Part shown: piece by piece, positions 1 to 64,000 of the stretch
How positions within the stretch are numbered: the first letter of the stretch is position 1
Layout of the letters: every line of letters starts with the position of its first letter
Assembly (NCBI GenBank): GCA_035326025.1
Contig: DAOKYT010000001.1
Coordinates: forward strand, 8,163-72,162
Source: Tepidiformaceae bacterium
GTDB lineage: Bacteria; Chloroflexota; Dehalococcoidia; Tepidiformales; Tepidiformaceae
Length of the DNA: 64,000 nt
Direction of reading: 5' to 3'
Position numbers and translations under genes: made by a program
The notes under the pieces: model-generated
Database searches by the model: none
Told to the model about the DNA's origin: nothing
Seen by the model: only the letters and a program-made list of their open reading frames with translations

Positions 1-53
1 GCCTCCGGCAGCGCCACGAGCGGTTCCGGTTGCTTTCTCCAACGATCCGCCGC

Positions 54-62
54 TGCTACAAT
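54..62 (+). promoter_or_regulatory. candidate extended -10 element upstream of rpsA
   Basis: String TGCTACAAT (TGnTAnAAT-like) lies about 80 nt upstream of the S1 start. No convincing -35. Sequence-only guess. Confidence 0.2.
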
Positions 63-140
63 CGATTTCGAGACCCCTCAATTCACCCCGGCCGCGTCCC
101 TATTCCCCAATAGGCCGTTTGGCCCCAGACGGAGCCGCAC

Positions 141-1724
141 TTGTCACCAGAAACCGCCCAGTCCACCCCCACCCAGCCCGAAGCGAACGACATGGTCATG
201 GACATGGGGGCACTCCTCGAAATGGAGGATGCCCAGCCAGGCCAACTTCGCCGTGGTGAGATCGTCGAGGGGATGGTCATGGGCGCTTCTCCCGATGGCC
301 TCATCGTCGACGTCGGCACCAAGACCGAGGCCGTCATCCCCCAGAACGAAATGCTCTCCCTCGGCGTCGATGGCGCGGCAAAGCTGAAGGCCGGCGACAC
401 CGTCAGGGTGATGGTCCTCCAGCCGTCGAGCTCCGAAGGCCACGCCATTGTCTCGCTCGACCGAGCCCGCGGCGAAGAGGGCTGGGACACGCTCGCCGCT
501 CGCCACGAAGCTGGAGAAATCTTCGAGGCCCAGGTCACCGGCCATAATCGTGGCGGCGTCCTGGTCAATGTCGATGGCGTCAATGCCTTTGTTCCCCTTT
601 CGCAAATCGATAGCGTCCGGCGCGATGACCCCGACGCGGCCAACCAGCTCGCGAACCTGGTCGGCAAGCCGATCAACTTGAAGGTCATTGAGCTCAACCG
701 GAAGCGCAACCGCGTGATCCTCTCCGAGCGCGCCGCCATGGCCGAGGTTCGCAAGGGTCAGAAGGAGCGAGTCCTCGAAGAGCTCGAGGAAGGCCAGATC
801 CGCACCGGCCGCGTCTCTTCCATCACCGACTTCGGCGTCTTCGTGGATCTCGGCGGGGCCGATGGCCTCGCCCACATGACAGAGCTCACCTGGGAGCGCG
901 GCAAGAAGGCCCGGGACCTCTTCAACGTCGGCGATGAAGTGCAGGCCTACATCCTCAAGATCGACCGCGAAACGAAGAAGATCTCGCTGTCGCTGAAGCG
1001 CGCCCAGCCCGAAAAGTGGGACACCACGGTCAACCGCTTCGTCGTCGGCCAGATTCTTATCGGCCGCGTCACCAAGCTCATGGCCTTTGGCGCCTTCGTT
1101 CGCCTCGATGGCCCCGTCGAAGGCCTCATCCACATCTCCGAGCTGTCCAACCGCCGCATCCAGCACCCCAAGGATGTGGTGAAGGAAGGTGACGTCGTGC
1201 CGGTGAAGCTCGTCCGCATCGAAAAGGACCGCCACCGCCTCGGCTTGAGCCTTCGCCAGGCCCGCAACGACGCCGAAGCGATGGGCTTCGTCTTCGATGC
1301 CAACGGCGCCGTGATCGACTACCCGGACGACGTCCGCGAGCAGTTCAACCTGCCCGCCCGTGATAAGTCGCTCGGGCCGGCACGTCGCGAACCGCGCACG
1401 GCCCAGGAGGCCATCGAGCAGGCCGTCTCGCGCGATGCGGAGCCGATCTCGGCCTTCGCGCATGCCTTCCAGCAAGCGCTCGAGAAGGAAGAGGGTGGCG
1501 GCGCCATCGCCGAGTCCCTCACACAGGCAGGGGCCGGCGCGGGGGAAAGCAAGGTAAATACCGACGCGACGCCAGCCGCCCCGGTGGTGGAAGATGGATC
1601 CGCGGAGCAACCAGAAACCGAATCGCCGAAGGCCGCTGCGGTCGCGGACGAACCCGGAGAACCCGCCGGGGACGTAGTACCTGCAGCAGAATCGACTGAG
1701 GAGGCACCTGCTGACGGCTCGTAG
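141..1724 (+). CDS. rpsA: 30S ribosomal protein S1
   Basis: 527-aa ORF with tandem S1/OB motifs (GEIVEGMVMG, GEIFEAQVTG, GQIRTGRVSSITDFGVFVDLG, GQILIGRVTKLMAFGAFVRL, GDVVPVKLVRIE). GGAG lies 6 nt before TTG 141; an alternative ATG is at 192. Pro/Ala/Glu-rich C-terminal tail. Confidence 0.88.
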   Translation: MSPETAQSTPTQPEANDMVMDMGALLEMEDAQPGQLRRGEIVEGMVMGASPDGLIVDVGTKTEAVIPQNEMLSLGVDGAAKLKAGDTVRVMVLQPSSSEGHAIVSLDRARGEEGWDTLAARHEAGEIFEAQVTGHNRGGVLVNVDGVNAFVPLSQIDSVRRDDPDAANQLANLVGKPINLKVIELNRKRNRVILSERAAMAEVRKGQKERVLEELEEGQIRTGRVSSITDFGVFVDLGGADGLAHMTELTWERGKKARDLFNVGDEVQAYILKIDRETKKISLSLKRAQPEKWDTTVNRFVVGQILIGRVTKLMAFGAFVRLDGPVEGLIHISELSNRRIQHPKDVVKEGDVVPVKLVRIEKDRHRLGLSLRQARNDAEAMGFVFDANGAVIDYPDDVREQFNLPARDKSLGPARREPRTAQEAIEQAVSRDAEPISAFAHAFQQALEKEEGGGAIAESLTQAGAGAGESKVNTDATPAAPVVEDGSAEQPETESPKAAAVADEPGEPAGDVVPAAESTEEAPADGS

Positions 1725-1762
1725 TCGTTCTTTGGGCGTACCCAGAGGGTTGGAGAAGGAAC

Positions 1763-4234
1763 ATGGCCGATAGGTTCGACAAGTTCACCGAGCGAGCACG
1801 CCGCGTGCTGACGCTCGCACAGGAAGAAGCGCATCGCTTCAACCATAACTATATCGGCACCGAGCACATCCTCCTCGGACTGGTGCGCGAAGGCGACGGC
1901 GTGGCCGCCAAGGTGCTCGCCAACCTCGGCGTCGAACTCAACAAGGTCCGCTCCGCCGTCGAGTTCATCATCGGCCGCGGCGATCGCACCGTCCTCGGCG
2001 AAATCGGCCTCACGCCCCGCGCCAAGAAGGTCATCGAGCTCGCCGTCGATGAGGCACGACGGCTCAATCACAGCTACATCGGCACCGAGCATCTGCTGCT
2101 TGGCCTGGTGCGCGAGGGCGAAGGCATCGCCGCGGGCGTGCTCGAAAGCCTCGGGGTCAACCTCGAGCGTGTTCGCGCCGAAACCACGCGCATCCTCAGC
2201 CAGTCGGCCCCCCAGGCCGCCAGCGCCGGCGCCGGCGCACGCCAGGCAACCCGCACACCGACCGTCGACCAGCTGGGTATCGACCTGACGGCCGCCGCCC
2301 GCAATGGCCAGCTCGACCCGGTCATCGGCCGCTCCAACGAGCTGGAACGTGTCGTCCAGATCCTTTCGCGCCGCACCAAGAACAATCCCGTGCTCATCGG
2401 CGAGCCCGGTGTTGGGAAGACGGCCATCGCCGAGCTCCTGGCTCAGCGCATCGTCTCTGGCGACGTACCCGAGACGCTGCAGGGCAAGCGCCTCCTCACC
2501 CTCGATATCGGCTCGCTCGTTGCGGGCACCAAATACCGCGGCGAATTCGAGGAGCGCCTGAAGAAGGTCATCGAGGAGATCAAGGGCTCCGGCAACTGCA
2601 TCCTCTTCATCGATGAGCTGCACATGCTCGTTGGCGCGGGGGCGGCCGAAGGCGCGGTCGACGCGGCAAACATCCTGAAGCCCTCGCTTGCCCGCGGCGA
2701 GCTGCAGTGCATCGGCGCCACCACCCTTGACGAGTATCGCAAGCACATCGAGCGCGACGCCGCGCTCGAACGCCGCTTCCAGCCGGTCATGGTCGAACAA
2801 CCCACGGTCGAAGAGACCATCGAGATCCTCAGGGGCATCCGGCCGCGCTACGAAGAGCACCACAAGCTCAAGATCAGCGATGCCGCTCTCACCAGCGCCG
2901 CCGAACTCTCGGCCCGCTACGTCAGCGACCGCTTCCTTCCCGACAAGGCGATCGACCTCATCGATGAGGCCGCGAGCCGCGTCCGCATCCGGCGCGCCGC
3001 CACCCCGCCATCCCTCAAGGAAGCCATGAAGGGGCTCGAAAGCCTCCGCCGCGAGAAGGACCAGGCCATCTCGTCGCAGCAGTACGAGTACGCCGCCGAA
3101 CTGCGCGACCGCGAGCTCAAGCTCCAGGACAAGATCAAGGAGATGGGCGAGTGGGAGGAAGGCGAGGAAGGCATCGCCACCCCCGTCGTCACCGAGGAAG
3201 ATGTCTCCGAGGTCGTCTCCATGTGGACCGGCATCCCGGTCGCCCGCATCGCGAGCGAGGAAAGTGCCCGCCTGCTCAGAATGGAAGAGCAGCTCCGGGG
3301 ACGCGTCATCGGCCAGGACGAAGCAATCGAGACCATCGCCCGCGCCGTCCGCCGCGCCCGCGCCGGCCTCAAGGACCCGCGCCGCCCGATTGGTGTGTTC
3401 CTCTTCTGTGGCCCCACAGGCGTTGGCAAGACCGAGCTCGCCCGGGCGCTCGCCGAGTTCATGTTCGACTCGCAGGACAACATGATTAAGCTCGACATGA
3501 GCGAATTCAGCGAGAAGCACACCGTCTCCCGGCTCGTCGGGGCCCCTCCGGGCTACGTCGGTTACGACGACGGCGGCCAGCTCACCGACACCGTCCGGCG
3601 CAAGTCCTACTGCCTCATCCTCCTCGACGAGATCGAGAAGGCGCACCCGGAAGTCTTCAACCTGCTCCTCCAGATCTTCGACGAAGGCCGCCTGGCCGAC
3701 GCGAAGGGCCGCAAGGTTGATTTCCGCAACACCATCATCATCATGACCTCCAACGTGGGGTCCGACCTCATCAAGAAAGACTCGGGCCTTGGCTTCTCAA
3801 CCACCACGGAGGAAGTCAAGACATTCGAAGACCGCTACCAGCGCATGAAGGACAAGGTGCTCACCGAGCTGAAGAACGTCTTCAAGCCGGAGTTCCTGAA
3901 CCGCATCGATAGCACGGTCGTCTTCCGCTCGCTCTCGCGTGAGGATATTCGCCGGATCGTCGATAACGAGCTGCGCAAGGTGGAAAAGACCCTCCTCCAG
4001 AAGGGCATCCGCCTCGAAGTCACCGATGCCGGCAAGGACTGGCTGGGCGAAAAGGGCTACGACCCGGCGTTCGGCGCCCGCCCGTTGCGCCGCGTCATCC
4101 AGGACAACATCGAAGACAAGCTCAGCGAAATGTTGCTTTCAGGCGAATTCGGCCAGGGCGACCTCGTCAAGGTCGACGCGGCCGATGGCGGCCTGAAGAT
4201 CGAACCCGTGCGCGAGCCGGCGGCAGTCGGCTAG
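1763..4234 (+). CDS. clpC: ATP-dependent Clp protease ATP-binding subunit ClpC
   Basis: 823 aa. Duplicated Clp-N repeat ([16 protein letters not shown].., [16 protein letters not shown]..), two AAA+ modules with Walker A motifs GEPGVGKT and GPTGVGKT, and a UVR-like linker. GGAGAAGGA RBS. Confidence 0.93.
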
Positions 4235-4260
4235 GCGGCGGGCAGCCTGGTCAGACGATC

Positions 4261-4290
4261 GGGGGCGCCAGATGGCGCCCCCGTTTCCGT
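4261..4290 (+). terminator. intrinsic terminator after clpC
   Basis: Hairpin GGGGGCGCC-agat-GGCGCCCCC followed by GTTTCCGTTT, 27 nt after the clpC stop. Confidence 0.7.
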
Positions 4291-4577
4291 TTCCCTTTCA
4301 TCATGAATGCCCGTTCCCGGCCAAACTACTAGACAAAACGCCGCGCACGCGGCATCCTCTGTGCGTCTGAACGCTACGTAGGCCCCTGCAGGGACGGTTC
4401 CGCTGTGGGTAGGGGCTCTGTTTCCGCCGAAACCCTCGGCCATTGACGCCGCAGCGCCTCTTTGGGTACGCTGTTAGGCGGCTCGCTATGCCCATCGTTT
4501 CCCCAAGCATCGTTGGCCCACGGCAGATTGCTTCTCTGCGCCATTCGCCCCATTAGTCCTGAAGGAGTTGCCACAGG

Positions 4578-7500
4578 ATGACCACTACGCGTGACGTGGT
4601 GCGAGCGGGGGCTTTTTCCCCGCTCGAAGTCAAGACCTACGGACAGATCCCCAACGTCCTCGACCTCCCCAACCTCATCAAAATCCAGATCGATGCCTTC
4701 GACTGGTTCAAGCGGGAAGGTCTTCGGGAACTCCTCAATGAGATATCCCCCATCCAGGACTTCACCGGCTCGAAGATGGACCTCATCTTCGGCGACTACG
4801 AGTTCCGCGAGCCCAAGCACCCCATGGACGAATGCCGCGAGCGCGACCTCACCTACGCGGCCCCGCTGTTCGTCGATGTCGAGCTCCGCATTAAGGACTC
4901 CGGCGAAATCAAGGAACAGCGCCTCTTCTTCGGCGACTTCCCCCTGATGACCGACCGCGGCACGTTCATTATCAACGGCGCCGAGCGCGTCGTGGTCAGC
5001 CAGCTCGTGCGCTCACCCGGCGTGTACTACACCATCGAAACCGACGCAGCCACGGGCAAGCGCCTCTGCCACGCAAAGCTCATCCCCAACCGCGGCGCCT
5101 GGCTCGAATTCGAAACCTCGAACCGCGATGTGCTCTATGTGAAGGTCGACCGCAAGCGGAAGATCCCCGTAACCACGCTCATCCGGGCAATCGATGTCCC
5201 GGGCCTGCTCCCCGGCGACAAGGACAACGGCCGCTTCGCCAAGTACTGGGCCGCGCTTGAATCGGGCGAAGACCGCGCCCGCGACGCCGCGCTGCGCGAA
5301 CTCGAAACCGAGCTTGGCACCGATGAGCGCCTGCTCGCGATGTTCGAGGCCGTCGACACCAGCGACATTCACCAGTTCGTGCCCACCACGATTTCGAAGG
5401 AACCCCGCGAACCCGTCGTGAAGGATAAGCACGATGCGCTCCTCGAGTTCTACCGCAAGATCCGCCCGGGCGACCCCCCGACCCACGACAACGCGCGAAA
5501 CCTCCTGAAGACCCTCTTCTTCGAGCCGCGCCGTTACGACCTGGGCCGCGTGGGCCGGCATAAGCTCAACACCCGTCTCGAACTCGGCGACCCCACCCAG
5601 CAGCGCTGGCTCCGGCCATACGACCTGGTCAGCATCGTCCGCGAGCAGATCAACATCAACAACGGCCGCGGCCATGGGGACGATATCGACCCCCTCGGCA
5701 ACCGCCGCGTGCGTGCCGTCGGCGAGTTGATCCAGCAGCAGTTCCGCGTGGGCCTCCTGCGCATGGAGCGTGTTGTCCGCGAGCGCATGACCATCACCGA
5801 CCCGGAAGAGGCAACGCCCAGCGCCCTCATCAACATCCGGCCCGTCGTCGCCGCTATGAAGGAGTTCTTCGGCGGAAGCCAGCTCTCCCAGTTCATGGAC
5901 CAGACGAATCCGCTCTCGGAGCTGAACCACAAGCGGCGTCTGAGCGCGCTCGGCCCCGGGGGCCTCTCCCGTGACCGCGCAGGCTTCGATGTGCGCGACG
6001 TCCACCACAGCCACTACGGCCGCATCTGCCCCATCGAGACCCCCGAAGGCCCGAACATCGGCCTCATCGGATCGCTCGCAACCTACGCCCGCCTCAACGA
6101 ATTCGGCTTCATCGAGACGCCCTACCGCCGCGTTGTCCGCGAGATGGTCTCCACTGACCCGAACCTCGTGGGCCGCTTCCTCCGCCAGGATGCCCTCGAC
6201 GACAATGGCAACCTGATTGGCAAGGCCGGTGACCGCATCGACGAGGCGCTCGCCAGGAAGCTCGCCGCTGCCGGCCGCACCGTCGCCATTCGGCCCTGGG
6301 TCACGAACGAAATCGTCTACCTGACCGCTGACCAGGAGGATAAGTGGAAGGTCGGCCAGGCGAACACGGTGCTCGACGAGGACGGGCACTTCGTCAGCGA
6401 GCGCGTCGAAATCCGTATCTACGAGAAGTTCCAGACCGTCCACCCGGAAGAAGTCGACTTTATCGATGTCTCGCCGAAGCAGATGGTCTCGGTGGCCACG
6501 GCGCTCATCCCCTTCCTCGAACACGATGATGCGAACCGTGCGCTCATGGGCGCCAACATGCAGCGCCAGGCCGTGCCCCTGGTGCGCCCCGAAGTACCGC
6601 TCGTCGGCACCGGCATGGAACGCCGCACCGCCGTCGATAGCGGCCATGTCAAGACCGCCGCCGGCGACGGCGAGGTTATCGAGGCCTCCGGCAACCGCAT
6701 CCGCATCCGCTACGACGACCCGGACCTGGGCGAGGTGACCTACCCCTTGACCAAGTTCACCCGGTCCAACCAGGGTACCTGCCTGAACCACCGGCCGATC
6801 GTCGTCCGCGGCCAGCGCGTGACGAAGGACCAGCCCATCGCCGATAGCTCGAGCACCCAGGGCGGCGACCTCGCACTCGGTCAGAACGTCCTCGTCGCCT
6901 TCATGAGCTGGGAAGGCTACAACTTCGAGGATGCGATCATCATCTCGCAGAACCTGATCCGCGAGGACAAGTTCACCTCCATCCACATCGAGAAGCACGA
7001 GGTGGAGGCCCGCCAGACCAAGCTCGGCGACGAGGAAATCACCCGCGACATCCCGAACGTCGGCGAGGAAAGCCTGAGCCAGCTCGACGAGGATGGCATC
7101 ATCCGTATCGGCGCCGAAGTCCGCGAGGGCGACATCCTCGTGGGCAAGATCACCCCAAAGGGCGAGACCGAGCTCACGGCCGAGGAGAAGCTCCTCCGCG
7201 CCATCTTTGGTGAGAAGGCTCGCGAAGTGAAGGACACGAGCCTGCGCGTGCCACACGGCGAACGGGGCAAGGTCATCGATGTAAAAGTCTTCGACCGGAA
7301 CAACCACGAGGGCCTGCCGGCAGGCGTGAACAAGCTCGTCCGCGTGAGCATCGCCCAGCGGCGGAAGCTCTCCGAGGGCGACAAGATGGCCGGCCGCCAC
7401 GGGAACAAGGGCGTCATCAGCCGGATTCTCCCGCGCGAAGACATGCCCTACCTCGAGGACGGGACGCCGATCGACATCATCCTGAACCCGATCGGCGTGC

Positions 7501-8421
7501 CCAGCCGCATGAACATCGGCCAGGTGCTCGAGACGCACCTCGGCTGGGCGGCGAATGTCCTCGGTTTCCGCGCCATCACACCGGTGTTCGATGGCGCCCG
7601 CGACCACGAGATCGACGATGCGCTCGCCCGGGCGTGGATGGCCCAGGAATCGGGCGCTGTCTACTACGTTGACCCGCGCGACCGGGGCTTCGACATTGCC
7701 GTGTGCGATGCATGGCTGCATGAACACGGCTATGACCCGGCGCCAATTCTGCACCAGCCGGAGGATGGGGCCGCCAGCCGCGCCTGCCTCGAGATCTGGC
7801 TCAACGAAAAGCGGGCCGCCGATGGCCAACCCGCACTCCCCCGGGGCAAGCACAGCCGCGAGGAACTGGAGTCGATGGCCCAGGCCGTTTACCGCGAGAC
7901 CAACGTGCCACCACCACTCTTCGGCAAGATGAAGCTGCGCGACGGCCGTACCGGGGAGCCGTTCGATCAGCCACTCACCGTCGGCTACATCTACATGCTC
8001 AAACTCATCCACCTGGTCGAGGACAAGATTCACGCCCGCAGCACCGGCCCCTACAGCCTCATCACCCAGCAGCCGCTCGGTGGCAAGGCGCAGTTCGGTG
8101 GCCAGCGCTTTGGTGAGATGGAAGTGTGGGCGCTCGAGGCCTATGGCGCCGCCCACATCCTCCAGGAGCTGCTGACGGTGAAGTCCGACGACGTGGTCGG
8201 GCGCGTCAAGACCTACGAAGCCATCGTCAAGGGCGAGGACGTCCTCGAACCGGGCGTGCCCGAATCGTTCAAGGTGCTCGTCAAGGAGCTCCAGAGCCTC
8301 GGCCTTTCGGTCGAGGTCTCGAACGACGAAGGCGGCAGTGTCTCGTTTATCGAAGACACAACGAGCGACATGCCGGAACTGGGGATCAACCTTTCCGGTT
8401 TCGAAGCGGAGGACCTGTTCA

Positions 8422-8438
<17 letters not shown>
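4578..8438 (+). CDS. rpoB: DNA-directed RNA polymerase subunit beta
   Basis: 1286 aa with conserved beta motifs ([87 protein letters not shown]). GAAGGAG RBS. Confidence 0.97.
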
Positions 8439-12870
<4,432 letters not shown>

Positions 12871-12894
12871 CGGTCGTCGCCTGCACCCAACGAA

Positions 12895-12929
12895 AACGGG
12901 CCTCCCGAAAGGGAGGCCCGTTCGTTCTT
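12895..12929 (+). terminator. intrinsic terminator after rpoC
   Basis: Hairpin AACGGGCCTCCC-gaaa-GGGAGGCCCGTT followed by CGTTCTTG, 25 nt after the rpoC stop. Confidence 0.75.
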
Positions 12930-12951
12930 GTCACCCACAGGTCGCGCTGGC

Positions 12952-13947
12952 TCACGCAGCCGTTCGCACAAGCGCGACGGCGGTGCCGAGCCGTTCCGCA
13001 AGGGCCTCCGCGGTCTCGCTGATTCGGTGCCCGGTGACCAGGCCGCGCGCCTCGTAACCCGCCTTGCGGAGAATCGCGGCCCGGGTCGCGGCGCGTTCGA
13101 CACTTTCGGTGTTAACGGTGTGCGAGACCTCGACCGCGAAGAAGAGTTCGCGGGCGGTGTCGCGATCCCGGCCCTGCACCAGGAAGTCCAGCGCGGCAAT
13201 CTGCCGGACCTCGTCCTCGGTCACGAGCCCGCCCGCCAGCGCCTCGTCGAGCAGGGCCAGGTCGTCCACCAGCACTTTTCGCGGCCTCCGTGCCCATTCG
13301 CGCAGCCAGTTGCCCAGGTTGCGTTCGAACCTGGCCTCCAGGAGATCGCCGCGGATGTTCGCAAGTTCGCCGTCGACGCGATCCTGCCGCTCCACCATGG
13401 CACGTACCGCGGACGTGAGCTGATCCACCTGCTCGGCCAGCTGGTCGACGCGCCCGGTGAGCTGGTCCATCCGCACGGCCAGCTGATCGACGCGCCCGGT
13501 GAGCTGGTCCATGCGCTTGGCCAGCTGGTCGACGCGCTCGGTGAGCTGGTCCACCCGCACGGTGAGCTGCTCCATCCGCACGGCCAGCTGGTCGACGCGC
13601 TCGGTGAGCTGGTCCATCCGCTCGGCCAACTGATCGACGCGCCCGGTGAGCTGCTCCATCCGCACGGCCAGCTGGTCCATCCGCACGGCCAACTGGTCGA
13701 CGCGCTCGGTGAGCTGGTCGACGCGCCCGGTGAGCTGGTCCATCCGCACGGCCAGTTGCCCCATGCGCTCGCCGACCTGCTCCAATCGGTCCGCAACTCG
13801 GCCGAGCGTGCCCTCGACCCTGTCCATCCGCGAAGGGATCTCAAGGACTTGCTCCCCGAGAATCAGGGGCCGCAACTGGGCCCGCCACTCCGGGTGCTCG
13901 GAGAGGAGCCGCACAAGGTCTGTGAAGTCCGTCAGGGTGAATGCCAC
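12952..13947 (-). CDS. heptad-repeat (coiled-coil) protein with a nuclease-like C-terminal domain; function unknown
   Basis: 331 aa. N-terminus MAFTLTDFTDLVRLLSEHPEWRAQLRPL, then about 24 consecutive heptads of type R-[VM]-[DE]-Q-L-[TA]-x, then a C-terminal about 120 aa containing ..LDFLVQGRDRD..ELFFAVEVSH..VERAATRAAILRKAG. Lies 32 nt downstream of the radical-SAM gene on the same strand. Confidence 0.7.
   Translation of the reverse strand: MAFTLTDFTDLVRLLSEHPEWRAQLRPLILGEQVLEIPSRMDRVEGTLGRVADRLEQVGERMGQLAVRMDQLTGRVDQLTERVDQLAVRMDQLAVRMEQLTGRVDQLAERMDQLTERVDQLAVRMEQLTVRVDQLTERVDQLAKRMDQLTGRVDQLAVRMDQLTGRVDQLAEQVDQLTSAVRAMVERQDRVDGELANIRGDLLEARFERNLGNWLREWARRPRKVLVDDLALLDEALAGGLVTEDEVRQIAALDFLVQGRDRDTARELFFAVEVSHTVNTESVERAATRAAILRKAGYEARGLVTGHRISETAEALAERLGTAVALVRTAA
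13411..13767 (-). repeat. tandem 21-nt repeat array (about 17 near-identical units), in frame within the CDS
   Basis: On the + strand the unit reads (G/C)AGCTG(G/A)TC(G/C)A(C/T)(G/C)CGC(N)CGG(T/C), repeated head to tail. Degenerate copies extend the array to about 13327-13830. Confidence 0.9.
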
Positions 13948-13979
13948 GCGCGTAGTATAGCCGCCATCTGGCGTGGGCC

Positions 13980-15887
13980 TTACACCAGTTCCAGCGCCTC
14001 ACCCTCGTAGGTCCGCGCCCCGCGCCGCATTTCCACCAGCTTGCCCAGCTTCACCACGCAGTCCGCCACCCCCGGGGTCCCGCTCAGCGTGTCGAAGTTC
14101 TGCATGCCGCAGACGTTGCACGTGCCGTGGTGGCAGTCGGCCACCGTCCCGGACGACTGGACGTCCCGCCATTGGCCCCGCAGGTAGCTCTTCGTCACGC
14201 CGCAATCGATGTGGTCCCACGGCAAGGGCTCCCGCGTGTCCCACTCCCGGTGGGCGAACCATTCGGCATCGACTCCGGTGACGGCGAATGCCTCGCGCCA
14301 GTACTCCGCGCGGAAGTACTCGCCCCAGGCATCGAACTTCGCGCCCCGCCGCCACGCCTCGTAGATTGCTGCCCCGACGCGCCGGTCGCCCCGGCTCAGC
14401 ACGGCTTCGATGAAGCTATCGCGCGGGTCGTTCCAGCTGAACTCCACGCCCGCGGCGCGGCAACCGTCCTTCAGCAGGAAGTGCTTCGGATCGAGCTCGC
14501 CGGCGGTGTCCTGGCGGGCCCACTGGAAGGGCGTGTGGGGCTTCGGAACCAGGTTGCTCGTGCTCACGCGCACCTTCGCCCGGCCCCCGGCGTACTTCTT
14601 CCCTATCGCCTTCACCTTTGTGCCCATTTCCACGATCCCGGCGACATCTTCCATGGTCTCCGTGGGCAGGCCGACCATGAAGTACATCTTGACCCCCGTC
14701 CACCCCCGCTGGAACGCGTTCTCCGCCGCCCCGAGCAGGTCCTCCTCGCTCACCAGCTTGTTGATGGCGTTGCGAAGCCGCTGGCTCCCGGCCTCGGGCG
14801 CAAGCGTGAGGGTGTGCTTCTTGCCCCTGGCGACCGCATTCGCCACCTCCACCGAAAAGCTATCGACGCGCGTGCTCGGGATGCCGACTTTCAAGTTCTC
14901 GAACGTGCTGGTGAGCTGATTCACCATGGGCACGATCTCGCTGTGGTCGGTGGTGCTCAACGAAAGCAGTGAGAGTTCGTCGTACCCGGTGTTGGCCATC
15001 AGGTCACGCGCCGCCTGGACGACTTCTTCCGGGCTTCGTTCGCGCGCCGGGCGGTAGATCATGCCTGCCTGGCAGAACCGGCACCCCTGGGTGCAACCAC
15101 GCTGTATCTCCACGGCCGCCCGGTCGTGGATGGTCTGCAGAAACGGCACGATCGGCCGCACGAGCGCCGGTGGAAGCTGCTCCACAATCCGCCGGCGGAT
15201 GACGCGCGGCGCCTCGGGCACGATTGGCTCCAGCGCGGCGAAGTGCCCGGCATCGTCGTAGCGGGCCTCATAGAACGAGGGGACGTATACCCCTGGCATC
15301 GAGAGGAGGTCGCGCAGCCGCTCCGCCCGCGGGGTGCCCTGGCGCTTCCACTCCCGCACCCGGCCGGCCAGCTCCACGACAGCATCTTCGCCTTCGCCGA
15401 GGAAGAATGCGTCCACGAACGGCGAAAGCGGCTCCGGGTTGAACGCCCCACTCCCGCCACAGATCACTATCGGATGGTCGCCGGTGCGCTCCCGCGCCCA
15501 GATGGGTATGCCGGCCAGGTCGAGCATGTTCAGGACGTTCGTGTAGGTCATCTCGTACTGGAGCGTGAACCCCAGCACGTCGAAGTCGCGGATGGGATTG
15601 CGCGTCTCCAGGCTCCAGAGCGGGACGCCGGCCGTGCGCATCTCCGCTTCCATGTCCTCCCACGGTGCGAACACCCGCTCACAGGCAACGTCGTCGATCC
15701 GGTTCAGGATGTCGTACAGGATGCCCAGGCCCATGTTCGACATGCCGATGTCGTAGGCATCGGGGTAGGCGAGCGCGATGCGCACCGTCGTGGCGCGCCA
15801 GTCCTTTGTCACGCTGTTCCACTCGCCGCCGGTATACCGGGCGGGTTTGGACACGCGCGTCAGCAGCTGGTCAATCGAGGTAGTCAT
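13980..15887 (-). CDS. B12-binding-domain radical SAM protein (TIGR03960-like)
   Basis: Start trimmed to MTTSIDQLL, where AGGAGG lies 7 nt upstream of ATG 15887. N-terminus SKPARYTGGEWNS is typical of the family. Radical-SAM cluster motif CTQGCRFCQAG. Confidence 0.85.
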   Translation of the reverse strand: MTTSIDQLLTRVSKPARYTGGEWNSVTKDWRATTVRIALAYPDAYDIGMSNMGLGILYDILNRIDDVACERVFAPWEDMEAEMRTAGVPLWSLETRNPIRDFDVLGFTLQYEMTYTNVLNMLDLAGIPIWARERTGDHPIVICGGSGAFNPEPLSPFVDAFFLGEGEDAVVELAGRVREWKRQGTPRAERLRDLLSMPGVYVPSFYEARYDDAGHFAALEPIVPEAPRVIRRRIVEQLPPALVRPIVPFLQTIHDRAAVEIQRGCTQGCRFCQAGMIYRPARERSPEEVVQAARDLMANTGYDELSLLSLSTTDHSEIVPMVNQLTSTFENLKVGIPSTRVDSFSVEVANAVARGKKHTLTLAPEAGSQRLRNAINKLVSEEDLLGAAENAFQRGWTGVKMYFMVGLPTETMEDVAGIVEMGTKVKAIGKKYAGGRAKVRVSTSNLVPKPHTPFQWARQDTAGELDPKHFLLKDGCRAAGVEFSWNDPRDSFIEAVLSRGDRRVGAAIYEAWRRGAKFDAWGEYFRAEYWREAFAVTGVDAEWFAHREWDTREPLPWDHIDCGVTKSYLRGQWRDVQSSGTVADCHHGTCNVCGMQNFDTLSGTPGVADCVVKLGKLVEMRRGARTYEGEALELV

Positions 15888-16001
15888 GGAGATCCTCCTG
15901 CGCCGGCTGGTGAGAAAGCCGGCGGGGCGAAGTTCCATGGTAGCAGGCCAGCCCCGGCCGCCGAACTACAGCCAAAATGCCAGCGGTGGTAGCGTGCCAC
16001 C

Positions 16002-16676
16002 ATGACCTTCGACGCCGTCATCGTCGCCGCCGGGTCGTCGACGCGCTTCGGCGGCGACGACAAGCTATCGGTCGAGCTCGGTGGCAGGCCGGTGCTCGCC
16101 TGGTCGCTCGCGCTGTTCGAATCGTTGCCGGAGCTGGGCTGTCTCGTGATCGCCGCCTCCCCGGAACGCCTCTCCGAAACGACAGCCATGGCCGAGACGT
16201 GGTGTGCGCGAGCATGCTTCCGCGTCGTGCCGGGCGGTGCCCGCCGGCGCGACAGCGTCGAGGCCGGCCTGCGGCAATGCACCACCCGCTATGTCGCCAT
16301 CCACGACGGCGCCAGGCCACTGGCCACGCCGGAGCTGGTGCGGCGCGTGGTCGCGGCTGCCGATGGCCGCCCGGGGGCCATCGCCGCCATCCCCGTGACG
16401 GACACGATCAAGGTGGTGCGGGCAGGGGTCATCACCGGCCACCCCGACCGTGCCACGCTCTGGGCCGCCCAGACACCCCAGGTCGTGCTCCGCACCGCAT
16501 GGCTCGATGCCGCCCGCATGAGCGATAACGACGAGACCGACGACGCGGCGATGCTCAGCCGCCTCGGACTCGAATGTACGGTCGCCGAAGGCAGCCCCGA
16601 GAACATCAAGATCACCCGGCCGCGGGACATCGAGGTCGCGGCGGCCATCCTTCGCGCTCGGGCGCATACACCATGA
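16002..16676 (+). CDS. ispD: 2-C-methyl-D-erythritol 4-phosphate cytidylyltransferase
   Basis: 224 aa. N-terminus AVIVAAGSSTRFGGDDK, then ..VAIHDGARP...VTDTIK. Confidence 0.9.
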   Translation: MTFDAVIVAAGSSTRFGGDDKLSVELGGRPVLAWSLALFESLPELGCLVIAASPERLSETTAMAETWCARACFRVVPGGARRRDSVEAGLRQCTTRYVAIHDGARPLATPELVRRVVAAADGRPGAIAAIPVTDTIKVVRAGVITGHPDRATLWAAQTPQVVLRTAWLDAARMSDNDETDDAAMLSRLGLECTVAEGSPENIKITRPRDIEVAAAILRARAHTP

Positions 16677-17146
16677 TGCGCGTCGGGATCGGCGAAGACC
16701 TCCACCGGGTCGATGCTGCCCGGACGCTGGTCCTCGGTGGCGTGATCATCGAGGAGGGCCCCGGGCTCAGCGGCCACAGCGATGCCGATGTCCTCCTTCA
16801 CGCTATCACCGATGCCGTGCTCGGCGCGGCGGCCCTCGGCGACATTGGGCACTACTTTCCACCGGACGACCCGCGCTATGCCCACGCGGATAGTGCCGAC
16901 TTCCTCCGCAAGGCGCTGGAGCTGGCCCGGCAGGCCGGCTGGCAGATCGCGAACATTGACGCAACGGTCCGCGCGGAGCGCCCCAAGCTCGCGCCCTACA
17001 TCGGGCACATCCGGGAGCGAATCGCGGAAATCGCCGCCATCGAGCCTGGCCAGGTGAGCGTGAAGGCGAAGACGGGCGAAGGCCTCGGCGCGGTTGGCCG
17101 CGGCGAGGCCATGGCCGCTTCCGCCGCCGTGCTGCTTGAGCGCTGA
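16673..17146 (+). CDS. ispF: 2-C-methyl-D-erythritol 2,4-cyclodiphosphate synthase
   Basis: Starts MMRVGIGEDLHR in an ATGA overlap with the ispD stop. Contains HSDADVLLHAITDAVLGAAALGDIG. Confidence 0.92.
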   Translation: MMRVGIGEDLHRVDAARTLVLGGVIIEEGPGLSGHSDADVLLHAITDAVLGAAALGDIGHYFPPDDPRYAHADSADFLRKALELARQAGWQIANIDATVRAERPKLAPYIGHIRERIAEIAAIEPGQVSVKAKTGEGLGAVGRGEAMAASAAVLLER

Positions 17147-17473
17147 ACCGGTCGCACGCTTGCCCCGTTCGGCAGGCGGGCATGCCGTTGACCTCCAGGG
17201 GCTCCAGGTGGCCCCGATGGGCGAGCGCTCGCGCCGCCGGGTGAGTCCCTCGATATGGTGCGGCCCCACTGTATTCCGGAAGACCACGGCCGGCGCGGTG
17301 GCGGGGGCCACAAGGCCACCGGCGACGGCCACGGCGCCGATGAGCAATCCTCCGCCGCGCTCGGGCACAACCAGTCATGCCACGCCCACACGCCACCACG
17401 CCGGGGCCGGCCCGGGCGGGGAAATGGTTCAGATACCTACGCCGTAGCGCCACGGGCGGCTACCCTCAGTCCC

Positions 17474-18067
17474 GTGCCGAAGCGCATCATGGATGTTGCT
17501 CTCACCCTGCTGACGGCCCCTGTCTGGGTCGTGGTGATGGTCATCGCCGCCGCGGCCCTCGCGATCGACCTGCGCGGCAATCCCTTCTTCCTGCAGCAGC
17601 GGGTCGGACTCCATGGCCGGCCCTTCACCATGGTGAAGCTTCGCACCATGCGCCACCCTCGCCCGGGCGAAGAGGAGCGCTACCAGGTCCACGACTTTAA
17701 GACGTTTGTGTTTGCCCCCCCGGACCGGCCCAATCCGCGCATCACGCGTGTGGGCGCCATCGCCCGAAAGACGTCGATCGATGAGCTGCCGAACCTGTTC
17801 AACGTGCTCAAGGGTGAGATGTCGCTCGTCGGTCCCCGCCCGGAAATTCCGGAGATCGTCAGCCAGTACCCCCCGGAATACCACCGCCGTCACGATGTCC
17901 TGCCCGGCATCGCGGGCCTCGCCCAGGCCAACGGCCGCTCGGATTTGACCTATGACGAAACAGTTACTTACGATCTCCGCTACGTGGACAACCACTCGGT
18001 GCTGACCGACCTCAGCATTCTCATTCGCACCCTTCTTCGCGCGATCCAGGGGAGCGGCGCGCGATGA
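17474..18067 (+). CDS. small bacterial sugar (phosphoglycosyl) transferase, PglC/WbaP-C-terminal type
   Basis: Conserved core ..PFFLQQRVGLHGRPFTMVKLRTM..DELPNLFNVLKGEMSLVGPRP, with one N-terminal hydrophobic helix. The start is uncertain (GTG 17474 or ATG 17489); the upstream part of the ORF-track frame looks non-coding. Confidence 0.8.
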   Translation: MPKRIMDVALTLLTAPVWVVVMVIAAAALAIDLRGNPFFLQQRVGLHGRPFTMVKLRTMRHPRPGEEERYQVHDFKTFVFAPPDRPNPRITRVGAIARKTSIDELPNLFNVLKGEMSLVGPRPEIPEIVSQYPPEYHRRHDVLPGIAGLAQANGRSDLTYDETVTYDLRYVDNHSVLTDLSILIRTLLRAIQGSGAR

Positions 18068-19977
18068 CCGATCGGCACCCGTCGCTCGCAGGCAGGCTCT
18101 TCAGCGGCGATAACGTGGCGACCGCGGGCGCCATGGTGCTCGACGTGATGGTGATCGCGCTGGCCTATGCGGCCGCGCTCCTCCTGCGCTTCGATGCCGA
18201 TGTCCCCCAGCGCAACCTGGAGTTCACCCTGCTGGTCTTCCCGGTGCTCGCGTTCGTGTACATCGCCGCGAACGTTGTGTTCGGTGTCTACCGGACGATC
18301 TGGACCTACGGCAGCCTCGGCGACATCCTCAATCTGTTCCTCCCCATCCTCGCCGCCACGGCAGTGATCTTCGGCGTCAACTTCTGGGTGCGTGAGCGCG
18401 ACCTGCCGCTCTCGGTCATCCTCATCGCCGGCGAACTCATCTTCCCGGGTATGGCATTCGTCAAGATGCGGAGCCGCCTGCTCACGCGCTTGCCCCGGGT
18501 GGCCGTGGCGTCGCAGCGGTTGCTCATCATCGGCGCTGGCCATACCGGCCAGGCACTGGTTCGCGAACTGCAGAACAGCCCCGGCCTGAACTACCAGCCC
18601 ATCGGGTACCTCGACGACGATCCCCGGAAGCTCAACCGCCGCATGCACGGCCTTCGCGTGCTCGGCACGGTCTCCGACCTCGAACTGCAAATACCAGAGC
18701 ACTCCGTCGATGCCGTCGCCATCGCCATCCCCCGCGCCTCCGGCAAGACCATCCGCTCGATCGTCGCCACCTGCCAGTCGGCTGGCGTACCCGTGCGCAT
18801 TGTCCCGGGTGTCGAACGTTGGCTGGCCAGCGGCCACACCAACGCCCTGCGCGATATCACGCTCGATGACCTCCTTGGGCGCGAGCCCGTGGAGATCGAC
18901 TTCGCGGCCTGCAGCCAGTCGGTGAAGGACCGCGTCGTCCTCGTTACCGGGGCCGCGGGCTCGATCGGGTCGGAGCTTTGCCGGCAGGTCGCCACCTTCC
19001 AGCCCATGGAACTCCACCTGCTCGACAACAACGAGAGCGGGCTGTTCGATCTCGCGGCCGAGCTGGCGGGGGTCTCGCCCCAGACCACCATCAAGCTCTG
19101 GCCCGCCTCCGTCATCGACGCGGCGAAGATCGACCGGGTCTTCAACCAGGTGCGCCCCCACCTCGTCTATCACGCCGCGGCCTATAAGCACGTGCCCATG
19201 CTCGAATCCAACCCGGACGAGGCGTTCCGGGCCAATGTCCTGGGGACGCTCCACGTCGCCAGCGCCGCCCGGAAATACCAGGCGGGCACGTTTGTCCTCA
19301 TCTCCACCGATAAGGCCGTCCGGCCAACCAGCATCATGGGTGCCACCAAGCGCATCGCCGAACTGCTCGTGCTCGCACTCGCCCGCGAGAGCGAGCGCAC
19401 CCGCTTCGTCGCCGTCCGTTTTGGCAACGTCATGGGCAGCCGCGGCTCGGCACCGCTCACGTTCCTCAAGCAAATCGAGCGCGGCGGCCCGGTCACCATC
19501 ACCCACCCGGACATGATGCGCTACTTCATCAGCATCCCCGAGGCTGTCAGCCTGGTCATCCAGGCTGGCACCTTCGGAGGCAGTGGAAACATCTACATGC
19601 TGGATATGGGCCAGGAGATCAACATGCTCGAGCTGGCCGAGCGGATGATTCGCCTGCGCGGCCTGCGCCCCGGCGATGACATCGAAGTGGTCTTTACCGG
19701 CCCCCGGCCCGGCGAAAAGCTGCGCGAAGAGCTCGTCGCTGATTTCGAAAACGTTGACCCCACCGACCACCCGAAGGTGATGCGCCTCACCGCCTCCACC
19801 GAGATCTCCGAGGCCGAGATCCTCCGCCTGATCCGCGAAGTAGAGGCCGTGCTGCGCGGCGACCCCGAGGAGCTCCGGCGCCGCATCCACCTCGTTGCAC
19901 GCAAGTTCTCGAACGACGCGCTCGACACTCTCGATGACAGCACCCACGACCACGCCGGAGAGCCAGCCACCCCATGA
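18064..19977 (+). CDS. membrane-anchored nucleotide-sugar 4,6-dehydratase (PglF/CapD/WbpM family)
   Basis: 637 aa. N-terminal TM helices, then two Rossmann motifs ([23 protein letters not shown]) and YKHVP. ATGA overlap with the upstream gene. Confidence 0.85.
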
Positions 19978-20561
19978 CGAACTTCCGCGCGCATCCCACC
20001 GCAGAGGTCAGCGGCCAGGCGTCCATCGGTGAAGGAGCCAGCATCTGGCACCATGCCCAGGTCCGCGAGCGGGCCACCGTCGGGCCGGGCTGCATCATCG
20101 GCAAGGGCGTGTACATTGGCGCCGATGTCTCCCTGGGCGCCAACTGCAAGGTCCAGAACTACTCCTGCGTCTACGAAGGCAACACCCTCGAGGACGGGGT
20201 CTTCGTTGGCCCGGAGGTCGTGTTCACCAACGACCGGTACCCGCGCGCCATCAACCCCGATGGCACACTGAAGGCCGCCAGCGATTGGGAGCTCCAGGGG
20301 TCGGTCGCCAGGTTCGGCGCGGCCATCGGCTCCCGCTCGGTGATCCTGCCCGGGCTCACCATTGGCCGCTGGGCGCTCGTCGCCGCCGGCTCCGTGGTCA
20401 CCAGGGACGTACCCGATCACGCCCTGATCGCCGGGAACCCGGCGCGGCAGCGCGGCTGGGCCTGCATGTGCGCCCGCCCCCTATCCGCTGAATTGACCTG
20501 TCCCGAATGTGGCCGGCGGTACCAGCGCACAGCGGCCGGCCTTGTTACCCTCGAAGCCTAG
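19974..20561 (+). CDS. hexapeptide-repeat (left-handed beta-helix) sugar N-acetyltransferase
   Basis: 195 aa. Contains [69 protein letters not shown] (WlbB/QdtC-like) and a C-terminal CxxC..CxxC-like segment. Start overlaps the upstream stop. Confidence 0.8.
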
Positions 20562-20583
20562 CGCCCCCGCCCAGGAGACCCGC

Positions 20584-21678
20584 ATGACCACCGTCGATCG
20601 TCCGTTCATCCCGGTCGCCAGGCCGCTCATCGGCGAAGCCGAAAAGCGCGCCGTGATGAAGGTCCTCGATAGCGGACAGCTCGCCATGGGCAGCCGCACG
20701 GAAGCCTTCGAGCGCGCCTTCGCCGAATACATCGGCGCGAAGCACGCCATCGGCGTCAACAGCGGCACCGCGGCCCTCATCGTCGCGCTCCAGGCCCACG
20801 GGGTCCGTCCCGGCGACGAGGTGATTACCACCCCTTTCAGCTTCATCGCCACCGCGACGAGCATCATCGCCTGCGGCGCAACCCCGGTCTTCGTCGACAT
20901 CGACCCGTTCGACCTGAACCTCGACCCGGACCAGGTCGAGGATGCCATCACCGATCGCACCAGGGCCGTCATGCCGGTCCATCTCTACGGCCACCCCGCA
21001 CGTATCGAAGAGATCCGCGAGCTCTGTGAAGACAATGGCCTTGCGCTGGTGGAGGACGCCGCCCAGGCCCACGGGGCCGAGCACGCCGGCCGGCGCGTGG
21101 GCACCTTCGGCACCGGCTGCTTCAGCTTCTACCCCACGAAGAACATGACCACCGGCGAGGGCGGCATCATCACCACGAACGACGACGAAGTCGCCCGCCT
21201 CTGCCGCATCATTCGCAGCCACGGCCAGGAAGTCCGCTACAAACACGACTACTTCGGCCTGAACTGGCGCATGCAGGACCTCAACGCCGCCATCGGCCTC
21301 GTCCAGATGGACCACATCGAAGACTGGAACCGCGCGCGCATCGCCAACGCCGAAAAGCTGGCCAACCTCATCCGCGCCGTTGAGACGCCCCGCGTACGGC
21401 CCGGCGATCGGCACGTGTTCCACCAGTTCACCGTCCGCATCCCGCGAGACCGCGATGGCGTGCAGCAACGCCTGCGGGAGGCGGGCATCGGCAGCGCCGT
21501 CCACTACCCGATCCCGATCCACCACCAGCCAATCATGCGTGAGCTGGGCTTCGGAGAGGGCGCCTTCCCGGTGGCCGAGGCCGCCGCTGAACAGGTGCTT
21601 TCCCTCCCGGTCCACCCCTCGCTCGGGCCGGAGGACGTCGAATACATCGCCTCCACCCTGAACAGCATCTGCGGCTGA
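20584..21678 (+). CDS. DegT/DnrJ/EryC1/StrS-family sugar aminotransferase
   Basis: Starts MTTVDRPFIPVARPLIGEAEKRAVMKVLDSGQL and contains ..FSFYPTKNMTTGEGG (PLP lysine region). Start trimmed from ORF-track 20509. Confidence 0.88.
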   Translation: MTTVDRPFIPVARPLIGEAEKRAVMKVLDSGQLAMGSRTEAFERAFAEYIGAKHAIGVNSGTAALIVALQAHGVRPGDEVITTPFSFIATATSIIACGATPVFVDIDPFDLNLDPDQVEDAITDRTRAVMPVHLYGHPARIEEIRELCEDNGLALVEDAAQAHGAEHAGRRVGTFGTGCFSFYPTKNMTTGEGGIITTNDDEVARLCRIIRSHGQEVRYKHDYFGLNWRMQDLNAAIGLVQMDHIEDWNRARIANAEKLANLIRAVETPRVRPGDRHVFHQFTVRIPRDRDGVQQRLREAGIGSAVHYPIPIHHQPIMRELGFGEGAFPVAEAAAEQVLSLPVHPSLGPEDVEYIASTLNSICG

Positions 21679-21685
21679 GGCGGGT

Positions 21686-22177
21686 CTACTCGGCCTTCTG
21701 GCTGGCCTGGAACTCCCGGTCGGCCCGTTTCCCGCGGTAAACGCGCATGTCGATCGCGCGGGTGACCTCCGGGTCAAGCCGGAAGAGGAGGCGGGGCTCC
21801 GTCTGCATATTCGCGAAAAACGCATCGACGGCCCCCGCGTTTGCCGGGTCGCCCCGCCCGACGTACTTCTCGGCCAGCTCCCGAGAGATGGGCCAGATGT
21901 CGTAGCCAGGCGATTCGAACGGCGTGCAGCGGCCGTCGAACTCGGCATGCCCGGTGAGGGGCGGGCCTGATTCGATGCAGAGCGATGCGCGCGGGTCGTG
22001 CAGGAGTTGCTTGCACCACACGCGGTTGTACGTCCCGGTGATCCAGATGCCATCGGGCTTCCAGAGCCACCAGACCGGCACGGTGTAGGGCATCCCATCG
22101 CGCCGCAGGGTGGCGATCACCCCGACGGTCGGCATCCGGAGGAATTCCTCCAGGACATCAGGCTTCATCCTCGGCAT
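21686..22177 (-). CDS. pyridoxamine 5'-phosphate oxidase-family (F420/FMN-binding split-barrel) protein
   Basis: Contains ..VGVIATLRRDGMPYTVPVWWLWKPDGIWITG... Start chosen at ATG 22177 (GGAG 7 nt upstream); 22168 is an alternative. Overlaps the upstream GNAT stop. Confidence 0.65.
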   Translation of the reverse strand: MPRMKPDVLEEFLRMPTVGVIATLRRDGMPYTVPVWWLWKPDGIWITGTYNRVWCKQLLHDPRASLCIESGPPLTGHAEFDGRCTPFESPGYDIWPISRELAEKYVGRGDPANAGAVDAFFANMQTEPRLLFRLDPEVTRAIDMRVYRGKRADREFQASQKAE

Positions 22178-22760
22178 CAGCGGACTCCAGGGCAGGCTCG
22201 GGCTCCTCGCCAGCATCTCCCGCCACCGTCTCGGCCGGCGGCTCGCGCAGGATCCCCATGTAGACCAGGTCATCGTACCTGCCATCGAGCCAGATGTGCC
22301 TCCTCAGGCGCCCCTCCTCCACGAACCCGGCCGCCGCGAATGCCTTTTGCGCCCGGATGTTGCTCCCGTTCGTGGTCAGCCACACCTTCTCCATGTTCCG
22401 GAGCCGGAAGGCGTACTTCACCAGCAGCTTCACCACGTCGCGGCCGTATCCGTGCCCGAGGTAGTCGCGGTCCCCGATGGTGAGCCCGAGTTCACACGTG
22501 CGGGCGGCATAGTCGAAGTTGTGCAACAGGCACTGGCCGATGAACTTGCCGCCCTGCACCTCGATGGCGAACCATGCCACTTCGCTTCGGGGGCGCTGGA
22601 GGTGCGCTTCGAACGTGGCCACGAGCCGCTCGTATTCCATCGGCATCGGCGGCTCACCGCTCGAAAGCAACTCGAGCTCCACGTCGTTCCGGTACTCGAA
22701 GTATTTCTCCAGGTACTCACGGCGCATCGGCCGCAAGATAACCTTGTCGCCCTTGAGCAT
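22158..22760 (-). CDS. GNAT-family N-acetyltransferase (RimJ/RimL-like)
   Basis: 200 aa. Contains ..FAIEVQGGKFIGQCLLHNFD..CELGLTIGDRDYLGHGYGRDVVKLLVKYAF..NIRAQKAFAAAGFVEEG. Confidence 0.8.
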   Translation of the reverse strand: MLKGDKVILRPMRREYLEKYFEYRNDVELELLSSGEPPMPMEYERLVATFEAHLQRPRSEVAWFAIEVQGGKFIGQCLLHNFDYAARTCELGLTIGDRDYLGHGYGRDVVKLLVKYAFRLRNMEKVWLTTNGSNIRAQKAFAAAGFVEEGRLRRHIWLDGRYDDLVYMGILREPPAETVAGDAGEEPEPALESADAEDEA

Positions 22761-22872
22761 GCTCCCTGCCTCCCGGTCGTCTCCCGGGTCTCCGCTCCCC
22801 CAGTGGGAGTGTCGGCTGCCAGGGCCGATGCCGCCAGCCCGAAGAGCGGCGCCAAGCTACGATTTGGACGCC

Positions 22873-24045
22873 ATGCCAGCACACACCACCCTTCCCCCGG
22901 GCCGCCTGCGCGCCGACATCTTCCGCGCGGGGCGAGCCGATTTCCGTTTCCGGCTGCTGGTCTGGTTTTCGGCGGTCATCGCCACCCTCGGCCTGATCGC
23001 CGACTCAACCGCCGTGGTGATTGGCGCGATGCTGGTGGCGCCGCTCCTGGGGCCAATCATGGCCATCGGCGAGGCGAGCCTCGGCGGGCGGACGCGCCAG
23101 GGGATCGCCGCCTTGCTCGCCCTGGGCGAAGGGACGCTCACCGCGATCGTTATCTCGTTCGTCCTGGCCCACGCGGCCATGCTCTCCTCGTTCGATGTCC
23201 TCGAGTCGTTGCCCGGCGAGGTCCAGGCGCGAACTCGCCCGAACCCGCTGGACCTCGGCATCGCGCTTGCCGGCGGCGCGATCGGCGCCTATGCCGTGGC
23301 CCGCTTGCGCGATACCGCGGCGCTCCCCGGGGTCGCCATTGCCACCGCCCTCATGCCCCCGCTGTGCACGGTTGGGATCGGGCTTGCGATTGAAGACCGG
23401 GGGGTGTGGGGCGGCGCGTTTCTGCTCTTCGGCACCAACCTCGCCGCCATCGTCTTCACGGCCGGGATGGTCTTCTGGTCATTGGGCCTGGGGCCACACA
23501 GGCATCGGCGGAACGGATATCCCGTCCAGCAGTTCGTCCTCGGTGTCATCCCCATCGCCCTCCTTGGCTTCACACTCCTCGGGCTTACGGCTCGCGCGGT
23601 CGGTGAAGCGCGCGAGGCGGAGTCGCTCTGGGATGCCTCCAACGCCGCCCTCGCCAGCGTGCTTCCCGGCAGCGAGGTGACCGACCTTCAACGCTCGAAT
23701 GGGCCCGACGGTGCAACGAACCTGCGCCTCACGGTTCGCACCCCGCTCGATCCAACGCTCGGCGACGCGGAGGCGCTCCAGGCCCTCATCGCCCAGCGCA
23801 CACAGAAGAAGATCGCCCTGGTGCTCGTCAGCGTGCCCGCCATCGTCCTCGACCCGTTGAATCCGCCCGCCCGCAACGCCACGGTGGCCGTGCCAACCCG
23901 TGCAGCCACCGTCGAGGCGACCTTGACGAGCATCCCGGCAGCTTCGCCAACCCCAACGCCCACGGCGACGGCCACCCCGTCTCCCGTTCCAACACCGCCC
24001 CCGACTTCGGCCCCGCCCGCGGCCGGCAACTCGCCCACGGAGTGA
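22873..24045 (+). CDS. DUF389-like multi-pass membrane protein with Pro/Thr-rich tail
   Basis: Start trimmed to ATG 22873 (MPAHTTLPPGRL..). Contains ADSTAVVIGAMLVAPLLGPIMAIG and PGVAIATALMPPLCTVGIGL. The C-terminus reads ASPTPTPTATATPSPVPTPPPTSAPP. Confidence 0.65.
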   Translation: MPAHTTLPPGRLRADIFRAGRADFRFRLLVWFSAVIATLGLIADSTAVVIGAMLVAPLLGPIMAIGEASLGGRTRQGIAALLALGEGTLTAIVISFVLAHAAMLSSFDVLESLPGEVQARTRPNPLDLGIALAGGAIGAYAVARLRDTAALPGVAIATALMPPLCTVGIGLAIEDRGVWGGAFLLFGTNLAAIVFTAGMVFWSLGLGPHRHRRNGYPVQQFVLGVIPIALLGFTLLGLTARAVGEAREAESLWDASNAALASVLPGSEVTDLQRSNGPDGATNLRLTVRTPLDPTLGDAEALQALIAQRTQKKIALVLVSVPAIVLDPLNPPARNATVAVPTRAATVEATLTSIPAASPTPTPTATATPSPVPTPPPTSAPPAAGNSPTE

Positions 24046-24049
24046 CCGG

Positions 24050-25054
24050 TCAGCGCGCTGCGCCGCTCGCCGTGCCAACGAGCTCGTAGCGCGGCGGCTC
24101 CACCCATTCAGCGGTCGGCGGGTTCTCCTGCATCCGGATTTCCGCCCGCCGCTTCTCGGCCTCGTACTTCTTCGCCAGCTTGATGACCAGCTCGCGTTGC
24201 CGCGCGTGTTCGACATCGCGCTGTATCGCGGCGGCGCTCCGTGGCCTGCGGGGCTTGCCCGGGTAGACCTTGATGCGCCCCTCGGCCGCGAGTTGCTTGA
24301 GGTGGGAGCGCACGTTGTTGTCCGCGGCGCGCCGAAGCCGCCTGTCGATGTCCGGGTAAAGCTGCAGCATGATGTCCCAGCTGCTGATCGCGCCGCCGCC
24401 ATCGAGCACCTGCAGGATCTGGCGCTCCCGCATGTCCCGGTGCTTCACGTACATTTCCAGCCGCTCGCGGGGGTCGTTCACGATCTTTCCGTGCCCCGGG
24501 CAGATGACCTTCAGGTTGGGGAGCTCCAGCAACCGCTTCAACGACTGCCGGTACAGCCCCAGGTCCCACACCGTCGTGGTCGATGAGCCAAGGAGCGTGT
24601 CGCCGGTGAAGAGCACGCCCTCCGCCTCGATGTAAAAGCAGAGCGAATCGACGCTGTGCCCGGGCGTCCCCAGCACCTGCACCCGCACGCCGCCATCGAG
24701 GTCGATGACATCGCCATCCTTCAGCGTGTCGACCTTTGCCGGGATGCGCCCCTTCAGCAGCGCCCGCCCGTTCGACGGGATGGCGACATCGGCCTTGAGG
24801 AACTCCTTCGCCCACTTGAGGTTCCCGGAGTGGTCGGAGTGGTGGTGGGTGATGGTGGCGATCGCGATCTCTGCCTTTTCTACCGCCGCCAGGTAGCCGC
24901 GCAGGAACCACTGGTACCGGTCGATCGCCTCGCCCGAGTCTATGGTGAGCGACTGATGGCCCTCGGCCCCCACCAGGTAGATGCAGGTGAAGTCGGGGTG
25001 CATCGGGTTCTCATCGGGCACGAGCGCCGCGCGGACAGAAGGGGAGATTCGCAT
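24050..25054 (-). CDS. MBL-fold metallo-hydrolase with C-terminal helical extension
   Basis: 334 aa. Contains the HxHxDH motif ITHHHSDHSGN, GTPGHSVDS, GDTLL and CPGHG. Confidence 0.85.
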   Translation of the reverse strand: MRISPSVRAALVPDENPMHPDFTCIYLVGAEGHQSLTIDSGEAIDRYQWFLRGYLAAVEKAEIAIATITHHHSDHSGNLKWAKEFLKADVAIPSNGRALLKGRIPAKVDTLKDGDVIDLDGGVRVQVLGTPGHSVDSLCFYIEAEGVLFTGDTLLGSSTTTVWDLGLYRQSLKRLLELPNLKVICPGHGKIVNDPRERLEMYVKHRDMRERQILQVLDGGGAISSWDIMLQLYPDIDRRLRRAADNNVRSHLKQLAAEGRIKVYPGKPRRPRSAAAIQRDVEHARQRELVIKLAKKYEAEKRRAEIRMQENPPTAEWVEPPRYELVGTASGAAR

Positions 25055-25133
25055 GCCCGGAGTCTACGCCGGGCGGGCGGGGGTGTCAGGCCAATTCTCC
25101 GAGCCGAAAGCTGGCGGGGAGCGATGCACGTGC

Positions 25134-25209
25134 TGGCGCCCCCGGCAGGATTCGAACCTGCGGCCAGACGCTTAGAAGGCGCCTGCTCTATCCCCTGAGC
25201 TACGGGGGC
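25134..25209 (-). tRNA. tRNA-Arg (anticodon TCT), CCA encoded
   Basis: The reverse complement GCCCCCGTAGCTCAGGGGATAGAGCAGGCGCCTTCTAAGCGTCTGGCCGCAGGTTCGAATCCTGCCGGGGGCGCCA folds as a cloverleaf. It has a 7-bp acceptor stem, anticodon loop CTTCTAA and T-loop GGTTCGAATCC. Confidence 0.9.
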
Positions 25210-25935
25210 GTGGACCCCATTGTATCGCGCGCAACTGTTCGCCCCCGAATACGCTCCCGTCCATGCGCCCGTCGCGTCTCCCACATCTCACCCCGGAGCG
25301 GCTATCGTTGGGCGGCAAGGCAATCCGGGGGACAAGGTGGGGGACCGCGGACATGGCCGCCACCGGGCCCGAGCACCTCCACATTGATAGCGCAACGCTG
25401 GAGGCGGAATTCGCGCGGGACAAACGCAATGCTGGCGATGGCACCCCGAAGAGCGCGCGGGTCGCCCTCGCGCGCCATGGCAGGCTCGCCGGCGTTCGCA
25501 CCTGGACCGCAAGCCCGGCATCCCGGTTGGCCGCCGCGCTGGTGGCGACTGCGACGGCGCGCTCCGCGGTCGCGGGATCACGGCCGCCAGCAGCCTCGCA
25601 GCCGCTGCCTCGACTGACCTCGGGTTTCATCTATCCGTCTATTCAAAACGTATTGTGATACGGACGGCGCTTCCGCGTACCGCGGGCCCATCGCGCAGGT
25701 TCGAGGTGGCCGCGGCTCCGCCGATGCGCTCCTTCCGGTCAACCGGTCCCGTCATATTGGGACGGTAGACCGCATGGCATGACGCTCACGGGGGGTAGTG
25801 TGACGGCATCAAGACAGTTGTGGGGGAAACAATAGAGATACGAACAGCGAGAGGGCCCGGCACTAGCCACGAGCCTGGCCGCCAAACCGGGATCAACCGG
25901 CAATCGAAACCACAGAACACTTCCGGAGGAAGTAC

Positions 25936-26601
25936 ATGAAGCGCAGGACTCTTGATTTCATCTTTTCAGGGGGTGGTGTCCTTCTCGCCATCCTGCTCCT
26001 TGTTCTTGGGTTGGTGCTCGCCGATCAGGCCGCATTCGCTGAGGACTACGTGAGGGACCAGCTCCGCGAACAAAAGATCACGTTCGCTGAAGCGGATGCT
26101 CTCACCGACGAGGAGAAGAACTGGAAGGAAGGCTCGAAGTGCCTCACTGAATATGCCGGCCAGCTGATGGAGACCGGTAAGATGGCCGAATGCTACGCGA
26201 ACTACTACATCGCGATGCACATGCGCCGTTCCGCCGCCAGCGCCGCCGTCGACGGCCAGAAGATGGGCTGGGACGACGAAACCTATGCCACCATGGGGCC
26301 CATACGCACCGCGCTGATCGCCGAAGTCAACAAGGCCAAGGAGGCGGGTGACAAGGCCGCCCAGGAAGCCGCCCAGAAGAAGCTCGATGCCGCCACTTCG
26401 CTCCGCGGCACGTTCCAGACCGGCGAGACCCTCCGCGGTCTGCTCCTGACCACCTACGGGTTCAGCATCTTCGGTGACAGGGCCGACCTGGCCGCGACGG
26501 TCTGCTTCATCATCGCTGGCCTGCTCCTCGTCCTCTCCATCGCAGGATTCGTCCACGCGTTCATGACTCCGCCCGACAAGATCGCTCTCGGAGGAAGGTA
26601 A
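25936..26601 (+). CDS. hypothetical membrane protein (N- and C-terminal TM helices)
   Basis: 221 aa. GGAGGA RBS 6 nt upstream. TM helices GGVLLAILLLVLGLVLA and VCFIIAGLLLVLSIAGFV flank a soluble, charged central region. No family recognised. Confidence 0.6.
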   Translation: MKRRTLDFIFSGGGVLLAILLLVLGLVLADQAAFAEDYVRDQLREQKITFAEADALTDEEKNWKEGSKCLTEYAGQLMETGKMAECYANYYIAMHMRRSAASAAVDGQKMGWDDETYATMGPIRTALIAEVNKAKEAGDKAAQEAAQKKLDAATSLRGTFQTGETLRGLLLTTYGFSIFGDRADLAATVCFIIAGLLLVLSIAGFVHAFMTPPDKIALGGR

Positions 26602-26655
26602 CTCACACCGGCTGACTCACCGGCCACCAGAACCCCACGGCAACACACTCCTCAG

Positions 26656-26683
26656 GGAAGGGCCGGCACGCGCCGGCCCTTCC
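26656..26683. terminator. GC-rich hairpin between convergent ORFs
   Basis: GGAAGGGCCGGC-acgc-GCCGGCCCTTCC lies 55 nt after the stop at 26601. There is no U-tract. Confidence 0.5.
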
Positions 26684-26804
26684 GCACGTCCCGCGGGGCG
26701 TCGCTACTCGTGAGACAGGCCCGCTCAGGCCAGGGGGCGTGCTCGGCGAAGCGCTCGTCCGTGTTCCCGCTCATCCACCCTGCGGCCGGCCGTGGGTCGT
26801 GCCG

Positions 26805-26990
26805 TCATTTGGTTGGTTCATCTGGTTGATGGTGGGGGCAGGGCAACAACAGCCAAGCATCCGTCGTGGCTTCGAGCGCCACCACCCCCGCGAGCGGCTT
26901 CACCCGGGGCCCCGGCAGGCAGGCGCCCGCGAAGATCTTCAGGGCGAGTTCGGCGAGGAGCCAGTTCAGGGCGGTGTCGCGGAAGTCCAT
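26805..26990 (-). CDS. possible small hypothetical protein (61 aa)
   Basis: MDFRDTALNWLLAELALKIFAGACLPG.. The first about 45 codons have almost exclusively G/C at position 3, the coding signature of this genome. No clear RBS or family. Confidence 0.3.
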   Translation of the reverse strand: MDFRDTALNWLLAELALKIFAGACLPGPRVKPLAGVVALEATTDAWLLLPCPHHQPDEPTK

Positions 26991-27141
26991 GTGCTTTCCC
27001 CGGCTCCTGCTTGCCTGGGGAGATCGCACTCCTCCGTCGAGCTATCCGCTGTCGGCGTCTCCGAAATCGCATGCCGCGATCACGACATGGCCCGCCGCCA
27101 CGTGGCACCATGCTGAACCAGCGACACGCGGAGGGATCCCC

Positions 27142-27618
27142 ATGGCCACCTGGAGCGCATTCGAGGCCGCGAGCCCGGAGCTGGCACGGCTTGCCAGGCA
27201 ACGGCTCGACGCCACGGGGCTCGTGATGCTCGGCACGCTGCGCAGGAATGGCTGGCCTCGCATCACCCCCATCGAGTTCACCATCTGGGAGGGGGAGCTG
27301 CTGCTCGGAGGCATCTGGCAATCACGCAAAATGCTCGACCTCCTGCGCGATCCCCGCTGCACCATCCACAGCACCACCACCAGCAAGGACGGCCAGGAGG
27401 GCGATGCGAAGCTCTACGGCCAGGCCGCTCCGCTGGCCGCGGAACGCGAACCGGCCTACTGGCAACACATCTTCGAAACGCAGAACTTCCGGCCGGATGG
27501 GCCCGCGCACGTGTTCACCATCGACATCGAAGCGGCGGCCTACGTCCGGTTTACGCCGGAGGGCGAGCAGCACACGCTCACCTGGCCCGGCGGTCAGTGG
27601 CGCATCACACGGCCCTGA
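27142..27618 (+). CDS. pyridoxamine 5'-phosphate oxidase-family protein
   Basis: Start trimmed to ATG 27142 (MATWSAFEAASPELARLARQRLD..GLVMLGTLRRNGWPRITPIEF), with GGAGGGA upstream. Confidence 0.7.
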   Translation: MATWSAFEAASPELARLARQRLDATGLVMLGTLRRNGWPRITPIEFTIWEGELLLGGIWQSRKMLDLLRDPRCTIHSTTTSKDGQEGDAKLYGQAAPLAAEREPAYWQHIFETQNFRPDGPAHVFTIDIEAAAYVRFTPEGEQHTLTWPGGQWRITRP

Positions 27619-27675
27619 CCGCCCCGCGCGAGCGCCATGCGGCGGTTCCGGCTCGTTGACGGTACCATCCGGCGT

Positions 27676-28854
27676 ATGCCGAGCACTTCTTCGTTCAACC
27701 CCCCGAACCGCATTCTCATGGGGCCCGGACCCAGCGGCGCCCACCCGCGCGTCTTGAAGGCGATGACCGCGCCGATCCTCGGCCACCTCGACCCCGAGTT
27801 CCTCCGCATCATGGATGACTGCAACGAAATGCTTCGCCAGGTGATGGGCACCGCCAACCGCGTCACGCTCGCCACACCCGGTACCGGGACCAGCGGCATG
27901 GAAGCCGCGGTCATGAACCTGGTCGAGCCGGGTGACCGGGTCGTGGTCGGCATCTGTGGCTACTTCGGTGAGCGCATCGCCGTGATGGCGGAGCGCGCCG
28001 GCGGCGAGGTCACGCGCGTCCCGGCCCCATGGGGCTCACCCGCGGACCCGGCCGCTGTCGAATCCGCCGCCCGTGCCGCCGGCAACGTGAAGCTCATCGC
28101 CATCGTCCACGCCGAGACATCCACGGGAGCGCTGACCCCCGTCGAGCCCTTCGCGAAGATCGCCCGGGCCCATGGCGCCCTCCTGCTTGTCGACTGCGTC
28201 ACCTCGCTTGGCGGGGTCCCCGTGACCGTCGACACCTGGGGCGCCGACGCGGTGTACTCGGGCACGCAGAAGTGTCTGAGTGCCCCTCCCGGCATGGCTC
28301 CCCTGACCATGTCGCCGCGCGCCTGGGATGCCATCAAGGCGCGCGAGGTGCCGTGCAACAGCTGGTACCTCGACCTCAGCCTGCTGGAGGCCTACTGGGA
28401 CGAGCGCCGCGCCTACCACCACACCGCCCCCATCTCGATGGTCTACGCGCTCCACCAGGCCCTCGCGCTCGTCCTCGATGAGGGCCTCGAACGCCGATGG
28501 GCGCGGCACGAGCGCAACGGCCGGGCGCTCCAGGCGGGCCTCGAAGCGATGGGCCTGGCGCTCCACGCCGATGCCGGGTACCGGCTCCCGGTGCTCACCA
28601 CCGTCCGCATCCCGGAGGGCGTGAACGACGCCGAAGTTCGTGGCGCGCTCCTCGACCGCAACAGCGTCGAAATCGGCGGTGGGCTGGGCGACTTGCGCGG
28701 GAAGGTCTGGCGCATCGGGTTGATGGGAGAGAGCTCCACCGCGGGAAACGTGCTCCTGGTGCTGAATGCACTCGGAAAAGTCCTTCGCGAACAGGGCTTC
28801 CAGGCCGACATCCGGGCGGCGGTGGACGCGGCCGCCGCCGGGCTCGAAGGATAA
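27676..28854 (+). CDS. class V aminotransferase (alanine-glyoxylate / serine-pyruvate aminotransferase-like)
   Basis: Starts MPSTSSFNPPNRILMGPGPSGAHPRVLKAM and contains ..VDCVTSLGGVPV..YSGTQKCLSAPPG (PLP lysine). Confidence 0.88.
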   Translation: MPSTSSFNPPNRILMGPGPSGAHPRVLKAMTAPILGHLDPEFLRIMDDCNEMLRQVMGTANRVTLATPGTGTSGMEAAVMNLVEPGDRVVVGICGYFGERIAVMAERAGGEVTRVPAPWGSPADPAAVESAARAAGNVKLIAIVHAETSTGALTPVEPFAKIARAHGALLLVDCVTSLGGVPVTVDTWGADAVYSGTQKCLSAPPGMAPLTMSPRAWDAIKAREVPCNSWYLDLSLLEAYWDERRAYHHTAPISMVYALHQALALVLDEGLERRWARHERNGRALQAGLEAMGLALHADAGYRLPVLTTVRIPEGVNDAEVRGALLDRNSVEIGGGLGDLRGKVWRIGLMGESSTAGNVLLVLNALGKVLREQGFQADIRAAVDAAAAGLEG

Positions 28855-28926
28855 ACTCCGATCCTGGCAGTTGAACCTTTCTGTGATTGTCGATAAAGTT
28901 TGTCAACAATCACGGAGGGGGCACCC

Positions 28927-30165
28927 ATGCAGGCTGGCGCAACAGCCGCCGCGGCTTCGCCGCGTCTGCCCGCGAGCACATTCACCATCGCGGGCGCGTT
29001 GCTCTTCATCGTCGTGGCAGCCGTCTTCACTGGCTCGAAGGACTTCGAGCTTGGGGCGTTCTGGCTGATTGGTGTCGCATTCGGCGTCATCGTCCAGCGC
29101 AGCCGCCTGTGCTTCGCCGGCGCGTTCCGCGACCTGATCATGTCTGGTGATGGCCGCCTGATGCGCGCCCTCATCCTTGGGCTCGCCATCACGACCATCG
29201 GCTTCGGCATGCTGATGGCGCGTTTCGTGCCCGACCCGTCGTTCAATGTCCTGCCGCCCGGCGCACACATCCAGCCGGTGGGATTCGCCACCGTGGCCGG
29301 CGGTGTGCTCTTTGGCATCGGCATGGTCCTCGCGGGCGGGTGCGTCTCCGGCACCCTCTGGCGCATGGGTGAAGGCTACCTGAATTCCTGGGTCGCGATG
29401 ATTGGCATCCTCTTCGGGCTCTGGGGCGCCTCGAAAACGTGGGACTGGTGGTACGACAACGATGTCAGCAAGCGCGAAGCGACATGGCTGCCAACGGAGC
29501 TCGGCCTCCCCGCTTCCATCCTGCTCACGCTCGCGATCCTCGCGGTTGCCTACGTCGCCATCCTCTGGTGGGAGCTGCGCTCCCCGCGCCTCCCGGAGCC
29601 GAAGGCAAAGCCCGCCCCTCCGGCCTTCACGGTCCGCGACCACCTGCGAAACTCGTGGAACCTCGCCTTCGGGGGAAGAGGCTGGAGCTACACCGCCGGC
29701 GCTGTCGCCCTCGGCGTGCTCTCCATCGCCGCCTACAACTTGCAGAGCCCACTCGGGGTCACCGGCGGCCTCGCGCTCTGGGCCGATAACGCCGCCAGGG
29801 TCGTCGATGCTGGCGGGCTCCCGCTCAAGGGCGCGGACCTGCTCGCCGGGTGCTCCTCGGCGGCGGCCGGCGCCGAGTGGCTCACCATCCGCACCACCAC
29901 CATGACAGGCCTGGTGATGGGGGCGTTCACGGCGTCGGTCCTCTCGGGCGAATTCAAGGTCAGGTTCTCGCGCAACATCGCACGGTATCCCCAGCTCATC
30001 CTCGGTGGAGCCGCCATGGGCTACGCCTCGGTACTCGCCGTTGGCTGCACTATCGGGGCGTTCTTCTCCTCGATTCCCTCGCTGGCACTGGCAGGGTGGC
30101 TCTACACCATCGCCCTGGCGGCCGGCGCCTTCATCGGAGTTCAGGTCATCCGCCGCCTGCCCTGA
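28927..30165 (+). CDS. YeeE/YedE-family sulfur-compound transporter
   Basis: Multi-pass membrane protein with the duplicated family Cys motifs (QRSRLCFAGAFRD, GGCVSGTLWRMGEG, LAVGCTIGAFF). GGAGGGG RBS before ATG 28927. Confidence 0.82.
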   Translation: MQAGATAAAASPRLPASTFTIAGALLFIVVAAVFTGSKDFELGAFWLIGVAFGVIVQRSRLCFAGAFRDLIMSGDGRLMRALILGLAITTIGFGMLMARFVPDPSFNVLPPGAHIQPVGFATVAGGVLFGIGMVLAGGCVSGTLWRMGEGYLNSWVAMIGILFGLWGASKTWDWWYDNDVSKREATWLPTELGLPASILLTLAILAVAYVAILWWELRSPRLPEPKAKPAPPAFTVRDHLRNSWNLAFGGRGWSYTAGAVALGVLSIAAYNLQSPLGVTGGLALWADNAARVVDAGGLPLKGADLLAGCSSAAAGAEWLTIRTTTMTGLVMGAFTASVLSGEFKVRFSRNIARYPQLILGGAAMGYASVLAVGCTIGAFFSSIPSLALAGWLYTIALAAGAFIGVQVIRRLP

Positions 30166-30203
30166 GGCGGTTCTCAGACACCAGGGACCAGGAGGTTCAC
30201 CAC

Positions 30204-30494
30204 ATGCAGATCGATGTTCGCGGGGAAATGTGTCCCTATCCGGCCATGAAGGCCAGGGAAGCCCTTAAGAAGCTCCCGGCCGGCGAACGGCTGGAGCTCA
30301 TCACCGACCACGCCCCGGCCCTCTCCACCGTCCCCTGGGAAGGGGCCAAGCTCGGGTTCCTCTCCGAAATCGCCCCCGGCGGCCCGGGCGAGTGGGTCAT
30401 CACACTCGAAAAGGCGAGCGCGCCTATCGACCAGCGAAACGTCCTCACCGCCATCGCCGCCCGAGCCGCCGAGCTCGCCCCCGACGAGGCTTAG
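30204..30494 (+). CDS. TusA/SirA-family sulfur carrier protein
   Basis: 96 aa. MQIDVRGEMCPYPAMKAREAL carries the CPxP active-site motif. AGGAGG RBS. The ORF-track frame was trimmed from 29850. Confidence 0.8.
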   Translation: MQIDVRGEMCPYPAMKAREALKKLPAGERLELITDHAPALSTVPWEGAKLGFLSEIAPGGPGEWVITLEKASAPIDQRNVLTAIAARAAELAPDEA

Positions 30495-30515
30495 CCCCCA
30501 TTTAGGAGTCATTCC

Positions 30516-31493
30516 GTGAAGAAGTTCAGCCTGCTTGTCCTGCTCGTCGTGGCAGCGTTTTCCACCCTCCTTCTGGCGTGCGGCGGCGACGACGACGACA
30601 CTCCCGCCGCCACGGCCACGACTGCCACGACTGGAGACACCACGCCCCAGGTCCAGGCGTCGCCCACCACCGACCCCAACGCCTACGCCCGCCCGGAGCT
30701 CCTTGTGGAGTCGGCTCAGCTGGAGAAGTTGCTTGGCGACCCGTCCCTTGTGATCGTCGACCTTCGCAAGAAGGAGTCGTACGACGCCGGGCACATTCCC
30801 GGGGCGGTGTGGTACGACACCGCCTTCCTGAAGGACCCGGACGAGAAGCTCTACGTCATCAACGAAAAGCTGTTCGCCGAAAAGGTCGGTGAGATCGGTA
30901 TCGATACCACGAAGAAGGTCGTCGCCTACGACGATGGCAACGGTCTGTGGGCCACCCGGTTCTGGTGGGTGCTCTGGTACTACGGCCACGAAGGCTCGGT
31001 GCTCAACGGTGGCTTCGCCAGGTGGCAGAAGGATGGCCTCGCCGTTTCCAGTGAAGCACCGGCCGTGACGAAGGCCGTGTTCAAGCCCGCCGTCAACGAC
31101 GAGGTGATTTGCGCGCTCGACTACGTCGAAGCCAGGGCAGACAACCCCGACCCCAACGTGGTCATCCTCGATGTCCGCTCGCCCGCTGAGTTCACCGGCG
31201 CCGATGTCCGCGCGGCCAAGGGCGGACACGTGCCGAACGCCGTGAACCTCGACTGGACGCGCTCACTCACCGAGACCCAGCCCCAGGTGTGGAAGACCGC
31301 GGCGGAGCTTCGCAAGCAATTCGAAGAAGCGGGAATCAAGCCCGGCGCCGAGGTCATCACCTACTGCCAGACCGGCGTGCGTGCCGCACACTCCCTCTTC
31401 ACCCTCCGCCTGTTGGGCTACGACGGCCTGAAGAACTTCGACGGGTCGTGGCAGGAATGGGGCAACAACAAGGACACGAAGGTCGAGCGCTAA
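30516..31493 (+). CDS. tandem-rhodanese sulfurtransferase, lipoprotein
   Basis: Lipobox LLLACGG followed by an Asp/Thr-rich linker, then two rhodanese domains. Active-site loop ITYCQTGVRAAH. TAGGAG RBS before GTG 30516. Confidence 0.85.
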   Translation: MKKFSLLVLLVVAAFSTLLLACGGDDDDTPAATATTATTGDTTPQVQASPTTDPNAYARPELLVESAQLEKLLGDPSLVIVDLRKKESYDAGHIPGAVWYDTAFLKDPDEKLYVINEKLFAEKVGEIGIDTTKKVVAYDDGNGLWATRFWWVLWYYGHEGSVLNGGFARWQKDGLAVSSEAPAVTKAVFKPAVNDEVICALDYVEARADNPDPNVVILDVRSPAEFTGADVRAAKGGHVPNAVNLDWTRSLTETQPQVWKTAAELRKQFEEAGIKPGAEVITYCQTGVRAAHSLFTLRLLGYDGLKNFDGSWQEWGNNKDTKVER

Positions 31494-31515
31494 GCCCGCG
31501 CCCGTTCCGCCGGCA

Positions 31516-31543
31516 CGAAGGGGAGGTCTGGGCCTCCCCTTCG
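31516..31543 (+). terminator. terminator-like hairpin after the rhodanese gene
   Basis: CGAAGGGGAGG-tctggg-CCTCCCCTTCG lies 23 nt after the stop. Confidence 0.6.
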
Positions 31544-31698
31544 GCGATCCCCGGCGGCCCTCCCACTCAGGCGGCCGGTGTTCGCAAAATGCCCGGACGC
31601 CCATCGTGAAGCCCTCGCTGGCCAACCAATACCCGCGCGAGACCGGGGACGCCCGCACGCCGGTGCGCTCCGCTGCCAGCGGCGGTAGGCTACGCTCC

Positions 31699-32466
31699 AT
31701 GCCCATCCGAACTGAACGCCGCGACCGTACGCTCCTGGTCACGCTCGACCGACCCCACGCAATGAACAGCATCGACGCCGAAATGTACCGCCAACTCGGC
31801 GAAGTCTGGGACGAATTCGAGCGGGATGACACGCTGCTTGTGGCTGTGGTCACTGGCGCGGGAGAAAAGGCATTCTGCTCCGGCCGCGACCTGGTGAAGA
31901 GCGCCCAGGATGTCTCGAACGACTGGAGCCAGCAGCGTGGCGAGGGGAGGCTCACACCCGAGGGCATCTGGAAACCCGTCATCGCGGCGATCAACGGCCA
32001 CTGCCTGGCGGCCGGGCTCGCTCTCGCGCTCGGGTGCGACCTGCGTGTCGCGAGCCCCAACGCAACGTTCGGCACGATGGCCGCGAAACGGGGCATCGTG
32101 GCCGGTGGGGGCCAGACGCAGCGGCTGGCGCGCTACATCCCCTTCGGTATCGCCATGGAAATGATCCTCTTCGCCGAGCGTATCAGTGCCGAGGACGCGC
32201 TCCGCCACGGGCTGGTGAACCGTGTCGTGCCGCGGGAGGAGCTGCTGCCCTTCGCCCTCGGGTGGGCAGAGAAACTCTGCGAGAACGCCCCCCTGGCCGT
32301 CCAGGCAATGAAGCGCGCTGCCTACGAAGGTGGCTGGGATATGACCCTCAGCGAAGGCATGCGGCTCGAAGCGCGGCTCTACGCCGAGATCATGAAGACC
32401 GAAGACGCCGCCGAGGGAGGCCGCGCGTTCGCCGAAAAGCGCGCCCCCCGGTTCCAGGGGCGCTGA
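31699..32466 (+). CDS. enoyl-CoA hydratase/isomerase (crotonase) family protein
   Basis: Starts MPIRTERRDRTLLVTLDRPHAMNSID and contains ..VVTGAGEKAFCSGRDL..AAINGHCLAGGLALALGCD. Start trimmed from 31606. Confidence 0.85.
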   Translation: MPIRTERRDRTLLVTLDRPHAMNSIDAEMYRQLGEVWDEFERDDTLLVAVVTGAGEKAFCSGRDLVKSAQDVSNDWSQQRGEGRLTPEGIWKPVIAAINGHCLAAGLALALGCDLRVASPNATFGTMAAKRGIVAGGGQTQRLARYIPFGIAMEMILFAERISAEDALRHGLVNRVVPREELLPFALGWAEKLCENAPLAVQAMKRAAYEGGWDMTLSEGMRLEARLYAEIMKTEDAAEGGRAFAEKRAPRFQGR

Positions 32467-32467
32467 C

Positions 32468-33661
32468 GTGAACGGGCCGCTCGAAGGCATTCGGGTCCTT
32501 GACTTTACCTGGGCTCTCGCGGGCCCCTTCGCGACCATGCAACTGGCAGACCTCGGCGCCGAGGTGGTGAAGGTCGAATACCCCGAGACCCACGAGAAGG
32601 AACGGGGCTTCGGCCCCTACGCCGATGGCATCTCCACCTTCTTCTTCAGCGCCAACCGCGGCAAAAAGGGCATCGCCATCGACCTGAAGGCGCCCGAGGG
32701 CAAGGACCTCGTCAAGCGTCTCGCGCGCCAGGCCGACGTGGTCACCGAGAACTTCCGGCCGGGCACCATGGATCGGCTCGGCCTTGGGTACCGCGCGCTC
32801 CGCGAAGTGAACCCGGGGCTCATCTACGCTGCCCTCAGTGGGTTTGGCCAGACCGGCCCGTACAGCGCGATGGCCGCCGTCGATGCCGTCGCCCAGGCCA
32901 TGGGCGGGACCATGTCGCTCAACGGCGAAAAGGATGGGCCGCCGATGCGCGTCGGTGTGAGCATCGGCGACATGGTGGGCGGCCTCTACCTGGCCGTTGG
33001 CATACTGGCCGCGCTCCGCGCTCGCGACATAACCGGCGAGGGTCAGATGCTCGATGTCGCGCTCATGGAGGCCCAGATGGCGCTCTGCGAGAACGCCATT
33101 GTTCGCCACTCCGCGTTCAACGAGCACCCGACCCGCCAGGGGAGCCGCCACGCGCTCCTCGCGCCGTTCGGCCCCTTCCCCACCAGGGACGGATGGATCG
33201 TTATCGCCAATGTGAAAGAGTGGGAGCTCTTTTGCGCGCTCCTGGGCCGCGACGACATGGCCGTCGACGAGCGATTCGCAACGAACCGCTCCCGCGTCGA
33301 GAACATCGACCCCATGGAAGAGCAGCTGTGCGAGACGCTCGCCCGGAAGACCACGGACGAGTGGTTCGCCCTGCTCGAACCGGCGAACGTCTGCGCCATT
33401 GGCAAGGTCAACACCATCGCTGACCTGTTCAACGACCCCCACGTGGCCGCGCGCAACATGCTGGTGGACATCCCCATGCCCTACGGCAAGCCCGGCTCCC
33501 TGACGTTGCCCAATTCCCCCATCCACCTTTCCGCCACACCCACCACGGTCGGTCGCCCCATGCCCGAACACGGCGGAAACACCACGGAGGTACTGAGCGC
33601 GTGGATCGGGATGCCGGCCGGCGAGATTACGGCGCTTCGAGCGAGCGGTGTCATCAAGTAG
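32468..33661 (+). CDS. family III CoA-transferase (CaiB/BaiF/Frc-like)
   Basis: 397 aa. Contains GIRVLDFTWALAGPFATMQLADLGAEVVKVE..ADVVTENFRPG. Confidence 0.88.
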   Translation: MNGPLEGIRVLDFTWALAGPFATMQLADLGAEVVKVEYPETHEKERGFGPYADGISTFFFSANRGKKGIAIDLKAPEGKDLVKRLARQADVVTENFRPGTMDRLGLGYRALREVNPGLIYAALSGFGQTGPYSAMAAVDAVAQAMGGTMSLNGEKDGPPMRVGVSIGDMVGGLYLAVGILAALRARDITGEGQMLDVALMEAQMALCENAIVRHSAFNEHPTRQGSRHALLAPFGPFPTRDGWIVIANVKEWELFCALLGRDDMAVDERFATNRSRVENIDPMEEQLCETLARKTTDEWFALLEPANVCAIGKVNTIADLFNDPHVAARNMLVDIPMPYGKPGSLTLPNSPIHLSATPTTVGRPMPEHGGNTTEVLSAWIGMPAGEITALRASGVIK

Positions 33662-33817
33662 CCCCGAAGTCGGTCCGCTTCACGCTGCCGCGGCCATCGC
33701 CGCGCTATGATGGCCCCGCCAGCTCCGAGCCCACCGGCCCCACGGGGGAGTCGCGGAGCATCGGCCGGCAAGGAAAGGGCTTCAGCCAGCGCGCGCCGCG
33801 CCGAATGGAGGAGCCCC

Positions 33818-34591
33818 TTGTCCAGCCCCTGGAATCCAGCCCAGTACGAGCGATTCGCCAACGAGCGCACCCGGCCCTTCCTCGATCTCCTCGCCATGAT
33901 CACGCCCATTCCTGGCGGTCGCGTCGTCGACCTCGGCTGCGGCACCGGCGAGCTGACCCGGTTGCTCCACGAGCGAACCGGCGCCGCCGAGACCGTGGGG
34001 GTCGATAGCTCCGAGACGATGCTGGCGAACAGCGCGGAGTTCGCCGGTGGTGGGCTCAGCTTCGAGCTTGCCGATATCGCGACCTACCGGCCGCCTGCGC
34101 AGTTCGACCTTGTGTTCTCAAACGCGGCGCTCCAGTGGGTGCCCGGCCATGCCTCGCTCATCCCGGCACTCGCCCGGCTCGTACGCGCCGGCGGACAGTT
34201 CGCCTTCCAGGTGCCCGCGAACGACGGCCACACGTCGCATCTGACAGCGCGCGACGTAGCGGCCGAGGAACCATTCCGGTCCGCGCTCGGCGGGTACGAG
34301 CGTTCGTGGCCCGTGATGCCGCCCGAGTGGTACGCCGAACAGCTCGATGCCCTCGGCTTTACCTCGCTCAACGTGCGCCTCCAGGTGTATGGCCACCACC
34401 TCCCCTCGCCGGCCGATGTCGTTGAGTGGGTGAAGGGTACCTACCTGACCGGCTACGCCCAGAGGATGCCTTCGCACCTCTATGAGCAGTACCTGGTCCG
34501 CTACCGCCAGGTCCTGCTCGATCGCCTCGGAGAGCACCGGCCGTACTTCTACGCCTACAGGCGCATCCTCGTGCACGCGTTCCGGGCGTAG
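33818..34591 (+). CDS. tam: SAM-dependent methyltransferase, trans-aconitate 2-methyltransferase-like
   Basis: Contains WNPAQYERFANERTRPFLDLL..VVDLGCGTGELT..FSNAALQWVP. Start proposed at TTG 33818 with GGAGGAG 6 nt upstream; the ORF-track start at 33707 would add a low-complexity leader. Confidence 0.72.
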   Translation: MSSPWNPAQYERFANERTRPFLDLLAMITPIPGGRVVDLGCGTGELTRLLHERTGAAETVGVDSSETMLANSAEFAGGGLSFELADIATYRPPAQFDLVFSNAALQWVPGHASLIPALARLVRAGGQFAFQVPANDGHTSHLTARDVAAEEPFRSALGGYERSWPVMPPEWYAEQLDALGFTSLNVRLQVYGHHLPSPADVVEWVKGTYLTGYAQRMPSHLYEQYLVRYRQVLLDRLGEHRPYFYAYRRILVHAFRA

Positions 34592-34601
34592 AGTGTTGCC
34601 G

Positions 34602-35075
34602 ATGGATGTCTCGATCGAGCCCGTGCGGTACGAGCATAAGGCGGTACTCCGCCGCCTGATCCAGCTCTACCTGTACGACTTCTCCGAGTTCGAACCGCTC
34701 GCCTTGAACGACCACGGCGAGTTCGACTATCGCTACCTCGACCACTACTGGGCACCGGAACCGGGCGAGGGACGGTATCCATTCTTCATCCAGGCCGGTG
34801 GCCGGCCGGTAGGGTTCGCGCTGGTCAGAGTGCTCAACGGGGTCCATGTCGTGTCGGAGTTCTTCGTCATGCGCGGGCATCGGCGGGGAGGCATCGGCAC
34901 GGCCGCCGCCAGGGCCCTGTTTTCCCGGCTGCCCGGCGAATGGCTCGTGCACCAGGTTCCCGCGAACCTCCCGGCCCAGGCGTTCTGGCGCCGCGTCATC
35001 TCTTCCGCGACGCGGGGCGACTACGCCGAGGTGGTCGATGAAGGCGGAGTGACCCAGCGATTTCGCGTCGCGTGA
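34602..35075 (+). CDS. GNAT-family acetyltransferase
   Basis: Starts MDVSIEPVRYEHKAVLRRLIQLYLYDFSEF and contains ..FFVMRGHRRGGIGTAAARALF. GTG 34593 is an alternative start. Confidence 0.68.
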   Translation: MDVSIEPVRYEHKAVLRRLIQLYLYDFSEFEPLALNDHGEFDYRYLDHYWAPEPGEGRYPFFIQAGGRPVGFALVRVLNGVHVVSEFFVMRGHRRGGIGTAAARALFSRLPGEWLVHQVPANLPAQAFWRRVISSATRGDYAEVVDEGGVTQRFRVA

Positions 35076-35146
35076 TGCTCGCGAATGCCGGGCCGGGTTG
35101 ACAGCCTCCTATACTGGTCATACCCAGAGCGGCAGGAGGTGTGGTT

Positions 35147-35584
35147 GTGTACGGATTCGTCAGCAGCGTCCTCGCCGAGAAGGGCCGCCAGGTCTACACG
35201 ATCTCCCGGACTGCCACCGTTTCGGAGGCGGTCTGCGAGATGAACGAGAAGGGGGTTGGCTCCCTGCTTGTCATCGATGGGCGCCACCCCGTGGGCATCT
35301 TCACCGAACGGGATGTCCTCCGCCGCATCGTCGACGCCGACCGCGATCCTGCCCTTACCCGCGTCGGCGAAGTGATGACCCGCGACCTCGCGGCGATCGA
35401 GCCGTCGTGGCATGTCGAAGACGCTATGCGGCTTATGACCGAAAGGCGCCTGCGCCACCTCCCCGTGATGGAAGGCGGCGAAGTTCTCGGCATGATCTCC
35501 ATCGGCGACCTTCTTCGCTGGGTCACCATCAACCAGGAAGATCAAATCCGTGCGATGACCGACTACATCACCGGCCGCGCCTGA
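35147..35584 (+). CDS. CBS-domain pair protein
   Basis: Two CBS motifs (..VGSLLVIDGRHPVGIFTERDVLRR.., ..LRHLPVMEGGEVLGMISIGDLLR). GTG 35147 lies 7 nt after AGGAGG; the ORF-track start at 35141 is too close to the RBS. Confidence 0.82.
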   Translation: MYGFVSSVLAEKGRQVYTISRTATVSEAVCEMNEKGVGSLLVIDGRHPVGIFTERDVLRRIVDADRDPALTRVGEVMTRDLAAIEPSWHVEDAMRLMTERRLRHLPVMEGGEVLGMISIGDLLRWVTINQEDQIRAMTDYITGRA

Positions 35585-35835
35585 ACCGTTTCACGTTCCA
35601 GGGTGTCGCCGCCCCGGCTGCGAAAGCGCCGGAAACCGCCAGGCTGCCCACCTGATTGCGTGCCCCCGGCACCCCTGAAGTGCGTCGCGGGACGTTCCCT
35701 TCGTCCGGGGTGTCGCCGCCGGGGCTGGCGTACCACCCGGCGCGTAGCTGCTCATCGTGGGTTGCCGCCGCCGGGAACGCCGGGAGCCCGGGCTATCCAC
35801 CTGCCAGGGGCCGCCAGGCTCGTGCTTGAGGAAGA

Positions 35836-36090
35836 TCACCTTCCGCTCGCCCGCCGCGAACTGGTGGCCGTCGCGGAAAGGCTCCTCGCGGGGACTGCCG
35901 GCCACCGCCGTGCAGGTTTCGCGGTTCTCGATGCGCGGAAGGACTCGCCCCCGGTGCCGCCCTGGATGTTCTCCTCCACGATGAAGGTGGCCTCACGCCG
36001 AGCGTCGAGGGCGTTCATCACCTCCGGCCGGCTCACGGTGATGGTTGCGACATGGTTATCCACCACCCACGAGATGAACTGCATGGTCAA
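35836..36090 (-). pseudogene. possible decayed gene: crotonase-like N-terminus that loses frame after about 50 codons
   Basis: MQFISWVVDNHVATITVSRPEVMNALD resembles an enoyl-CoA hydratase N-terminus, but the GxGxxFcxGxD region never follows. The G/C-at-position-3 signal switches to another frame near 35930 (..IENRETCTAVAGSPREEPFRDGHQFAAGERKVIFLKHEPGGPWQVD). Confidence 0.3.
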
Positions 36091-36473
36091 TTTTCGATTG
36101 CCGACTTCCGATTTCCGATTGACGCGCGCGCCTTCAGTGTGCGCTTGGATGCGACCGTCATCGCAAGGACCTCATCCGCCTCCTGACGGATTGGGGCGAC
36201 GCGCACTTCAGGGGCGAGTCCACTCGCGACCAGGACGTCCAGCCAGTACAGCGTTTCATCAGCCTCCTCCTCCACGATCCCAAGCTTGGCGATGAGGTCG
36301 TTCACAGACCGGGCTCTGCATGAGGCTCGGTAGTTTGCCCCGACCGAGGTGGCCGACCGAATGAGTTGCCGCGCTATGACGTCCGCAGAACGGGTCCTCG
36401 GCAGTTCGTCGCTCAGCCGGATCGCTGCAAGGCCGATGGCTGTAGCCCGTTTGATGAAGGTCTGCTCATCCAT
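36087..36473 (-). CDS. four-helix-bundle protein (23S rRNA intervening-sequence protein / Avd-like family)
   Basis: Starts MDEQTFIKRATAIGLAAIRLSDELPRTRSADVIARQLIRSATSVGANYRASCRARSVNDLIAKLGIVEEEADETLYWLDVL. The Q-L-x-R-[SA]-[AS]-x-S-x-x-x-N pattern followed by E-E-x-x-E-x-x-x-W is typical of PF05635/TIGR02436 as I recall it. The C-terminal residues ..SIGNRKSAIEN are translated repeat-arm sequence. Confidence 0.78.
   Translation of the reverse strand: MDEQTFIKRATAIGLAAIRLSDELPRTRSADVIARQLIRSATSVGANYRASCRARSVNDLIAKLGIVEEEADETLYWLDVLVASGLAPEVRVAPIRQEADEVLAMTVASKRTLKARASIGNRKSAIEN
36095..36121. repeat. inverted-repeat arm (tandem heptamers), 3' side of the 4HB gene
   Basis: CGATTGC CGACTTC CGATTTC CGATTG. 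Positions 36102-36121 are the perfect reverse complement of 36484-36503. Confidence 0.9.
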
Positions 36474-36483
36474 TTGACCACCC

Positions 36484-36518
36484 CAATCGGAAATCGGAAG
36501 TCGCCGAATCGGCAATCA
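36484..36518. repeat. inverted-repeat arm (tandem heptamers), 5' side of the 4HB gene
   Basis: CAATCGGAAATCGGAAGTCGCCGAATCGGCAATCA. It pairs with 36095-36121 (20 bp perfect, then a bulge, then GATTGCCG). It overlaps the stop codon (36516-36518) of the ThDP enzyme. Confidence 0.9.
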
Positions 36519-38162
36519 CTTGAATTCGTAGCCGCCCTTCACGCCGGCCGGCTCCGGGTCGGTCAGCACGTTCACGCACGCCGGCTTGCCGCTGTTGAAG
36601 GCTCGCTCGATCGCGGCCTTGATCTGCTCCGGGTGTTCCACCAGCTCGCCGTGCCCGCCAAGCCCTTCCACGACCTTGTCGTACCGCGCGTTGTCGCCGA
36701 GCACCGTCGCGGGCGTCCGGCCCTCGCCGTACTGCGCCTTCTGCCCGACATAAATCTGGTGCCAGCAGCGGTCGTTCCCGATGACCGACACGATCGGCAT
36801 CTTAAATCGCACGAAGGTATCGAAGTCGAAGCCGTTCAGCCCGAAGGTCCCGTCGCCATTCACCATCAGGACCTTCTTCTCCGGCACGGCCACGCTCGCC
36901 GCCATGCAGAAGCCCGTGCCGACCCCGAGGGTGCCGAAGGGGCCCGGGTCCATCCACTGGCCGGGGTTGTTCACGGGCAGCACGCTCGCCGCCAGGGCCA
37001 CGATATCGCCGCCATCACCGACGACGATCGTATCGTCGTCCACGAACTCGGCGATTTCCTTACACAGGCGAAGTGGATGGATCGGCACGGCATCCGAGTT
37101 CATGAACACTTCCCGCTGGGCGTCGGCCTGCCCTTCGAGCCCGCGCAAGTACTGCATCCACTCCGCGTGGTTGCCCTTGCCAATCTCCCCCGTGAGTTGC
37201 AACAGCGCCTGCCGGATGTTCGCCTCGATGCCGATAGAGAAATCCCGGTTCCGCCCGATATCGCGGGGGTCGATGTCGATCTGGATGACCTTCGCTTCCG
37301 GGTTCCACGCTGGCGGCTGGCCGTACTTCAGCCGGAAGTCGATCGGCGTCCCCAGGATCACGATCACGTCGGCCTGGGCGAATGCCGGCTTGCGCGAGAG
37401 CGAGAAGAAGTTCGGGTTGTCCTGTCGCAGTGTGCCGCGACCCATCGCGTTCGTGTACACCGGCACATCGGCCGCCTTCGCGAATTCCGCCAGTTCCTTG
37501 TGAGCGCGGTGCCAGAACACCCCCGACCCGGCCATCACCATCGGCTTCGATGCCCCCTTGATCATCGCCGCTGCCTGCCTGATCAGGTTCGGGTCGCCCA
37601 TGATTTCGCCGGTGGGCCGGTAGTTGGCCGGCCATACCACCGAATCCTCATCCACCCGCCCGAAGAGCACGTCCGAAGGCACCTGCAGGAACGTCGGCCC
37701 GTACCGCCCGGTCATCGCCTCGCGGAACGCCATCGCCATGTAGTAGGGCAGCCGGCGCGTCTCGTACACCGTCTGCGACCACTTCGTGATCGGCTGCATC
37801 ATGCCGCCGAGTTCGATGTCCTGGAGCGACCCCATGTCGTACTGGCGGAGCGGCGACCGCCCGCCAATGACTACCATCGGGCTCGATGCCTGGTAGGCAT
37901 TCGCGACCGCGGTCACCACATCGGTTACGCCCGGGCCGGCCGTCACCACAGCCACTCCCGGCTTGAACGTGATGCGCGAGTACCCGTCGGCCGCATGCCC
38001 GGCCGATTGCTCGTGCCGCGTGTCCACGATCCCGATGCCGTTGTTCAGGCAACCCTCGTAGATGTTCTGCACATGGCCGCCAGAGAGCGTAAAGATGTGG
38101 CCGATGCCTTCCTGCTTGATCATGCGCGCGATGATTTCGCCGCCGTCGATCATGTTTCCCAT
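36516..38162 (-). CDS. thiamine-diphosphate-dependent enzyme (acetolactate synthase large subunit / oxalyl-CoA decarboxylase / 2-hydroxyacyl-CoA lyase family)
   Basis: Start trimmed to [30 protein letters not shown] (GAGGAA RBS); the upstream 235 codons of the ORF-track frame are not protein-like. ThDP motif GDGGD..(x)..[12 protein letters not shown]-like region. 548 aa. Confidence 0.88.
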
Positions 38163-38273
38163 GGATGGGGTTCCTCGCGATTCGGTGAAAATGTGGGGCG
38201 AGTATAGCCGCGCCGGGCACGGGTGTCCGGGCTTGTCCTGTGGGAAAGTACCGGTAGGAGGGAACGGAATACC

Positions 38274-38558
38274 GTGAGTCATACCAGGGTCGCCATCTCG
38301 CTCCCGGACGGGATATTCGAGCAGCTCCGGCAGTACGCCGCCGATGCCGCGTTGCCCAGGAGCACAGTCGTGGCACGCGCACTCGCCGCGTATTTCGACA
38401 GGTGCGACGCCATCGCATTCGAGCGCCAGATGGACGAGACGTGGTCCGGACTCTCGGAGGCCGAGGTCGAGGCGGAGCTCGAACCCCTCCGCTCCGCCGG
38501 GCGCTCTTTGCATCGCCGGCTTGCCGCCCTGGAGCAGGTCCCGTGGGAGGCGAACTGA
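38274..38558 (+). CDS. ribbon-helix-helix (CopG/MazE-like) antitoxin
   Basis: VSHTRVAISLPDGIFEQLRQYAADAALPRSTVVARALAAYF has the RHH beta-alpha-alpha pattern. GTG 38274 lies after AGGAGGG. The 3' end overlaps the toxin start. Confidence 0.62.
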   Translation: MSHTRVAISLPDGIFEQLRQYAADAALPRSTVVARALAAYFDRCDAIAFERQMDETWSGLSEAEVEAELEPLRSAGRSLHRRLAALEQVPWEAN

Positions 38559-38901
38559 AACAGGGCGAGGTCTGGTGGGTTGACGACTCAGAGCCCCGGG
38601 GTTCCGAGCCGGGGTACCGGCGCCCCTGGGCTGGGCGTGCAGAACAACCGCACCAACGCCACGGCTATCCGCACGGTGCTCATGCGTCCCCTTACCACCA
38701 AACGGCACACGGCACGGGCTCCCGGGAACGTCCTCCTCGCCGATGGTGAGGCGGGCCTTTCGCGCGAGAGTGTCGTCGTTGTCTCGGGGCTCAGCGCCCA
38801 TGATCGCCAGCAACTGGATGAGCTGATGGGGGAGCCCGGCCAGGCTCGGCCAGGTTCTCTCCGGCATTGTCCTGCTGCTCGAACCCCATGACGACCTCTG
38901 A
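38543..38901 (+). pseudogene. mazF: MazF/PemK-family toxin disrupted by two +1 frameshifts
   Basis: Three consecutive frames each carry a collinear MazF-like piece. They are VGGELKQGEVWWVDDSEPRGSEPGYRRP (to about 38626); GLGVQNNRTNATAIRTVLMRPLTTKRHTARAPGNVLLADGEAGLSRESVVVVSGLSAHDRQQLDELMG (to about 38831); and SPARLGQVLSGIVLLLEPHDDL* (stop at 38899-38901). The second shift lies in a GGGGG run. Removing 2 nt gives a 118-aa ORF. Confidence 0.6.
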
Positions 38902-38903
38902 GG

Positions 38904-39623
38904 TTACAGCTTCGCCCGGAGCCACTCCTCGGCCGCGCGGATCATATCCGGGCCAATCTCGAAGTGGCCGCCCGGCAGCCACCGGATGTCCTTTTCGCCG
39001 GGAAGCGCGTTGTACAGGGACTCTGTTCGTTCCCGCGAGATGAGCTCGTCCTGGAGCTTCGCCACCACTCGTACCGCCACGCCAGATAACCGCGGCACAT
39101 CGGCCTCCGGCCCATCGACCCGGCCCACCAGCCCACCTTCGCCGACAAGACAAAACGCGGCGGCCTTGAACCGCCCGTCTCGCGCGATCGCCGGGATGCC
39201 GAGCATGCTTCCCAGCGAGTAGCCGACGAAGCCAAGCCGTTCCATGTCCACCGGCAGAGCGCCTGCCAGCAGGTCGATCATCCGCGAAACCTCGGTCGCG
39301 AATTGCGTGCGGATCGCCGCGTGCTGCCCGGTTTGCCGGAAGAGCGCCATCGGGTCGTGCGATGTCCGGTCGCCGTGCAGCGGCGCATCGAGCCCCACGC
39401 AGATCCATCCGCGTTTTGCCCAGCCGCGGCCCACCTCCGCCACGAAGTAATCCTCTTTGCTGCCCATGCCGGGATGCTGGATGAGCACCATAGGCATGGG
39501 CTCGGTGGCACCCGTGGGAAGGTAGGCGAGACCGGGCACCGTCTCGCTCTCGACCTCGAAGCTAAACGAGATCTCCCGCAAGTCGCCGAGGATCGATTCG
39601 CGCATCTGTAATGGATTTGTCAT
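38904..39623 (-). CDS. alpha/beta hydrolase (dienelactone-hydrolase-like)
   Basis: 239 aa. Contains PMVLIQHPGMGSKED, the nucleophile elbow GYSLGS, and C-terminal ..LPGGHFE. Confidence 0.8.
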   Translation of the reverse strand: MTNPLQMRESILGDLREISFSFEVESETVPGLAYLPTGATEPMPMVLIQHPGMGSKEDYFVAEVGRGWAKRGWICVGLDAPLHGDRTSHDPMALFRQTGQHAAIRTQFATEVSRMIDLLAGALPVDMERLGFVGYSLGSMLGIPAIARDGRFKAAAFCLVGEGGLVGRVDGPEADVPRLSGVAVRVVAKLQDELISRERTESLYNALPGEKDIRWLPGGHFEIGPDMIRAAEEWLRAKL

Positions 39624-39879
39624 GTGGTCCTCAATCTACCGTGCCGAAAGGGGCCCTGTCGCGCCTCTTGACGCTTGCGAACCCTGAGCGAAGATGCCGG
39701 GAGCGACACCAATCGCGACGCCTAGTCCGCTTCGGCGGGACGGGGGACCCAGTTCTCGGGGCGAATTCGCAAGGGCGGCTTCCCGGTGGGAGCCGGCGAC
39801 GGCGAAACGGCTATCTCCGGCCGTAGCCCGGCAGCTAACCTCGGCGGCGTGGGAAGACCTCATTCGAGGCCTCCTGTCC

Positions 39880-41634
39880 ATGGCCCTCAGGGCTCGCGTC
39901 ACCCCGACGGCGCGGTTCCACAGCGCCTCAGCCCCGGAATTGCCGGTGTACGCACCGTCCCTCTTCCGCGAGCGCCTGTGGAACCTCCTGCCACTGTCAC
40001 TGTCGCTGCTGCTTGTCAGTTTCATCTTCTGGGGCCCGTTCCATGCGCCCGTCGCCTTCGCCGCGCTGAGCATGGCATTCTTCACCTACTGGTTCGTTCG
40101 GTCATACTCGGTTGCCGTCGCCTGCGTCTACGGACTGACGGTCATTCGCCGCTGGAAGCGGACCGACTGGCGGGCCCCCCCCCCCGCGCGGGCCGCCTCC
40201 CCGCCCGGTAACGAGCCCCCGGATTGGCCCCGCCCCCCCGCCATCATCCCCCACCACAAGGAGGGCGAGCCCGGCCTCAGCCGCACCCTCGATTCGCTCG
40301 CCGCCCAGGCGAATGCCTCCCAGCTCGTGATCGTGATGGCCATGGAGGCCCGCGAAGCCGGCGCCCACGAAAAGGCAGCCCGGTTGGTCGATCGCTACCG
40401 CCCAAACTTCGCCAACATGCTGGCGACCTTCCACCCCGAAGGGCTACCCAACGAAACACCCGGCAAAGGATCGAATGAGGCCTGGGCCGCCCGCGAGGCC
40501 TACATCCATCTGATTGAGGACGGCCGCGACGACATCTCCCGCTACACCGTCACCAGTTGCGATGCCGATGCTGTCTTCCACCCGCGCCATTTCGAGGCGC
40601 TCAACTACCTGTTCCTCACCGCCCGCGACCGCTACCGGACCTTCTGGCAGCCGACCATCTTCAACAGCAACAACATCTGGGATATCCCCGCGCCCCTGCG
40701 CATTCCCGATGGACTTTCGGGCATCAACCGCCTCTCCAACCTGCTCCTCCCGGGCAGCGTAAAATTCCCGACCAGCTGCTATTCGCTCAGCTGGCAAATG
40801 CTGGACGAGGTCGATTACTGGGACGAGGAAGTCATCCCCGAGGACTGGCACCTCTATCTGAAATGCTCCTATGCCCTGGGCGATCGCGTCCATGTCGAGT
40901 CGATCTTCCTCCCGCTCGGAAACGACTGCGTGTTGACCGACGGGTACTGGAAGACCCTCAAGGCGCATTACGCCCAGAGCGTTCGCCACGCCTGGGGCGC
41001 CAGCGATATTCCCTACGCCTGGCGAGGCGCCCTCAACCCGCGGTCCCCGCTCGGCTGGCCTCGCAAGCTCCTGCTCGCGGCCGCCGTCACCAAGGTCCAT
41101 GTCCTCTGGGTCGCCCAGTGGTACGTGGTTACCCTGGGCCTGATGCTCCCGTCGAAAATGGCGGGAAGCATGGGCGCTCCCTTGCCCCGGTGGTGGACCC
41201 ATCGCTATCCCGTTCCCGGCCCCGGCTGGCATCCCGAGAACATCGTGCAGCTCTCCAGCTGGGACAACTTCGACCGGACCGGCCTGGTCGAGCCAACGAT
41301 GTGGCTGAATCTCCCCGGCGTGCTCATCGCCCTCTGCATCTTCCCCCTGCTGACAATGATCGTCCTCGAACTCATCCAGCGCGGGAAGCGGCCCACGTAT
41401 GTCTCCCGCTGGACCTATGTCTCCGGGCTCCTGATGTGGCCCCTCATGGCGGTGATCACCTTCTTCTTCGCCAGCCTGCCGGCACTCCACGCCCAGTGGA
41501 AGCTTGCCAGCGGAAGGGGGCTCGTCTATCGCGTGGCCGAAAAGGGCAGCCGTGCGGTCCCGGTTGTCGCCCAGATCCAGGCAGCTCACCCGGTGGAGGC
41601 CGAGGCCATCACTATCGCCGGTGGTGGCCAGTAG
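39880..41634 (+). CDS. membrane glycosyltransferase, family 2-like
   Basis: N-terminal TM helices, a GT-A core (..VTSCDADAVFHP.., ..EDWHLYLK.. resembling a Q/ExxRW-type region) and C-terminal TM helices. Start uncertain; ATG 39880 chosen because the upstream part of the frame is low-complexity. Confidence 0.68.
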   Translation: MALRARVTPTARFHSASAPELPVYAPSLFRERLWNLLPLSLSLLLVSFIFWGPFHAPVAFAALSMAFFTYWFVRSYSVAVACVYGLTVIRRWKRTDWRAPPPARAASPPGNEPPDWPRPPAIIPHHKEGEPGLSRTLDSLAAQANASQLVIVMAMEAREAGAHEKAARLVDRYRPNFANMLATFHPEGLPNETPGKGSNEAWAAREAYIHLIEDGRDDISRYTVTSCDADAVFHPRHFEALNYLFLTARDRYRTFWQPTIFNSNNIWDIPAPLRIPDGLSGINRLSNLLLPGSVKFPTSCYSLSWQMLDEVDYWDEEVIPEDWHLYLKCSYALGDRVHVESIFLPLGNDCVLTDGYWKTLKAHYAQSVRHAWGASDIPYAWRGALNPRSPLGWPRKLLLAAAVTKVHVLWVAQWYVVTLGLMLPSKMAGSMGAPLPRWWTHRYPVPGPGWHPENIVQLSSWDNFDRTGLVEPTMWLNLPGVLIALCIFPLLTMIVLELIQRGKRPTYVSRWTYVSGLLMWPLMAVITFFFASLPALHAQWKLASGRGLVYRVAEKGSRAVPVVAQIQAAHPVEAEAITIAGGGQ

Positions 41635-41671
41635 CCATTGCCCCTCTCACCCGCCCCGCGAACAGGCCCTG

Positions 41672-42730
41672 TCACCCGCCCGCCAGGGCCTGGCTTTTCT
41701 CCACCCGGATCTGGACCGCCGCGCCTTCATCCAGCCCCTCTGGCGCCGGTTGCAACGGGAACTCCAGCCGCCCCGCGGCCGATTCGACCACGAGCCGCGT
41801 CAGCCCGCCCAGGAACACCCGCGCGATGACCTTCGCGTGCACCACGTTCGGTCCACCGGTTTCCACCACGCGGGCACCCTCGGGCCGGAGCAGCAGGCGC
41901 ACCGGCCCGGGCTCGCCGGGAACCGGCCCGAACGTCCCGGCCCGCGTTTCGACCATCCCCCGCGCGTCACGATGTCCGTCGACGATGTTCTCGAGTCCGA
42001 GGAACCGCGCCACGAATTCGGTTCCCGGCTCGCCGTGGACCTCCCCCGGGGTCCCCTCCCGCACCACCTGGCCGGCCCGCATGATGGCGATCCGGCCGGC
42101 AACTGTAAACGCCTCGAACTGGTCGTGCGTCACGTACACCGCCGGGATGGCGAGGTGGCGCAGGATCTCGCGCAACTCGACGACGAGGTGCTCGCGCAGC
42201 CCCCGGTCGAGCGACCCGAGGGGCTCGTCCAGCATCAACAGCCGCGGCTCTGGCGCCAGCGCGCGAGCCAGCGCGACCCGCTGACGTTCGCCCCCGGAGA
42301 GCCCCTCCAGGGATCGCCGGGCGAATCCCGAAAGCCCAACTGTCTCGAGGAGGCTGGCCACCCGCCGCTCCCGCCTTTCCTTGGCCCACCCGAGCCGCCG
42401 CAGACCGAAGTCGACGTTGTGCTCCACATCCATGTGGGGGAAGAGGGCGTGGTCCTGGAACATGAGGCCAAAGCCGCGCCGGTGCGGCGGGAGGCCGCCT
42501 ACATCGGCGCCATCGAACAACACCTGCCCGCCGGACGGCCGTTCCAGCCCGGCGATCACGCGGAGCATGGTGGTCTTGCCGCAACCACTGGGGCCCAGCA
42601 GGGCGACTGTCTGGCGCGGCGCTACCCGCAGGTTTGCTCCACGCAGGATGTGCGCGCCGCCCGCGCGGAACTGCGCGTCCCGGACTTCCAGGCCTTCAGC
42701 CACGGCGGCGCTCGCCCCGCCGGTGCTCAA
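41672..42730 (-). CDS. thiQ: ABC transporter ATP-binding protein (thiamine/Fe3+-type importer)
   Basis: Walker A GPSGCGKTT, signature LSGGERQRVALARAL, Walker B LLMLDEP. C-terminal TOBE-like extension. Confidence 0.82.
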   Translation of the reverse strand: MSTGGASAAVAEGLEVRDAQFRAGGAHILRGANLRVAPRQTVALLGPSGCGKTTMLRVIAGLERPSGGQVLFDGADVGGLPPHRRGFGLMFQDHALFPHMDVEHNVDFGLRRLGWAKERRERRVASLLETVGLSGFARRSLEGLSGGERQRVALARALAPEPRLLMLDEPLGSLDRGLREHLVVELREILRHLAIPAVYVTHDQFEAFTVAGRIAIMRAGQVVREGTPGEVHGEPGTEFVARFLGLENIVDGHRDARGMVETRAGTFGPVPGEPGPVRLLLRPEGARVVETGGPNVVHAKVIARVFLGGLTRLVVESAAGRLEFPLQPAPEGLDEGAAVQIRVEKSQALAGG

Positions 42731-42733
42731 GGG

Positions 42734-44410
42734 TCAGAATCCCCCGAACTCACGGTATCGCAGCCTGTCGATGATGAAGAATCCGGCCGCCGTCACGGCC
42801 ATCAGGATAGTCGCCATCGCCAGCGCCTGCCCGTAGTTCAGCGCCCCCGGTTGCCCGAGGTATCGAAAGACCGCGAGCGGGATGGTCGGGTATTCGGGCC
42901 GGGCGATGAGCAGCGTGGCCCCGAACTCTCCCATCGAGACCGCGAACGCGAACACGCCACCGGCCAACATCGAGCGCCACGTGAGCGGCAGGTCGATCGC
43001 GATGAACGTCCGGACCGGCGTCGCGCCGAGCATTGCGGCCGCCTCGCGCAGGCGCGGGTCGAGCGACCGCAGTTGCGCGGCAACCGTCCTGGCAACGAAG
43101 GGCAGGGCGACCAGCGAATGCGCGATCACCACCATCGCCGGGCTCCCCCGGAGGTCGAGCGGCGGCCGGTCCAGCGTTATCAGAAAGCCAAGCCCCAGCG
43201 ATACCGCCGAAACGCCGAGCGGAAGCTGGATGACCGCCTCCGCCAGCGAGGACCGCATCCTGGTGGCCCCGTGCGCCGCCGCTGTCCCCAGTGGCAGGGC
43301 GATGAGCATGGTCAGGAGCGCGAAAGTCACGGAATTGCGCACCGCCGTAAGCGGCGCAACGAACAGGATCTGCTGGCGCACGTTGTCGTCGAGACGCCGG
43401 TAGTACTCGAGGGTGTAACCGCCGTCGCCGTGGATGGATCGTTCCGCCAGCGCGGCCAGCGGGAGGATGGTCAGGCCGGCCACTGCCGCGATGATCGATG
43501 CGACGGCCACGCGCCTGGCCGGCGTCCATGCCAGCGTTCGCCGCCGCATCGCGCCCGGCTGGGCAGTCCGCCGCTGGAGCGCAGCGTTCACCCACATCAT
43601 CGCGAACGTGGCGGCGAGCTGCGCGAGCGCCAGTGTCGCGGCGACCGGCAAACGGAACAGGAACAGCGTCTCGCGATAGATTTCCGTCTCAATCGTCCCG
43701 AACTCCGGGCCACCGAGAATCAGCACGACGCCAAAGCTCGTGAAGCAAAAGAGGAACACCAGGGAACCCGCCGCCAGGATGGGCGTGCGCAACAACGGCA
43801 GCGTCACCCGCACGAACGTCGTGACCTTGCCCGCGCCGAGCATCGCCGCGGCGTCTTCGAGCCGCGTATCGACTCGTGCCCACGACACGGAGATGATCCG
43901 CGCCGCAAGCGCCACGTTGTAAAAGACATGGGCGATGAGGATCGCCCAGATGGTGTTGAGCAGGCGGATCGGCGGCTCTTCGAGGCCGAACACCGACTGC
44001 AACGCATCGTTCGCGATGCCCCGCGGGCCCAGCAATGCCGTGAATGCGACCGCCACCACGATGGTCGGCAACACGAAGGGCACGGTGATGAGGGCCTCCA
44101 GCGCCGCCTTTCCCCGAAACTCGTAGCAGGCCAGCACGTATGCCACCGGAATCGCTAATGCGAGTGTGATGACCGACGAGACCGTGGCCTGCCAGGCCGT
44201 GAACCAGGCCCGCTCCAGGAAGTACGCGTCCTCAACGAGCGGCTCGATGCCGCCACCGTGCGCGAACGACTCGCGCACAATGCCCTGGAGCGGGTACGCC
44301 AGGAATACGGCGAAGAAGACCAGCGCCGGCCCCAGGAGCGCCAGCGCCGCCTTCCGGTCCCGGAACCAGGTCCTCAGCGGAGGACCGCCTTCGTCCACTC
44401 GTCGATCCAC
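42734..44410 (-). CDS. thiP: ABC transporter permease, duplicated (two-domain) ThiP/FbpB-type
   Basis: 558 aa with two permease halves, each carrying an EAA-like loop (LEDAAAMLGAGKVTTFVRVTLP and LREAAAMLGATPVRTFIAIDLP). Confidence 0.82.
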   Translation of the reverse strand: MDRRVDEGGPPLRTWFRDRKAALALLGPALVFFAVFLAYPLQGIVRESFAHGGGIEPLVEDAYFLERAWFTAWQATVSSVITLALAIPVAYVLACYEFRGKAALEALITVPFVLPTIVVAVAFTALLGPRGIANDALQSVFGLEEPPIRLLNTIWAILIAHVFYNVALAARIISVSWARVDTRLEDAAAMLGAGKVTTFVRVTLPLLRTPILAAGSLVFLFCFTSFGVVLILGGPEFGTIETEIYRETLFLFRLPVAATLALAQLAATFAMMWVNAALQRRTAQPGAMRRRTLAWTPARRVAVASIIAAVAGLTILPLAALAERSIHGDGGYTLEYYRRLDDNVRQQILFVAPLTAVRNSVTFALLTMLIALPLGTAAAHGATRMRSSLAEAVIQLPLGVSAVSLGLGFLITLDRPPLDLRGSPAMVVIAHSLVALPFVARTVAAQLRSLDPRLREAAAMLGATPVRTFIAIDLPLTWRSMLAGGVFAFAVSMGEFGATLLIARPEYPTIPLAVFRYLGQPGALNYGQALAMATILMAVTAAGFFIIDRLRYREFGGF

Positions 44411-45417
44411 TTCTGCCGGTTTGCCGCGATATCGGCGGCGCTGATGTCAGCGATCGGGACTGTTACCTCGGAGAACTTGACGAACGCCTCGGGGACCTTC
44501 GCCTCCCGGTTTACCGGGTACACGGCCATCTGGCCGGGGATGTCTTCCTGTACCGGCACGCTCAGGAGGAAGTCGATGAATGCTCGCGCCAGGTCTCTCT
44601 TCTTCGTTCCGTTGAGGACCCCGGCGTATTCGATCTGCCGGAAAACCCCTTTCGGTGGCAGGAGGTTCGCCGTGGGGGCGTCCTCGCGCGGGGGATCAGC
44701 GAAGAGCTGTTCGAAGGCCGGGCTGGTCGCGTAACTGAGCACGATCGGCTGCTCGCCACCGTGCAACGAAAAGTTCGTGTTGTACGCCGTTTCCCACCCG
44801 TCGGTCACCACCAGGCCGTTCGCGCGCATCGCGCGCCACCAGTCCAGGTAGCCATCCTCCCCGAAGTAGGCGACGGTTGCCACCAGGAATGCCAGCCCCG
44901 GCGACGATGATGCGGGATTCTCGACAACCGTCAGATCCCGGTATTCCGGTCTGGTGAGGTCTTCGAGAGACTCCGGCGCCGCGATCCCGCGCCTTTCCAG
45001 TTCCGCGATGTCGTAGTTGAAGTTGACGTACCCGTAGTCGATCGGCGTGACAAAGCCACTGCCTTCCGTCTTGAATTCGGCCGGCACCTTCTCCAGCAGC
45101 GGCGACTCGTACTTCTCGAAGACACCCTCATCGAGGGCCCGCGAAAGGAACGTGTTGTCGATGCCGAAGGCGACATCGCCCTCTGGCTTGCCCTTCGTGA
45201 GCACCAGGCTTGTCGTCATCGAGCCGGCGTCGCCCTTCTGCAGGAGCTTCACGGTCGCGCCGTGCTCCTCCTCGAACTGGCGAATGAGGTCCTCGCTGAG
45301 ATTGAAGGAATCATGTGTGATGACGGTGAGGGTCTTGTCGTCGTCGTCGCCGCATGCGGCGAGCAACAGGCCGAGGGCCGTGACGAGCACGAACAGGAGG
45401 GCGATGCGGATACGCAT
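44374..45417 (-). CDS. thiB: thiamine ABC transporter substrate-binding lipoprotein
   Basis: Lipobox LLLAACGDDDD. Collinear similarity to E. coli ThiB/TbpA as I recall it (TPIDYGYVNFNYD, LSYATSPA, C-terminal KWIDEWTKAVLR). Start trimmed to MRIRIALLF. Confidence 0.85.
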   Translation of the reverse strand: MRIRIALLFVLVTALGLLLAACGDDDDKTLTVITHDSFNLSEDLIRQFEEEHGATVKLLQKGDAGSMTTSLVLTKGKPEGDVAFGIDNTFLSRALDEGVFEKYESPLLEKVPAEFKTEGSGFVTPIDYGYVNFNYDIAELERRGIAAPESLEDLTRPEYRDLTVVENPASSSPGLAFLVATVAYFGEDGYLDWWRAMRANGLVVTDGWETAYNTNFSLHGGEQPIVLSYATSPAFEQLFADPPREDAPTANLLPPKGVFRQIEYAGVLNGTKKRDLARAFIDFLLSVPVQEDIPGQMAVYPVNREAKVPEAFVKFSEVTVPIADISAADIAANRQKWIDEWTKAVLR

Positions 45418-45465
45418 CAGACTGGTCCTTTCGCTGCCGGGCTGGCAGGGGTGCCTCCCGGGCAA

Positions 45466-45494
45466 CGAAAAGGAGCCCGGAAAGCCCGGACTCC
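45466..45494 (-). terminator. intrinsic terminator forming the expression platform of the TPP riboswitch
   Basis: The minus strand reads GGAGUCCGG-gcuuu-CCGGGCUCC followed by UUUUCG. It lies between the aptamer and the thiB start. Confidence 0.7.
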
Positions 45495-45518
45495 GCGCAC
45501 CTGGTGCTCGTCATCCGA

Positions 45519-45595
45519 ATCGCTTTCCTCCGCACGTATGAACGTGGTCAGGTTCAAGGGGTCTGATCTCAGCCCATCAGGGCACCCCCAGCGAT
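45519..45595 (-). promoter_or_regulatory. TPP (THI-box) riboswitch aptamer
   Basis: The minus strand reads AUCGCU GGGGUGCCC ugau GGGCUGAGA ucag ACCCCUUGAACCUGA CCACG uucaua CGUG CGGAGGAAAGCGAU. It has the P1 helix AUCGCU/AGCGAU, the CUGAGA and ACCUGA boxes, and the GGAGG(A)AA pyrophosphate-sensing end. Confidence 0.88.
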
Positions 45596-45794
45596 CCCGA
45601 ACAGCTGTGAAATTGTCGATCCTTACGCTACACCCGCCGCGCGGCTGGCTGCAATCACCGGCCCGGTTACCCGGGTGTCACGCAGCTCTCACGCTCGTCC
45701 ACCCGCTGGCGACCCTCGGCTACCCTGCCATCAACGATAATCGGCCCGCGGGCGCCGCGTTACGCGCCGCCGGAATCAACTCGGCCGGGAGAGC

Positions 45795-46667
45795 ATGCAC
45801 ACGGTGATCGTCCGCTGGCTCCGCAACCGCCTCGCCTGGCCCGAGGGCGAATCCCACCGGGTGGTAGCCCTTCGCCGCTCCGCGTTGGCCCTCGCCGCCG
45901 TGCTGCTGGGCGCCGAGGCCGTCGTTGCCGTCCGGTACTCGGGCAGCGTCGGCATGCTCCTGATCGTCTCGACCGCCGGCCTCGGCGCTTTCTTGTACCG
46001 TGGCCTCCAGTCCATCGGCGATCCTCCGGGCGACGGCGACGACGGCCCATCCGCGGTGCTCTTCGATGCCGAGACACGCCTGCCAACCCGCCAGCACCTC
46101 ATCGACACGCTGGCGCGTGACATTGCCCGCTCCCAGCGTTACTCCCACTCGCTCACCCTCGCCGTCGTCGCGATCAGCCAGTTCGACGAGCTCCGCGGCG
46201 CCTGGGGAGCCGGCACCGCGAACCAGGCGGTGCGGCACGTGGCCGATACCCTCCGCCGCGTCACTCGTGCCAGCGATTTTCTCGCCCGGCTCGACGATGA
46301 CCGGTTCGCCGTCATCCTGCTCCAGTGCAGCGAGCGGCAGGCCGCCGTGTTCGCCGACCGCGTGGCCCTCGCCGTCAGCAATCGGCCGCTCGAGTCCAGG
46401 ACGCGCGTGAAGGTCCCCCACTATGTCGGTGTCGAGGTGACCGCGCTCGAATACGATGTCACCCGCTACCGTGGGCCGCTCGAATTCTTGAGCCTCGCCG
46501 GCGGCGACCTTGTCCCGGAACGCCCCCGGATGCGGCGGGGCGCCCTCGCCGGCGACCCGCGCGGCCTCCGCCAGCAGCTCGTCCGCGACTACTACCCCGG
46601 CGGCGAGATGCAGGACTTCGCCGACGCCTACCGCGAGGCGCGCACCCGCAACCGGCACGCCGGCTGA
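45795..46667 (+). CDS. GGDEF-domain protein with degenerate active site
   Basis: Two N-terminal TM helices and a GGDEF fold (..TRLPTRQHLIDTL..SLTLAVVAISQFDELRGAWG..). The A-site reads LDDDRF instead of GGDEF, while RASD occupies the RxxD position 5 residues upstream. Confidence 0.75.
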   Translation: MHTVIVRWLRNRLAWPEGESHRVVALRRSALALAAVLLGAEAVVAVRYSGSVGMLLIVSTAGLGAFLYRGLQSIGDPPGDGDDGPSAVLFDAETRLPTRQHLIDTLARDIARSQRYSHSLTLAVVAISQFDELRGAWGAGTANQAVRHVADTLRRVTRASDFLARLDDDRFAVILLQCSERQAAVFADRVALAVSNRPLESRTRVKVPHYVGVEVTALEYDVTRYRGPLEFLSLAGGDLVPERPRMRRGALAGDPRGLRQQLVRDYYPGGEMQDFADAYREARTRNRHAG

Positions 46668-46670
46668 AGC

Positions 46671-47561
46671 CTACGGGTTGGGGCGGCCCAGGACTCGATT
46701 CCTGGCGGTTCGCAGGGCATACGATACCGCGTGGACGCCGAACCGCCCCGCGATCCCGGCCCCCGTGAGCGCATCCACGAATGCATTGCGGCGCATGTGA
46801 CGCCGGTAGTAGCGCCACATGCCACGGTGATGGGCAGCCATGGCCCGGTATACCGCGTGCCGCGAGCTCCCGCCAACGCGGTGCCGGACCGCCGCCATCG
46901 GGAAGTAGACCACCGTGAGCCCGGCATCCCACACCCTGCGGCAGTAGTCCACGTCTTCGATGCTGAAAAAGTACCCCTCATCGAGCGTGCCGGCCGCCTC
47001 CATGGCCCGCCGGTGGATGAGCATGAATGCGCCCGAGACCCAGTCCACTTCCCGTACCTCATCGTGCGCCCAGTCCGTCATCAGGTAGCGGCTCGACCAG
47101 CGATTCCCGGGGAACAGTTTCGTCGTGAGCGAGTGACGGTTGAAGAACGCGTTCAGGTGGGAGGGAAAGGCCCGGGCGCTCGGCTGGAGCGAACCGTCCT
47201 CGTTCACGATGCGTCCGCCCATCACGCCGGCTTCCGGGTGCTCATCAAGGTACCGGGCCGCCGCGGCCAGGTTCCCGTCCAGCAGCACGCTGTCGGGGTT
47301 CAGGAGGCAGATCACCTGCTCCCCGGGCAATGCCGCCAGGCCCTGGTTCACCGCCCTCGCGAACCCCACGTTGCGCTGGTTCTGGATGACTCGGACCATT
47401 GGGAAGGCGGCACGGACGGCCTCGGCCGTGCCGTCGCGCGAGTCGTTATCCACGACCACGGTTGCCCCAAGGCATTCCGGCACATGCCGGGCGATCGATT
47501 CGATGCAGCCGAGCGCCAGCTCGCGGCAATGGAACGTGACAATGACGATGCCGGGGGTCAA
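46671..47561 (-). CDS. glycosyltransferase family 2
   Basis: Contains IVIVTFHCRELALGCIESI..VVVDNDSRDGTAEAV..NQRNVGFARAVNQG. Start proposed at TTG 47561, a TTGA overlap with the upstream stop; the ORF-track start is 47612. Confidence 0.83.
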   Translation of the reverse strand: MTPGIVIVTFHCRELALGCIESIARHVPECLGATVVVDNDSRDGTAEAVRAAFPMVRVIQNQRNVGFARAVNQGLAALPGEQVICLLNPDSVLLDGNLAAAARYLDEHPEAGVMGGRIVNEDGSLQPSARAFPSHLNAFFNRHSLTTKLFPGNRWSSRYLMTDWAHDEVREVDWVSGAFMLIHRRAMEAAGTLDEGYFFSIEDVDYCRRVWDAGLTVVYFPMAAVRHRVGGSSRHAVYRAMAAHHRGMWRYYRRHMRRNAFVDALTGAGIAGRFGVHAVSYALRTARNRVLGRPNP

Positions 47562-48658
47562 TGCGCGAGCTCCCGGTACACCGATACCGTCTCCTCGGCG
47601 GCCCGCTTCCACGAGTACGCAGAGGCGAGATCGAGCGATCTCGCCGAGAGCTCACGCCGCCATGCCGCGTCGCCGGCGATTGCACAGGCCTCCCTGGCGA
47701 TCCCCGCCGGGTCGCGCGGCGCGACGAAGACCGCCCCGCCCGCGAGCACCTCATCCATCGCGGGTGCCCGTGCGGCGATGACGGGCGTCCCACAGGCCAT
47801 CGCTTCTACCGGGGGAAGCCCGAATCCTTCGAAAAGCGAAGGGAAAACCAGCGCCTCGGCACCCGTGAACAGCGCGGCAAGGTCGTCGTCCGGGACGTAC
47901 CCCAGGAAGCGTACCGACCCGGCCACGCCGATCCGCTGCGCCTCGCGCTTGAGAGCGCCGGAAAGTCTCCCCGGGTTGCCGGCGAGCGCGAGCAGGATCC
48001 CCGGGTGGCGTTCGTGGATCGCCGGCAGCGCACGGATCGCGTCCACCGCGCGCTTGCCAGGCTCGGCGGTCCCCAGGCAAAGGAGATAGGGCTGCTCCAG
48101 GCCCATTCGCCGGCGCATCGCTTCGACCTCGCCGGGAGATGCCGGGGCGAGGCCCTCCCGTGGCGCCTCCGGGATGACCCGGATGCGCTCCGGTGCGATG
48201 CCCAGGTAACGCACCGCGTCGTGCGCCACCGCGCGCGAAGGGACGATCACTCGTTCGGCCCGGCGGGCGCTACGGGCGATGGCCCGGTAGTACCGCCGGT
48301 GGGCGAACCCGTAGCGCCGTGGCAGCCGAAAGAACGTGAGGTCGTGAATCGTGGCAACGCGTGGCACCGGGGACCGGCGCGGCGTGTAGAAGTGGGTCCC
48401 GTGGTAGAGGTCCACCCCGGAGCGCGACATGGCGCCGCCGAGCGAGCGGAGCTCCCACGCGAAACGCCGAAATGGGCTCCCGGGTGGCACCTCCAGCCAC
48501 TCCACGCCGTCCAGCGGCCGCGGCGCCGCCGCGACCACCTCCACCCCCGGGACGCTCGAAAGGGCGCGGGCCAACTGGATCGCGTACACGCCCGCGCCGG
48601 CCGGCCTTTCCGGCAGGGATGAGCTGTTGAGCAAGACCCGGATGGCTTGCGTGGTCAC
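47558..48658 (-). CDS. glycosyltransferase family 4 (GT-B, group 1)
   Basis: 366 aa. C-terminal ..ALVFPSLFEGFGLPPVEAMACGTPVIAA (E-x7-E region). Confidence 0.85.
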   Translation of the reverse strand: MTTQAIRVLLNSSSLPERPAGAGVYAIQLARALSSVPGVEVVAAAPRPLDGVEWLEVPPGSPFRRFAWELRSLGGAMSRSGVDLYHGTHFYTPRRSPVPRVATIHDLTFFRLPRRYGFAHRRYYRAIARSARRAERVIVPSRAVAHDAVRYLGIAPERIRVIPEAPREGLAPASPGEVEAMRRRMGLEQPYLLCLGTAEPGKRAVDAIRALPAIHERHPGILLALAGNPGRLSGALKREAQRIGVAGSVRFLGYVPDDDLAALFTGAEALVFPSLFEGFGLPPVEAMACGTPVIAARAPAMDEVLAGGAVFVAPRDPAGIAREACAIAGDAAWRRELSARSLDLASAYSWKRAAEETVSVYRELAH

Positions 48659-48699
48659 TCGGGCGATCCTAGAGAAGCGCCGAACTATAATCCCGCCCG

Positions 48700-49758
48700 A
48701 TGAAGGGCATCGTCCTGGCCGGAGGCGTCGGCAGTCGGCTGCGGCCGTTCACCTATTCGGGCGCGAAGCAGCTGGTGCCCGTGGCGAATACGCCGGTGCT
48801 TCACTTTCCGATCCGGCAGCTCGTTCAGGCCGGCATCACCGACATCGCCGTGGTGGTCGGCGATACCGAAGCACAGATCCGCGCTGCCCTGGGCGACGGC
48901 AGCCCGTTCGGCGCCCGCCTCACCTACATTCGCCAGCCCGCCCCGCTGGGCATTGCCCACGCCGCCGGCCTGTGCCGCGATTTCGCCGGTGGCAAGGGCT
49001 TCGTGCTGTACCTTGGCGACAATGTGCTGGTCGGCGGGATCGACGCGTTTGTCGCATCGTTCCGGGAGTCTCAAGCGGCGGCCTCGGTGATCCTCAAGCA
49101 GGTTGCCGACCCGCGGGCCTTTGGCGTGGCCGTCCTCGATGGTGAGCGGCTCACCCACGTTGTCGAAAAGCCGGCTGACCCGCCGACGGACCTCGCCGTC
49201 ATCGGCGTGTACGCCTTCCGTCCGCCGGTCTTCGAGGTTATCGAAAGCCAGCAACCGAGTGCACGCGGCGAGCTCGAGATCGCCGACACGATCAACGGGC
49301 TCCTCGCGCTGGGCCTCCGCGTCGACACCTCGGTCACGCGGGCGCACTGGATCGACACCGGCAAGATGGAGGATATCCTGGCTGCCAACCGCACCGTGCT
49401 CGATACCTTCGAGCCGGCCACCGATCCGTCCGCGGCTCTCCATGGATCCGCGCTTCACGGCATGGTCCAGCTTGGGCGCGAGTCGTCGCTCGATGGCTGC
49501 ACGGTCCATGGCCCGGTGGTGATCGGTTCGCGCTCCCGCCTGCGCAACTCCGTCATCGGACCCTACGTCGCTATCGGTGACGGCTGCGACGTCTCGGACG
49601 CCGTCCTCACCAACACGATCGTGATGGAGCAATCGACCATCCGCGACTGCCCGGGCGTAAGGGACTCGATGATCGGCCGGTTTACGGTGGTGACCGGTGC
49701 CCCGGCAGGTTCGCGCCTCACGCTTGGCGACCATTCGCGCTTCGAGGCGGCCGAATGA
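48700..49758 (+). CDS. glucose-1-phosphate thymidylyltransferase-like sugar nucleotidyltransferase (long form with beta-helix C-terminus)
   Basis: Starts MKGIVLAGGVGSRLRPFTYSGAKQLVPVANTP. 352 aa with a hexapeptide-like C-terminal part. Confidence 0.83.
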   Translation: MKGIVLAGGVGSRLRPFTYSGAKQLVPVANTPVLHFPIRQLVQAGITDIAVVVGDTEAQIRAALGDGSPFGARLTYIRQPAPLGIAHAAGLCRDFAGGKGFVLYLGDNVLVGGIDAFVASFRESQAAASVILKQVADPRAFGVAVLDGERLTHVVEKPADPPTDLAVIGVYAFRPPVFEVIESQQPSARGELEIADTINGLLALGLRVDTSVTRAHWIDTGKMEDILAANRTVLDTFEPATDPSAALHGSALHGMVQLGRESSLDGCTVHGPVVIGSRSRLRNSVIGPYVAIGDGCDVSDAVLTNTIVMEQSTIRDCPGVRDSMIGRFTVVTGAPAGSRLTLGDHSRFEAAE

Positions 49759-50771
49759 AGGCGCTCGTCACTGGCGGTTGCGGCTTCATCGGCAGCCACG
49801 TCGTCCGGGGCCTGCTCGCGGACGGCTGGGATGTCACCAACCTCGACAAGCTGACGTACGCCTCGAACCCGGCCAACCTTGCCGCCGAATCCACGAACCC
49901 CCGGCTCACCATGGTCCATGGTGACATCTGTGACACCGCCCTCGTCCGCGACCTCGCTGAGGGCGTCGATGTCATCCTGAACTTCGCCGCGGAAACGCAC
50001 GTCGACCGGTCGCTCCTCGACCCCGGCGTCTTTGTGCGTACCGACGTCGAAGGCGTCGTCTCCCTGCTGGAGGTGGCGCGCGACCGCCCGGGTGTCGCGC
50101 TCGTGCACATGTCGACCGACGAGGTCTTCGGCTCGCTCCCGGCCCCAACCGAGGCGAGCGAGGACTTCCCGTTCGCGCCGAGTTCACCCTATTCGGCCAG
50201 CAAGGCGGCCGCCGAACTGATGATCCGCGCCTGCGCCGAGACCTACGGGATGCCGGTAACGGTCATCCGATGCTGCAACGTCTACGGCCCGAATCAACAC
50301 ATCGAGAAATTCATTCCGCTCTTCACCACGCGCGCGCTCGCCGGCGAACCGATGCCACTCTATGGCGATGGGTTGCAGGAGCGAGAGTGGCTCTTCGTGG
50401 ATGACCTGGTGCAGGCCCTGCGTGTCATCCTGCGGCAGCTGCCGGCGTCACCGGGTGTGCGGGCCGTGCACGCCGGTTCCGGGGAGCGCGTGGCCAACAT
50501 CCACGTCGCCCGCCAGATCTGCAGGCTTACCGGGCGGCCGCTCGATCTCGTGCGCCCGGTGAAGGACCGGCCCGGTCACGATCGGAGGTACGCCCTCGAT
50601 TCCTCTCGCCTCCGGGCACTGGGCTGGGCGCCGCGCGTTCGCTTCGAGGATGGGCTCGCGGCCACCGTGCGCTGGTACACCGAGAACGCCGAGACCTGGG
50701 GGAAGGCCGCCACCGGCGACTTTGGGGGCTATTTCGCCCGCCAATACGGGGAGCGCCTCGCAGGCTCCTAA
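49755..50771 (+). CDS. rfbB: dTDP-glucose 4,6-dehydratase
   Basis: Contains VTGGCGFIGSH, ..HFAAETHVDRS.., and YSASKAAAE. ATGA overlap with the upstream gene. Confidence 0.92.
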   Translation: MKALVTGGCGFIGSHVVRGLLADGWDVTNLDKLTYASNPANLAAESTNPRLTMVHGDICDTALVRDLAEGVDVILNFAAETHVDRSLLDPGVFVRTDVEGVVSLLEVARDRPGVALVHMSTDEVFGSLPAPTEASEDFPFAPSSPYSASKAAAELMIRACAETYGMPVTVIRCCNVYGPNQHIEKFIPLFTTRALAGEPMPLYGDGLQEREWLFVDDLVQALRVILRQLPASPGVRAVHAGSGERVANIHVARQICRLTGRPLDLVRPVKDRPGHDRRYALDSSRLRALGWAPRVRFEDGLAATVRWYTENAETWGKAATGDFGGYFARQYGERLAGS

Positions 50772-52051
50772 GGCGCGTGCTCCCAGTCGAGCATCATCAC
50801 CTCGATCTCGTCTCCCGGCTTCGCCTCGGGCAGGCTCTCCGGGATGACCGTGAGCGCGTTCGCCGCGCTCATGCTGGTCAGGATCCCCGAGCCCTGCGGT
50901 CCGGTGAGGTCTGCATACCAGCGGCCGTCCTCGCCGGGCGACACGATGCAACGGGCAAAGAACCGGCGCCCATCCAGGTTGACCACGCGGTCGCGGGTCA
51001 CCGCCCTGATGATGGGCCGCTCCCAGTCGCTCCGCCCCAGCATCTTGAAGATGGCCGGCCTCCCGAACAGCTCGAACGACACCATGGAGCTCACCGGGTT
51101 CCCGGGCAGCCCCAGGTGCCCCACACGCCGGCCGCCGGGCGCGGTGAATGCTCCGAACGCCAGCGGTTTGCCCGGCTTCATCCGCACGGTCCAGAAGTCG
51201 ATGGCGCCCTCGCGAGCCAGCACATCTTTGACGACGTCGAAGTCGCCGCGTGAGACGCCGGCACTGGTGACGAGCATGTCGGCGTCCAGCCCTTCGTGGA
51301 TCTTCCTCGTCATGTCCTCCACCGTGTCCTTCGAGATGCCGAGCAGGCGGGGGATACCGCCGAACTTGCGCACCATGGCAGCCACGCTGTAGGCGTTCGC
51401 ATCGTAGATCCGCCCGGGAAGGAGTGGTTGGCCCGGTTCGGTGATCTCGTCGCCGGTCGAAAGCACGGCCACCACCGGGCGCCGGTACACCGCCACCTCG
51501 CCGAGCCCGAGGCTCGCGAGCACACCCACCTCCGAGGGCCGCAGCACCCGGCCGGCGGGCACTACCACGTCTCCCTGCCTCACATCCTCGGCGCGAAAGC
51601 GAATGTTGGCGTGCACCTTCGCCGCTTTCATCACGTGCACCGTCGCGCCCTTCCGCGGGGCCTGGTTGGGCCCGCGAAGGGGCTCATCGGTCTCCTCGAA
51701 CGGAACGACCGCATCGGCGCCGGGCGGCATCGGCGCCCCCGTCATAATCCGGACCGCTTCGCCGGGCCCGATCGGCGTCTCGTGGACGTAGCCGGCGGCA
51801 AGGTCGGCCACCACCCGCAGCTCCACGGGCGATGATTCCGAGGCGCCTGCCGTATCGGCTGCCCGCACCGCGTAGCCATCCATTGCGGTGTTGTCCAGCG
51901 GCGGGATGTCGAACGGGGCGACGATGTCCTCGGCGAGCACCTGGCCCAGTGCATCGAGCAACGGCTTGCGTTCGGCGGGAAGGCGGTCGAAGAAGGCGAG
52001 AATCCGGTCGCGCGCTTCGTCGACACTGATCATATCGGTCTCGGAGTGCAT
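50768..52051 (-). CDS. moeA: molybdopterin molybdenumtransferase
   Basis: Contains ..PPLDNTAMDGYAV.., TGAPMPPGADAVV and LSTGDE. Start at ATG 52051 (GAGGG upstream); 52033 is an alternative. Confidence 0.88.
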   Translation of the reverse strand: MHSETDMISVDEARDRILAFFDRLPAERKPLLDALGQVLAEDIVAPFDIPPLDNTAMDGYAVRAADTAGASESSPVELRVVADLAAGYVHETPIGPGEAVRIMTGAPMPPGADAVVPFEETDEPLRGPNQAPRKGATVHVMKAAKVHANIRFRAEDVRQGDVVVPAGRVLRPSEVGVLASLGLGEVAVYRRPVVAVLSTGDEITEPGQPLLPGRIYDANAYSVAAMVRKFGGIPRLLGISKDTVEDMTRKIHEGLDADMLVTSAGVSRGDFDVVKDVLAREGAIDFWTVRMKPGKPLAFGAFTAPGGRRVGHLGLPGNPVSSMVSFELFGRPAIFKMLGRSDWERPIIRAVTRDRVVNLDGRRFFARCIVSPGEDGRWYADLTGPQGSGILTSMSAANALTVIPESLPEAKPGDEIEVMMLDWEHAP

Positions 52052-52148
52052 GGTTGCCCTCGGTCGCGGGCTCGGCACGGGCCACTTCAGAGCGCGGCGA
52101 GCACCGGTAGTGATGGTCGGCGATCAGCGTACAGGGCTTCGCAAAACA

Positions 52149-52179
52149 GCGCAGGGCGCCCCGCCGGGGCGCCCTGCGC
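52149..52179 (-). terminator. GC hairpin downstream of the small Lrp/AsnC-type gene
   Basis: GCGCAGGGCGCCCC-gcc-GGGGCGCCCTGCGC lies 23 nt beyond the stop at 52202. Confidence 0.55.
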
Positions 52180-52201
52180 TACGAACCCTCGAACGCGGCT
52201 C

Positions 52202-52453
52202 TCAGGCGAGCCGCACCGCAAGGCAGGTCGTGGTCCGCTGCACCCCCGGGACCTTCTGCACGGCGTCGGTAATCGCGTTTCCGAGACGATCCAAATCGTC
52301 GGCCTCGAGTTGCACGATTACGTCATATGGACCCGTCACGGTATCCACTACCACCACACGCGCCCCGGGATACGTGAAATCCTGGATGGCCGAGCTCACT
52401 GCCTTGGCCTTGCCAACATCGGTTTCGATCAGGACGTAGCCGCGCACGGCCAT
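52202..52453 (-). CDS. stand-alone Lrp/AsnC ligand-binding (RAM) domain protein
   Basis: 83 aa. MAVRGYVLIETDVGKAKAVSSAIQDF..VVVVDTVTGPYDVIVQLEADDLDRLGNAI..VPGVQRTTT. No HTH domain. Confidence 0.72.
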   Translation of the reverse strand: MAVRGYVLIETDVGKAKAVSSAIQDFTYPGARVVVVDTVTGPYDVIVQLEADDLDRLGNAITDAVQKVPGVQRTTTCLAVRLA

Positions 52454-52524
52454 GGGGCTTCCCCTCCAGGTAAATGTTGGGGGCCATCATAGCGCATCCC
52501 GCAATCCGGTCCCGGCGCTCGTGT

Positions 52525-54597
52525 TCAGCCCGCCGCTTCGGGTAGCTCGAACTCCACCACGATCTCCGACTGTGACGAGATCGGAGTCACCTGGACCGGC
52601 ACCACCAGCTCGAACAACCCCACGAAGCAGAGCGCCTCCGCGCCGGTCCGGCAGTAGTACGCCGAGACGGTCGCCGTCAAAGCGGCGGTCCCTTCGGACA
52701 ATACGACCGGCACCGGGAACGAGACGGCCTTCTCGTCGGTCGACCAGGTCAGGGTGCGCTCCCCGAGCTCCACCACCGAACCGTTGGAGGTCGCCAGCTC
52801 GAGCCTCGATGGGGCCGAAGCATTGAGATGGAAGTCCTCCGGGGTGGTGATCGTGAAGCGCAGGTTGCTCGCCCCCGGGGTCACCCGGCGCTCCGGGAGT
52901 TCGACTCTGGTCACGTGGCCGGGTGTCGCGCCGGCGATGGCCGAAAGGTTCGTGAGCGTCAGCGTCGATACCGACCCGGTCACCGGGTCGTAGACGCGCA
53001 CCAGGTGATTGTTCGTGTCGGCGATGTACACGAGCCCTCCGCCCGCGGAGAGTCCACCGGGTTCGGCGAACTTCACCTCCCCGGCAACCCCGTCGGACCA
53101 GCCCCTCTCCGAGCCCGCGGCCGTCCCCACCTCCCCGGAGACTGGCTCGTACACGCGCAGGCGGTGGTTATACGTGTCTGCCACATAGACTGCCCCATCG
53201 AGGAGCGCGAGGCCCTGCGGGTGCTGGAACTGGGCCTGCCGCCCGCGCCCGTCGCGGTCCCCGTAGTCGAAGAGTCCCGTGCCCACCAGCGTCTCCACAT
53301 CGCCTTCGCCCGCCAGCGGCACCCGCCGCAGCGCGCTCGATTCGGGGTCGACCCAGTACAGCCACTCTCCGTCCGTTGCCAGGCCGGAGGGCTGTGCCAG
53401 CGTCGCCATCGTCAGCCGCGGGCCATCGTCGATGCCTTCGCGGCTTGTCCCGGCGAACACCGAGACCTGCCGCGTAAGCAGGTCCAGGGACCAGATCTGG
53501 TGGATACCGGCCATGGAGATGAAGAGGTCGCCATCGGCCAGGACCACGTCCCATGGAGATGCCATCGCGGTTTCCAGCGCCGGCGCGGGACCCACCGGCC
53601 GCCGCTGGAGCTGCTGGCCGGTGCCCGCGAGGGTGCTCGTTTCGCCGCTCGCCAGGTCGATGGCCCGCACGGCGTGGTTGCGCGTGTCGGCGACAAAGAG
53701 CGTCGCGCCATCGGCCGAGAGAGCCAGGCCGTGGGGCTGGCGGAACGCGGCTTCGCCCGGGCCGCCATCAGCGAACCCCTCTTTGCCCGTCCCGAAGGCG
53801 CGCACCAGCGTGCCATCGAGTCTCGCCTCCAGGATGCGGTGGTGCCCGCTGTCGGCGATGAAGAGGCGGCCGCGCTCACCATCCGCCAGGACCTTGCCCG
53901 GGTAGGAAAGCACGGCCGTCGCCGGGGCGGCGGCCAGCGAGAGCGGGAGGGGCTTCGGCGAAAGCTGCCCCTTTTCGCCGAATTCGGCCACGAGCGATGC
54001 CATGATTGGCTGGAAGAGCGGGTACACGCCTTCGCCCGCGTGCCCGCCAACCAGGTTTCCGGCCGGGTCGATGAGCACCAGTGTCGGCCACGCGCTCGCG
54101 CCGAACGTCCGCCACACCACGAACTCGGGGTCGTTGATCACGGGGTGTTCGATGCCGAAGCGGCGGACGGCCTCGAGAATGCTCTCGTCCTCGTGCTCGG
54201 TCGCGTACTTCCCGGAGTGCACACCGATGACCACGAGGTTGTCGCCGAACTCCGCCTCGAGCCGTTTCAGGTCCGGGATGATGTGCTGGCAGTTGATGCA
54301 GCCCAGCGTCCAGAAGTCCAGCAGCACCAGCCGGCCCTTGAGTTCATCCAGCGTCAGCGGCCGCTCAACGTTGAACCAGGTGACATCGCCCGGAATCGCC
54401 GGGGCGGGCTCCGCCCCCGCCCATGAGCGCCGCGGCTCTTGTTGCTCCGCCACGTCAGTACCTCCGGCCGGTTCGGGCCGTGATCCCCCGCCGCTGCACG
54501 AGGCAACAGCCAGCGCGAGGGCCAGCGCGACACATGCAACCATGAGGCGGAGCGCCGGGAGGCGCGTGGGGCACGGCGTCCGAAGCATCCCCGCCAT
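52525..54597 (-). CDS. thioredoxin-like domain + NHL-repeat beta-propeller lipoprotein
   Basis: Lipobox LAVASCSGGG. Redoxin motif FWTLGCINCQH. Repeated NHL-type units (..P.GLA.....LYVADT.NH.IR..). Start trimmed to ATG 54597 (GGGAG RBS); the ORF-track start at 54780 would overlap pheS. Confidence 0.8.
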   Translation of the reverse strand: MAGMLRTPCPTRLPALRLMVACVALALALAVASCSGGGSRPEPAGGTDVAEQQEPRRSWAGAEPAPAIPGDVTWFNVERPLTLDELKGRLVLLDFWTLGCINCQHIIPDLKRLEAEFGDNLVVIGVHSGKYATEHEDESILEAVRRFGIEHPVINDPEFVVWRTFGASAWPTLVLIDPAGNLVGGHAGEGVYPLFQPIMASLVAEFGEKGQLSPKPLPLSLAAAPATAVLSYPGKVLADGERGRLFIADSGHHRILEARLDGTLVRAFGTGKEGFADGGPGEAAFRQPHGLALSADGATLFVADTRNHAVRAIDLASGETSTLAGTGQQLQRRPVGPAPALETAMASPWDVVLADGDLFISMAGIHQIWSLDLLTRQVSVFAGTSREGIDDGPRLTMATLAQPSGLATDGEWLYWVDPESSALRRVPLAGEGDVETLVGTGLFDYGDRDGRGRQAQFQHPQGLALLDGAVYVADTYNHRLRVYEPVSGEVGTAAGSERGWSDGVAGEVKFAEPGGLSAGGGLVYIADTNNHLVRVYDPVTGSVSTLTLTNLSAIAGATPGHVTRVELPERRVTPGASNLRFTITTPEDFHLNASAPSRLELATSNGSVVELGERTLTWSTDEKAVSFPVPVVLSEGTAALTATVSAYYCRTGAEALCFVGLFELVVPVQVTPISSQSEIVVEFELPEAAG

Positions 54598-54679
54598 CGT
54601 ACGCTCCCGCCCCGAATGGCCGCGTAAGGCCCCTCGGCGACGGACGCTAACCGCGCCACGCCCTATACTTCGAAGTCCC

Positions 54680-55738
54680 ATGCCTGATCGAGATCCGCGT
54701 ATCGAGAGCCTGCGCACCGAGGCGCTGGCAGCGCTCGCCTCGGCTTCCGACGAAGCCGGGCTGGAGCAGTGGCGCATCACCTATTTCGGTCGCCAGGATG
54801 GCCGGGTGAGCGCGCTCCTCCGATCGATCAAGGATGTCCCGGCCAGCCAGCGCGCGGCCTTTGGCGCCGCCGCGAACGCCGCCAGGGCCGAGCTTGAAGC
54901 CGCCTTCGATGCCCGCCGCGATGAGCTCAAGCGAGCGGCCCTGGAAGCGCTCACCACCCGGGCCGCCCTCGACGTCACCCTGCCCGGCAGGCCTCAGCCC
55001 CTTGGCCGCCTTCACCCGGTGACGCAGACCATGCGCGATTGCCTTGCCGCCTTCAGGGAGATGGGCTTCCGTGTCGCCGAAGGCCCCGAGGTCGAGTGGG
55101 CCCGCTATAACTTCGATGCCGCCCGCATTCCCGAGGATCACCCCGCCCGCGACATGTGGGACACCATCTGGGTGAACACGCTCGTCGATGGGCAGCGCAA
55201 CATGCTCCTTCGCACGCACACCACACCGAACCAGATCCGGGTGATGGAACGCACACCGGAACCACCGGTGCGCGTCGTGGTGCCCGGCAAGTGCTACCGC
55301 CAGGAAGCCACCGACGCGACGCACGAGTGGATGCTCACCCAGATCGAGGGCCTGGCGGTCGACGAAGGGGTCCGCCTGACGGACCTTAAGGGCGTGCTCT
55401 ACGGCTGGGCCCGCAAGATGTTCGGCGCCGACCGCAAGATCATCTTCCACCACAGTTACTTCCCCTTCGTCGAGCCCGGCATCGAGATGGCGATCGACTG
55501 CTTCATCTGCCGTGGCAATGGGGCCTCCTGCCACACCTGCCACGGCACCGGCTGGATCGAGATCCTTGGCGCCGGGATGGTCCACCCCGAAATCATCGAT
55601 AACGCCGGCTACGACTCCTCCCGGGTGACCGGTTTCGCATTTGGCGTTGGCGTCGAACGCGTCGCCCTCCTCCGCTGGGGCATCGAAGACATCCGGAACT
55701 TCTACGCAAACGACATCCGCTTCCTGAGCCAGTTTTAG
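54680..55738 (+). CDS. pheS: phenylalanine--tRNA ligase alpha subunit
   Basis: Starts MPDRDPRIESLR... Contains HPARDMWDT, LLRTHTTPNQIR, and FPFVEPG..GAGMVHP class II motifs. Start trimmed from ORF-track 54002. Confidence 0.95.
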   Translation: MPDRDPRIESLRTEALAALASASDEAGLEQWRITYFGRQDGRVSALLRSIKDVPASQRAAFGAAANAARAELEAAFDARRDELKRAALEALTTRAALDVTLPGRPQPLGRLHPVTQTMRDCLAAFREMGFRVAEGPEVEWARYNFDAARIPEDHPARDMWDTIWVNTLVDGQRNMLLRTHTTPNQIRVMERTPEPPVRVVVPGKCYRQEATDATHEWMLTQIEGLAVDEGVRLTDLKGVLYGWARKMFGADRKIIFHHSYFPFVEPGIEMAIDCFICRGNGASCHTCHGTGWIEILGAGMVHPEIIDNAGYDSSRVTGFAFGVGVERVALLRWGIEDIRNFYANDIRFLSQF

Positions 55739-55743
55739 GAGCT

Positions 55744-55770
55744 GTTGGCCGTTGGCTATTGGCCGTTAGC
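55744..55770. repeat. inverted-repeat arm (tandem heptamers), 5' side of the 4HB gene in the pheS-pheT spacer
   Basis: GTTGGCC GTTGGCT ATTGGCC GTTAGC begins 6 nt after the pheS stop. Confidence 0.88.
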
Positions 55771-55786
55771 AAGGAGCACAGGCTTT

Positions 55787-56230
55787 ATGCGACCGTTTCG
55801 GGAACTCAGAGTCTGGGAGGAATCCCATCAGCTCACCCTTGATGTTTACCGCGCGACGGGCTTGTTCCCGAATGACGATCGCTTTGCGCTGACGAGTCAA
55901 CTGCGCCGCGTTGCATATTCCGCGCCGTCTAACGTCGTCGAGGGCACATCGAGGGGAGACACGGAGTGCCGTCAGTTTCTCAGAGTTGCGCTCGGTTCTG
56001 CAGCCGAGCTGGAGCACGGCCTTCCTCTTGCGCGCGACATTGGCTACCTCGCCAACGCAGAACACGACTCCCTCACCGCAAGGACTCTGACTGTCAAACG
56101 GATGCTGAACGCCTTCATCGCCCGCATGAACGCAACTATCGATTCCCGCGCCAACAAGCTGCCCGTGGCCGGTAGCCAGCAGCCAGCGGCCAACGGCCAA
56201 CGGCCCGGCACGATGGAGCCGGCACCATGA
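55787..56230 (+). CDS. four-helix-bundle protein (23S rRNA intervening-sequence protein / Avd-like family)
   Basis: AAGGAG RBS. MRPFRELRVWEESHQLTLDVYRATGLFPNDDRFALTSQLRRVAYSAPSNVVEGTSRGDTECRQFLRVALGSAAELEHGL matches the PF05635/TIGR02436 pattern as I recall it. The C-terminal tail ..PVAGSQQPAANGQRPG.. is translated repeat-arm sequence. The stop overlaps the pheT ATG (ATGA). Confidence 0.8.
   Translation: MRPFRELRVWEESHQLTLDVYRATGLFPNDDRFALTSQLRRVAYSAPSNVVEGTSRGDTECRQFLRVALGSAAELEHGLPLARDIGYLANAEHDSLTARTLTVKRMLNAFIARMNATIDSRANKLPVAGSQQPAANGQRPGTMEPAP
56171..56201. repeat. inverted-repeat arm (tandem heptamers), 3' side of the 4HB gene
   Basis: The reverse complement reads GTTGGCC GTTGGCC GCTGGCT GCTGGCT ACC. 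13 nt (56189-56201) are perfectly complementary to 55744-55756, and the extension pairs with mostly G-U wobbles. Confidence 0.88.
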
Positions 56231-58647
56231 AACTGTCCCTCAACTGGCTTCGCGACTTCGTTGAAGTCGACCTGCCCGTTCCCGAGCTGGCCCGGCGCCT
56301 CATCGACGCCACGGCGGAGGTGGAGGGCTGGGAAACCATCGGGGCCCAATGGGATCCGGACAAGATCCGCGTGGCAAAGGTTCTCGCCGTTGAGCCCCAC
56401 CCCAACGCCGACCGCCTGCGCCTGGTCACCGTCGACGCCGGGAGTGGCACGCGGCAGGTGGTCTGCGGCGCGCCAAATGTGGCGGTGGGGCAAAAGGTGG
56501 CCTTCGCCACCGAGGGCGCGCGGCTGCGTGATGGCCACACTGGCGAGCCCACCGTGCTCAAGCTCCGCCCCATCCGCGGGGTCGAGTCCGCCGGCATGGT
56601 CCTCAGCGAGAAGGAGCTCGGCCTGAGCGAGGAACACGAAGGCATCCTCGTCCTGCCAGGGGACGCCGAGATTGGCCGCCCGCTCGCCGAGGTCCTCGGC
56701 GATGTGGTCTTCGACATCTCCACCTGGGCCAACCGCGCCGACCTGCTTGGCGTCCTCGGATTCGCCCGCGAGACGGCGGTGCTCACCGGCAAGGTGCTGC
56801 GCGAGCCCGATCGCTCGTACTCCGTCTCGGAGCGCCATGCCGGCGACTGCATCTCGGTGACTATCGATGCCCCCGACCTCTGCCGCCGCTTCACCGCCTC
56901 CGTCATCGAGAACGTCACCGTCGCGCCATCGCCCCGGTGGATGCAGGAACGCCTGCTCAAGGCCGGCATGCGGCCAATCAACAACGTCGTCGATATCACC
57001 AACTACGTGATGCTCGAGACGGGACAACCCCTCCACGCATTCGACTATGACCTCGTGCGCGGCAGGAAGATCGTCGCGCGGCGGGCCTCGCCCGGCGAAA
57101 AGCTGGTCACTCTCGATGGCGTCGAGCGCGAGTTCGACGCCGAAATGCTGCTCATCTGCGATGGTGGCGGGCCCGTCGGCATCGCGGGCGTCATGGGCGG
57201 CGGCAACAGCGAGGTGAGCGAACGCACCCGGAACGTCCTGCTCGAAGTCGCGAATTTTCGCGCCGGCTCCATCCGGCGCACGTCCACGCTCTTGAAGCTC
57301 CGCACGGAGGCGTCGCTGCGGTTCGAAAAGGGCATCGGCCCCGAGATGGCGGAGTATGCACAGCGCCGGGCCCTCCACCTGTTCGCACAGCTCACCGGCG
57401 GCTCGGTCGCCGCCGGCCTCGTCGATGTCTATCCCGGCAAGCAGCCACGGCCCACCATCATCGTCGAGTCCGAGCGTATCGCCCGGGTCCTGGGGATCGA
57501 TGTTCCCGTGGACGACGTGCGCCGGATCCTCACCGGCCTCGGGTTTGGTTGCCACTTCGTCCCACCCGGCACGTACAGCGTACAGCCGCCCGATTGGCGC
57601 CCGGACGTGGAAATCCCGGACGACGTCATCGAGGATATCGGCCGCATCCACGGGTACGACAAGCTTCCCGCGACCAGGTTGCGCGGTACCCTCCCCGACC
57701 CCGAGCCCAACCCGCTCATGGACCTCCGCGAACGCGTGCGCGACCTGGCCGCCGCAACCGGGTTCCAGGAGATCATCACCTACACCCTCACCGAAAAGGC
57801 AAAGCTCGACCTCATGGTGCCGCCTGGTGACCCGCTCCGCCACGAGCCACTGGCCGTCGTAAACCCGGTCGCGGCCCAGCACACGTACCTGCGCACCTCC
57901 GTCCGTCCCTCGGTGCTGGAAACGTTCGCAACGAACCGGCGGCATGCCGAGACCGGCCTGCGGCTGTTCGAGATCGGCTTCGAGTACCTGCCCGCGGAGG
58001 CCGACCTCCCCCACGAGCGTCCCGTGCTGTGCGCGGTCCTTGGCGGCCCGAGGGAGACGCGCTGGGGCCGGCCCGCCGCGGAGCACCTCGACTTCTTCGA
58101 CGCGAAAGGCGCCGTCGAGGCCATCTTCGACCGTCTCGGCATCCGCGTAACATTCGCGCCGCGCAACGAATTCGGCCTGCTGGAAGGCCACACGGCCGAG
58201 GTGCGCGCCGGCAAGGATGTGCTCGGCATCGTTGGCCAGGTGCACCCCGAGACCGCACGCGCATTTGACATCGACGAGCCCGTCTTCCTCGCCGAACTCT
58301 GGCTCGAGGACATGGTGCGGCATCTTCCCGAGCGCCCCGAGTACGCTGCGCCGTCGAAGTTCCCGGAGGTGCGGCAGGACCTCGCGCTCGTCGTCGACGC
58401 CGCAACCCCCGCTGGCCGCGTCCTGGAGCTCGTGCGCTCTCACCGGAGTGGCGGCGTCAGGATCCGTGCCGATGTCTTCGACGAGTACCGCGGCGCCGGC
58501 GTCCCCGAGGGCAAGAAGTCGCTTGCGCTGCGGCTGCGCTTCCAGGCCGGCGATCGGACGCTGACCGACAGCGATGTCGCGAAAATCCAGCAAGGGCTGC
58601 TGGTGCGGCTCGGGAAGGAACTCGGCGCCTCGCTGCGCGGCGGCTGA
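56227..58647 (+). CDS. pheT: phenylalanine--tRNA ligase beta subunit
   Basis: 806 aa. MKLSLNWLRDFV N-terminus, tRNA-binding OB domain, B3/4 and B5 domains, and a FDX-ACB C-terminus. Confidence 0.95.
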   Translation: MKLSLNWLRDFVEVDLPVPELARRLIDATAEVEGWETIGAQWDPDKIRVAKVLAVEPHPNADRLRLVTVDAGSGTRQVVCGAPNVAVGQKVAFATEGARLRDGHTGEPTVLKLRPIRGVESAGMVLSEKELGLSEEHEGILVLPGDAEIGRPLAEVLGDVVFDISTWANRADLLGVLGFARETAVLTGKVLREPDRSYSVSERHAGDCISVTIDAPDLCRRFTASVIENVTVAPSPRWMQERLLKAGMRPINNVVDITNYVMLETGQPLHAFDYDLVRGRKIVARRASPGEKLVTLDGVEREFDAEMLLICDGGGPVGIAGVMGGGNSEVSERTRNVLLEVANFRAGSIRRTSTLLKLRTEASLRFEKGIGPEMAEYAQRRALHLFAQLTGGSVAAGLVDVYPGKQPRPTIIVESERIARVLGIDVPVDDVRRILTGLGFGCHFVPPGTYSVQPPDWRPDVEIPDDVIEDIGRIHGYDKLPATRLRGTLPDPEPNPLMDLRERVRDLAAATGFQEIITYTLTEKAKLDLMVPPGDPLRHEPLAVVNPVAAQHTYLRTSVRPSVLETFATNRRHAETGLRLFEIGFEYLPAEADLPHERPVLCAVLGGPRETRWGRPAAEHLDFFDAKGAVEAIFDRLGIRVTFAPRNEFGLLEGHTAEVRAGKDVLGIVGQVHPETARAFDIDEPVFLAELWLEDMVRHLPERPEYAAPSKFPEVRQDLALVVDAATPAGRVLELVRSHRSGGVRIRADVFDEYRGAGVPEGKKSLALRLRFQAGDRTLTDSDVAKIQQGLLVRLGKELGASLRGG

Positions 58648-58662
58648 GCGCCCTCGCCCGGG

Positions 58663-59751
58663 TCAGACGCGCTCTTCGGCATGCCTGCCGCGTCCACGGA
58701 GGCTGAGCACTCGCGCGGAGTTCCACATCGAGGACCCGTAACCCAGCACCAGGACCAGGGCGATCGCGAACAGCCCCACGGCGCTACCGACCACGGCTGA
58801 GCCCATGCTCTTGTACCAGATGTGGGCCAGCAAGGCGCCCCCACAAAACACCACCGTGAGCGCGTAGGTGGCCAGTGTTACCTGCAGTGCCGAGAGCCCG
58901 AGCAGCCGTTCGATCCGGTCGTGGAAATGGTCGAAGTCCGCCAGCATGGGGTGCTTTCCATCCAGGAAACGGCGCAGGAAGGCCACCCCTGTGTCGAGGA
59001 GCGGCAGGCCCAACGCGACGACCGGGATGTAGAGCGGCACCCGGCCCGTCGAGTCGAGCGACCCCGCCACACTCAACCCGGCGATGGTGAACCCGAGCAG
59101 GTAGGCGCCGGAATCCCCGAGAAACCGGCTTGCCCTCGTCAGGTTGAACGGGAGGAACCCGAGCGAGGCGCCCGCCAGCGCGGCGAAGAGCATGGCAATC
59201 AGGTCGTGGCCGAGGTCCCACGCGATGTACGACATGGTAGCCGCCACCATGGCGCCAATCCCGGCCGCCACGCCGTCTCGCCCGTCGATGAGGTTAATCG
59301 CGTTGGTCACGGAGACGATCCAGAGGACCGTGACCAGCGGGTCGCTGAACCCCAGCTCGAGGGTCCCGCCTCCCGGCAGCGTCATCTGGCCAATCTGGAA
59401 GCCGCTCAGGTAGAGCACCACCGCCGCAGCCACCTGGGTAGCCAGCTTGACCGGCCAGTCGACATCGCGGAAGTCATCACGAGCACCCACGGCGCACACC
59501 GCGGCACCACACGCCGCGAGTGCCACGAGCTGCCGGAAATCGCCGGAAATGAAGTCGCGTGCCTGCTCCGAAAAGAGCGCCATCACGAACGGGGCCGCGA
59601 CGAACGCCGCCAGGATGCTCAGGCCGCCGATCTTGGGGATGAGCTCGCCCCGCCGGCCCGCCTTCGTCGGCAGCCGCAACAGCGCCGTCAACGGAAACGC
59701 GACCAGGAATGCGGCAACGGCTGTCCCGACTTCGAGGCCCAAGGATCGCAC
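58663..59751 (-). CDS. MraY/WecA-family polyprenyl-phosphate N-acetylhexosamine-1-phosphate transferase
   Basis: 362 aa, about 10 TM helices. Contains NAINLIDGRDG and ..FLGDSGAYLLGF. Confidence 0.85.
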   Translation of the reverse strand: MRSLGLEVGTAVAAFLVAFPLTALLRLPTKAGRRGELIPKIGGLSILAAFVAAPFVMALFSEQARDFISGDFRQLVALAACGAAVCAVGARDDFRDVDWPVKLATQVAAAVVLYLSGFQIGQMTLPGGGTLELGFSDPLVTVLWIVSVTNAINLIDGRDGVAAGIGAMVAATMSYIAWDLGHDLIAMLFAALAGASLGFLPFNLTRASRFLGDSGAYLLGFTIAGLSVAGSLDSTGRVPLYIPVVALGLPLLDTGVAFLRRFLDGKHPMLADFDHFHDRIERLLGLSALQVTLATYALTVVFCGGALLAHIWYKSMGSAVVGSAVGLFAIALVLVLGYGSSMWNSARVLSLRGRGRHAEERV

Positions 59752-59990
59752 CCTGCCGGCAAGTGCGCCGTCGCACGAATCCTACGCGCGATCGACCGGC
59801 CGGTCAGCCGGTAGCGGCCTTCCCTCCCCGGGCCCGGAGCTCGGCCATCGCCATGTTGCGTGTGACCGCGAGCCCGGGCGTTCCGCCGGTTCGTTGAGCC
59901 GGGCGCCCACCCATGGATCACCAGCACCGGGTAGCTGATGAGCGCGACGCCGAAACCGGGGCGTGCGCCGCCGGAGTTTGGGCAGCCCCA

Positions 59991-60596
59991 TCACGACCGA
60001 TCGCCTCCCCGGCCGGTGGGCTGTAACCCCTCGAGCATGATCGTCAGGTACATCGCAACCGATTCTTCCGGGCCCACCGGAAAGCGCTCCGGCATCATCT
60101 GGTGCAGCATCCCGTGGGCGAAGATGGTCGCGATCAATGCCTGCGCCGCCACGACGGGGTGGACGTCACCGCGGATGAGCCCGCGTTCCTGCGCGGCGGC
60201 CAGGTAGCGCTCCACCTGGTCCGAGACATAACGGCCGGTGCCGGTCAGCCGATCGTCGAGCGCGCGATGGTGCCCCCATTCGCCAAGGCTCGTGCGCACC
60301 GCGCGGTGCGCGGCGGCGAAGCCGGACAGCGTGGCGGTCAGAAACTGGCCAAGCTCGCCGGCCACGTCGCGCGGGGCCGCCGGCAGCGGTACCGCCGCCA
60401 GCATTGCGATCGAAGAGGCGACCTGCCAGTCGATTGCGGCCGCCAGCAGTTCTTCCTTGCTTGCGAAGTGACGGAAAAGCGTGACCTCGTTGACCCTGGC
60501 CCGGGCAGCGATCTTTCGCGTGGTGGCGCCGCGGAATCCCTCCTCGGCGAACACGGCGCTTGCTGCCTCAAGGAGCCGTTCGTGCACGTTGTCCAC
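59991..60596 (-). CDS. TetR/AcrR-family transcriptional regulator
   Basis: N-terminal HTH ..GFRGATTRKIAARARVNEVTLFRHFASKEELL. Confidence 0.85.
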   Translation of the reverse strand: MDNVHERLLEAASAVFAEEGFRGATTRKIAARARVNEVTLFRHFASKEELLAAAIDWQVASSIAMLAAVPLPAAPRDVAGELGQFLTATLSGFAAAHRAVRTSLGEWGHHRALDDRLTGTGRYVSDQVERYLAAAQERGLIRGDVHPVVAAQALIATIFAHGMLHQMMPERFPVGPEESVAMYLTIMLEGLQPTGRGGDRS

Positions 60597-60669
60597 GGAG
60601 CCAGCCTAGCGACCGCAAGCGCTTGCTTGCAATGACGCCGCCCCGTCCCGCCCGCTACCATCATCGTGA

Positions 60670-61176
60670 GTGCTCGAAGACCCCTCTGTCCAGCTTCGCA
60701 CCGGCCACGATCTCCCGCGGGCAAGCCTCGTGCTGGCTGCCGGAGAGGCCCGCAACCCGCACACCGAGATCTGGATGGGCGGCGCGCGCAGCCACGTCGG
60801 CGATCACGTTTCGGAAACCCTCCTCGCCGCGTCCTGGTTGGTGGACTGCGCGGGCGACATGTCTCAAGCCTACCGCACGGCCGCCGGCCTCTGGGTGTCC
60901 TGCGTCTTCGCCGACCACGATGGCCCACTTCCGCCCTGGCTCCGCATCGACCAGGTGGTCGCAGACGCCGCGAGGGCCGCACGCGGCGACCACCCGGAAC
61001 CGCCGCGGCGCATCTACGTGATGTGCACCCACGGCATGAACCGCAGTGGCCTGGTCACCGGCCTGGTGCTCCGGGAGCTCGGCATCGATGGCGCCGAAGC
61101 CATCGAGCGCATCCGCGCCGCCCGCCCCGGCGCGCTCTCGAACCTCCACTTCCGCGACATGCTCCTCTACTCCTGA
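60670..61176 (+). CDS. dual-specificity (Cys-based) protein phosphatase-like protein
   Basis: CX5R P-loop [11 protein letters not shown]. Start uncertain. The 3' end overlaps the trmD stop convergently by 10 nt. Confidence 0.62.
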
Positions 61177-61862
61177 GCCGCTTCGCCGTCGAGCAGGTCC
61201 GGCCGGCGTTCCCGGGTCCGTTGCAGCCGCTGCTCCTTCTTCCACTGCTCGATCTTCGCGTGGTGCCCGCTGAGCAATACCTCAGGCACCTCCCAGCCCC
61301 GGTACTCGGCCGGGCGCGTGTACTGCGGGTGCTCCAGCAGCCCATCGGCGAACGACTCATCCTCGGGCGAGACCTCGTCGCCGAGTGCCCCGGGGATGTG
61401 CCGCGCGACCGCGTCGATGAGCACCATCGCCGGCAGCTCGCCGCCCGTCAGGATGTAGTCGCCGATCGAGACCTCGCGGTCGACACAATGCTCGATGAAA
61501 CGCTCGTCGACACCCTCGTATCGCCCGCAGACGAGCACCAGCCGCTCGTTCCCGGCAAGTTCCCGCACCAGCCGATCGCTGAGCAGCTCGCCCTGGGGCG
61601 TCAGGTACACGACCAGCCCCGGCGGCCCATCCAGCCCCTGCACGAACTGCAGCGCCCGGTCGAGCACGTCGACGCGCATCACCATCCCCTGCCCGCCACC
61701 GAACGGGTAGTCGTCCACCGACCTGTGGCGATCGGTCGCGTGCTCGCGGATGTCGTGGATGTGCAGATCGAGCAGCCCGTCCTCGCGCGCCCGCTTGATG
61801 ATGGAGACATCGAGCGGCCCACGGAAGGCCTCCGGGAACAGGGTCAGGACATCGATTCGCAC
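61167..61862 (-). CDS. trmD: tRNA (guanine37-N1)-methyltransferase
   Basis: Starts [13 protein letters not shown] and contains ..[13 protein letters not shown].., GRYEGVDER and [14 protein letters not shown]. Confidence 0.93.
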
Positions 61863-61919
61863 GGCAATGCCACCATTGCCGATCCACGATTCAGCGGCAA
61901 GGGCGAAGCAGGCGGCCGC

Positions 61920-62471
61920 TCAGTCTCCGGGCGCCACCACGAAGCCGGTGACGCCCTCAACGAACGCGGCCGGCGCCGTCGCGCCGCAACCGATTTCCAC
62001 GAGCACCACCTTCCCCGAAGTGCGTATCCACGCTGCCCGCCCGTCTCCGTTGCCGTCAACAAACACGACCCGGTACGTCTCGCCGACGATGTCATCGCTG
62101 TCGCGATAGACGGCGTAGAGCTTCCAGTGGTCCCCCGCGCTGCCTGCCCCAAAGAACGCCTCCGTCACCTCGCCAAACTGTTCCGGCACCCGGTATTCCG
62201 CATGGCAGGCGGTCACCTGGAACACCTCGGTGGTGTCCGTTGCGCCCTCCGGGCAGGGCAGTTCGCCCACGTCCGTGGTCCCGGCCGGCATGCATTCGCG
62301 CTCCACCGCTTCGAGCGAGTCGCGGAATGCGTCGCGGTCGCCATCCAGGACGACCCGGATCGTGGCATCGACGGCCGCGTTGCCGGTCCAGGCGTCGCGC
62401 TCGTCTCCGCCACAAGCCGCGGCGGCAATTGCCATCGCCAGAAGCACAGAAGACTTCAGAACGGGCATCAT
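61920..62471 (-). CDS. hypothetical lipoprotein
   Basis: Starts MMPVLKSSVLLAMAIAAAACGGDE (lipobox). No family recognised. Start trimmed from 62567. Confidence 0.5.
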   Translation of the reverse strand: MMPVLKSSVLLAMAIAAAACGGDERDAWTGNAAVDATIRVVLDGDRDAFRDSLEAVERECMPAGTTDVGELPCPEGATDTTEVFQVTACHAEYRVPEQFGEVTEAFFGAGSAGDHWKLYAVYRDSDDIVGETYRVVFVDGNGDGRAAWIRTSGKVVLVEIGCGATAPAAFVEGVTGFVVAPGD

Positions 62472-62544
62472 GCCGCGACCTGGCCCTGGAATCGTAGTCT
62501 GTTGCACCGGCGATGCAGCATACGGCCTTCCCCGGGCGCCGGCC

Positions 62545-63036
62545 CTATCCGCCCTGCCCGTGTTCAAGCGGCCCCTCCAACAGTTCCGCCACGTGCCCCA
62601 GCAGCGGCAAGAGCACGTCCATCCCCTGCGCGACCGCCTTCGGGCTCCCCGGCAGGTTCACGATAAGCGTCCGCCCCCGCGTGACCGCTACTCCCCTGGT
62701 CAGCGCGGCATAGGGCGTGTGCAGCAGGCCATTCTGGATGAGCGCGACCGGGATCCCCGGCACGTCCCGCTCGGCGATGTCCCTCGTGGCCTCCGGCGTC
62801 TGGTCACGGGGCGTCAGCCCCGTCCCTCCCGTGGTCAGGATCACGTCGCAGATCTCCATGTCGGCCCACACACGCAGATGCTCCGCGATGAGCGCCCGGT
62901 CGTCGGCCACGATGTCGTGCCGCACCACCTCGTGACCCGCCTCCAGCAGCATCCGGGCGATGGTTTGCCCCGAGATATCCTCGCGCTCACCAGCCGCCCC
63001 CTTATCCGATGCCGTCAGGATCGCCACGCGCGCCAC
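62545..63036 (-). CDS. mog: molybdenum cofactor biosynthesis protein MogA/MoaB-type (molybdopterin adenylyltransferase)
   Basis: Starts MARVAILTASDKGAAGEREDISG and contains ..DVILTTGGTGLTPRDQTPEAT. Confidence 0.88.
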   Translation of the reverse strand: MARVAILTASDKGAAGEREDISGQTIARMLLEAGHEVVRHDIVADDRALIAEHLRVWADMEICDVILTTGGTGLTPRDQTPEATRDIAERDVPGIPVALIQNGLLHTPYAALTRGVAVTRGRTLIVNLPGSPKAVAQGMDVLLPLLGHVAELLEGPLEHGQGG

Positions 63037-63135
63037 GCCCCGATCCTACCGCAAGCCGCCCCATTTCTCCCCACTTCTTCCCCGGGGCCTCCTGGGGAGT
63101 TCCCGCGACTTTCATAACGCGGTCAAGAAAAGCCG

Positions 63136-63165
63136 TTGACAGGTGCTTCACCCTGCCCATAGTAT
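63136..63165 (+). promoter_or_regulatory. sigma-70-type promoter of the mraZ (dcw) operon
   Basis: TTGACA (63136-63141), an 18-nt spacer, then TAGTAT (63160-65). It lies about 95 nt upstream of the mraZ ATG. Confidence 0.6.
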
Positions 63166-63170
63166 GCGCG

Positions 63171-63195
63171 TGGGGTGAAATGGGGTGAAATGGGG
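63171..63195 (+). promoter_or_regulatory. three direct TGGGG repeats at 10-nt phasing (MraZ-box-like operator)
   Basis: TGGGG tgaaa TGGGG tgaaa TGGGG lies immediately downstream of the -10 element. Confidence 0.6.
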
Positions 63196-63257
63196 CAGAA
63201 GCCCTTACAATCCCACGCAAGAGGCCACCTGGCCCACACCCCGGAAGGGTTCGGGGG

Positions 63258-63692
63258 ATGCAGCCGCCATTCGTAGGCACCTTCGACTACGTGCTCGACG
63301 ACCGGAACCGGGTACCGATCCCGCCGGCCTATCGCAGCGCGTTCGACGGAGGCGGGTACATCGCCACCGGGACCGACCCCTGTCTCGTCATCCACACCCC
63401 GGAGTCGTTCGCGCGGGCATCGGAGATCATCGAGTCGCTGCCCGAGGAGACGAAGGAAGGCGAAGATGCGAGGCGCGACTTCTACGGCAAGGTCTGGCTC
63501 CTCCAGAAGGATGCCCAGGGCCGAGTCACCATCCGCGAGGACCTGGCGAAGTTCGCCGGCCTCACCAGGGACGTGAAGGTGGTTGGCGTTGGCCGCCGGC
63601 TCGAAATCTGGGATAGCGCCACCTTCGACGCACGCGAGGAAGCGCGGCAGCAAGCCCGCATCTCCGCCGTACAGAAGACGCAGGAGGGGTAA
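63258..63692 (+). CDS. mraZ: transcriptional regulator MraZ
   Basis: 144 aa. FVGTFDYVLDDRNRVPIPPAYR plus a second SpoVT/AbrB-like half (KDAQGRVTIREDL). Confidence 0.92.
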   Translation: MQPPFVGTFDYVLDDRNRVPIPPAYRSAFDGGGYIATGTDPCLVIHTPESFARASEIIESLPEETKEGEDARRDFYGKVWLLQKDAQGRVTIREDLAKFAGLTRDVKVVGVGRRLEIWDSATFDAREEARQQARISAVQKTQEG

Positions 63693-63702
63693 CGTGGTTG
63701 TT

Positions 63703-64000
63703 ATGACAGCACCGGCACCGGTCCACGTCCCCGTCCTCCTCCGTGAATCGATCGAGCTCCTCGATGTTCGCGCGGGTGGCGTCTACATCGATTGCACCAC
63801 CGGGCTCGGCGGGCACAGTGAGGCCATCGCCAGCGCCATGGGCGAATCCGGCCGGCTCCTCTGCCTCGACCAGGACCGCGAAGCGCTGGAGTTCGCGCGC
63901 ACGAGACTGACACCGTTTGGGAGGCGGGTCAGCTTCGTCCACGCGAACTTCCGTGAAATCGCGGATATCGCGGCACGGGAGGGCTTCCAGGAAGTCGATG
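63703..64000 (+). CDS. rsmH: 16S rRNA (cytosine1402-N4)-methyltransferase, 5' partial (runs off the window)
   Basis: I translated this myself because it is not in the ORF track. MTAPAPVHVPVLLRESIELLDVRAGGVYIDCTTGLGGHSEAI..LLCLDQDREAL..HANF. GTG 63694 is an alternative start. Confidence 0.88.
   Translation, partial: MTAPAPVHVPVLLRESIELLDVRAGGVYIDCTTGLGGHSEAIASAMGESGRLLCLDQDREALEFARTRLTPFGRRVSFVHANFREIADIAAREGFQEVD

Follow-up and report, generated by a model that had tools for sequence, protein, structure and literature searches.

The window examined here, a stretch of 64,000 nucleotides from a Tepidiformaceae bacterium, carries a small gene for a four-helix-bundle (4HB) protein that is enclosed by inverted arms of tandem heptamers and placed exactly between two operon genes, those of a ThDP-dependent enzyme and an enoyl-CoA hydratase. 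The whole cassette spans 432 nt (36087-36518, minus strand; Table 1), and the question raised by this locus is what kind of insert can occupy a protein-gene junction in this way. A preliminary description of the sequence had proposed a minus-strand 4HB ORF between inverted, heptamer-periodic arms, with the upstream arm overlapping the TGA of the ThDP gene and the downstream arm translated as the tail of the ORF, and all of these points held. The arms form a perfect 20-bp helix (inverted repeat I1, 36102-36121 against 36484-36503, 100% complementary, 362 nt spacing), and past an 8-nt bulge an outer helix of 6 bp pairs GATTGC (36096-36101) with GCAATC (36512-36517) and reaches into the ThDP stop codon (36516-36518). 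The element opens with this stop codon as its first triplet, the GA also belonging to the first unit of the 5' arm, and at the opposite end the ORF closes with the arm-encoded residues ..SIGNRKSAIEN. Period-7 arrays were called on both sides by Tandem Repeats Finder (36090-36120, 4.4 copies of ATTTCCG; 36484-36517, 4.7 copies).

Table 1. Features of the two 4HB cassettes and of the host genes adjoining the first (positions within the window).
Feature	Position	Strand	Description
Upstream host gene	36516..38162	(-)	ThDP-dependent enzyme, 548 aa, acetolactate synthase / 2-hydroxyacyl-CoA lyase-like
5' arm (transcript sense)	36484..36518	(-)	T-GATTGCC GATTCGGC GACTTCC GATTTCC GATTG
Leader, 5' arm to start codon	36474..36483	(-)	Shine-Dalgarno-like GGGTGG at 36478-36483
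4HB gene	36087..36473	(-)	128 aa; ATG 36471-36473; TGA 36087-36089
3' arm	36095..36121	(-)	CAATCGG AAATCGG AAGTCGG CAATCG; within last 35 nt of the ORF
Downstream host gene remnant	36004..36084	(-)	enoyl-CoA hydratase, first 27 codons; remainder deleted in window lineage
Second cassette	55741..56230	(+)	between pheS (stop 55736-55738) and pheT (ATG 56227)

The arm pattern occurs three times in the window against 0.05 expected, a number reached in none of 100 shuffles, and the only other period-7 arrays of at least 2.7 copies in the 64 kb are the arms of a second cassette, between pheS and pheT. The predicted minimum-free-energy RNA fold of the first cassette closes a long-range stem between the 5' and 3' arms (-192 kcal/mol, z = -2.6). 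In an Rfam scan the cassette matched no family at the gathering threshold or at E <= 10, and no rRNA was found in the window.

The second cassette, whose similar build had also been recognised beforehand, has arms at 55741-55770 and 56175-56205 with the unit GTTGGCC, and its ORF (55787-56230, plus strand; PF05635, E = 4.4e-27) ends in an ATGA overlap with pheT. The proteins of the two cassettes are 18% identical and their arm units differ.

The product of the first cassette was confirmed as a PF05635-type protein above the curated HMM cut-off (E = 2.3e-14, 53.9 bits against a cut-off of 33.8), and it also matched TIGR02436 (E = 3.9e-20, 72.1 bits against 24). Its AlphaFold2 monomer model (pLDDT 92.5) contains four helices in an up-down four-helix-bundle fold like that of 2GSC and 2RLD; the Foldseek matches were 2RLD (TMt 0.89) and 2GSC (TMt 0.84), followed by Avd (4DWL), and a profile search of PDB sequences recovered 2RLD at 3.7e-27. 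The crystals of 2RLD and 2GSC contain five chains each, and 2GSC is a homopentamer (PMC4990558). No defence-system model in PADLOC matched the cassette, and a defence-system identity was dropped on that ground.

The upstream host gene carries TPP_enzyme_N/M/C domains together with NCBIfam matches. The downstream ORF had been taken as apparently decayed, rightly, as only 27 codons of the enoyl-CoA hydratase gene are left, the gene being whole (262 aa) in the lineage of a relative, locus L001. It had also been thought to begin at a TTG overlapping the 4HB stop codon (TTGA), which is incorrect: the start is the ATG at 36082-36084, 2 nt past the 4HB stop, giving a junction TGA-CC-ATG where relatives have TGA GCC ATG. 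Within 35500-38600 a single promoter-like site was detected (38229-38201), upstream of the ThDP gene, and the flanks of the cassette contained no promoter-like or terminator-like site in scans that, for promoters, covered sigma-70-type consensus sites only. Lacking such sites of its own, the cassette would thus be transcribed within the host operon. The window cassette is transcribed: contigs restricted to it were found in four metatranscriptomes.

The preliminary description had named three findings that would speak against it, a lack of further copies, unconserved arm complementarity and an ORF outside PF05635, and none of them was borne out; it had also suggested examining the arms for covariation. 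The 4HB protein family comprises 23,323 cluster representatives (clusters at 50% identity), and about 70 of 80 sampled loci, from about 12 phyla, have mirrored heptamer arms with approximately 4-5 units of GATTnnn per arm (median 4.3 copies). Smith-Waterman arm scores in these loci were 27-67, as compared with a mean of about 16 and a maximum of about 25 in shuffled controls. Of 82 arms on each side, 67 of the 5' arms and 69 of the 3' arms fitted period 7 better than periods 6, 8 or 9, and 78% of period-7 arrays fell in the 15.5% of sequence adjoining 4HB genes, an enrichment of about 19-fold. When the arms were aligned, 91.5% of cells were paired (22-51% in slid controls), both sides had changed in 16 of 21 pairs, and doubly changed cells numbered 135 against 43 +/- 5 in shuffles, the observed number being reached in 0 of 500. 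In 21 of 24 loci no other ordering of the variant units did better than the observed one, as judged by unit-order permutation, a one-unit register shift being biased because the best register is chosen beforehand. This shared build across at least 12 phyla points to a widespread, little-described selfish element. Descriptions of heptamer-armed 4HB cassettes outside rRNA were not found in the literature outside subscription journals, and a prior description is therefore possible.

The element had further been described as seeking gene junctions, and the distances measured across the family support this. The genes flanking 4HB cassettes are co-directional, with the arms abutting the upstream stop and downstream start codons: arm starts cluster between -2 and +6 nt relative to the upstream stop, and in about half the loci the downstream start lies -5 to +11 nt from the end of the 3' arm. 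The first repeat unit and the upstream stop share a phase in 10 of 31 loci (p = 0.009), and about 20 of 56 4HB ORFs run through the 3' arm, ending no more than 12 nt from the downstream start or overlapping it. Such an arrangement could be read as a translational relay or insulator, in which the stem keeps the host genes coupled across a 430-nt insert, either because terminating ribosomes melt it and so open the downstream start site or because the 4HB ORF carries ribosomes across the 3' arm to an ATGA overlap. The tight spacing at the window junction, the ATGA overlap at pheT and the exactly preserved C-terminus of the ThDP enzyme all agree with this reading. Nevertheless, this support is purely positional, the presence of similar inserts in rRNA and the 7-nt period are left unaccounted for, and the downstream gene of the window has decayed while the cassette and its arms are conserved, so coupling cannot be what maintains the window cassette. 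We consider a relay quite unlikely as the general explanation.

Comparison of orthologous ThDP loci, proposed earlier as a check on presence or absence, revealed that the insert is polymorphic. About 24 of these loci are empty of the cassette, and one, L113, carries a different family member at the identical junction: a 4HB gene that is 52% identical, with GATTTTG arms. In the ThDP tree, L113 lies far from the window clade. The junction is otherwise conserved, and arms and ORF come and go there as a unit. Between the window and L001, the 5' arm and leader are identical at 42 of 45 positions, the leader being invariant, as compared with 53% identity at third codon positions, and the inner stem of L001 has two mismatches. 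The ORF gave a dN/dS of 0.096 at a dS of about 1.0. Both the 4HB ORF and the arms are under purifying selection.

These data also bear on the simplest view of the locus, an ordinary small gene flanked by slippage-prone simple repeats, with no element and with arms of no function. In its favour, many bacteria have an excess of heptamer repeats, whose length changes by slippage (PMC4692102), and heptamer copy number differs among strains of Coxiella (PMC4990558). However, the arms are mirror images of fixed polarity with variant units matched by position, they are better conserved than synonymous sites, they are enriched beside 4HB genes, and they come and go together with the ORF. The mirrored polarity, unit order, covariation and joint gain and loss contradict this view, and we regard it as very improbable.

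The closest published counterpart is the S23p-type IVS of 23S rRNA, known from Leptospira, Coxiella burnetii and Brucella (Ralph & McClelland 1993; Afseth 1995; Warrier 2016, PMC4990558). The IVS of Coxiella is 428-444 nt long, with an S23p ORF, a 28-bp terminal stem and 2-3 strain-variable copies of the tandem heptamer GACAGAT, and RNase III cuts it in mid-stem at the first repeat (PMC4990558). The window cassette resembles it in length (432 nt), in encoding a PF05635 (S23p) protein in sense orientation within terminal inverted repeats that form a 20-30-bp stem, in the tandem heptamers of the 5' arm just upstream of the start codon, in its sporadic occurrence among close relatives and in its reliance on host transcription for expression. 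The earlier proposal of a family of structured elements stood, but it had missed this kinship, and the heptamers and RNase III cleavage of the IVS were already published (PMC4990558). The two also differ. The window cassette lies at an operon junction of protein genes and the IVS in rRNA helix 9, 25 or 45; the unit is GATTTCC here and GACAGAT in Coxiella; and the window ORF is under purifying selection, with its Shine-Dalgarno-like leader intact inside the loop, whereas in Coxiella the ORF is in decay and cleavage strips it of its Shine-Dalgarno region. A conserved 23S motif near helix 45 was found at none of the 80 sampled 4HB loci in a crude one-motif screen, and the comparison therefore rests on the published description of the Coxiella IVS.

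On this basis, the explanation we favour, in which we place about even confidence, is that the feature is an IVS-type 4HB cassette: a selfish insert of approximately 430 nt, built like the S23p-type IVS of 23S rRNA, with a stem that would be cut by RNase III. In the transcript, the 4-5 GATTnnn heptamers and their exact mirror would form a 20-30-bp stem with the 4HB gene in its loop, the base of the stem juxtaposing the host stop and start codons. Stems of this kind are typical targets of RNase III, and if the rRNA IVS is taken as a guide, this enzyme would cut the arm stem and free the 4HB message; cutting would take the insert out of the ribosome in the rRNA case and could render it tolerable in operons. 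In the many relatives where the 4HB ORF continues through the 3' arm to an ATGA overlap, it may hand ribosomes to the downstream gene, and the 4HB protein, as a relative of the pentameric RNA-binding Avd barrel, may bind the heptamer stem with about one unit per protomer, be it for regulation or for propagation. RNase III cleavage has been demonstrated for the IVS; for the window cassette we infer it, together with the binding of the arms by the protein and the route of insertion.

The metatranscriptomes, available as low-depth contigs rather than reads, are enriched over the cassette. The fraction of sampled words present in the RNA runs was 0.20-0.61 for the cassette as compared with at most 0.23 (mostly at most 0.06) for the ThDP gene. 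Against RNase III processing, two of the cassette contigs extend 34-51 nt into the 3' end of the ThDP gene and cross the 5' arm uncut, and the RNA excess is not general, not being reproduced at the pheST cassette in the same runs. Other observations weigh against it as well: the inner stem of L001 tolerates its mismatches, the S23p protein of Coxiella is apparently not made, its Shine-Dalgarno region being lost on excision (PMC4990558), and a stem alone leaves the 7-nt period and the conserved GATT core unaccounted for.

The arms themselves carry no RNA-specific pairing signal. G:U pairs made up 11 of 63 non-Watson-Crick cells, no more than expected by chance, and wobble mismatches were equally frequent on both strands (sense 41, antisense 47). 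In the absence of wobble enrichment and strand asymmetry, the mirroring of the arms looks DNA-level or copy-maintained rather than the product of RNA compensation, and the claim for an RNA stem was lowered because neither wobble count supports an RNA-only constraint. The corresponding alternative is an element acting as DNA, the arms being terminal inverted repeats or recognition arrays. Their binding partner would be either a host enzyme on its own or a 4HB pentamer that brings in a host nuclease, recombinase or polymerase, and the cassette would be moved or copied as DNA, with RNA pairing incidental. Complementarity that is Watson-Crick only, variant units mirrored position for position, as copying predicts, and the polymorphism of the ThDP junction, including its second family member, all speak for this alternative. 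So do ORF-less heptamer hairpins that carry the unit of the local cassette and lie at gene junctions (L073, 638-735; L036, 123-194), which would be non-autonomous derivatives, as MITEs are to transposons.

A further point concerns the element boundaries. In each of the three occupied ThDP loci a TGA marks both boundaries and could be a 3-bp target duplication, but each of these TGAs is also a functional stop codon, the duplication is not demonstrated, and the pheST cassette has no such TGA-type duplication. No catalytic site is known in the 4HB fold. In 20 syntenic loci the gene calls within +/-4 kb included no transposase, integrase or reverse transcriptase, and copies within a genome are highly diverged, as the two in the window illustrate. 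Four DNA metagenomes showed no excision joints, but rare variants are lost from contigs. Overall, we judge a DNA-level element rather unlikely. It is compatible with the RNA reading.

The same features set the cassettes apart from MITEs, transposons with terminal inverted repeats and REP/BIME sequences. They share with these the short length, the bounding inverted repeats, the intergenic position, the polymorphism and the ORF-less derivatives; they differ in having neither a transposase nor a clear target-site duplication, and no near-identical copies, and in having arms that are internally tandem and a cargo that is a conserved non-catalytic protein. Integron gene cassettes were also considered and set aside, as arms are present on both sides of the ORF, the cassettes stand singly in housekeeping operons and no integrase was called nearby.

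Parallels to the arms are found among the heptameric simple repeats GGGAATC of Xanthomonas and GGGGATT of Nostoc (Rehm et al. 2015, PMC4692102). These share the 7-nt period and the GATT/AATC core: GGGAATC reads GATTCCC on the opposite strand, and a (GGGGATT)n array taken in another phase becomes (GATTGGG)n. They have a modal length of about 4 units, are mostly intergenic and keep their positions between species while varying in length. Of 186 GGGAATC arrays in X. campestris, 70 are arranged as convergent inverted pairs (PMC4692102), which also favours a DNA-level element. Unlike the arms described here, they have been treated as G-quadruplex-forming, with no link to 4HB genes (PMC4692102).

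For the protein, a known counterpart is Avd. The 4HB model resembles Avd (4DWL; 8UB7) at Foldseek TM-scores of 0.72-0.84, with the five-chain proteins 2RLD and 2GSC as further relatives, and in the Avd pentamer an RNA stem-loop is contacted by all five protomers (bioRxiv 10.1101/2023.10.23.563531), which provides a precedent for repeat recognition by a 4HB protein. That the protein is itself an Avd accessory subunit of a diversity-generating retroelement (DGR) is nonetheless extremely unlikely in our view. The structural match to Avd, including that in the DGR ribonucleoprotein (8UB7), has a probability of 1.0, and no Pfam family occurs more often than PF05635 near DGR reverse transcriptases (PMC10053308). 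On the other side, identity to Avd is 12%, below sequence detection, and sequence-level searches fall short of it; PADLOC, as noted, returned no model. The window cassette has no template/variable repeat nearby, Avd genes have not been reported inside heptamer-armed inverted repeats, and the neighbours are metabolic genes. A reverse-transcriptase Pfam family, by which DGR membership would be recognised, was missing from the gene calls up to 4 kb on either side in all 20 syntenic loci.

A further-reaching possibility is that PF05635 cassettes represent, as autonomous members, a large class of bacterial mobile elements that has gone unrecognised. In these the 4HB pentamer would read the heptamers of the element's own arms, one unit per protomer, and with host enzymes propagate cassettes and ORF-less hairpins into stop-proximal operon junctions and rRNA helices. 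We hold this broader proposal to be unlikely and put it forward tentatively. If true, it would supply one mechanism for the origin of the S23p IVS, the excess of heptamers in Xanthomonas and Nostoc, and the ancestry of Avd. More generally, the 4HB cassette bears on the nature of the 23S rRNA IVS and the role of its S23p ORF, a question since 1993, on the over-represented heptamer repeats of bacteria, and on the stand-alone members of the very large family of Avd, a protein essential for DGRs. Ribosomal IVSs, heptamer repeats and the Avd family may be facets of one element, a 4HB gene in mirrored heptamer arms that enters gene junctions or rRNA helices without a seam. The cassettes and their arms merit annotation as units, since they interrupt operons, extend proteins by translated repeat tails and may pass for ordinary intergenic repeats. 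Instances are present in culturable organisms, namely Nostoc, Bacteroides thetaiotaomicron (BT_0352), Xanthomonas (XCC0516) and the plasmids of Chlorohelix.

The 432-nt element between the gene for a 548-aa ThDP enzyme and an enoyl-CoA hydratase (ECH) gene is, with high confidence, an S23p-type cassette, like the intervening sequences (IVS) of 23S rRNA, that resides in protein-coding operons. Its 128-codon ORF on the minus strand, preceded by TGATTGCCGATTCGGCGACTTCCGATTTCCGATTG and ending in ...CAATCGGAAATCGGAAGTCGGCAATCGAAAATTGA, matches PF05635 (2.3e-14) and TIGR02436 "four helix bundle protein" (4HB; 3.9e-20). As the preliminary description had proposed, this ORF is bracketed by complementary arms of tandem heptamers: a repeat finder recovered two 20-nt segments that are 100% complementary at a spacing of 362 nt, and Tandem Repeats Finder returned both arms as period-7 arrays, of 4.4 and 4.7 copies, respectively. 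A long-range stem is closed in the predicted RNA fold. Beyond the 20-nt helix, across an 8-nt bulge, an outer helix overlaps the TGA of the ThDP gene, again as described. Only four period-7 arrays of at least 2.7 copies occur in the 64-kb window, the other two being the arms of a second cassette, and three occurrences of the arm pattern were counted, compared with a chance expectation of 0.05. This second cassette, also noticed earlier, is real and fills the pheS/pheT junction. The reading of the downstream gene stood in part: the ECH is decayed, with 27 codons aligning to the intact 262-aa orthologue of a sister lineage and about 500 bp missing, but it starts at an ATG 2 nt past the 4HB stop codon and not in a TTGA overlap. 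An intact ECH paralogue was also found in the window.

Coordinates of the cassettes and other features (window positions unless a locus is named)
Feature	Position	Strand	Remarks
4HB ORF	36087-36473	-	
20-nt arms	36102-36121 / 36484-36503		
Outer helix	36096-36101 / 36512-36517		GATTGC / GCAATC
ThDP stop codon	36516-36518		TGA
ECH remnant	35590-36084	-	
Intact ECH paralogue	31705-32460	+	
PemK-type toxin/antitoxin pair	38223-38891	+	adjoins ThDP gene
Second cassette (pheS/pheT)	55741-56230	+	PF05635 4.4e-27
Arms of second cassette	55741-55770, 56175-56205		
Long tandem array	13408-13755		nested periods 21, 63, 84, 105 nt; 21-nt unit in 16 copies (72-86% matches); likely repetitive coding sequence
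c-di-AMP riboswitch	39709-39860	+	Rfam/ARAGORN scan; ordinary feature
TPP riboswitch	45508-45599	-	Rfam/ARAGORN scan; ordinary feature
tRNA-Arg(TCT) gene	25134-25209	-	Rfam/ARAGORN scan; ordinary feature
ORF-less hairpin, locus L073	638-735		
ORF-less hairpin, locus L036	123-194		
ATCCGAA array, locus L073	1394-1423		about 4 copies

The 23S rRNA IVS of Coxiella burnetii is 428-444 nt long, carries a sense-oriented S23p (PF05635) ORF and has tandem GACAGAT heptamers just upstream of the start codon, whose number varies by strain (two or three, plus one degenerate copy; PMC4990558). The window element matches this description point for point, including its length. Unlike an IVS, however, it lies outside rRNA and thus departs from one defining feature, for which reason we name it IVS-like. 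An AlphaFold2 model of its protein (pLDDT 92.5) matches 2RLD and 2GSC, the latter being the crystal structure of a Xanthomonas member of the 4HB family, followed by Avd (4DWL), the accessory protein of diversity-generating retroelements (DGR), and the DGR ribonucleoprotein 8UB7. Rehm et al. (2015) reported 186 GGGAATC arrays in Xanthomonas campestris, with a modal length of four units and 70 of them in convergent inverted pairs, and GGGGATT arrays in Nostoc, and made no link to 4HB genes (PMC4692102); GGGAATC is the reverse complement of GATTCCC. In the searchable literature, outside which most subscription journals lie, no description of heptamer-armed 4HB cassettes at operon junctions was found, and the family-wide heptamer arms, stop-to-start placement, polymorphism and mini-derivatives appear to be undescribed there.

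The 4HB family is large, with at least 7,983 matches in a word-indexed search and 23,323 representatives of 50%-identity clusters in a profile search (E <= 1e-3). We sampled 80 4HB loci from about a dozen phyla, including Chloroflexota, Cyanobacteriota, Acidobacteriota, Verrucomicrobiota, Planctomycetota, Bacteroidota, Pseudomonadota, Desulfobacterota, Armatimonadota, Gemmatimonadota and WOR-3, and aligned the 150 nt upstream of each start codon to the reverse complement of the stop-codon region. Inverted arms were present in about 70 of the 80 loci, scoring 27-67, whereas shuffled controls averaged ~16 and did not exceed ~25, and period 7 outscored periods 6, 8 and 9 in 67/82 5' arms and 69/82 3' arms. 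On the coding strand the polarity is fixed, GATTnnn upstream and nnnAATC downstream (e.g., GATTTCG, GATTTTA, GATTGCG, GATTTAC, GATTGCC and GAGTGCG), with a median of 4.3 copies per arm (interquartile range 3.6-4.6). A few Terriglobia loci (L098, L082 and L095) carry mirrored arms of 8-nt units (ATCGGGTG/ATCGGGTC), indicating that the period is not absolutely fixed at 7. Across the sampled loci, the 15.5% of sequence adjoining 4HB genes holds 78% of all period-7 arrays. Support for the proposed family of structured, junction-seeking elements extends well beyond the window.

The arms are true mirror images, beyond being two arrays of one unit. Variant units occupy matching positions in both arms, and permuting the unit order never bettered the match in 21/24 loci. 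Arm covariation, a comparison suggested in the preliminary description, was evident in 29 register-aligned cassettes: 91.5% of cells were paired, changes on both sides occurred in 16/21 pairs, and doubly changed cells numbered 135, compared with 43 +/- 5 in shuffles (0/500 as high), while sliding the partner arm by 1-3 columns reduced pairing to 22-51%. Wobble pairs occurred only at chance level (11/63 non-Watson-Crick cells), and wobble mismatches were equal in the two senses (41 sense vs 47 antisense); both results speak against pairing in RNA as the whole explanation. Hence, a DNA-level process of copying or conversion probably maintains the mirror symmetry, which favours, or at least allows, the alternative that the arms serve a mobile element as recognition arrays on DNA. 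This alternative is also supported by ORF-less hairpins in loci L073 and L036, in which about four units, a loop of 20-35 nt and four mirrored units fill a gene junction, with the unit of the 4HB cassette in the same locus, suggesting an autonomous/non-autonomous relation, with the hairpins resembling cassette derivatives of the non-autonomous kind. In L073, a CheA-like gene has its ATG 2 nt past the end of the hairpin. A separate heptamer array lies in frame within this CheA-like coding sequence, indicating that heptamer repeats can also lie inside genes as translated linkers.

By a crude longest-ORF rule, a same-strand upstream ORF was present in 42/56 loci, and in most cases the distance from the end of its stop codon to the beginning of the arm is -2 to +6 nt (e.g., ...TGA|TTTCGGATTTCGG, TAA|TTTCGGATTTGCG and TAG|ATTGCCGATTGCC). 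For downstream ORFs on the same strand, the first start codon falls at -5 to +11 nt relative to the end of the 3' arm at approximately half of the loci. The upstream stop codon shares the phase of the repeat in 10/31 loci, compared with 1 in 7 expected (p = 0.009). In addition, about 20 of the 56 4HB ORFs cross the 3' arm, and their ends either overlap the downstream start (ATGA) or lie no more than 12 nt away; because these ORFs read through the arm, their proteins carry repeat-encoded tails such as ..NRKSEIENRK. Plasmids of two phyla, Ca. Chlorohelix NZ_CP128402.1 and Gloeocapsa PCC 7428 NC_019759.1 (loci L145 and L146), harbor a cassette between the same gene pair (~1800-2500 in each), one gene encoding a DUF1156 protein and the other a HEPN protein of the Swt1 family, in what resembles a defence-type operon. 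The upstream stop TAG in Gloeocapsa lies inside a GATTTTA unit, and the Chlorohelix locus has composite hairpin modules directly repeated on either side of the ORF.

The window lineage belongs to uncultured Chloroflexi and occurs in sludge and wastewater metagenomes. Its sister lineage (L001-L010) harbors the cassette at the identical junction; the proteins are 84% identical, and the ECH there is intact. Between the two lineages, dN/dS was 0.096 for the 4HB ORF (dS ~1.0) and 0.042 for the ThDP gene, and the 5' arm plus leader is identical at 42/45 positions compared with only 53% of third codon positions, indicating purifying selection on protein and arms alike. Among the arm differences, one is compensatory (GATTGC/GCAATC in the window, GATTTC/GAAATC in L001); the inner stem of L001 has two mismatches.

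Relatives differ in presence of the cassette, a comparison that the preliminary description had called for. Among 29 orthologous ThDP loci (86-95% identity) from a metagenome scan with the ThDP enzyme, a 4HB gene was found only in L103, again of the sister lineage, and L113; in five empty loci ECH directly follows the ThDP gene, with the junction TTCAAG-TAG-(32 nt)-ATG. L113 carries a different family member (52% identical, PF05635 7.9e-15, arm unit GATTTTG), likewise flanked by the ThDP stop codon and the start codon of an ECH gene. In a ThDP neighbour-joining tree, built without bootstrap values, L113 lies far from the window/L001 clade, in which the empty loci L101 and L126 are nested; the cassette was thus gained at least twice at one junction or exchanged there, and is lost or absent in close relatives. 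Right after the ThDP stop of two loci without the 4HB gene, L114 and L127, stand TGATTTTCGAG...GCGGATTTCGGC and TGATTTCCGGTTGAGG (first 50 nt), which may be scars of a lost arm. In DNA metagenome runs X13 and X2, some contigs match only the 3' arm (36088-36122, >=90%) and continue into unrelated sequence, so that GATTTCC-type arms also occur at other loci or in other genomes there.

The ThDP protein has the same last residue in all three occupied lineages, and its stop is TGA, the GA of which opens the first heptamer (T|GATT...). TGA stands at both cassette boundaries in these loci, and in L001 the second is followed by GCC, as is the stop codon in empty sites. These observations hint, as a lead only, that the element inserted into the stop codon and duplicated 3 nt, although both TGAs are functional stop codons; our confidence in any particular mobility mechanism is low, and no excision was seen in DNA contigs.

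A scan of 35500-38600 found no promoter-like or terminator-like site of the cassette's own, the sole promoter-like site being upstream of the ThDP gene. Four independent metatranscriptomes yielded RNA contigs across the interior of the cassette, two of which extend 34-51 nt into the ThDP 3' end, indicating co-transcription. The share of sampled words present in RNA runs was 0.20-0.61 for the cassette and <=0.23, mostly <=0.06, for the ThDP gene; no such RNA excess was seen for the pheST cassette. By analogy with IVS, the arm stem may be an RNase III substrate, and cleavage would free the 4HB message and render the insert tolerable. The base of the stem would bring the stop and start codons of the host genes together, ORFs that read through could pass ribosomes on to the downstream gene, and a 4HB pentamer might bind the heptamer stem. 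We give this mechanism of RNase III processing and insulation an even chance of being correct.

On the other side of the ThDP gene, the PemK-type toxin/antitoxin pair adjoins it in the window and in L011-L020. Among contigs of the window lineage, the toxin gene was called in L013, L014 and L016 and not in L011 and L012, and its reading frame in the window appears to be split over two frames.

Follow-up and report, generated by a model that had tools for sequence, protein, structure and literature searches.

The region described here lies in a 64,000-nt stretch of DNA from a Tepidiformaceae bacterium (the window) and is centered on the junction between pheS and pheT. The spacer between the two genes is 488 nt long and is filled by a single open reading frame (ORF) for a four-helix-bundle (4HB) protein. 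Together with a pair of inverted arms, this ORF forms a discrete cassette of ~0.45-0.5 kb. The order of parts is host stop, 5' arm (3-5 tandem heptamers), Shine-Dalgarno sequence (SD), PF05635 ORF, 3' arm, host SD, and host start:

54680-55738, + strand: pheS, the upstream host gene (352 aa; TAG at 55736-55738; PF01409 and PF02912; gene calls on orthologous contigs agree)
55741-55770, + strand: left (5') arm, GTTGGCC/GTTGGCT/ATTGGCC/GTTAGC (period 7, 3.4 copies), beginning 2-5 nt past the pheS stop
55771-55776, + strand: SD of the cassette ORF, AAGGAG, as read from the sequence, abutting the 3' side of the left arm and 10 nt ahead of the ATG
55787-56230, + strand: 4HB ORF (147 aa; ATG at 55787, TGA at 56228-56230; PF05635/TIGR02436, AF2 and Foldseek)
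56175-56204, + strand: right (3') arm, GCCAGCA GCCAGCG GCCAACG GCCAACG GC, reverse-complementary to the left arm, within the ORF tail
56214-56217, + strand: SD of pheT, GGAG, outside the arm
56227-58647, + strand: pheT, the downstream host gene (806 aa; PF01588, PF03483, PF03484, PF17759, and PF03147)

The coordinates in a preliminary description of this locus (pheS stop at 55738, pheT start at 56227, and ORF ATG at 55787 behind AAGGAG) all hold. That description placed the ORF and its ribosome-binding site correctly but missed the overlap of the cassette TGA with the pheT ATG (ATGA). The ORF stop overlaps the pheT start at 18/24 orthologous loci (p=3.6e-5 against an expectation of 1/3), a sequence pattern that points to preserved translational coupling. 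The earlier suggestion that the stem uncouples pheS from pheT is doubtful, as the ORF ends on the pheT start at these loci. No promoter or terminator belonging to the cassette is predicted within 54400-56600. Rfam has no match at either of the two cassettes in the window, and the window has no rRNA.

The cassette ORF matches PF05635 over 106/106 profile positions (E=4.4e-27; 94.8 bits, cut-off 33.8) and TIGR02436 (E=1.9e-25; 89.2 bits, cut-off 24), in agreement with the family named in the preliminary description. The AF2 model has a pLDDT of 92.7, with helices at residues 8-24, 29-54, 58-84, and 90-124. Foldseek aligns this model with 2GSC (TM 0.94-0.96), 2RLD (TM 0.81-0.88), and the Avd structure 4DWL. 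By these profile matches and the predicted structure, the product is a bona fide PF05635 protein with an up-down four-helix-bundle fold of ~115 residues. Residues 1-124 make up the core, and residues 125-147 are a tail encoded by the right arm plus the leader of pheT. The segment ..GSQQPAANGQRPG.., in the tail that had been described as odd, translates the right arm in three frames and is predicted to be coil (AF2). The 3' arm is usually translated in this way, as a disordered tail of the cassette ORF. Seven-residue periodicity of such tails is not informative about the presence of arms, since an arm codes for just ~9-10 residues, and it was dropped as a marker of them.

The cassette protein is under purifying selection (dN/dS 0.10-0.26). 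It contains no nuclease or recombinase domain and has no transposase match. PADLOC gives no match, and membership in a defense system is rejected. The PF05635/TIGR02436 family comprises ~50,000 clusters at 50 % identity. To our knowledge, no function has been assigned to it since 1993 outside the Avd proteins of diversity-generating retroelements (DGRs). Crystallized 4HB proteins are pentameric, and Avd binds RNA in the DGR ribonucleoprotein (RNP).

The inverted heptamer arms, first placed at 55744-55770 and 56171-56201, are recovered by a repeat search as two 30-nt segments that are 77 % complementary (81-97 % in orthologues). The window arm duplex has an energy of -63.5 kcal/mol, compared with -45.2±4.5 in shuffles. 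The minimum free energy (MFE) fold of the whole spacer closes on the arms, but its z-score is only -1.58 and not significant; it is the arm duplex, not the whole-spacer fold, that stands out. The window has five occurrences of the heptamer dimer, where 0.95 would be expected, and four of the five are within the arms. Arms pair at all 24 filled pheST loci, with duplexes of -49 to -97 kcal/mol (shuffles, -32 to -56). The number of period-7 copies differs among strains and loci.

The heptamer unit is lineage-specific (GGCCGTT, GGCTGTT, GGCTGTC, GGCTCTT, AGCTGTT, AGTTACT, AGTCGTT, or GGTCGTC), and the partner arm always matches. In a comparison of 21 pheST loci, both arms have changed in 17/21 pairs. 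Cells with a double change number 52, against 19±4 in shuffles (0/500 reach the observed value), and slid controls collapse. The arm segments were picked by best complementarity, and the percentage of paired positions is inflated accordingly.

The extension of the arms was originally thought to pair mostly through G-U, and this was taken as a sign of pairing at the RNA level. Neither part of that view stands. The mismatches at the window locus are four G·U and three A·C, and there is no G·U excess across loci (G·U to A·C 27:33 at pheST loci, 24:15 in the metagenome, and 51:48 pooled). Nor do the duplex energies of the sense and antisense strands differ (12/24 loci, p=0.94). As discriminators between RNA and DNA, the G·U/A·C counts and the sense/antisense energies give no signal in either direction.

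The pheS-pheT junction of Tepidiformaceae-like Chloroflexota is found in several states: filled, cleanly empty (10-14 nt), carrying a remnant, or filled by a replacement cassette that is 47-58 % identical. The PheS proteins of the hosts in these states are 91-98 % identical, and a range of 94-98 % applies to PheS/PheT. Empty sites are nested among filled ones, e.g., in L014, the nearest relative of the window (PheS 96 %), where the junction reads 'TAG gaggtacgcc GTG'. Remnants are seen in L043, L047, and L061, and close relatives account for at least eight clean losses or remnants that arose independently. Replacement is seen in the following pairs of loci:

L001/L017: PheS 98.5 %, PheT 95.2 %, 4HB 52 %
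L013/L019: PheS 97.9 %, PheT 93.6 %, 4HB 47 %
L048/L050: PheS 96.7 %, PheT 94.4 %, 4HB 58 %

Nucleotide identity drops at the pheS stop and returns at the pheT start. The cassette in this clade is inherited, lost, left as a remnant, or swapped for a deeply diverged allele. The comparison of relatives proposed in the preliminary description thus yields empty sites, remnants, and swaps, with boundaries at the pheS stop and pheT start and covarying arms. No consistent direct repeat is present at the cassette boundaries. In some loci a GGAG is found on both sides, but it was rejected as a target-site duplication, being missing in L013, L019, and L021. The more fitting reading is a retained SD of pheT, whose GGAGG...ATG motif is what empty sites keep. 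Distant Dehalococcoidia with a 445-460-nt pheS-pheT spacer have a different element, a glyoxalase/VOC-like gene without heptamers.

A second cassette occupies 36087-36517 on the window's minus strand, between a gene for a TPP-dependent enzyme and the remnant of an enoyl-CoA hydratase (ECH) gene:

36516-38162, - strand: TPP-dependent enzyme gene, the upstream host (548 aa; stop at 36516-36518; PF00205/PF02775; 95 % identical to the L174 orthologue)
36484-36517, - strand: 5' arm, GATTGCC GATTCGG CGACTTC CGATTTC CGATTGG, beginning on the TPP-enzyme gene's stop codon
36087-36473, - strand: 4HB ORF (128 aa; PF05635, E=1.6e-14, 54.4 bits; >7900 homologues)
36090-36121, - strand: 3' arm, CAATCGG AAATCGG AAGTCGG CAATCG, complementary to the 5' arm
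36004-36084, - strand: ECH remnant, the first 27 codons (tblastn with the L174 ECH protein)

The 3' arm encodes the protein tail ..ASIGNRKSAIEN, and the ORF stops 2 nt ahead of the next ATG. The MFE fold closes on the arms (z=-2.8), with 20 nt at 100 % complementarity, and a compensatory arm change is seen relative to the L174 orthologue. In relatives, the ECH gene comes after the second cassette. The heptamers are of the CGGAAAT type, unlike those of the pheST cassette, and phmmer detects no protein similarity between the two cassettes of the window. A transposon or MITE-like element is not supported: the two have no heptamer in common, and no consistent target-site duplication was found at the pheST boundaries.

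The preliminary description had proposed that an IVS-like and possibly mobile cassette occupies an operon junction, and this holds and generalizes far beyond the locus. Heptamer-built arms are found for 51/80 metagenomic relatives of the second cassette protein. Period-7 arrays were detected by a seed-and-extend scan, and 81/87 inverted pairs with a loop of 250-700 nt enclose a 4HB ORF. The enclosed ORFs have the same orientation relative to the flanking genes in 80/81 cases. No inverted copies are seen among them, though 30-bp inverted repeats could flip. The co-oriented upstream ORF ends -7 to +11 nt from the left arm at 23/33 loci. Arm scores lie above every shuffle at 33/64 loci. Shuffles served as the control here; a mismatched-partner control is contaminated by ATTTTGG or ATTGCGG units common to many cassettes. 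ORF-less period-7 hairpins also occur in related data (11 pairs, loops <150 nt), and dispersed ORF-less copies are rare in the Chloroflexota studied.

The host sites are unrelated junctions: TPP enzyme/ECH, accB/accC, and many others. In Xanthomonas, homologues of XCC0516 are located between accB and accC and are flanked by arms of the GGGAATC "G4" repeat. Xanthomonas carries 70-75 inverted GGGAATC pairs (PMC4692102), and Geobacter has ~53 repeat pairs at gene junctions (PMC2700814). Slippage has been named as the cause of the bacterial excess of heptameric simple repeats, and G4 formation as that of the GGGAATC arrays (PMC4692102). In Coxiella, the 23S intervening sequence (IVS) is 428 nt long with a 28-bp stem and three GACAGAT units, the first of which is where RNase III cuts (PMC4990558). 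No paper was found in the literature that connects PF05635 genes with heptamer arms or operon junctions.

The explanation we favor, as slightly better than an even bet, is an IVS-type hitch-hiking cassette of operon junctions that pairs in mRNA and is coupled to pheT. Such an element would be promoterless and reside in host transcripts. The arms of the pheST mRNA may form a helix of ~30 bp that loops the ORF out and would place the pheS stop beside the SD and start of pheT. By analogy with Coxiella, the helix is a likely substrate of RNase III, and the pheST transcript may be processed there. Ribosomes loaded at the cassette SD would melt the helix as they traverse the 3' arm and would stop on A/GUGA, where termination could hand them over to pheT; the insertion would therefore not be polar. 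A cut by RNase III in the helix would remove the 4HB stop codon, so processing and production of full-length 4HB protein would be exclusive on one molecule. The 4HB protein probably binds the helix of its own element. Counting against this explanation are the lack of an RNA-strand signature, the modest spacer z-score, the inconsistent boundary repeats, and the absence of an identified mobilizing enzyme.

Other readings assign the arms a different role, or none. The arms could act in DNA, as a hairpin, a cruciform, or recombination sites of a mobile or recombining unit (compare REP pairs with RAYT, attC, and MITE ends), with ORF-less hairpins as non-autonomous derivatives and the 4HB protein as an accessory factor. 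We consider this unlikely, if still a serious contender. The absent G·U excess and the equal strand energies suit it, as do the replacement breakpoints, which fall exactly at the element ends and not in flanking homology. It is also consistent with the ORF-less hairpins, with the abundance of hairpins in Xanthomonas (PMC4692102) and Geobacter (PMC2700814), and with the one Xanthomonas 4HB gene examined, which shares its flanking repeat with dispersed pairs. However, lineage-specific heptamers are hard to square with a sequence-specific recombinase, and no target-site duplication was found. The near-uniform orientation and a protein that lacks nuclease or recombinase domains and PADLOC or transposase matches also argue against it, and the sole experiment on such a stem shows cleavage of RNA.

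The heptamer arrays might instead be mutational by-products, i.e., simple repeats from slippage or G-quadruplexes as proposed for Xanthomonas and Nostoc, that lie by chance beside a small ORF and whose complementarity has no role. The published attributions (PMC4692102) and the variable copy number fit this reading, which is nonetheless very improbable and already largely refuted: the arms are always mutual reverse complements and covary, they outscore every shuffle at about half of the loci scored, and nearly all suitably spaced pairs enclose a 4HB gene. GTTGGCC, CGGAAAT, and their complements have no G run longer than GG and do not reach the four G3+ tracts of a G-quadruplex, so G4 formation is not the common factor. 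A regulatory insert domesticated to the benefit of the host, acting e.g. on the PheS:PheT ratio or on mRNA stability, in which the 4HB protein would bind RNA and regulate the operon that encodes it, is improbable as well. It would account for long-term retention over a family-level clade, purifying selection on the ORF, a frame kept such that the ORF stop falls on the pheT start, and a pheT SD that stays outside the stem. Against it stand the repeated independent losses, including that in the nearest relative, the swaps with deeply diverged alleles, the presence of the cassette in unrelated junctions, and the persistence of the second cassette with its downstream gene cut to 27 codons.

The hitch-hiking cassette also permits a wider and more tentative reading, to which we give somewhat less than even credence. 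PF05635 genes and heptamer arms may form one large unrecognized class of elements that colonizes operon stop/start junctions and rRNA helices, with rRNA IVSs merely the members seen first. A 4HB pentamer would bind its own periodic helix and mediate excision at the RNA level and/or copying to new sites. ORF-less hairpins (Xanthomonas GGGAATC, Geobacter, and cyanobacterial STRR) would be non-autonomous derivatives. If true, this would account for the overabundance of heptanucleotide repeats that has long been noted in bacterial genomes.

The function of PF05635, the origin and mobility of rRNA IVSs, and the inverted heptamer arrays of Xanthomonas, Nostoc, and Geobacter are three loose ends that appear to be one. 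If the gene-plus-arms cassette is their common unit, all three can be tested in the tractable Xanthomonas campestris, at accB-XCC0516-accC, where 2GSC provides a crystal structure of XCC0516. The cassette also illustrates how an element may insert into an essential, translationally coupled operon, apparently without polarity. A point for annotators is that many 'four helix bundle proteins' owe their low-complexity C-terminal tails to arm sequence translated in three frames.

Several known systems resemble the cassette. Avd forms a pentamer, which holds a structured RNA within an RNP. It has the same four-helix-bundle fold (bAvd; 4DWL, 8UB7; Foldseek TM 0.80-0.84) at 14-18 % identity. A weak PHROG Avd match is found for the cassette protein, and precomputed PF22296 matches are present in orthologues. 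Identity as a DGR Avd is rejected: the neighbors are pheS and pheT at 24/24 loci, with no reverse transcriptase, and the window has no TR/VR-like repeat.

REP/REPIN elements and the associated RAYT genes were reportedly described by Nunvar in 2010 and by Bertels and Rainey in 2011. Like the 4HB cassette, RAYT is a single-copy gene between an inverted pair of a short repeat that is also dispersed as intergenic hairpin pairs. The two differ in that RAYT belongs to the Y1 transposases and has known catalytic motifs, which are missing from the 4HB protein, and in that a REP is a fixed palindrome 20-40 nt long and a cassette arm is a run of tandem heptamers.

Cyanobacterial STRR heptanucleotide arrays are said to go back to Mazel in 1990. 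The GGGAATC arrays of Xanthomonas and the GGGGAYT arrays of Nostoc (Rehm 2015) are tandem 7-mers like the cassette arms. The 'global regulator sites' of Geobacter metallireducens (Aklujkar 2009), which are paired tandem repeats, are also 7-mers except for two classes of 8-9-mers. Like the arms, published arrays are often convergent inverted pairs in spacers of co-oriented genes (proB/proA, moaA/mosC, and pecE/pecF), and their length varies among strains. Unlike the arms, they have been reported with no cargo gene and interpreted as G-quadruplexes or IHF/HU sites. Most published pairs are ~100 nt apart or less and therefore hold no ORF, and the heptamer-array papers leave the PF05635 family unmentioned.

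The closest system is the 23S rRNA IVS of Leptospira and of Coxiella burnetii (S23p), which has the PF05635 family in common with the cassette. The Coxiella IVS is 428 nt long and the cassette 450-510 nt. Both have a terminal inverted-repeat stem of ~28-30 bp and tandem heptamers of variable copy number in the 5' arm (GACAGAT, two to three copies, in Coxiella; PMC4990558). Both are sporadic among relatives, with evidence of horizontal acquisition (PMC4990558). RNase III cleavage has been demonstrated in the literature for the Coxiella IVS and others; for the cassette it is a prediction. Coxiella S23p is thought to be unexpressed and decaying; in contrast, the cassette ORF is preceded by a strong SD, shows purifying selection, and terminates on the next start. 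An rRNA IVS is located in 23S helix 9, 25, or 45, whereas the cassette is in an intercistronic mRNA junction, between the pheS stop and the pheT start of a window that has no rRNA. The cassette is therefore IVS-like in build and not an rRNA IVS.

The spacer between pheS and pheT in the window is 488 nt long, and its limits, the end of pheS at 55738 and the start of pheT at 56227, were correctly placed in the preliminary description. The pheS gene matches PF01409/PF02912. The spacer contains a single ORF, whose proposed four-helix-bundle (4HB) identity is confirmed by PF05635 (E=4.4e-27 across the entire profile) and by TIGR02436. The ORF is bracketed by inverted arms of period-7 units, also as described. 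The parts of this cassette (cassette 1) are:

55741-55770, left heptamer arm
55771-55776, AAGGAG Shine-Dalgarno sequence (SD)
55787, ATG of the 4HB ORF
56175-56204, right heptamer arm

The arms are 30 nt each and 77 % complementary. The minimum free energy fold of the spacer closes on them, and their duplex is ~4 standard deviations better than shuffles; for the spacer taken as a whole, the z-score is only -1.58. The odd tail of the ORF, GSQQPAANGQRPG, is the translated right arm, as had been proposed, and the arm is read in three frames. The ORF's TGA overlaps the pheT ATG (ATGA), which the preliminary description did not include. Neither a promoter nor a terminator was found in the cassette 1 region.

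The AlphaFold model of the cassette 1 protein (37 homologues, pLDDT 92.7) has helices at residues 8-24, 29-54, 58-84, and 90-124, and residues 125-147 form a low-confidence coil. Foldseek matches include XCC0516 (2GSC, TM 0.94-0.96), the closest solved structure, BT_0352 (2RLD), and Avd (4DWL, 8UB7), the accessory protein of diversity-generating retroelements (DGR). No DGR repeats were found, and PADLOC gave no match.

A second cassette was identified outside the original finding, from two further period-7 arrays reported by Tandem Repeats Finder in the window:

36087-36517, minus strand, cassette 2, CGGAAAT-type arms, between TPP-dependent enzyme and enoyl-CoA hydratase genes
36090-36120 and 36484-36517, the period-7 arrays

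Between the arrays is a 128-aa PF05635 ORF (E=1.6e-14) on the minus strand. A broad HMM detects no 4HB ORF in the window other than this one and that of cassette 1. The 5' arm begins at the stop codon of the TPP-dependent enzyme gene, the C-terminal tail of the ORF (..IGNRKSAIEN) derives from the 3' arm, and the ORF stops 2 nt upstream of the enoyl-CoA hydratase ATG. Cassette 2 is intact despite the decay of this downstream partner (region 35585-36084, minus strand), of which the first 27 codons are left (36004-36084); the orthologue in locus L174 has 262 aa. The CGGAAAT-type heptamer is unrelated to the GTTGGCC of cassette 1, and phmmer detects no similarity between the two proteins. Thus, it is the architecture that recurs, not the sequence.

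A separate repeat, unrelated to the cassettes, lies in a 331-aa ORF (12952-13947, minus strand), where ~18-25 tandem 21-nt units (13331-13875) encode coiled-coil-like 7-residue repeats (..VDQLTER / MDQLAVR..). No Rfam family matches either cassette; above the Rfam gathering score, the window contains:

45508-45599, minus strand, TPP riboswitch
39709-39860, plus strand, c-di-AMP (ydaO) riboswitch
25137-25209, minus strand, tRNA

The finding reaches beyond one locus. The 4HB family comprises 50,369 clusters at 50 % identity. Relatives of the cassette 2 protein number >7,900, in Chloroflexota, Nostoc, and others, and many have NRKSEIE- or NPKSKIQ-like tails. A metagenome scan of these relatives covered 80 loci, 51 of which carry a period-7 inverted pair around the 4HB ORF. 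Of the 64 loci that could be analysed, 33 have an arm score higher than that of any shuffle, 30 of them with a period-7 autocorrelation of at least 0.7. The units vary (ATTTTGG, ATTTCGG, ATTGCGG, AATGCGG, ATTGTCG, and others) and are always complementary within each cassette. A co-oriented upstream ORF ends -7 to +11 nt from the left arm in 23/33 loci, and a co-oriented ORF lies 3' of the right arm in 29/29. Locus L177 has two 4HB cassettes with different heptamers within 3 kb (3440-3990 and 6180-6800), co-oriented with their neighbours (large protein, DUF1385, Ldh_2). A gene-blind, more sensitive scan of all loci gives 87 period-7 inverted pairs with a 250-700-nt loop, and 81 enclose a 4HB ORF. 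Eleven pairs with a loop <150 nt are ORF-less hairpins. Examples with loops of 15-130 nt are:

L064, 8779-8853
L126, several sites
L130, 298-394
L152, 4552-4660
L138, 2676-2753

Homologues of the cassette 1 protein, down to ~47 % identity, have ANGQRPT-like C-terminal tails, which are GGCCAAC in three frames. All those whose genomic site was looked up lie between pheS and pheT. A PheS scan with one genome per species gave 80 loci from Dehalococcoidia or Tepidiformaceae-like MAGs. A spacer of 448-513 nt with a 4HB ORF is found in 24 distinct loci, one of 5-31 nt in many others, and an intermediate one in a few. In the PheS+PheT tree the cassette occurs throughout one clade and is missing in outgroups, with empty sites nested among filled ones. 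The closest genome (L014, PheS 96 %) has an empty junction, 'TAG gaggtacgcc GTG'. Three loci retain remnants:

L043, left arm alone
L047, ORF 3' end and right arm alone
L061, left arm and 'MKRF' start

More distant Dehalococcoidia (L071, L072, L077, L078, L081, L083) have an unrelated ~145-aa glyoxalase/VOC-like gene at this junction, with no heptamer arms around it. The spacer has thus been colonised by small genes more than once.

Locus L028 (6087-6215) has two heptamer arrays on the left side of its cassette with the fragment 'ccaggaggcgagcATGCGACCG' (SD and 4HB ORF start) between them, an arrangement suggestive of partial tandem duplication or of a nested insertion. Another variable spot beside the operon is directly 3' of pheT, where L008 (3734-3979) and L013 (5931-6429) carry toxin-antitoxin genes (Unstab_antitox, ParE).

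The 4HB tree conflicts with the host tree, and the cassette is replaced between closely related loci (identities of PheS, PheT, and 4HB):

L001 / L017, 98.5 %, 95.2 %, 52 %
L013 / L019, 97.9 %, 93.6 %, 47 %
L048 / L050, 96.7 %, 94.4 %, 58 %

Nucleotide identity in these pairs is 93-97 % up to the pheS stop, 35-70 % over the cassette, and returns to a high level where pheT starts. The breakpoints of cassette presence, absence, and replacement are the host stop and start codons. In other pairs, cassette and flanks diverge together, e.g., the window and L001 (cassette 86.7 % vs 82-86 %). The states of the junction are thus vertical inheritance, clean loss, decaying remnant, and replaced allele. 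No consistent target-site duplication is seen at the pheS–pheT cassette boundaries. The GGAGG before pheT was rejected as one, being the SD, which is present at empty sites as well.

The two arms covary. The heptamer unit differs by lineage (GGCCGTT, GGCTGTT, GGCTGTC, GGCTCTT, AGCTGTT, AGTTACT, AGTCGTT, GGTCGTC), and the partner arm matches each time. Consensus position 3 is C/C in both arms of 20 loci, T/T in 4, and discordant in 0. In 21-bp in-phase arm segments from 21 loci, chosen by best complementarity (a choice that raises the paired percentage), both-sided change occurs in 17/21 pairs. Double-change cells number 52 vs 19±4 in shuffles (0/500), and the covariation score (0.357 vs 0.209) collapses on sliding the partner. 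Between cassette 2 and its 84 %-identical orthologue, GATTGCC/GGCAATC has become GATTTCC/GGAAATC, a compensatory change.

The G-U argument for RNA pairing in the preliminary description does not hold. Among the arm mismatches at pheST loci, G·U occurs 27 times, A·C 33 times, and transversions 26 times; in the 33 metagenomic cassettes, the G·U and A·C counts are 24 and 15. The duplex energy of the arms is the same for sense and antisense. These values indicate that complementarity is maintained and leave the molecule, RNA or DNA, unspecified. The main rival explanation is that the arms act at the DNA level, in a REP/RAYT-like role, and the missing G·U bias favours it. The best-supported reading is that the pheS–pheT insert is an IVS-type cassette hitch-hiking in host transcripts, and the core of the original interpretation, an IVS-like cassette in an operon junction, stands.

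The 4HB core is under purifying selection, with a dN/dS of 0.10-0.26 (unsaturated pairs) vs 0.03-0.10 for pheS and pheT. The frame is maintained: in 18/24 loci the ORF continues past the right arm to an N-UGA stop overlapping the pheT start (p=3.6e-5 vs one frame in three, phylogeny uncorrected), and the remaining 6 have an in-frame stop inside the heptamer itself. Each heptamer indel shifts the frame, and this pattern argues for selection on termination-reinitiation at the pheT start. Both SDs, of the cassette ORF and of pheT, lie just beyond the arms. In the pairs window vs L001, window vs L020, and L015 vs L017, the cassette ORF has a dS of 0.17-0.37, below the 0.5-0.9 of the flanking pheS and pheT, with dN similar or higher. 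This may reflect synonymous-site constraint from RNA structure or more recent cassette sharing. As an IVS-type cassette in a transcript, the insert would pair its arms within the mRNA, and the arm helix may be cut by RNase III, as happens to the Coxiella stem. Ribosomes translating the 4HB ORF would open the helix and be passed on to pheT. Analogy with Avd, a pentamer in the DGR RNP, suggests that the protein may bind the helix of its own cassette.

Comparable repeats are known from other systems. Rehm et al. reported 186 GGGAATC arrays in Xanthomonas, of which 70-75 form convergent pairs, and interpreted the arrays as G-quadruplexes whose role is unknown (PMC4692102). A direct check of 4HB genes for such arrays used XCC0516 homologues, which sit between accB and accC: the 5' array (GGGAATC GGGAGTG GAGAATC GGGAATC) starts 5 nt past the stop of accB, and its complementary partner lies immediately before the accC ATG. 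G-quadruplex formation is ruled out as the common factor of heptamer arms, since the window heptamers are without G3 tracts. Aklujkar et al. reported ~53 pairs of tandem 7-9-mers at Geobacter gene junctions (proB/proA, moaA/mosC) as possible IHF/HU sites (PMC2700814). The ORF-less hairpins may be non-autonomous or decayed cassette derivatives, like the Xanthomonas and Geobacter pairs. The 4HB family is unmentioned in these two papers and in that on Coxiella (PMC4990558), and the widespread unit is not described as such in the literature searched. The Coxiella 23S IVS is 428 nt long, with a 28-bp terminal stem and an S23p ORF; the heptamer GACAGAT is repeated in tandem two to three times in its 5' arm, and the first copy is where RNase III cuts (PMC4990558). 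It is like the cassette in combining tandem heptamers in a terminal stem with an ORF, and the cassette is an IVS-type element outside rRNA.
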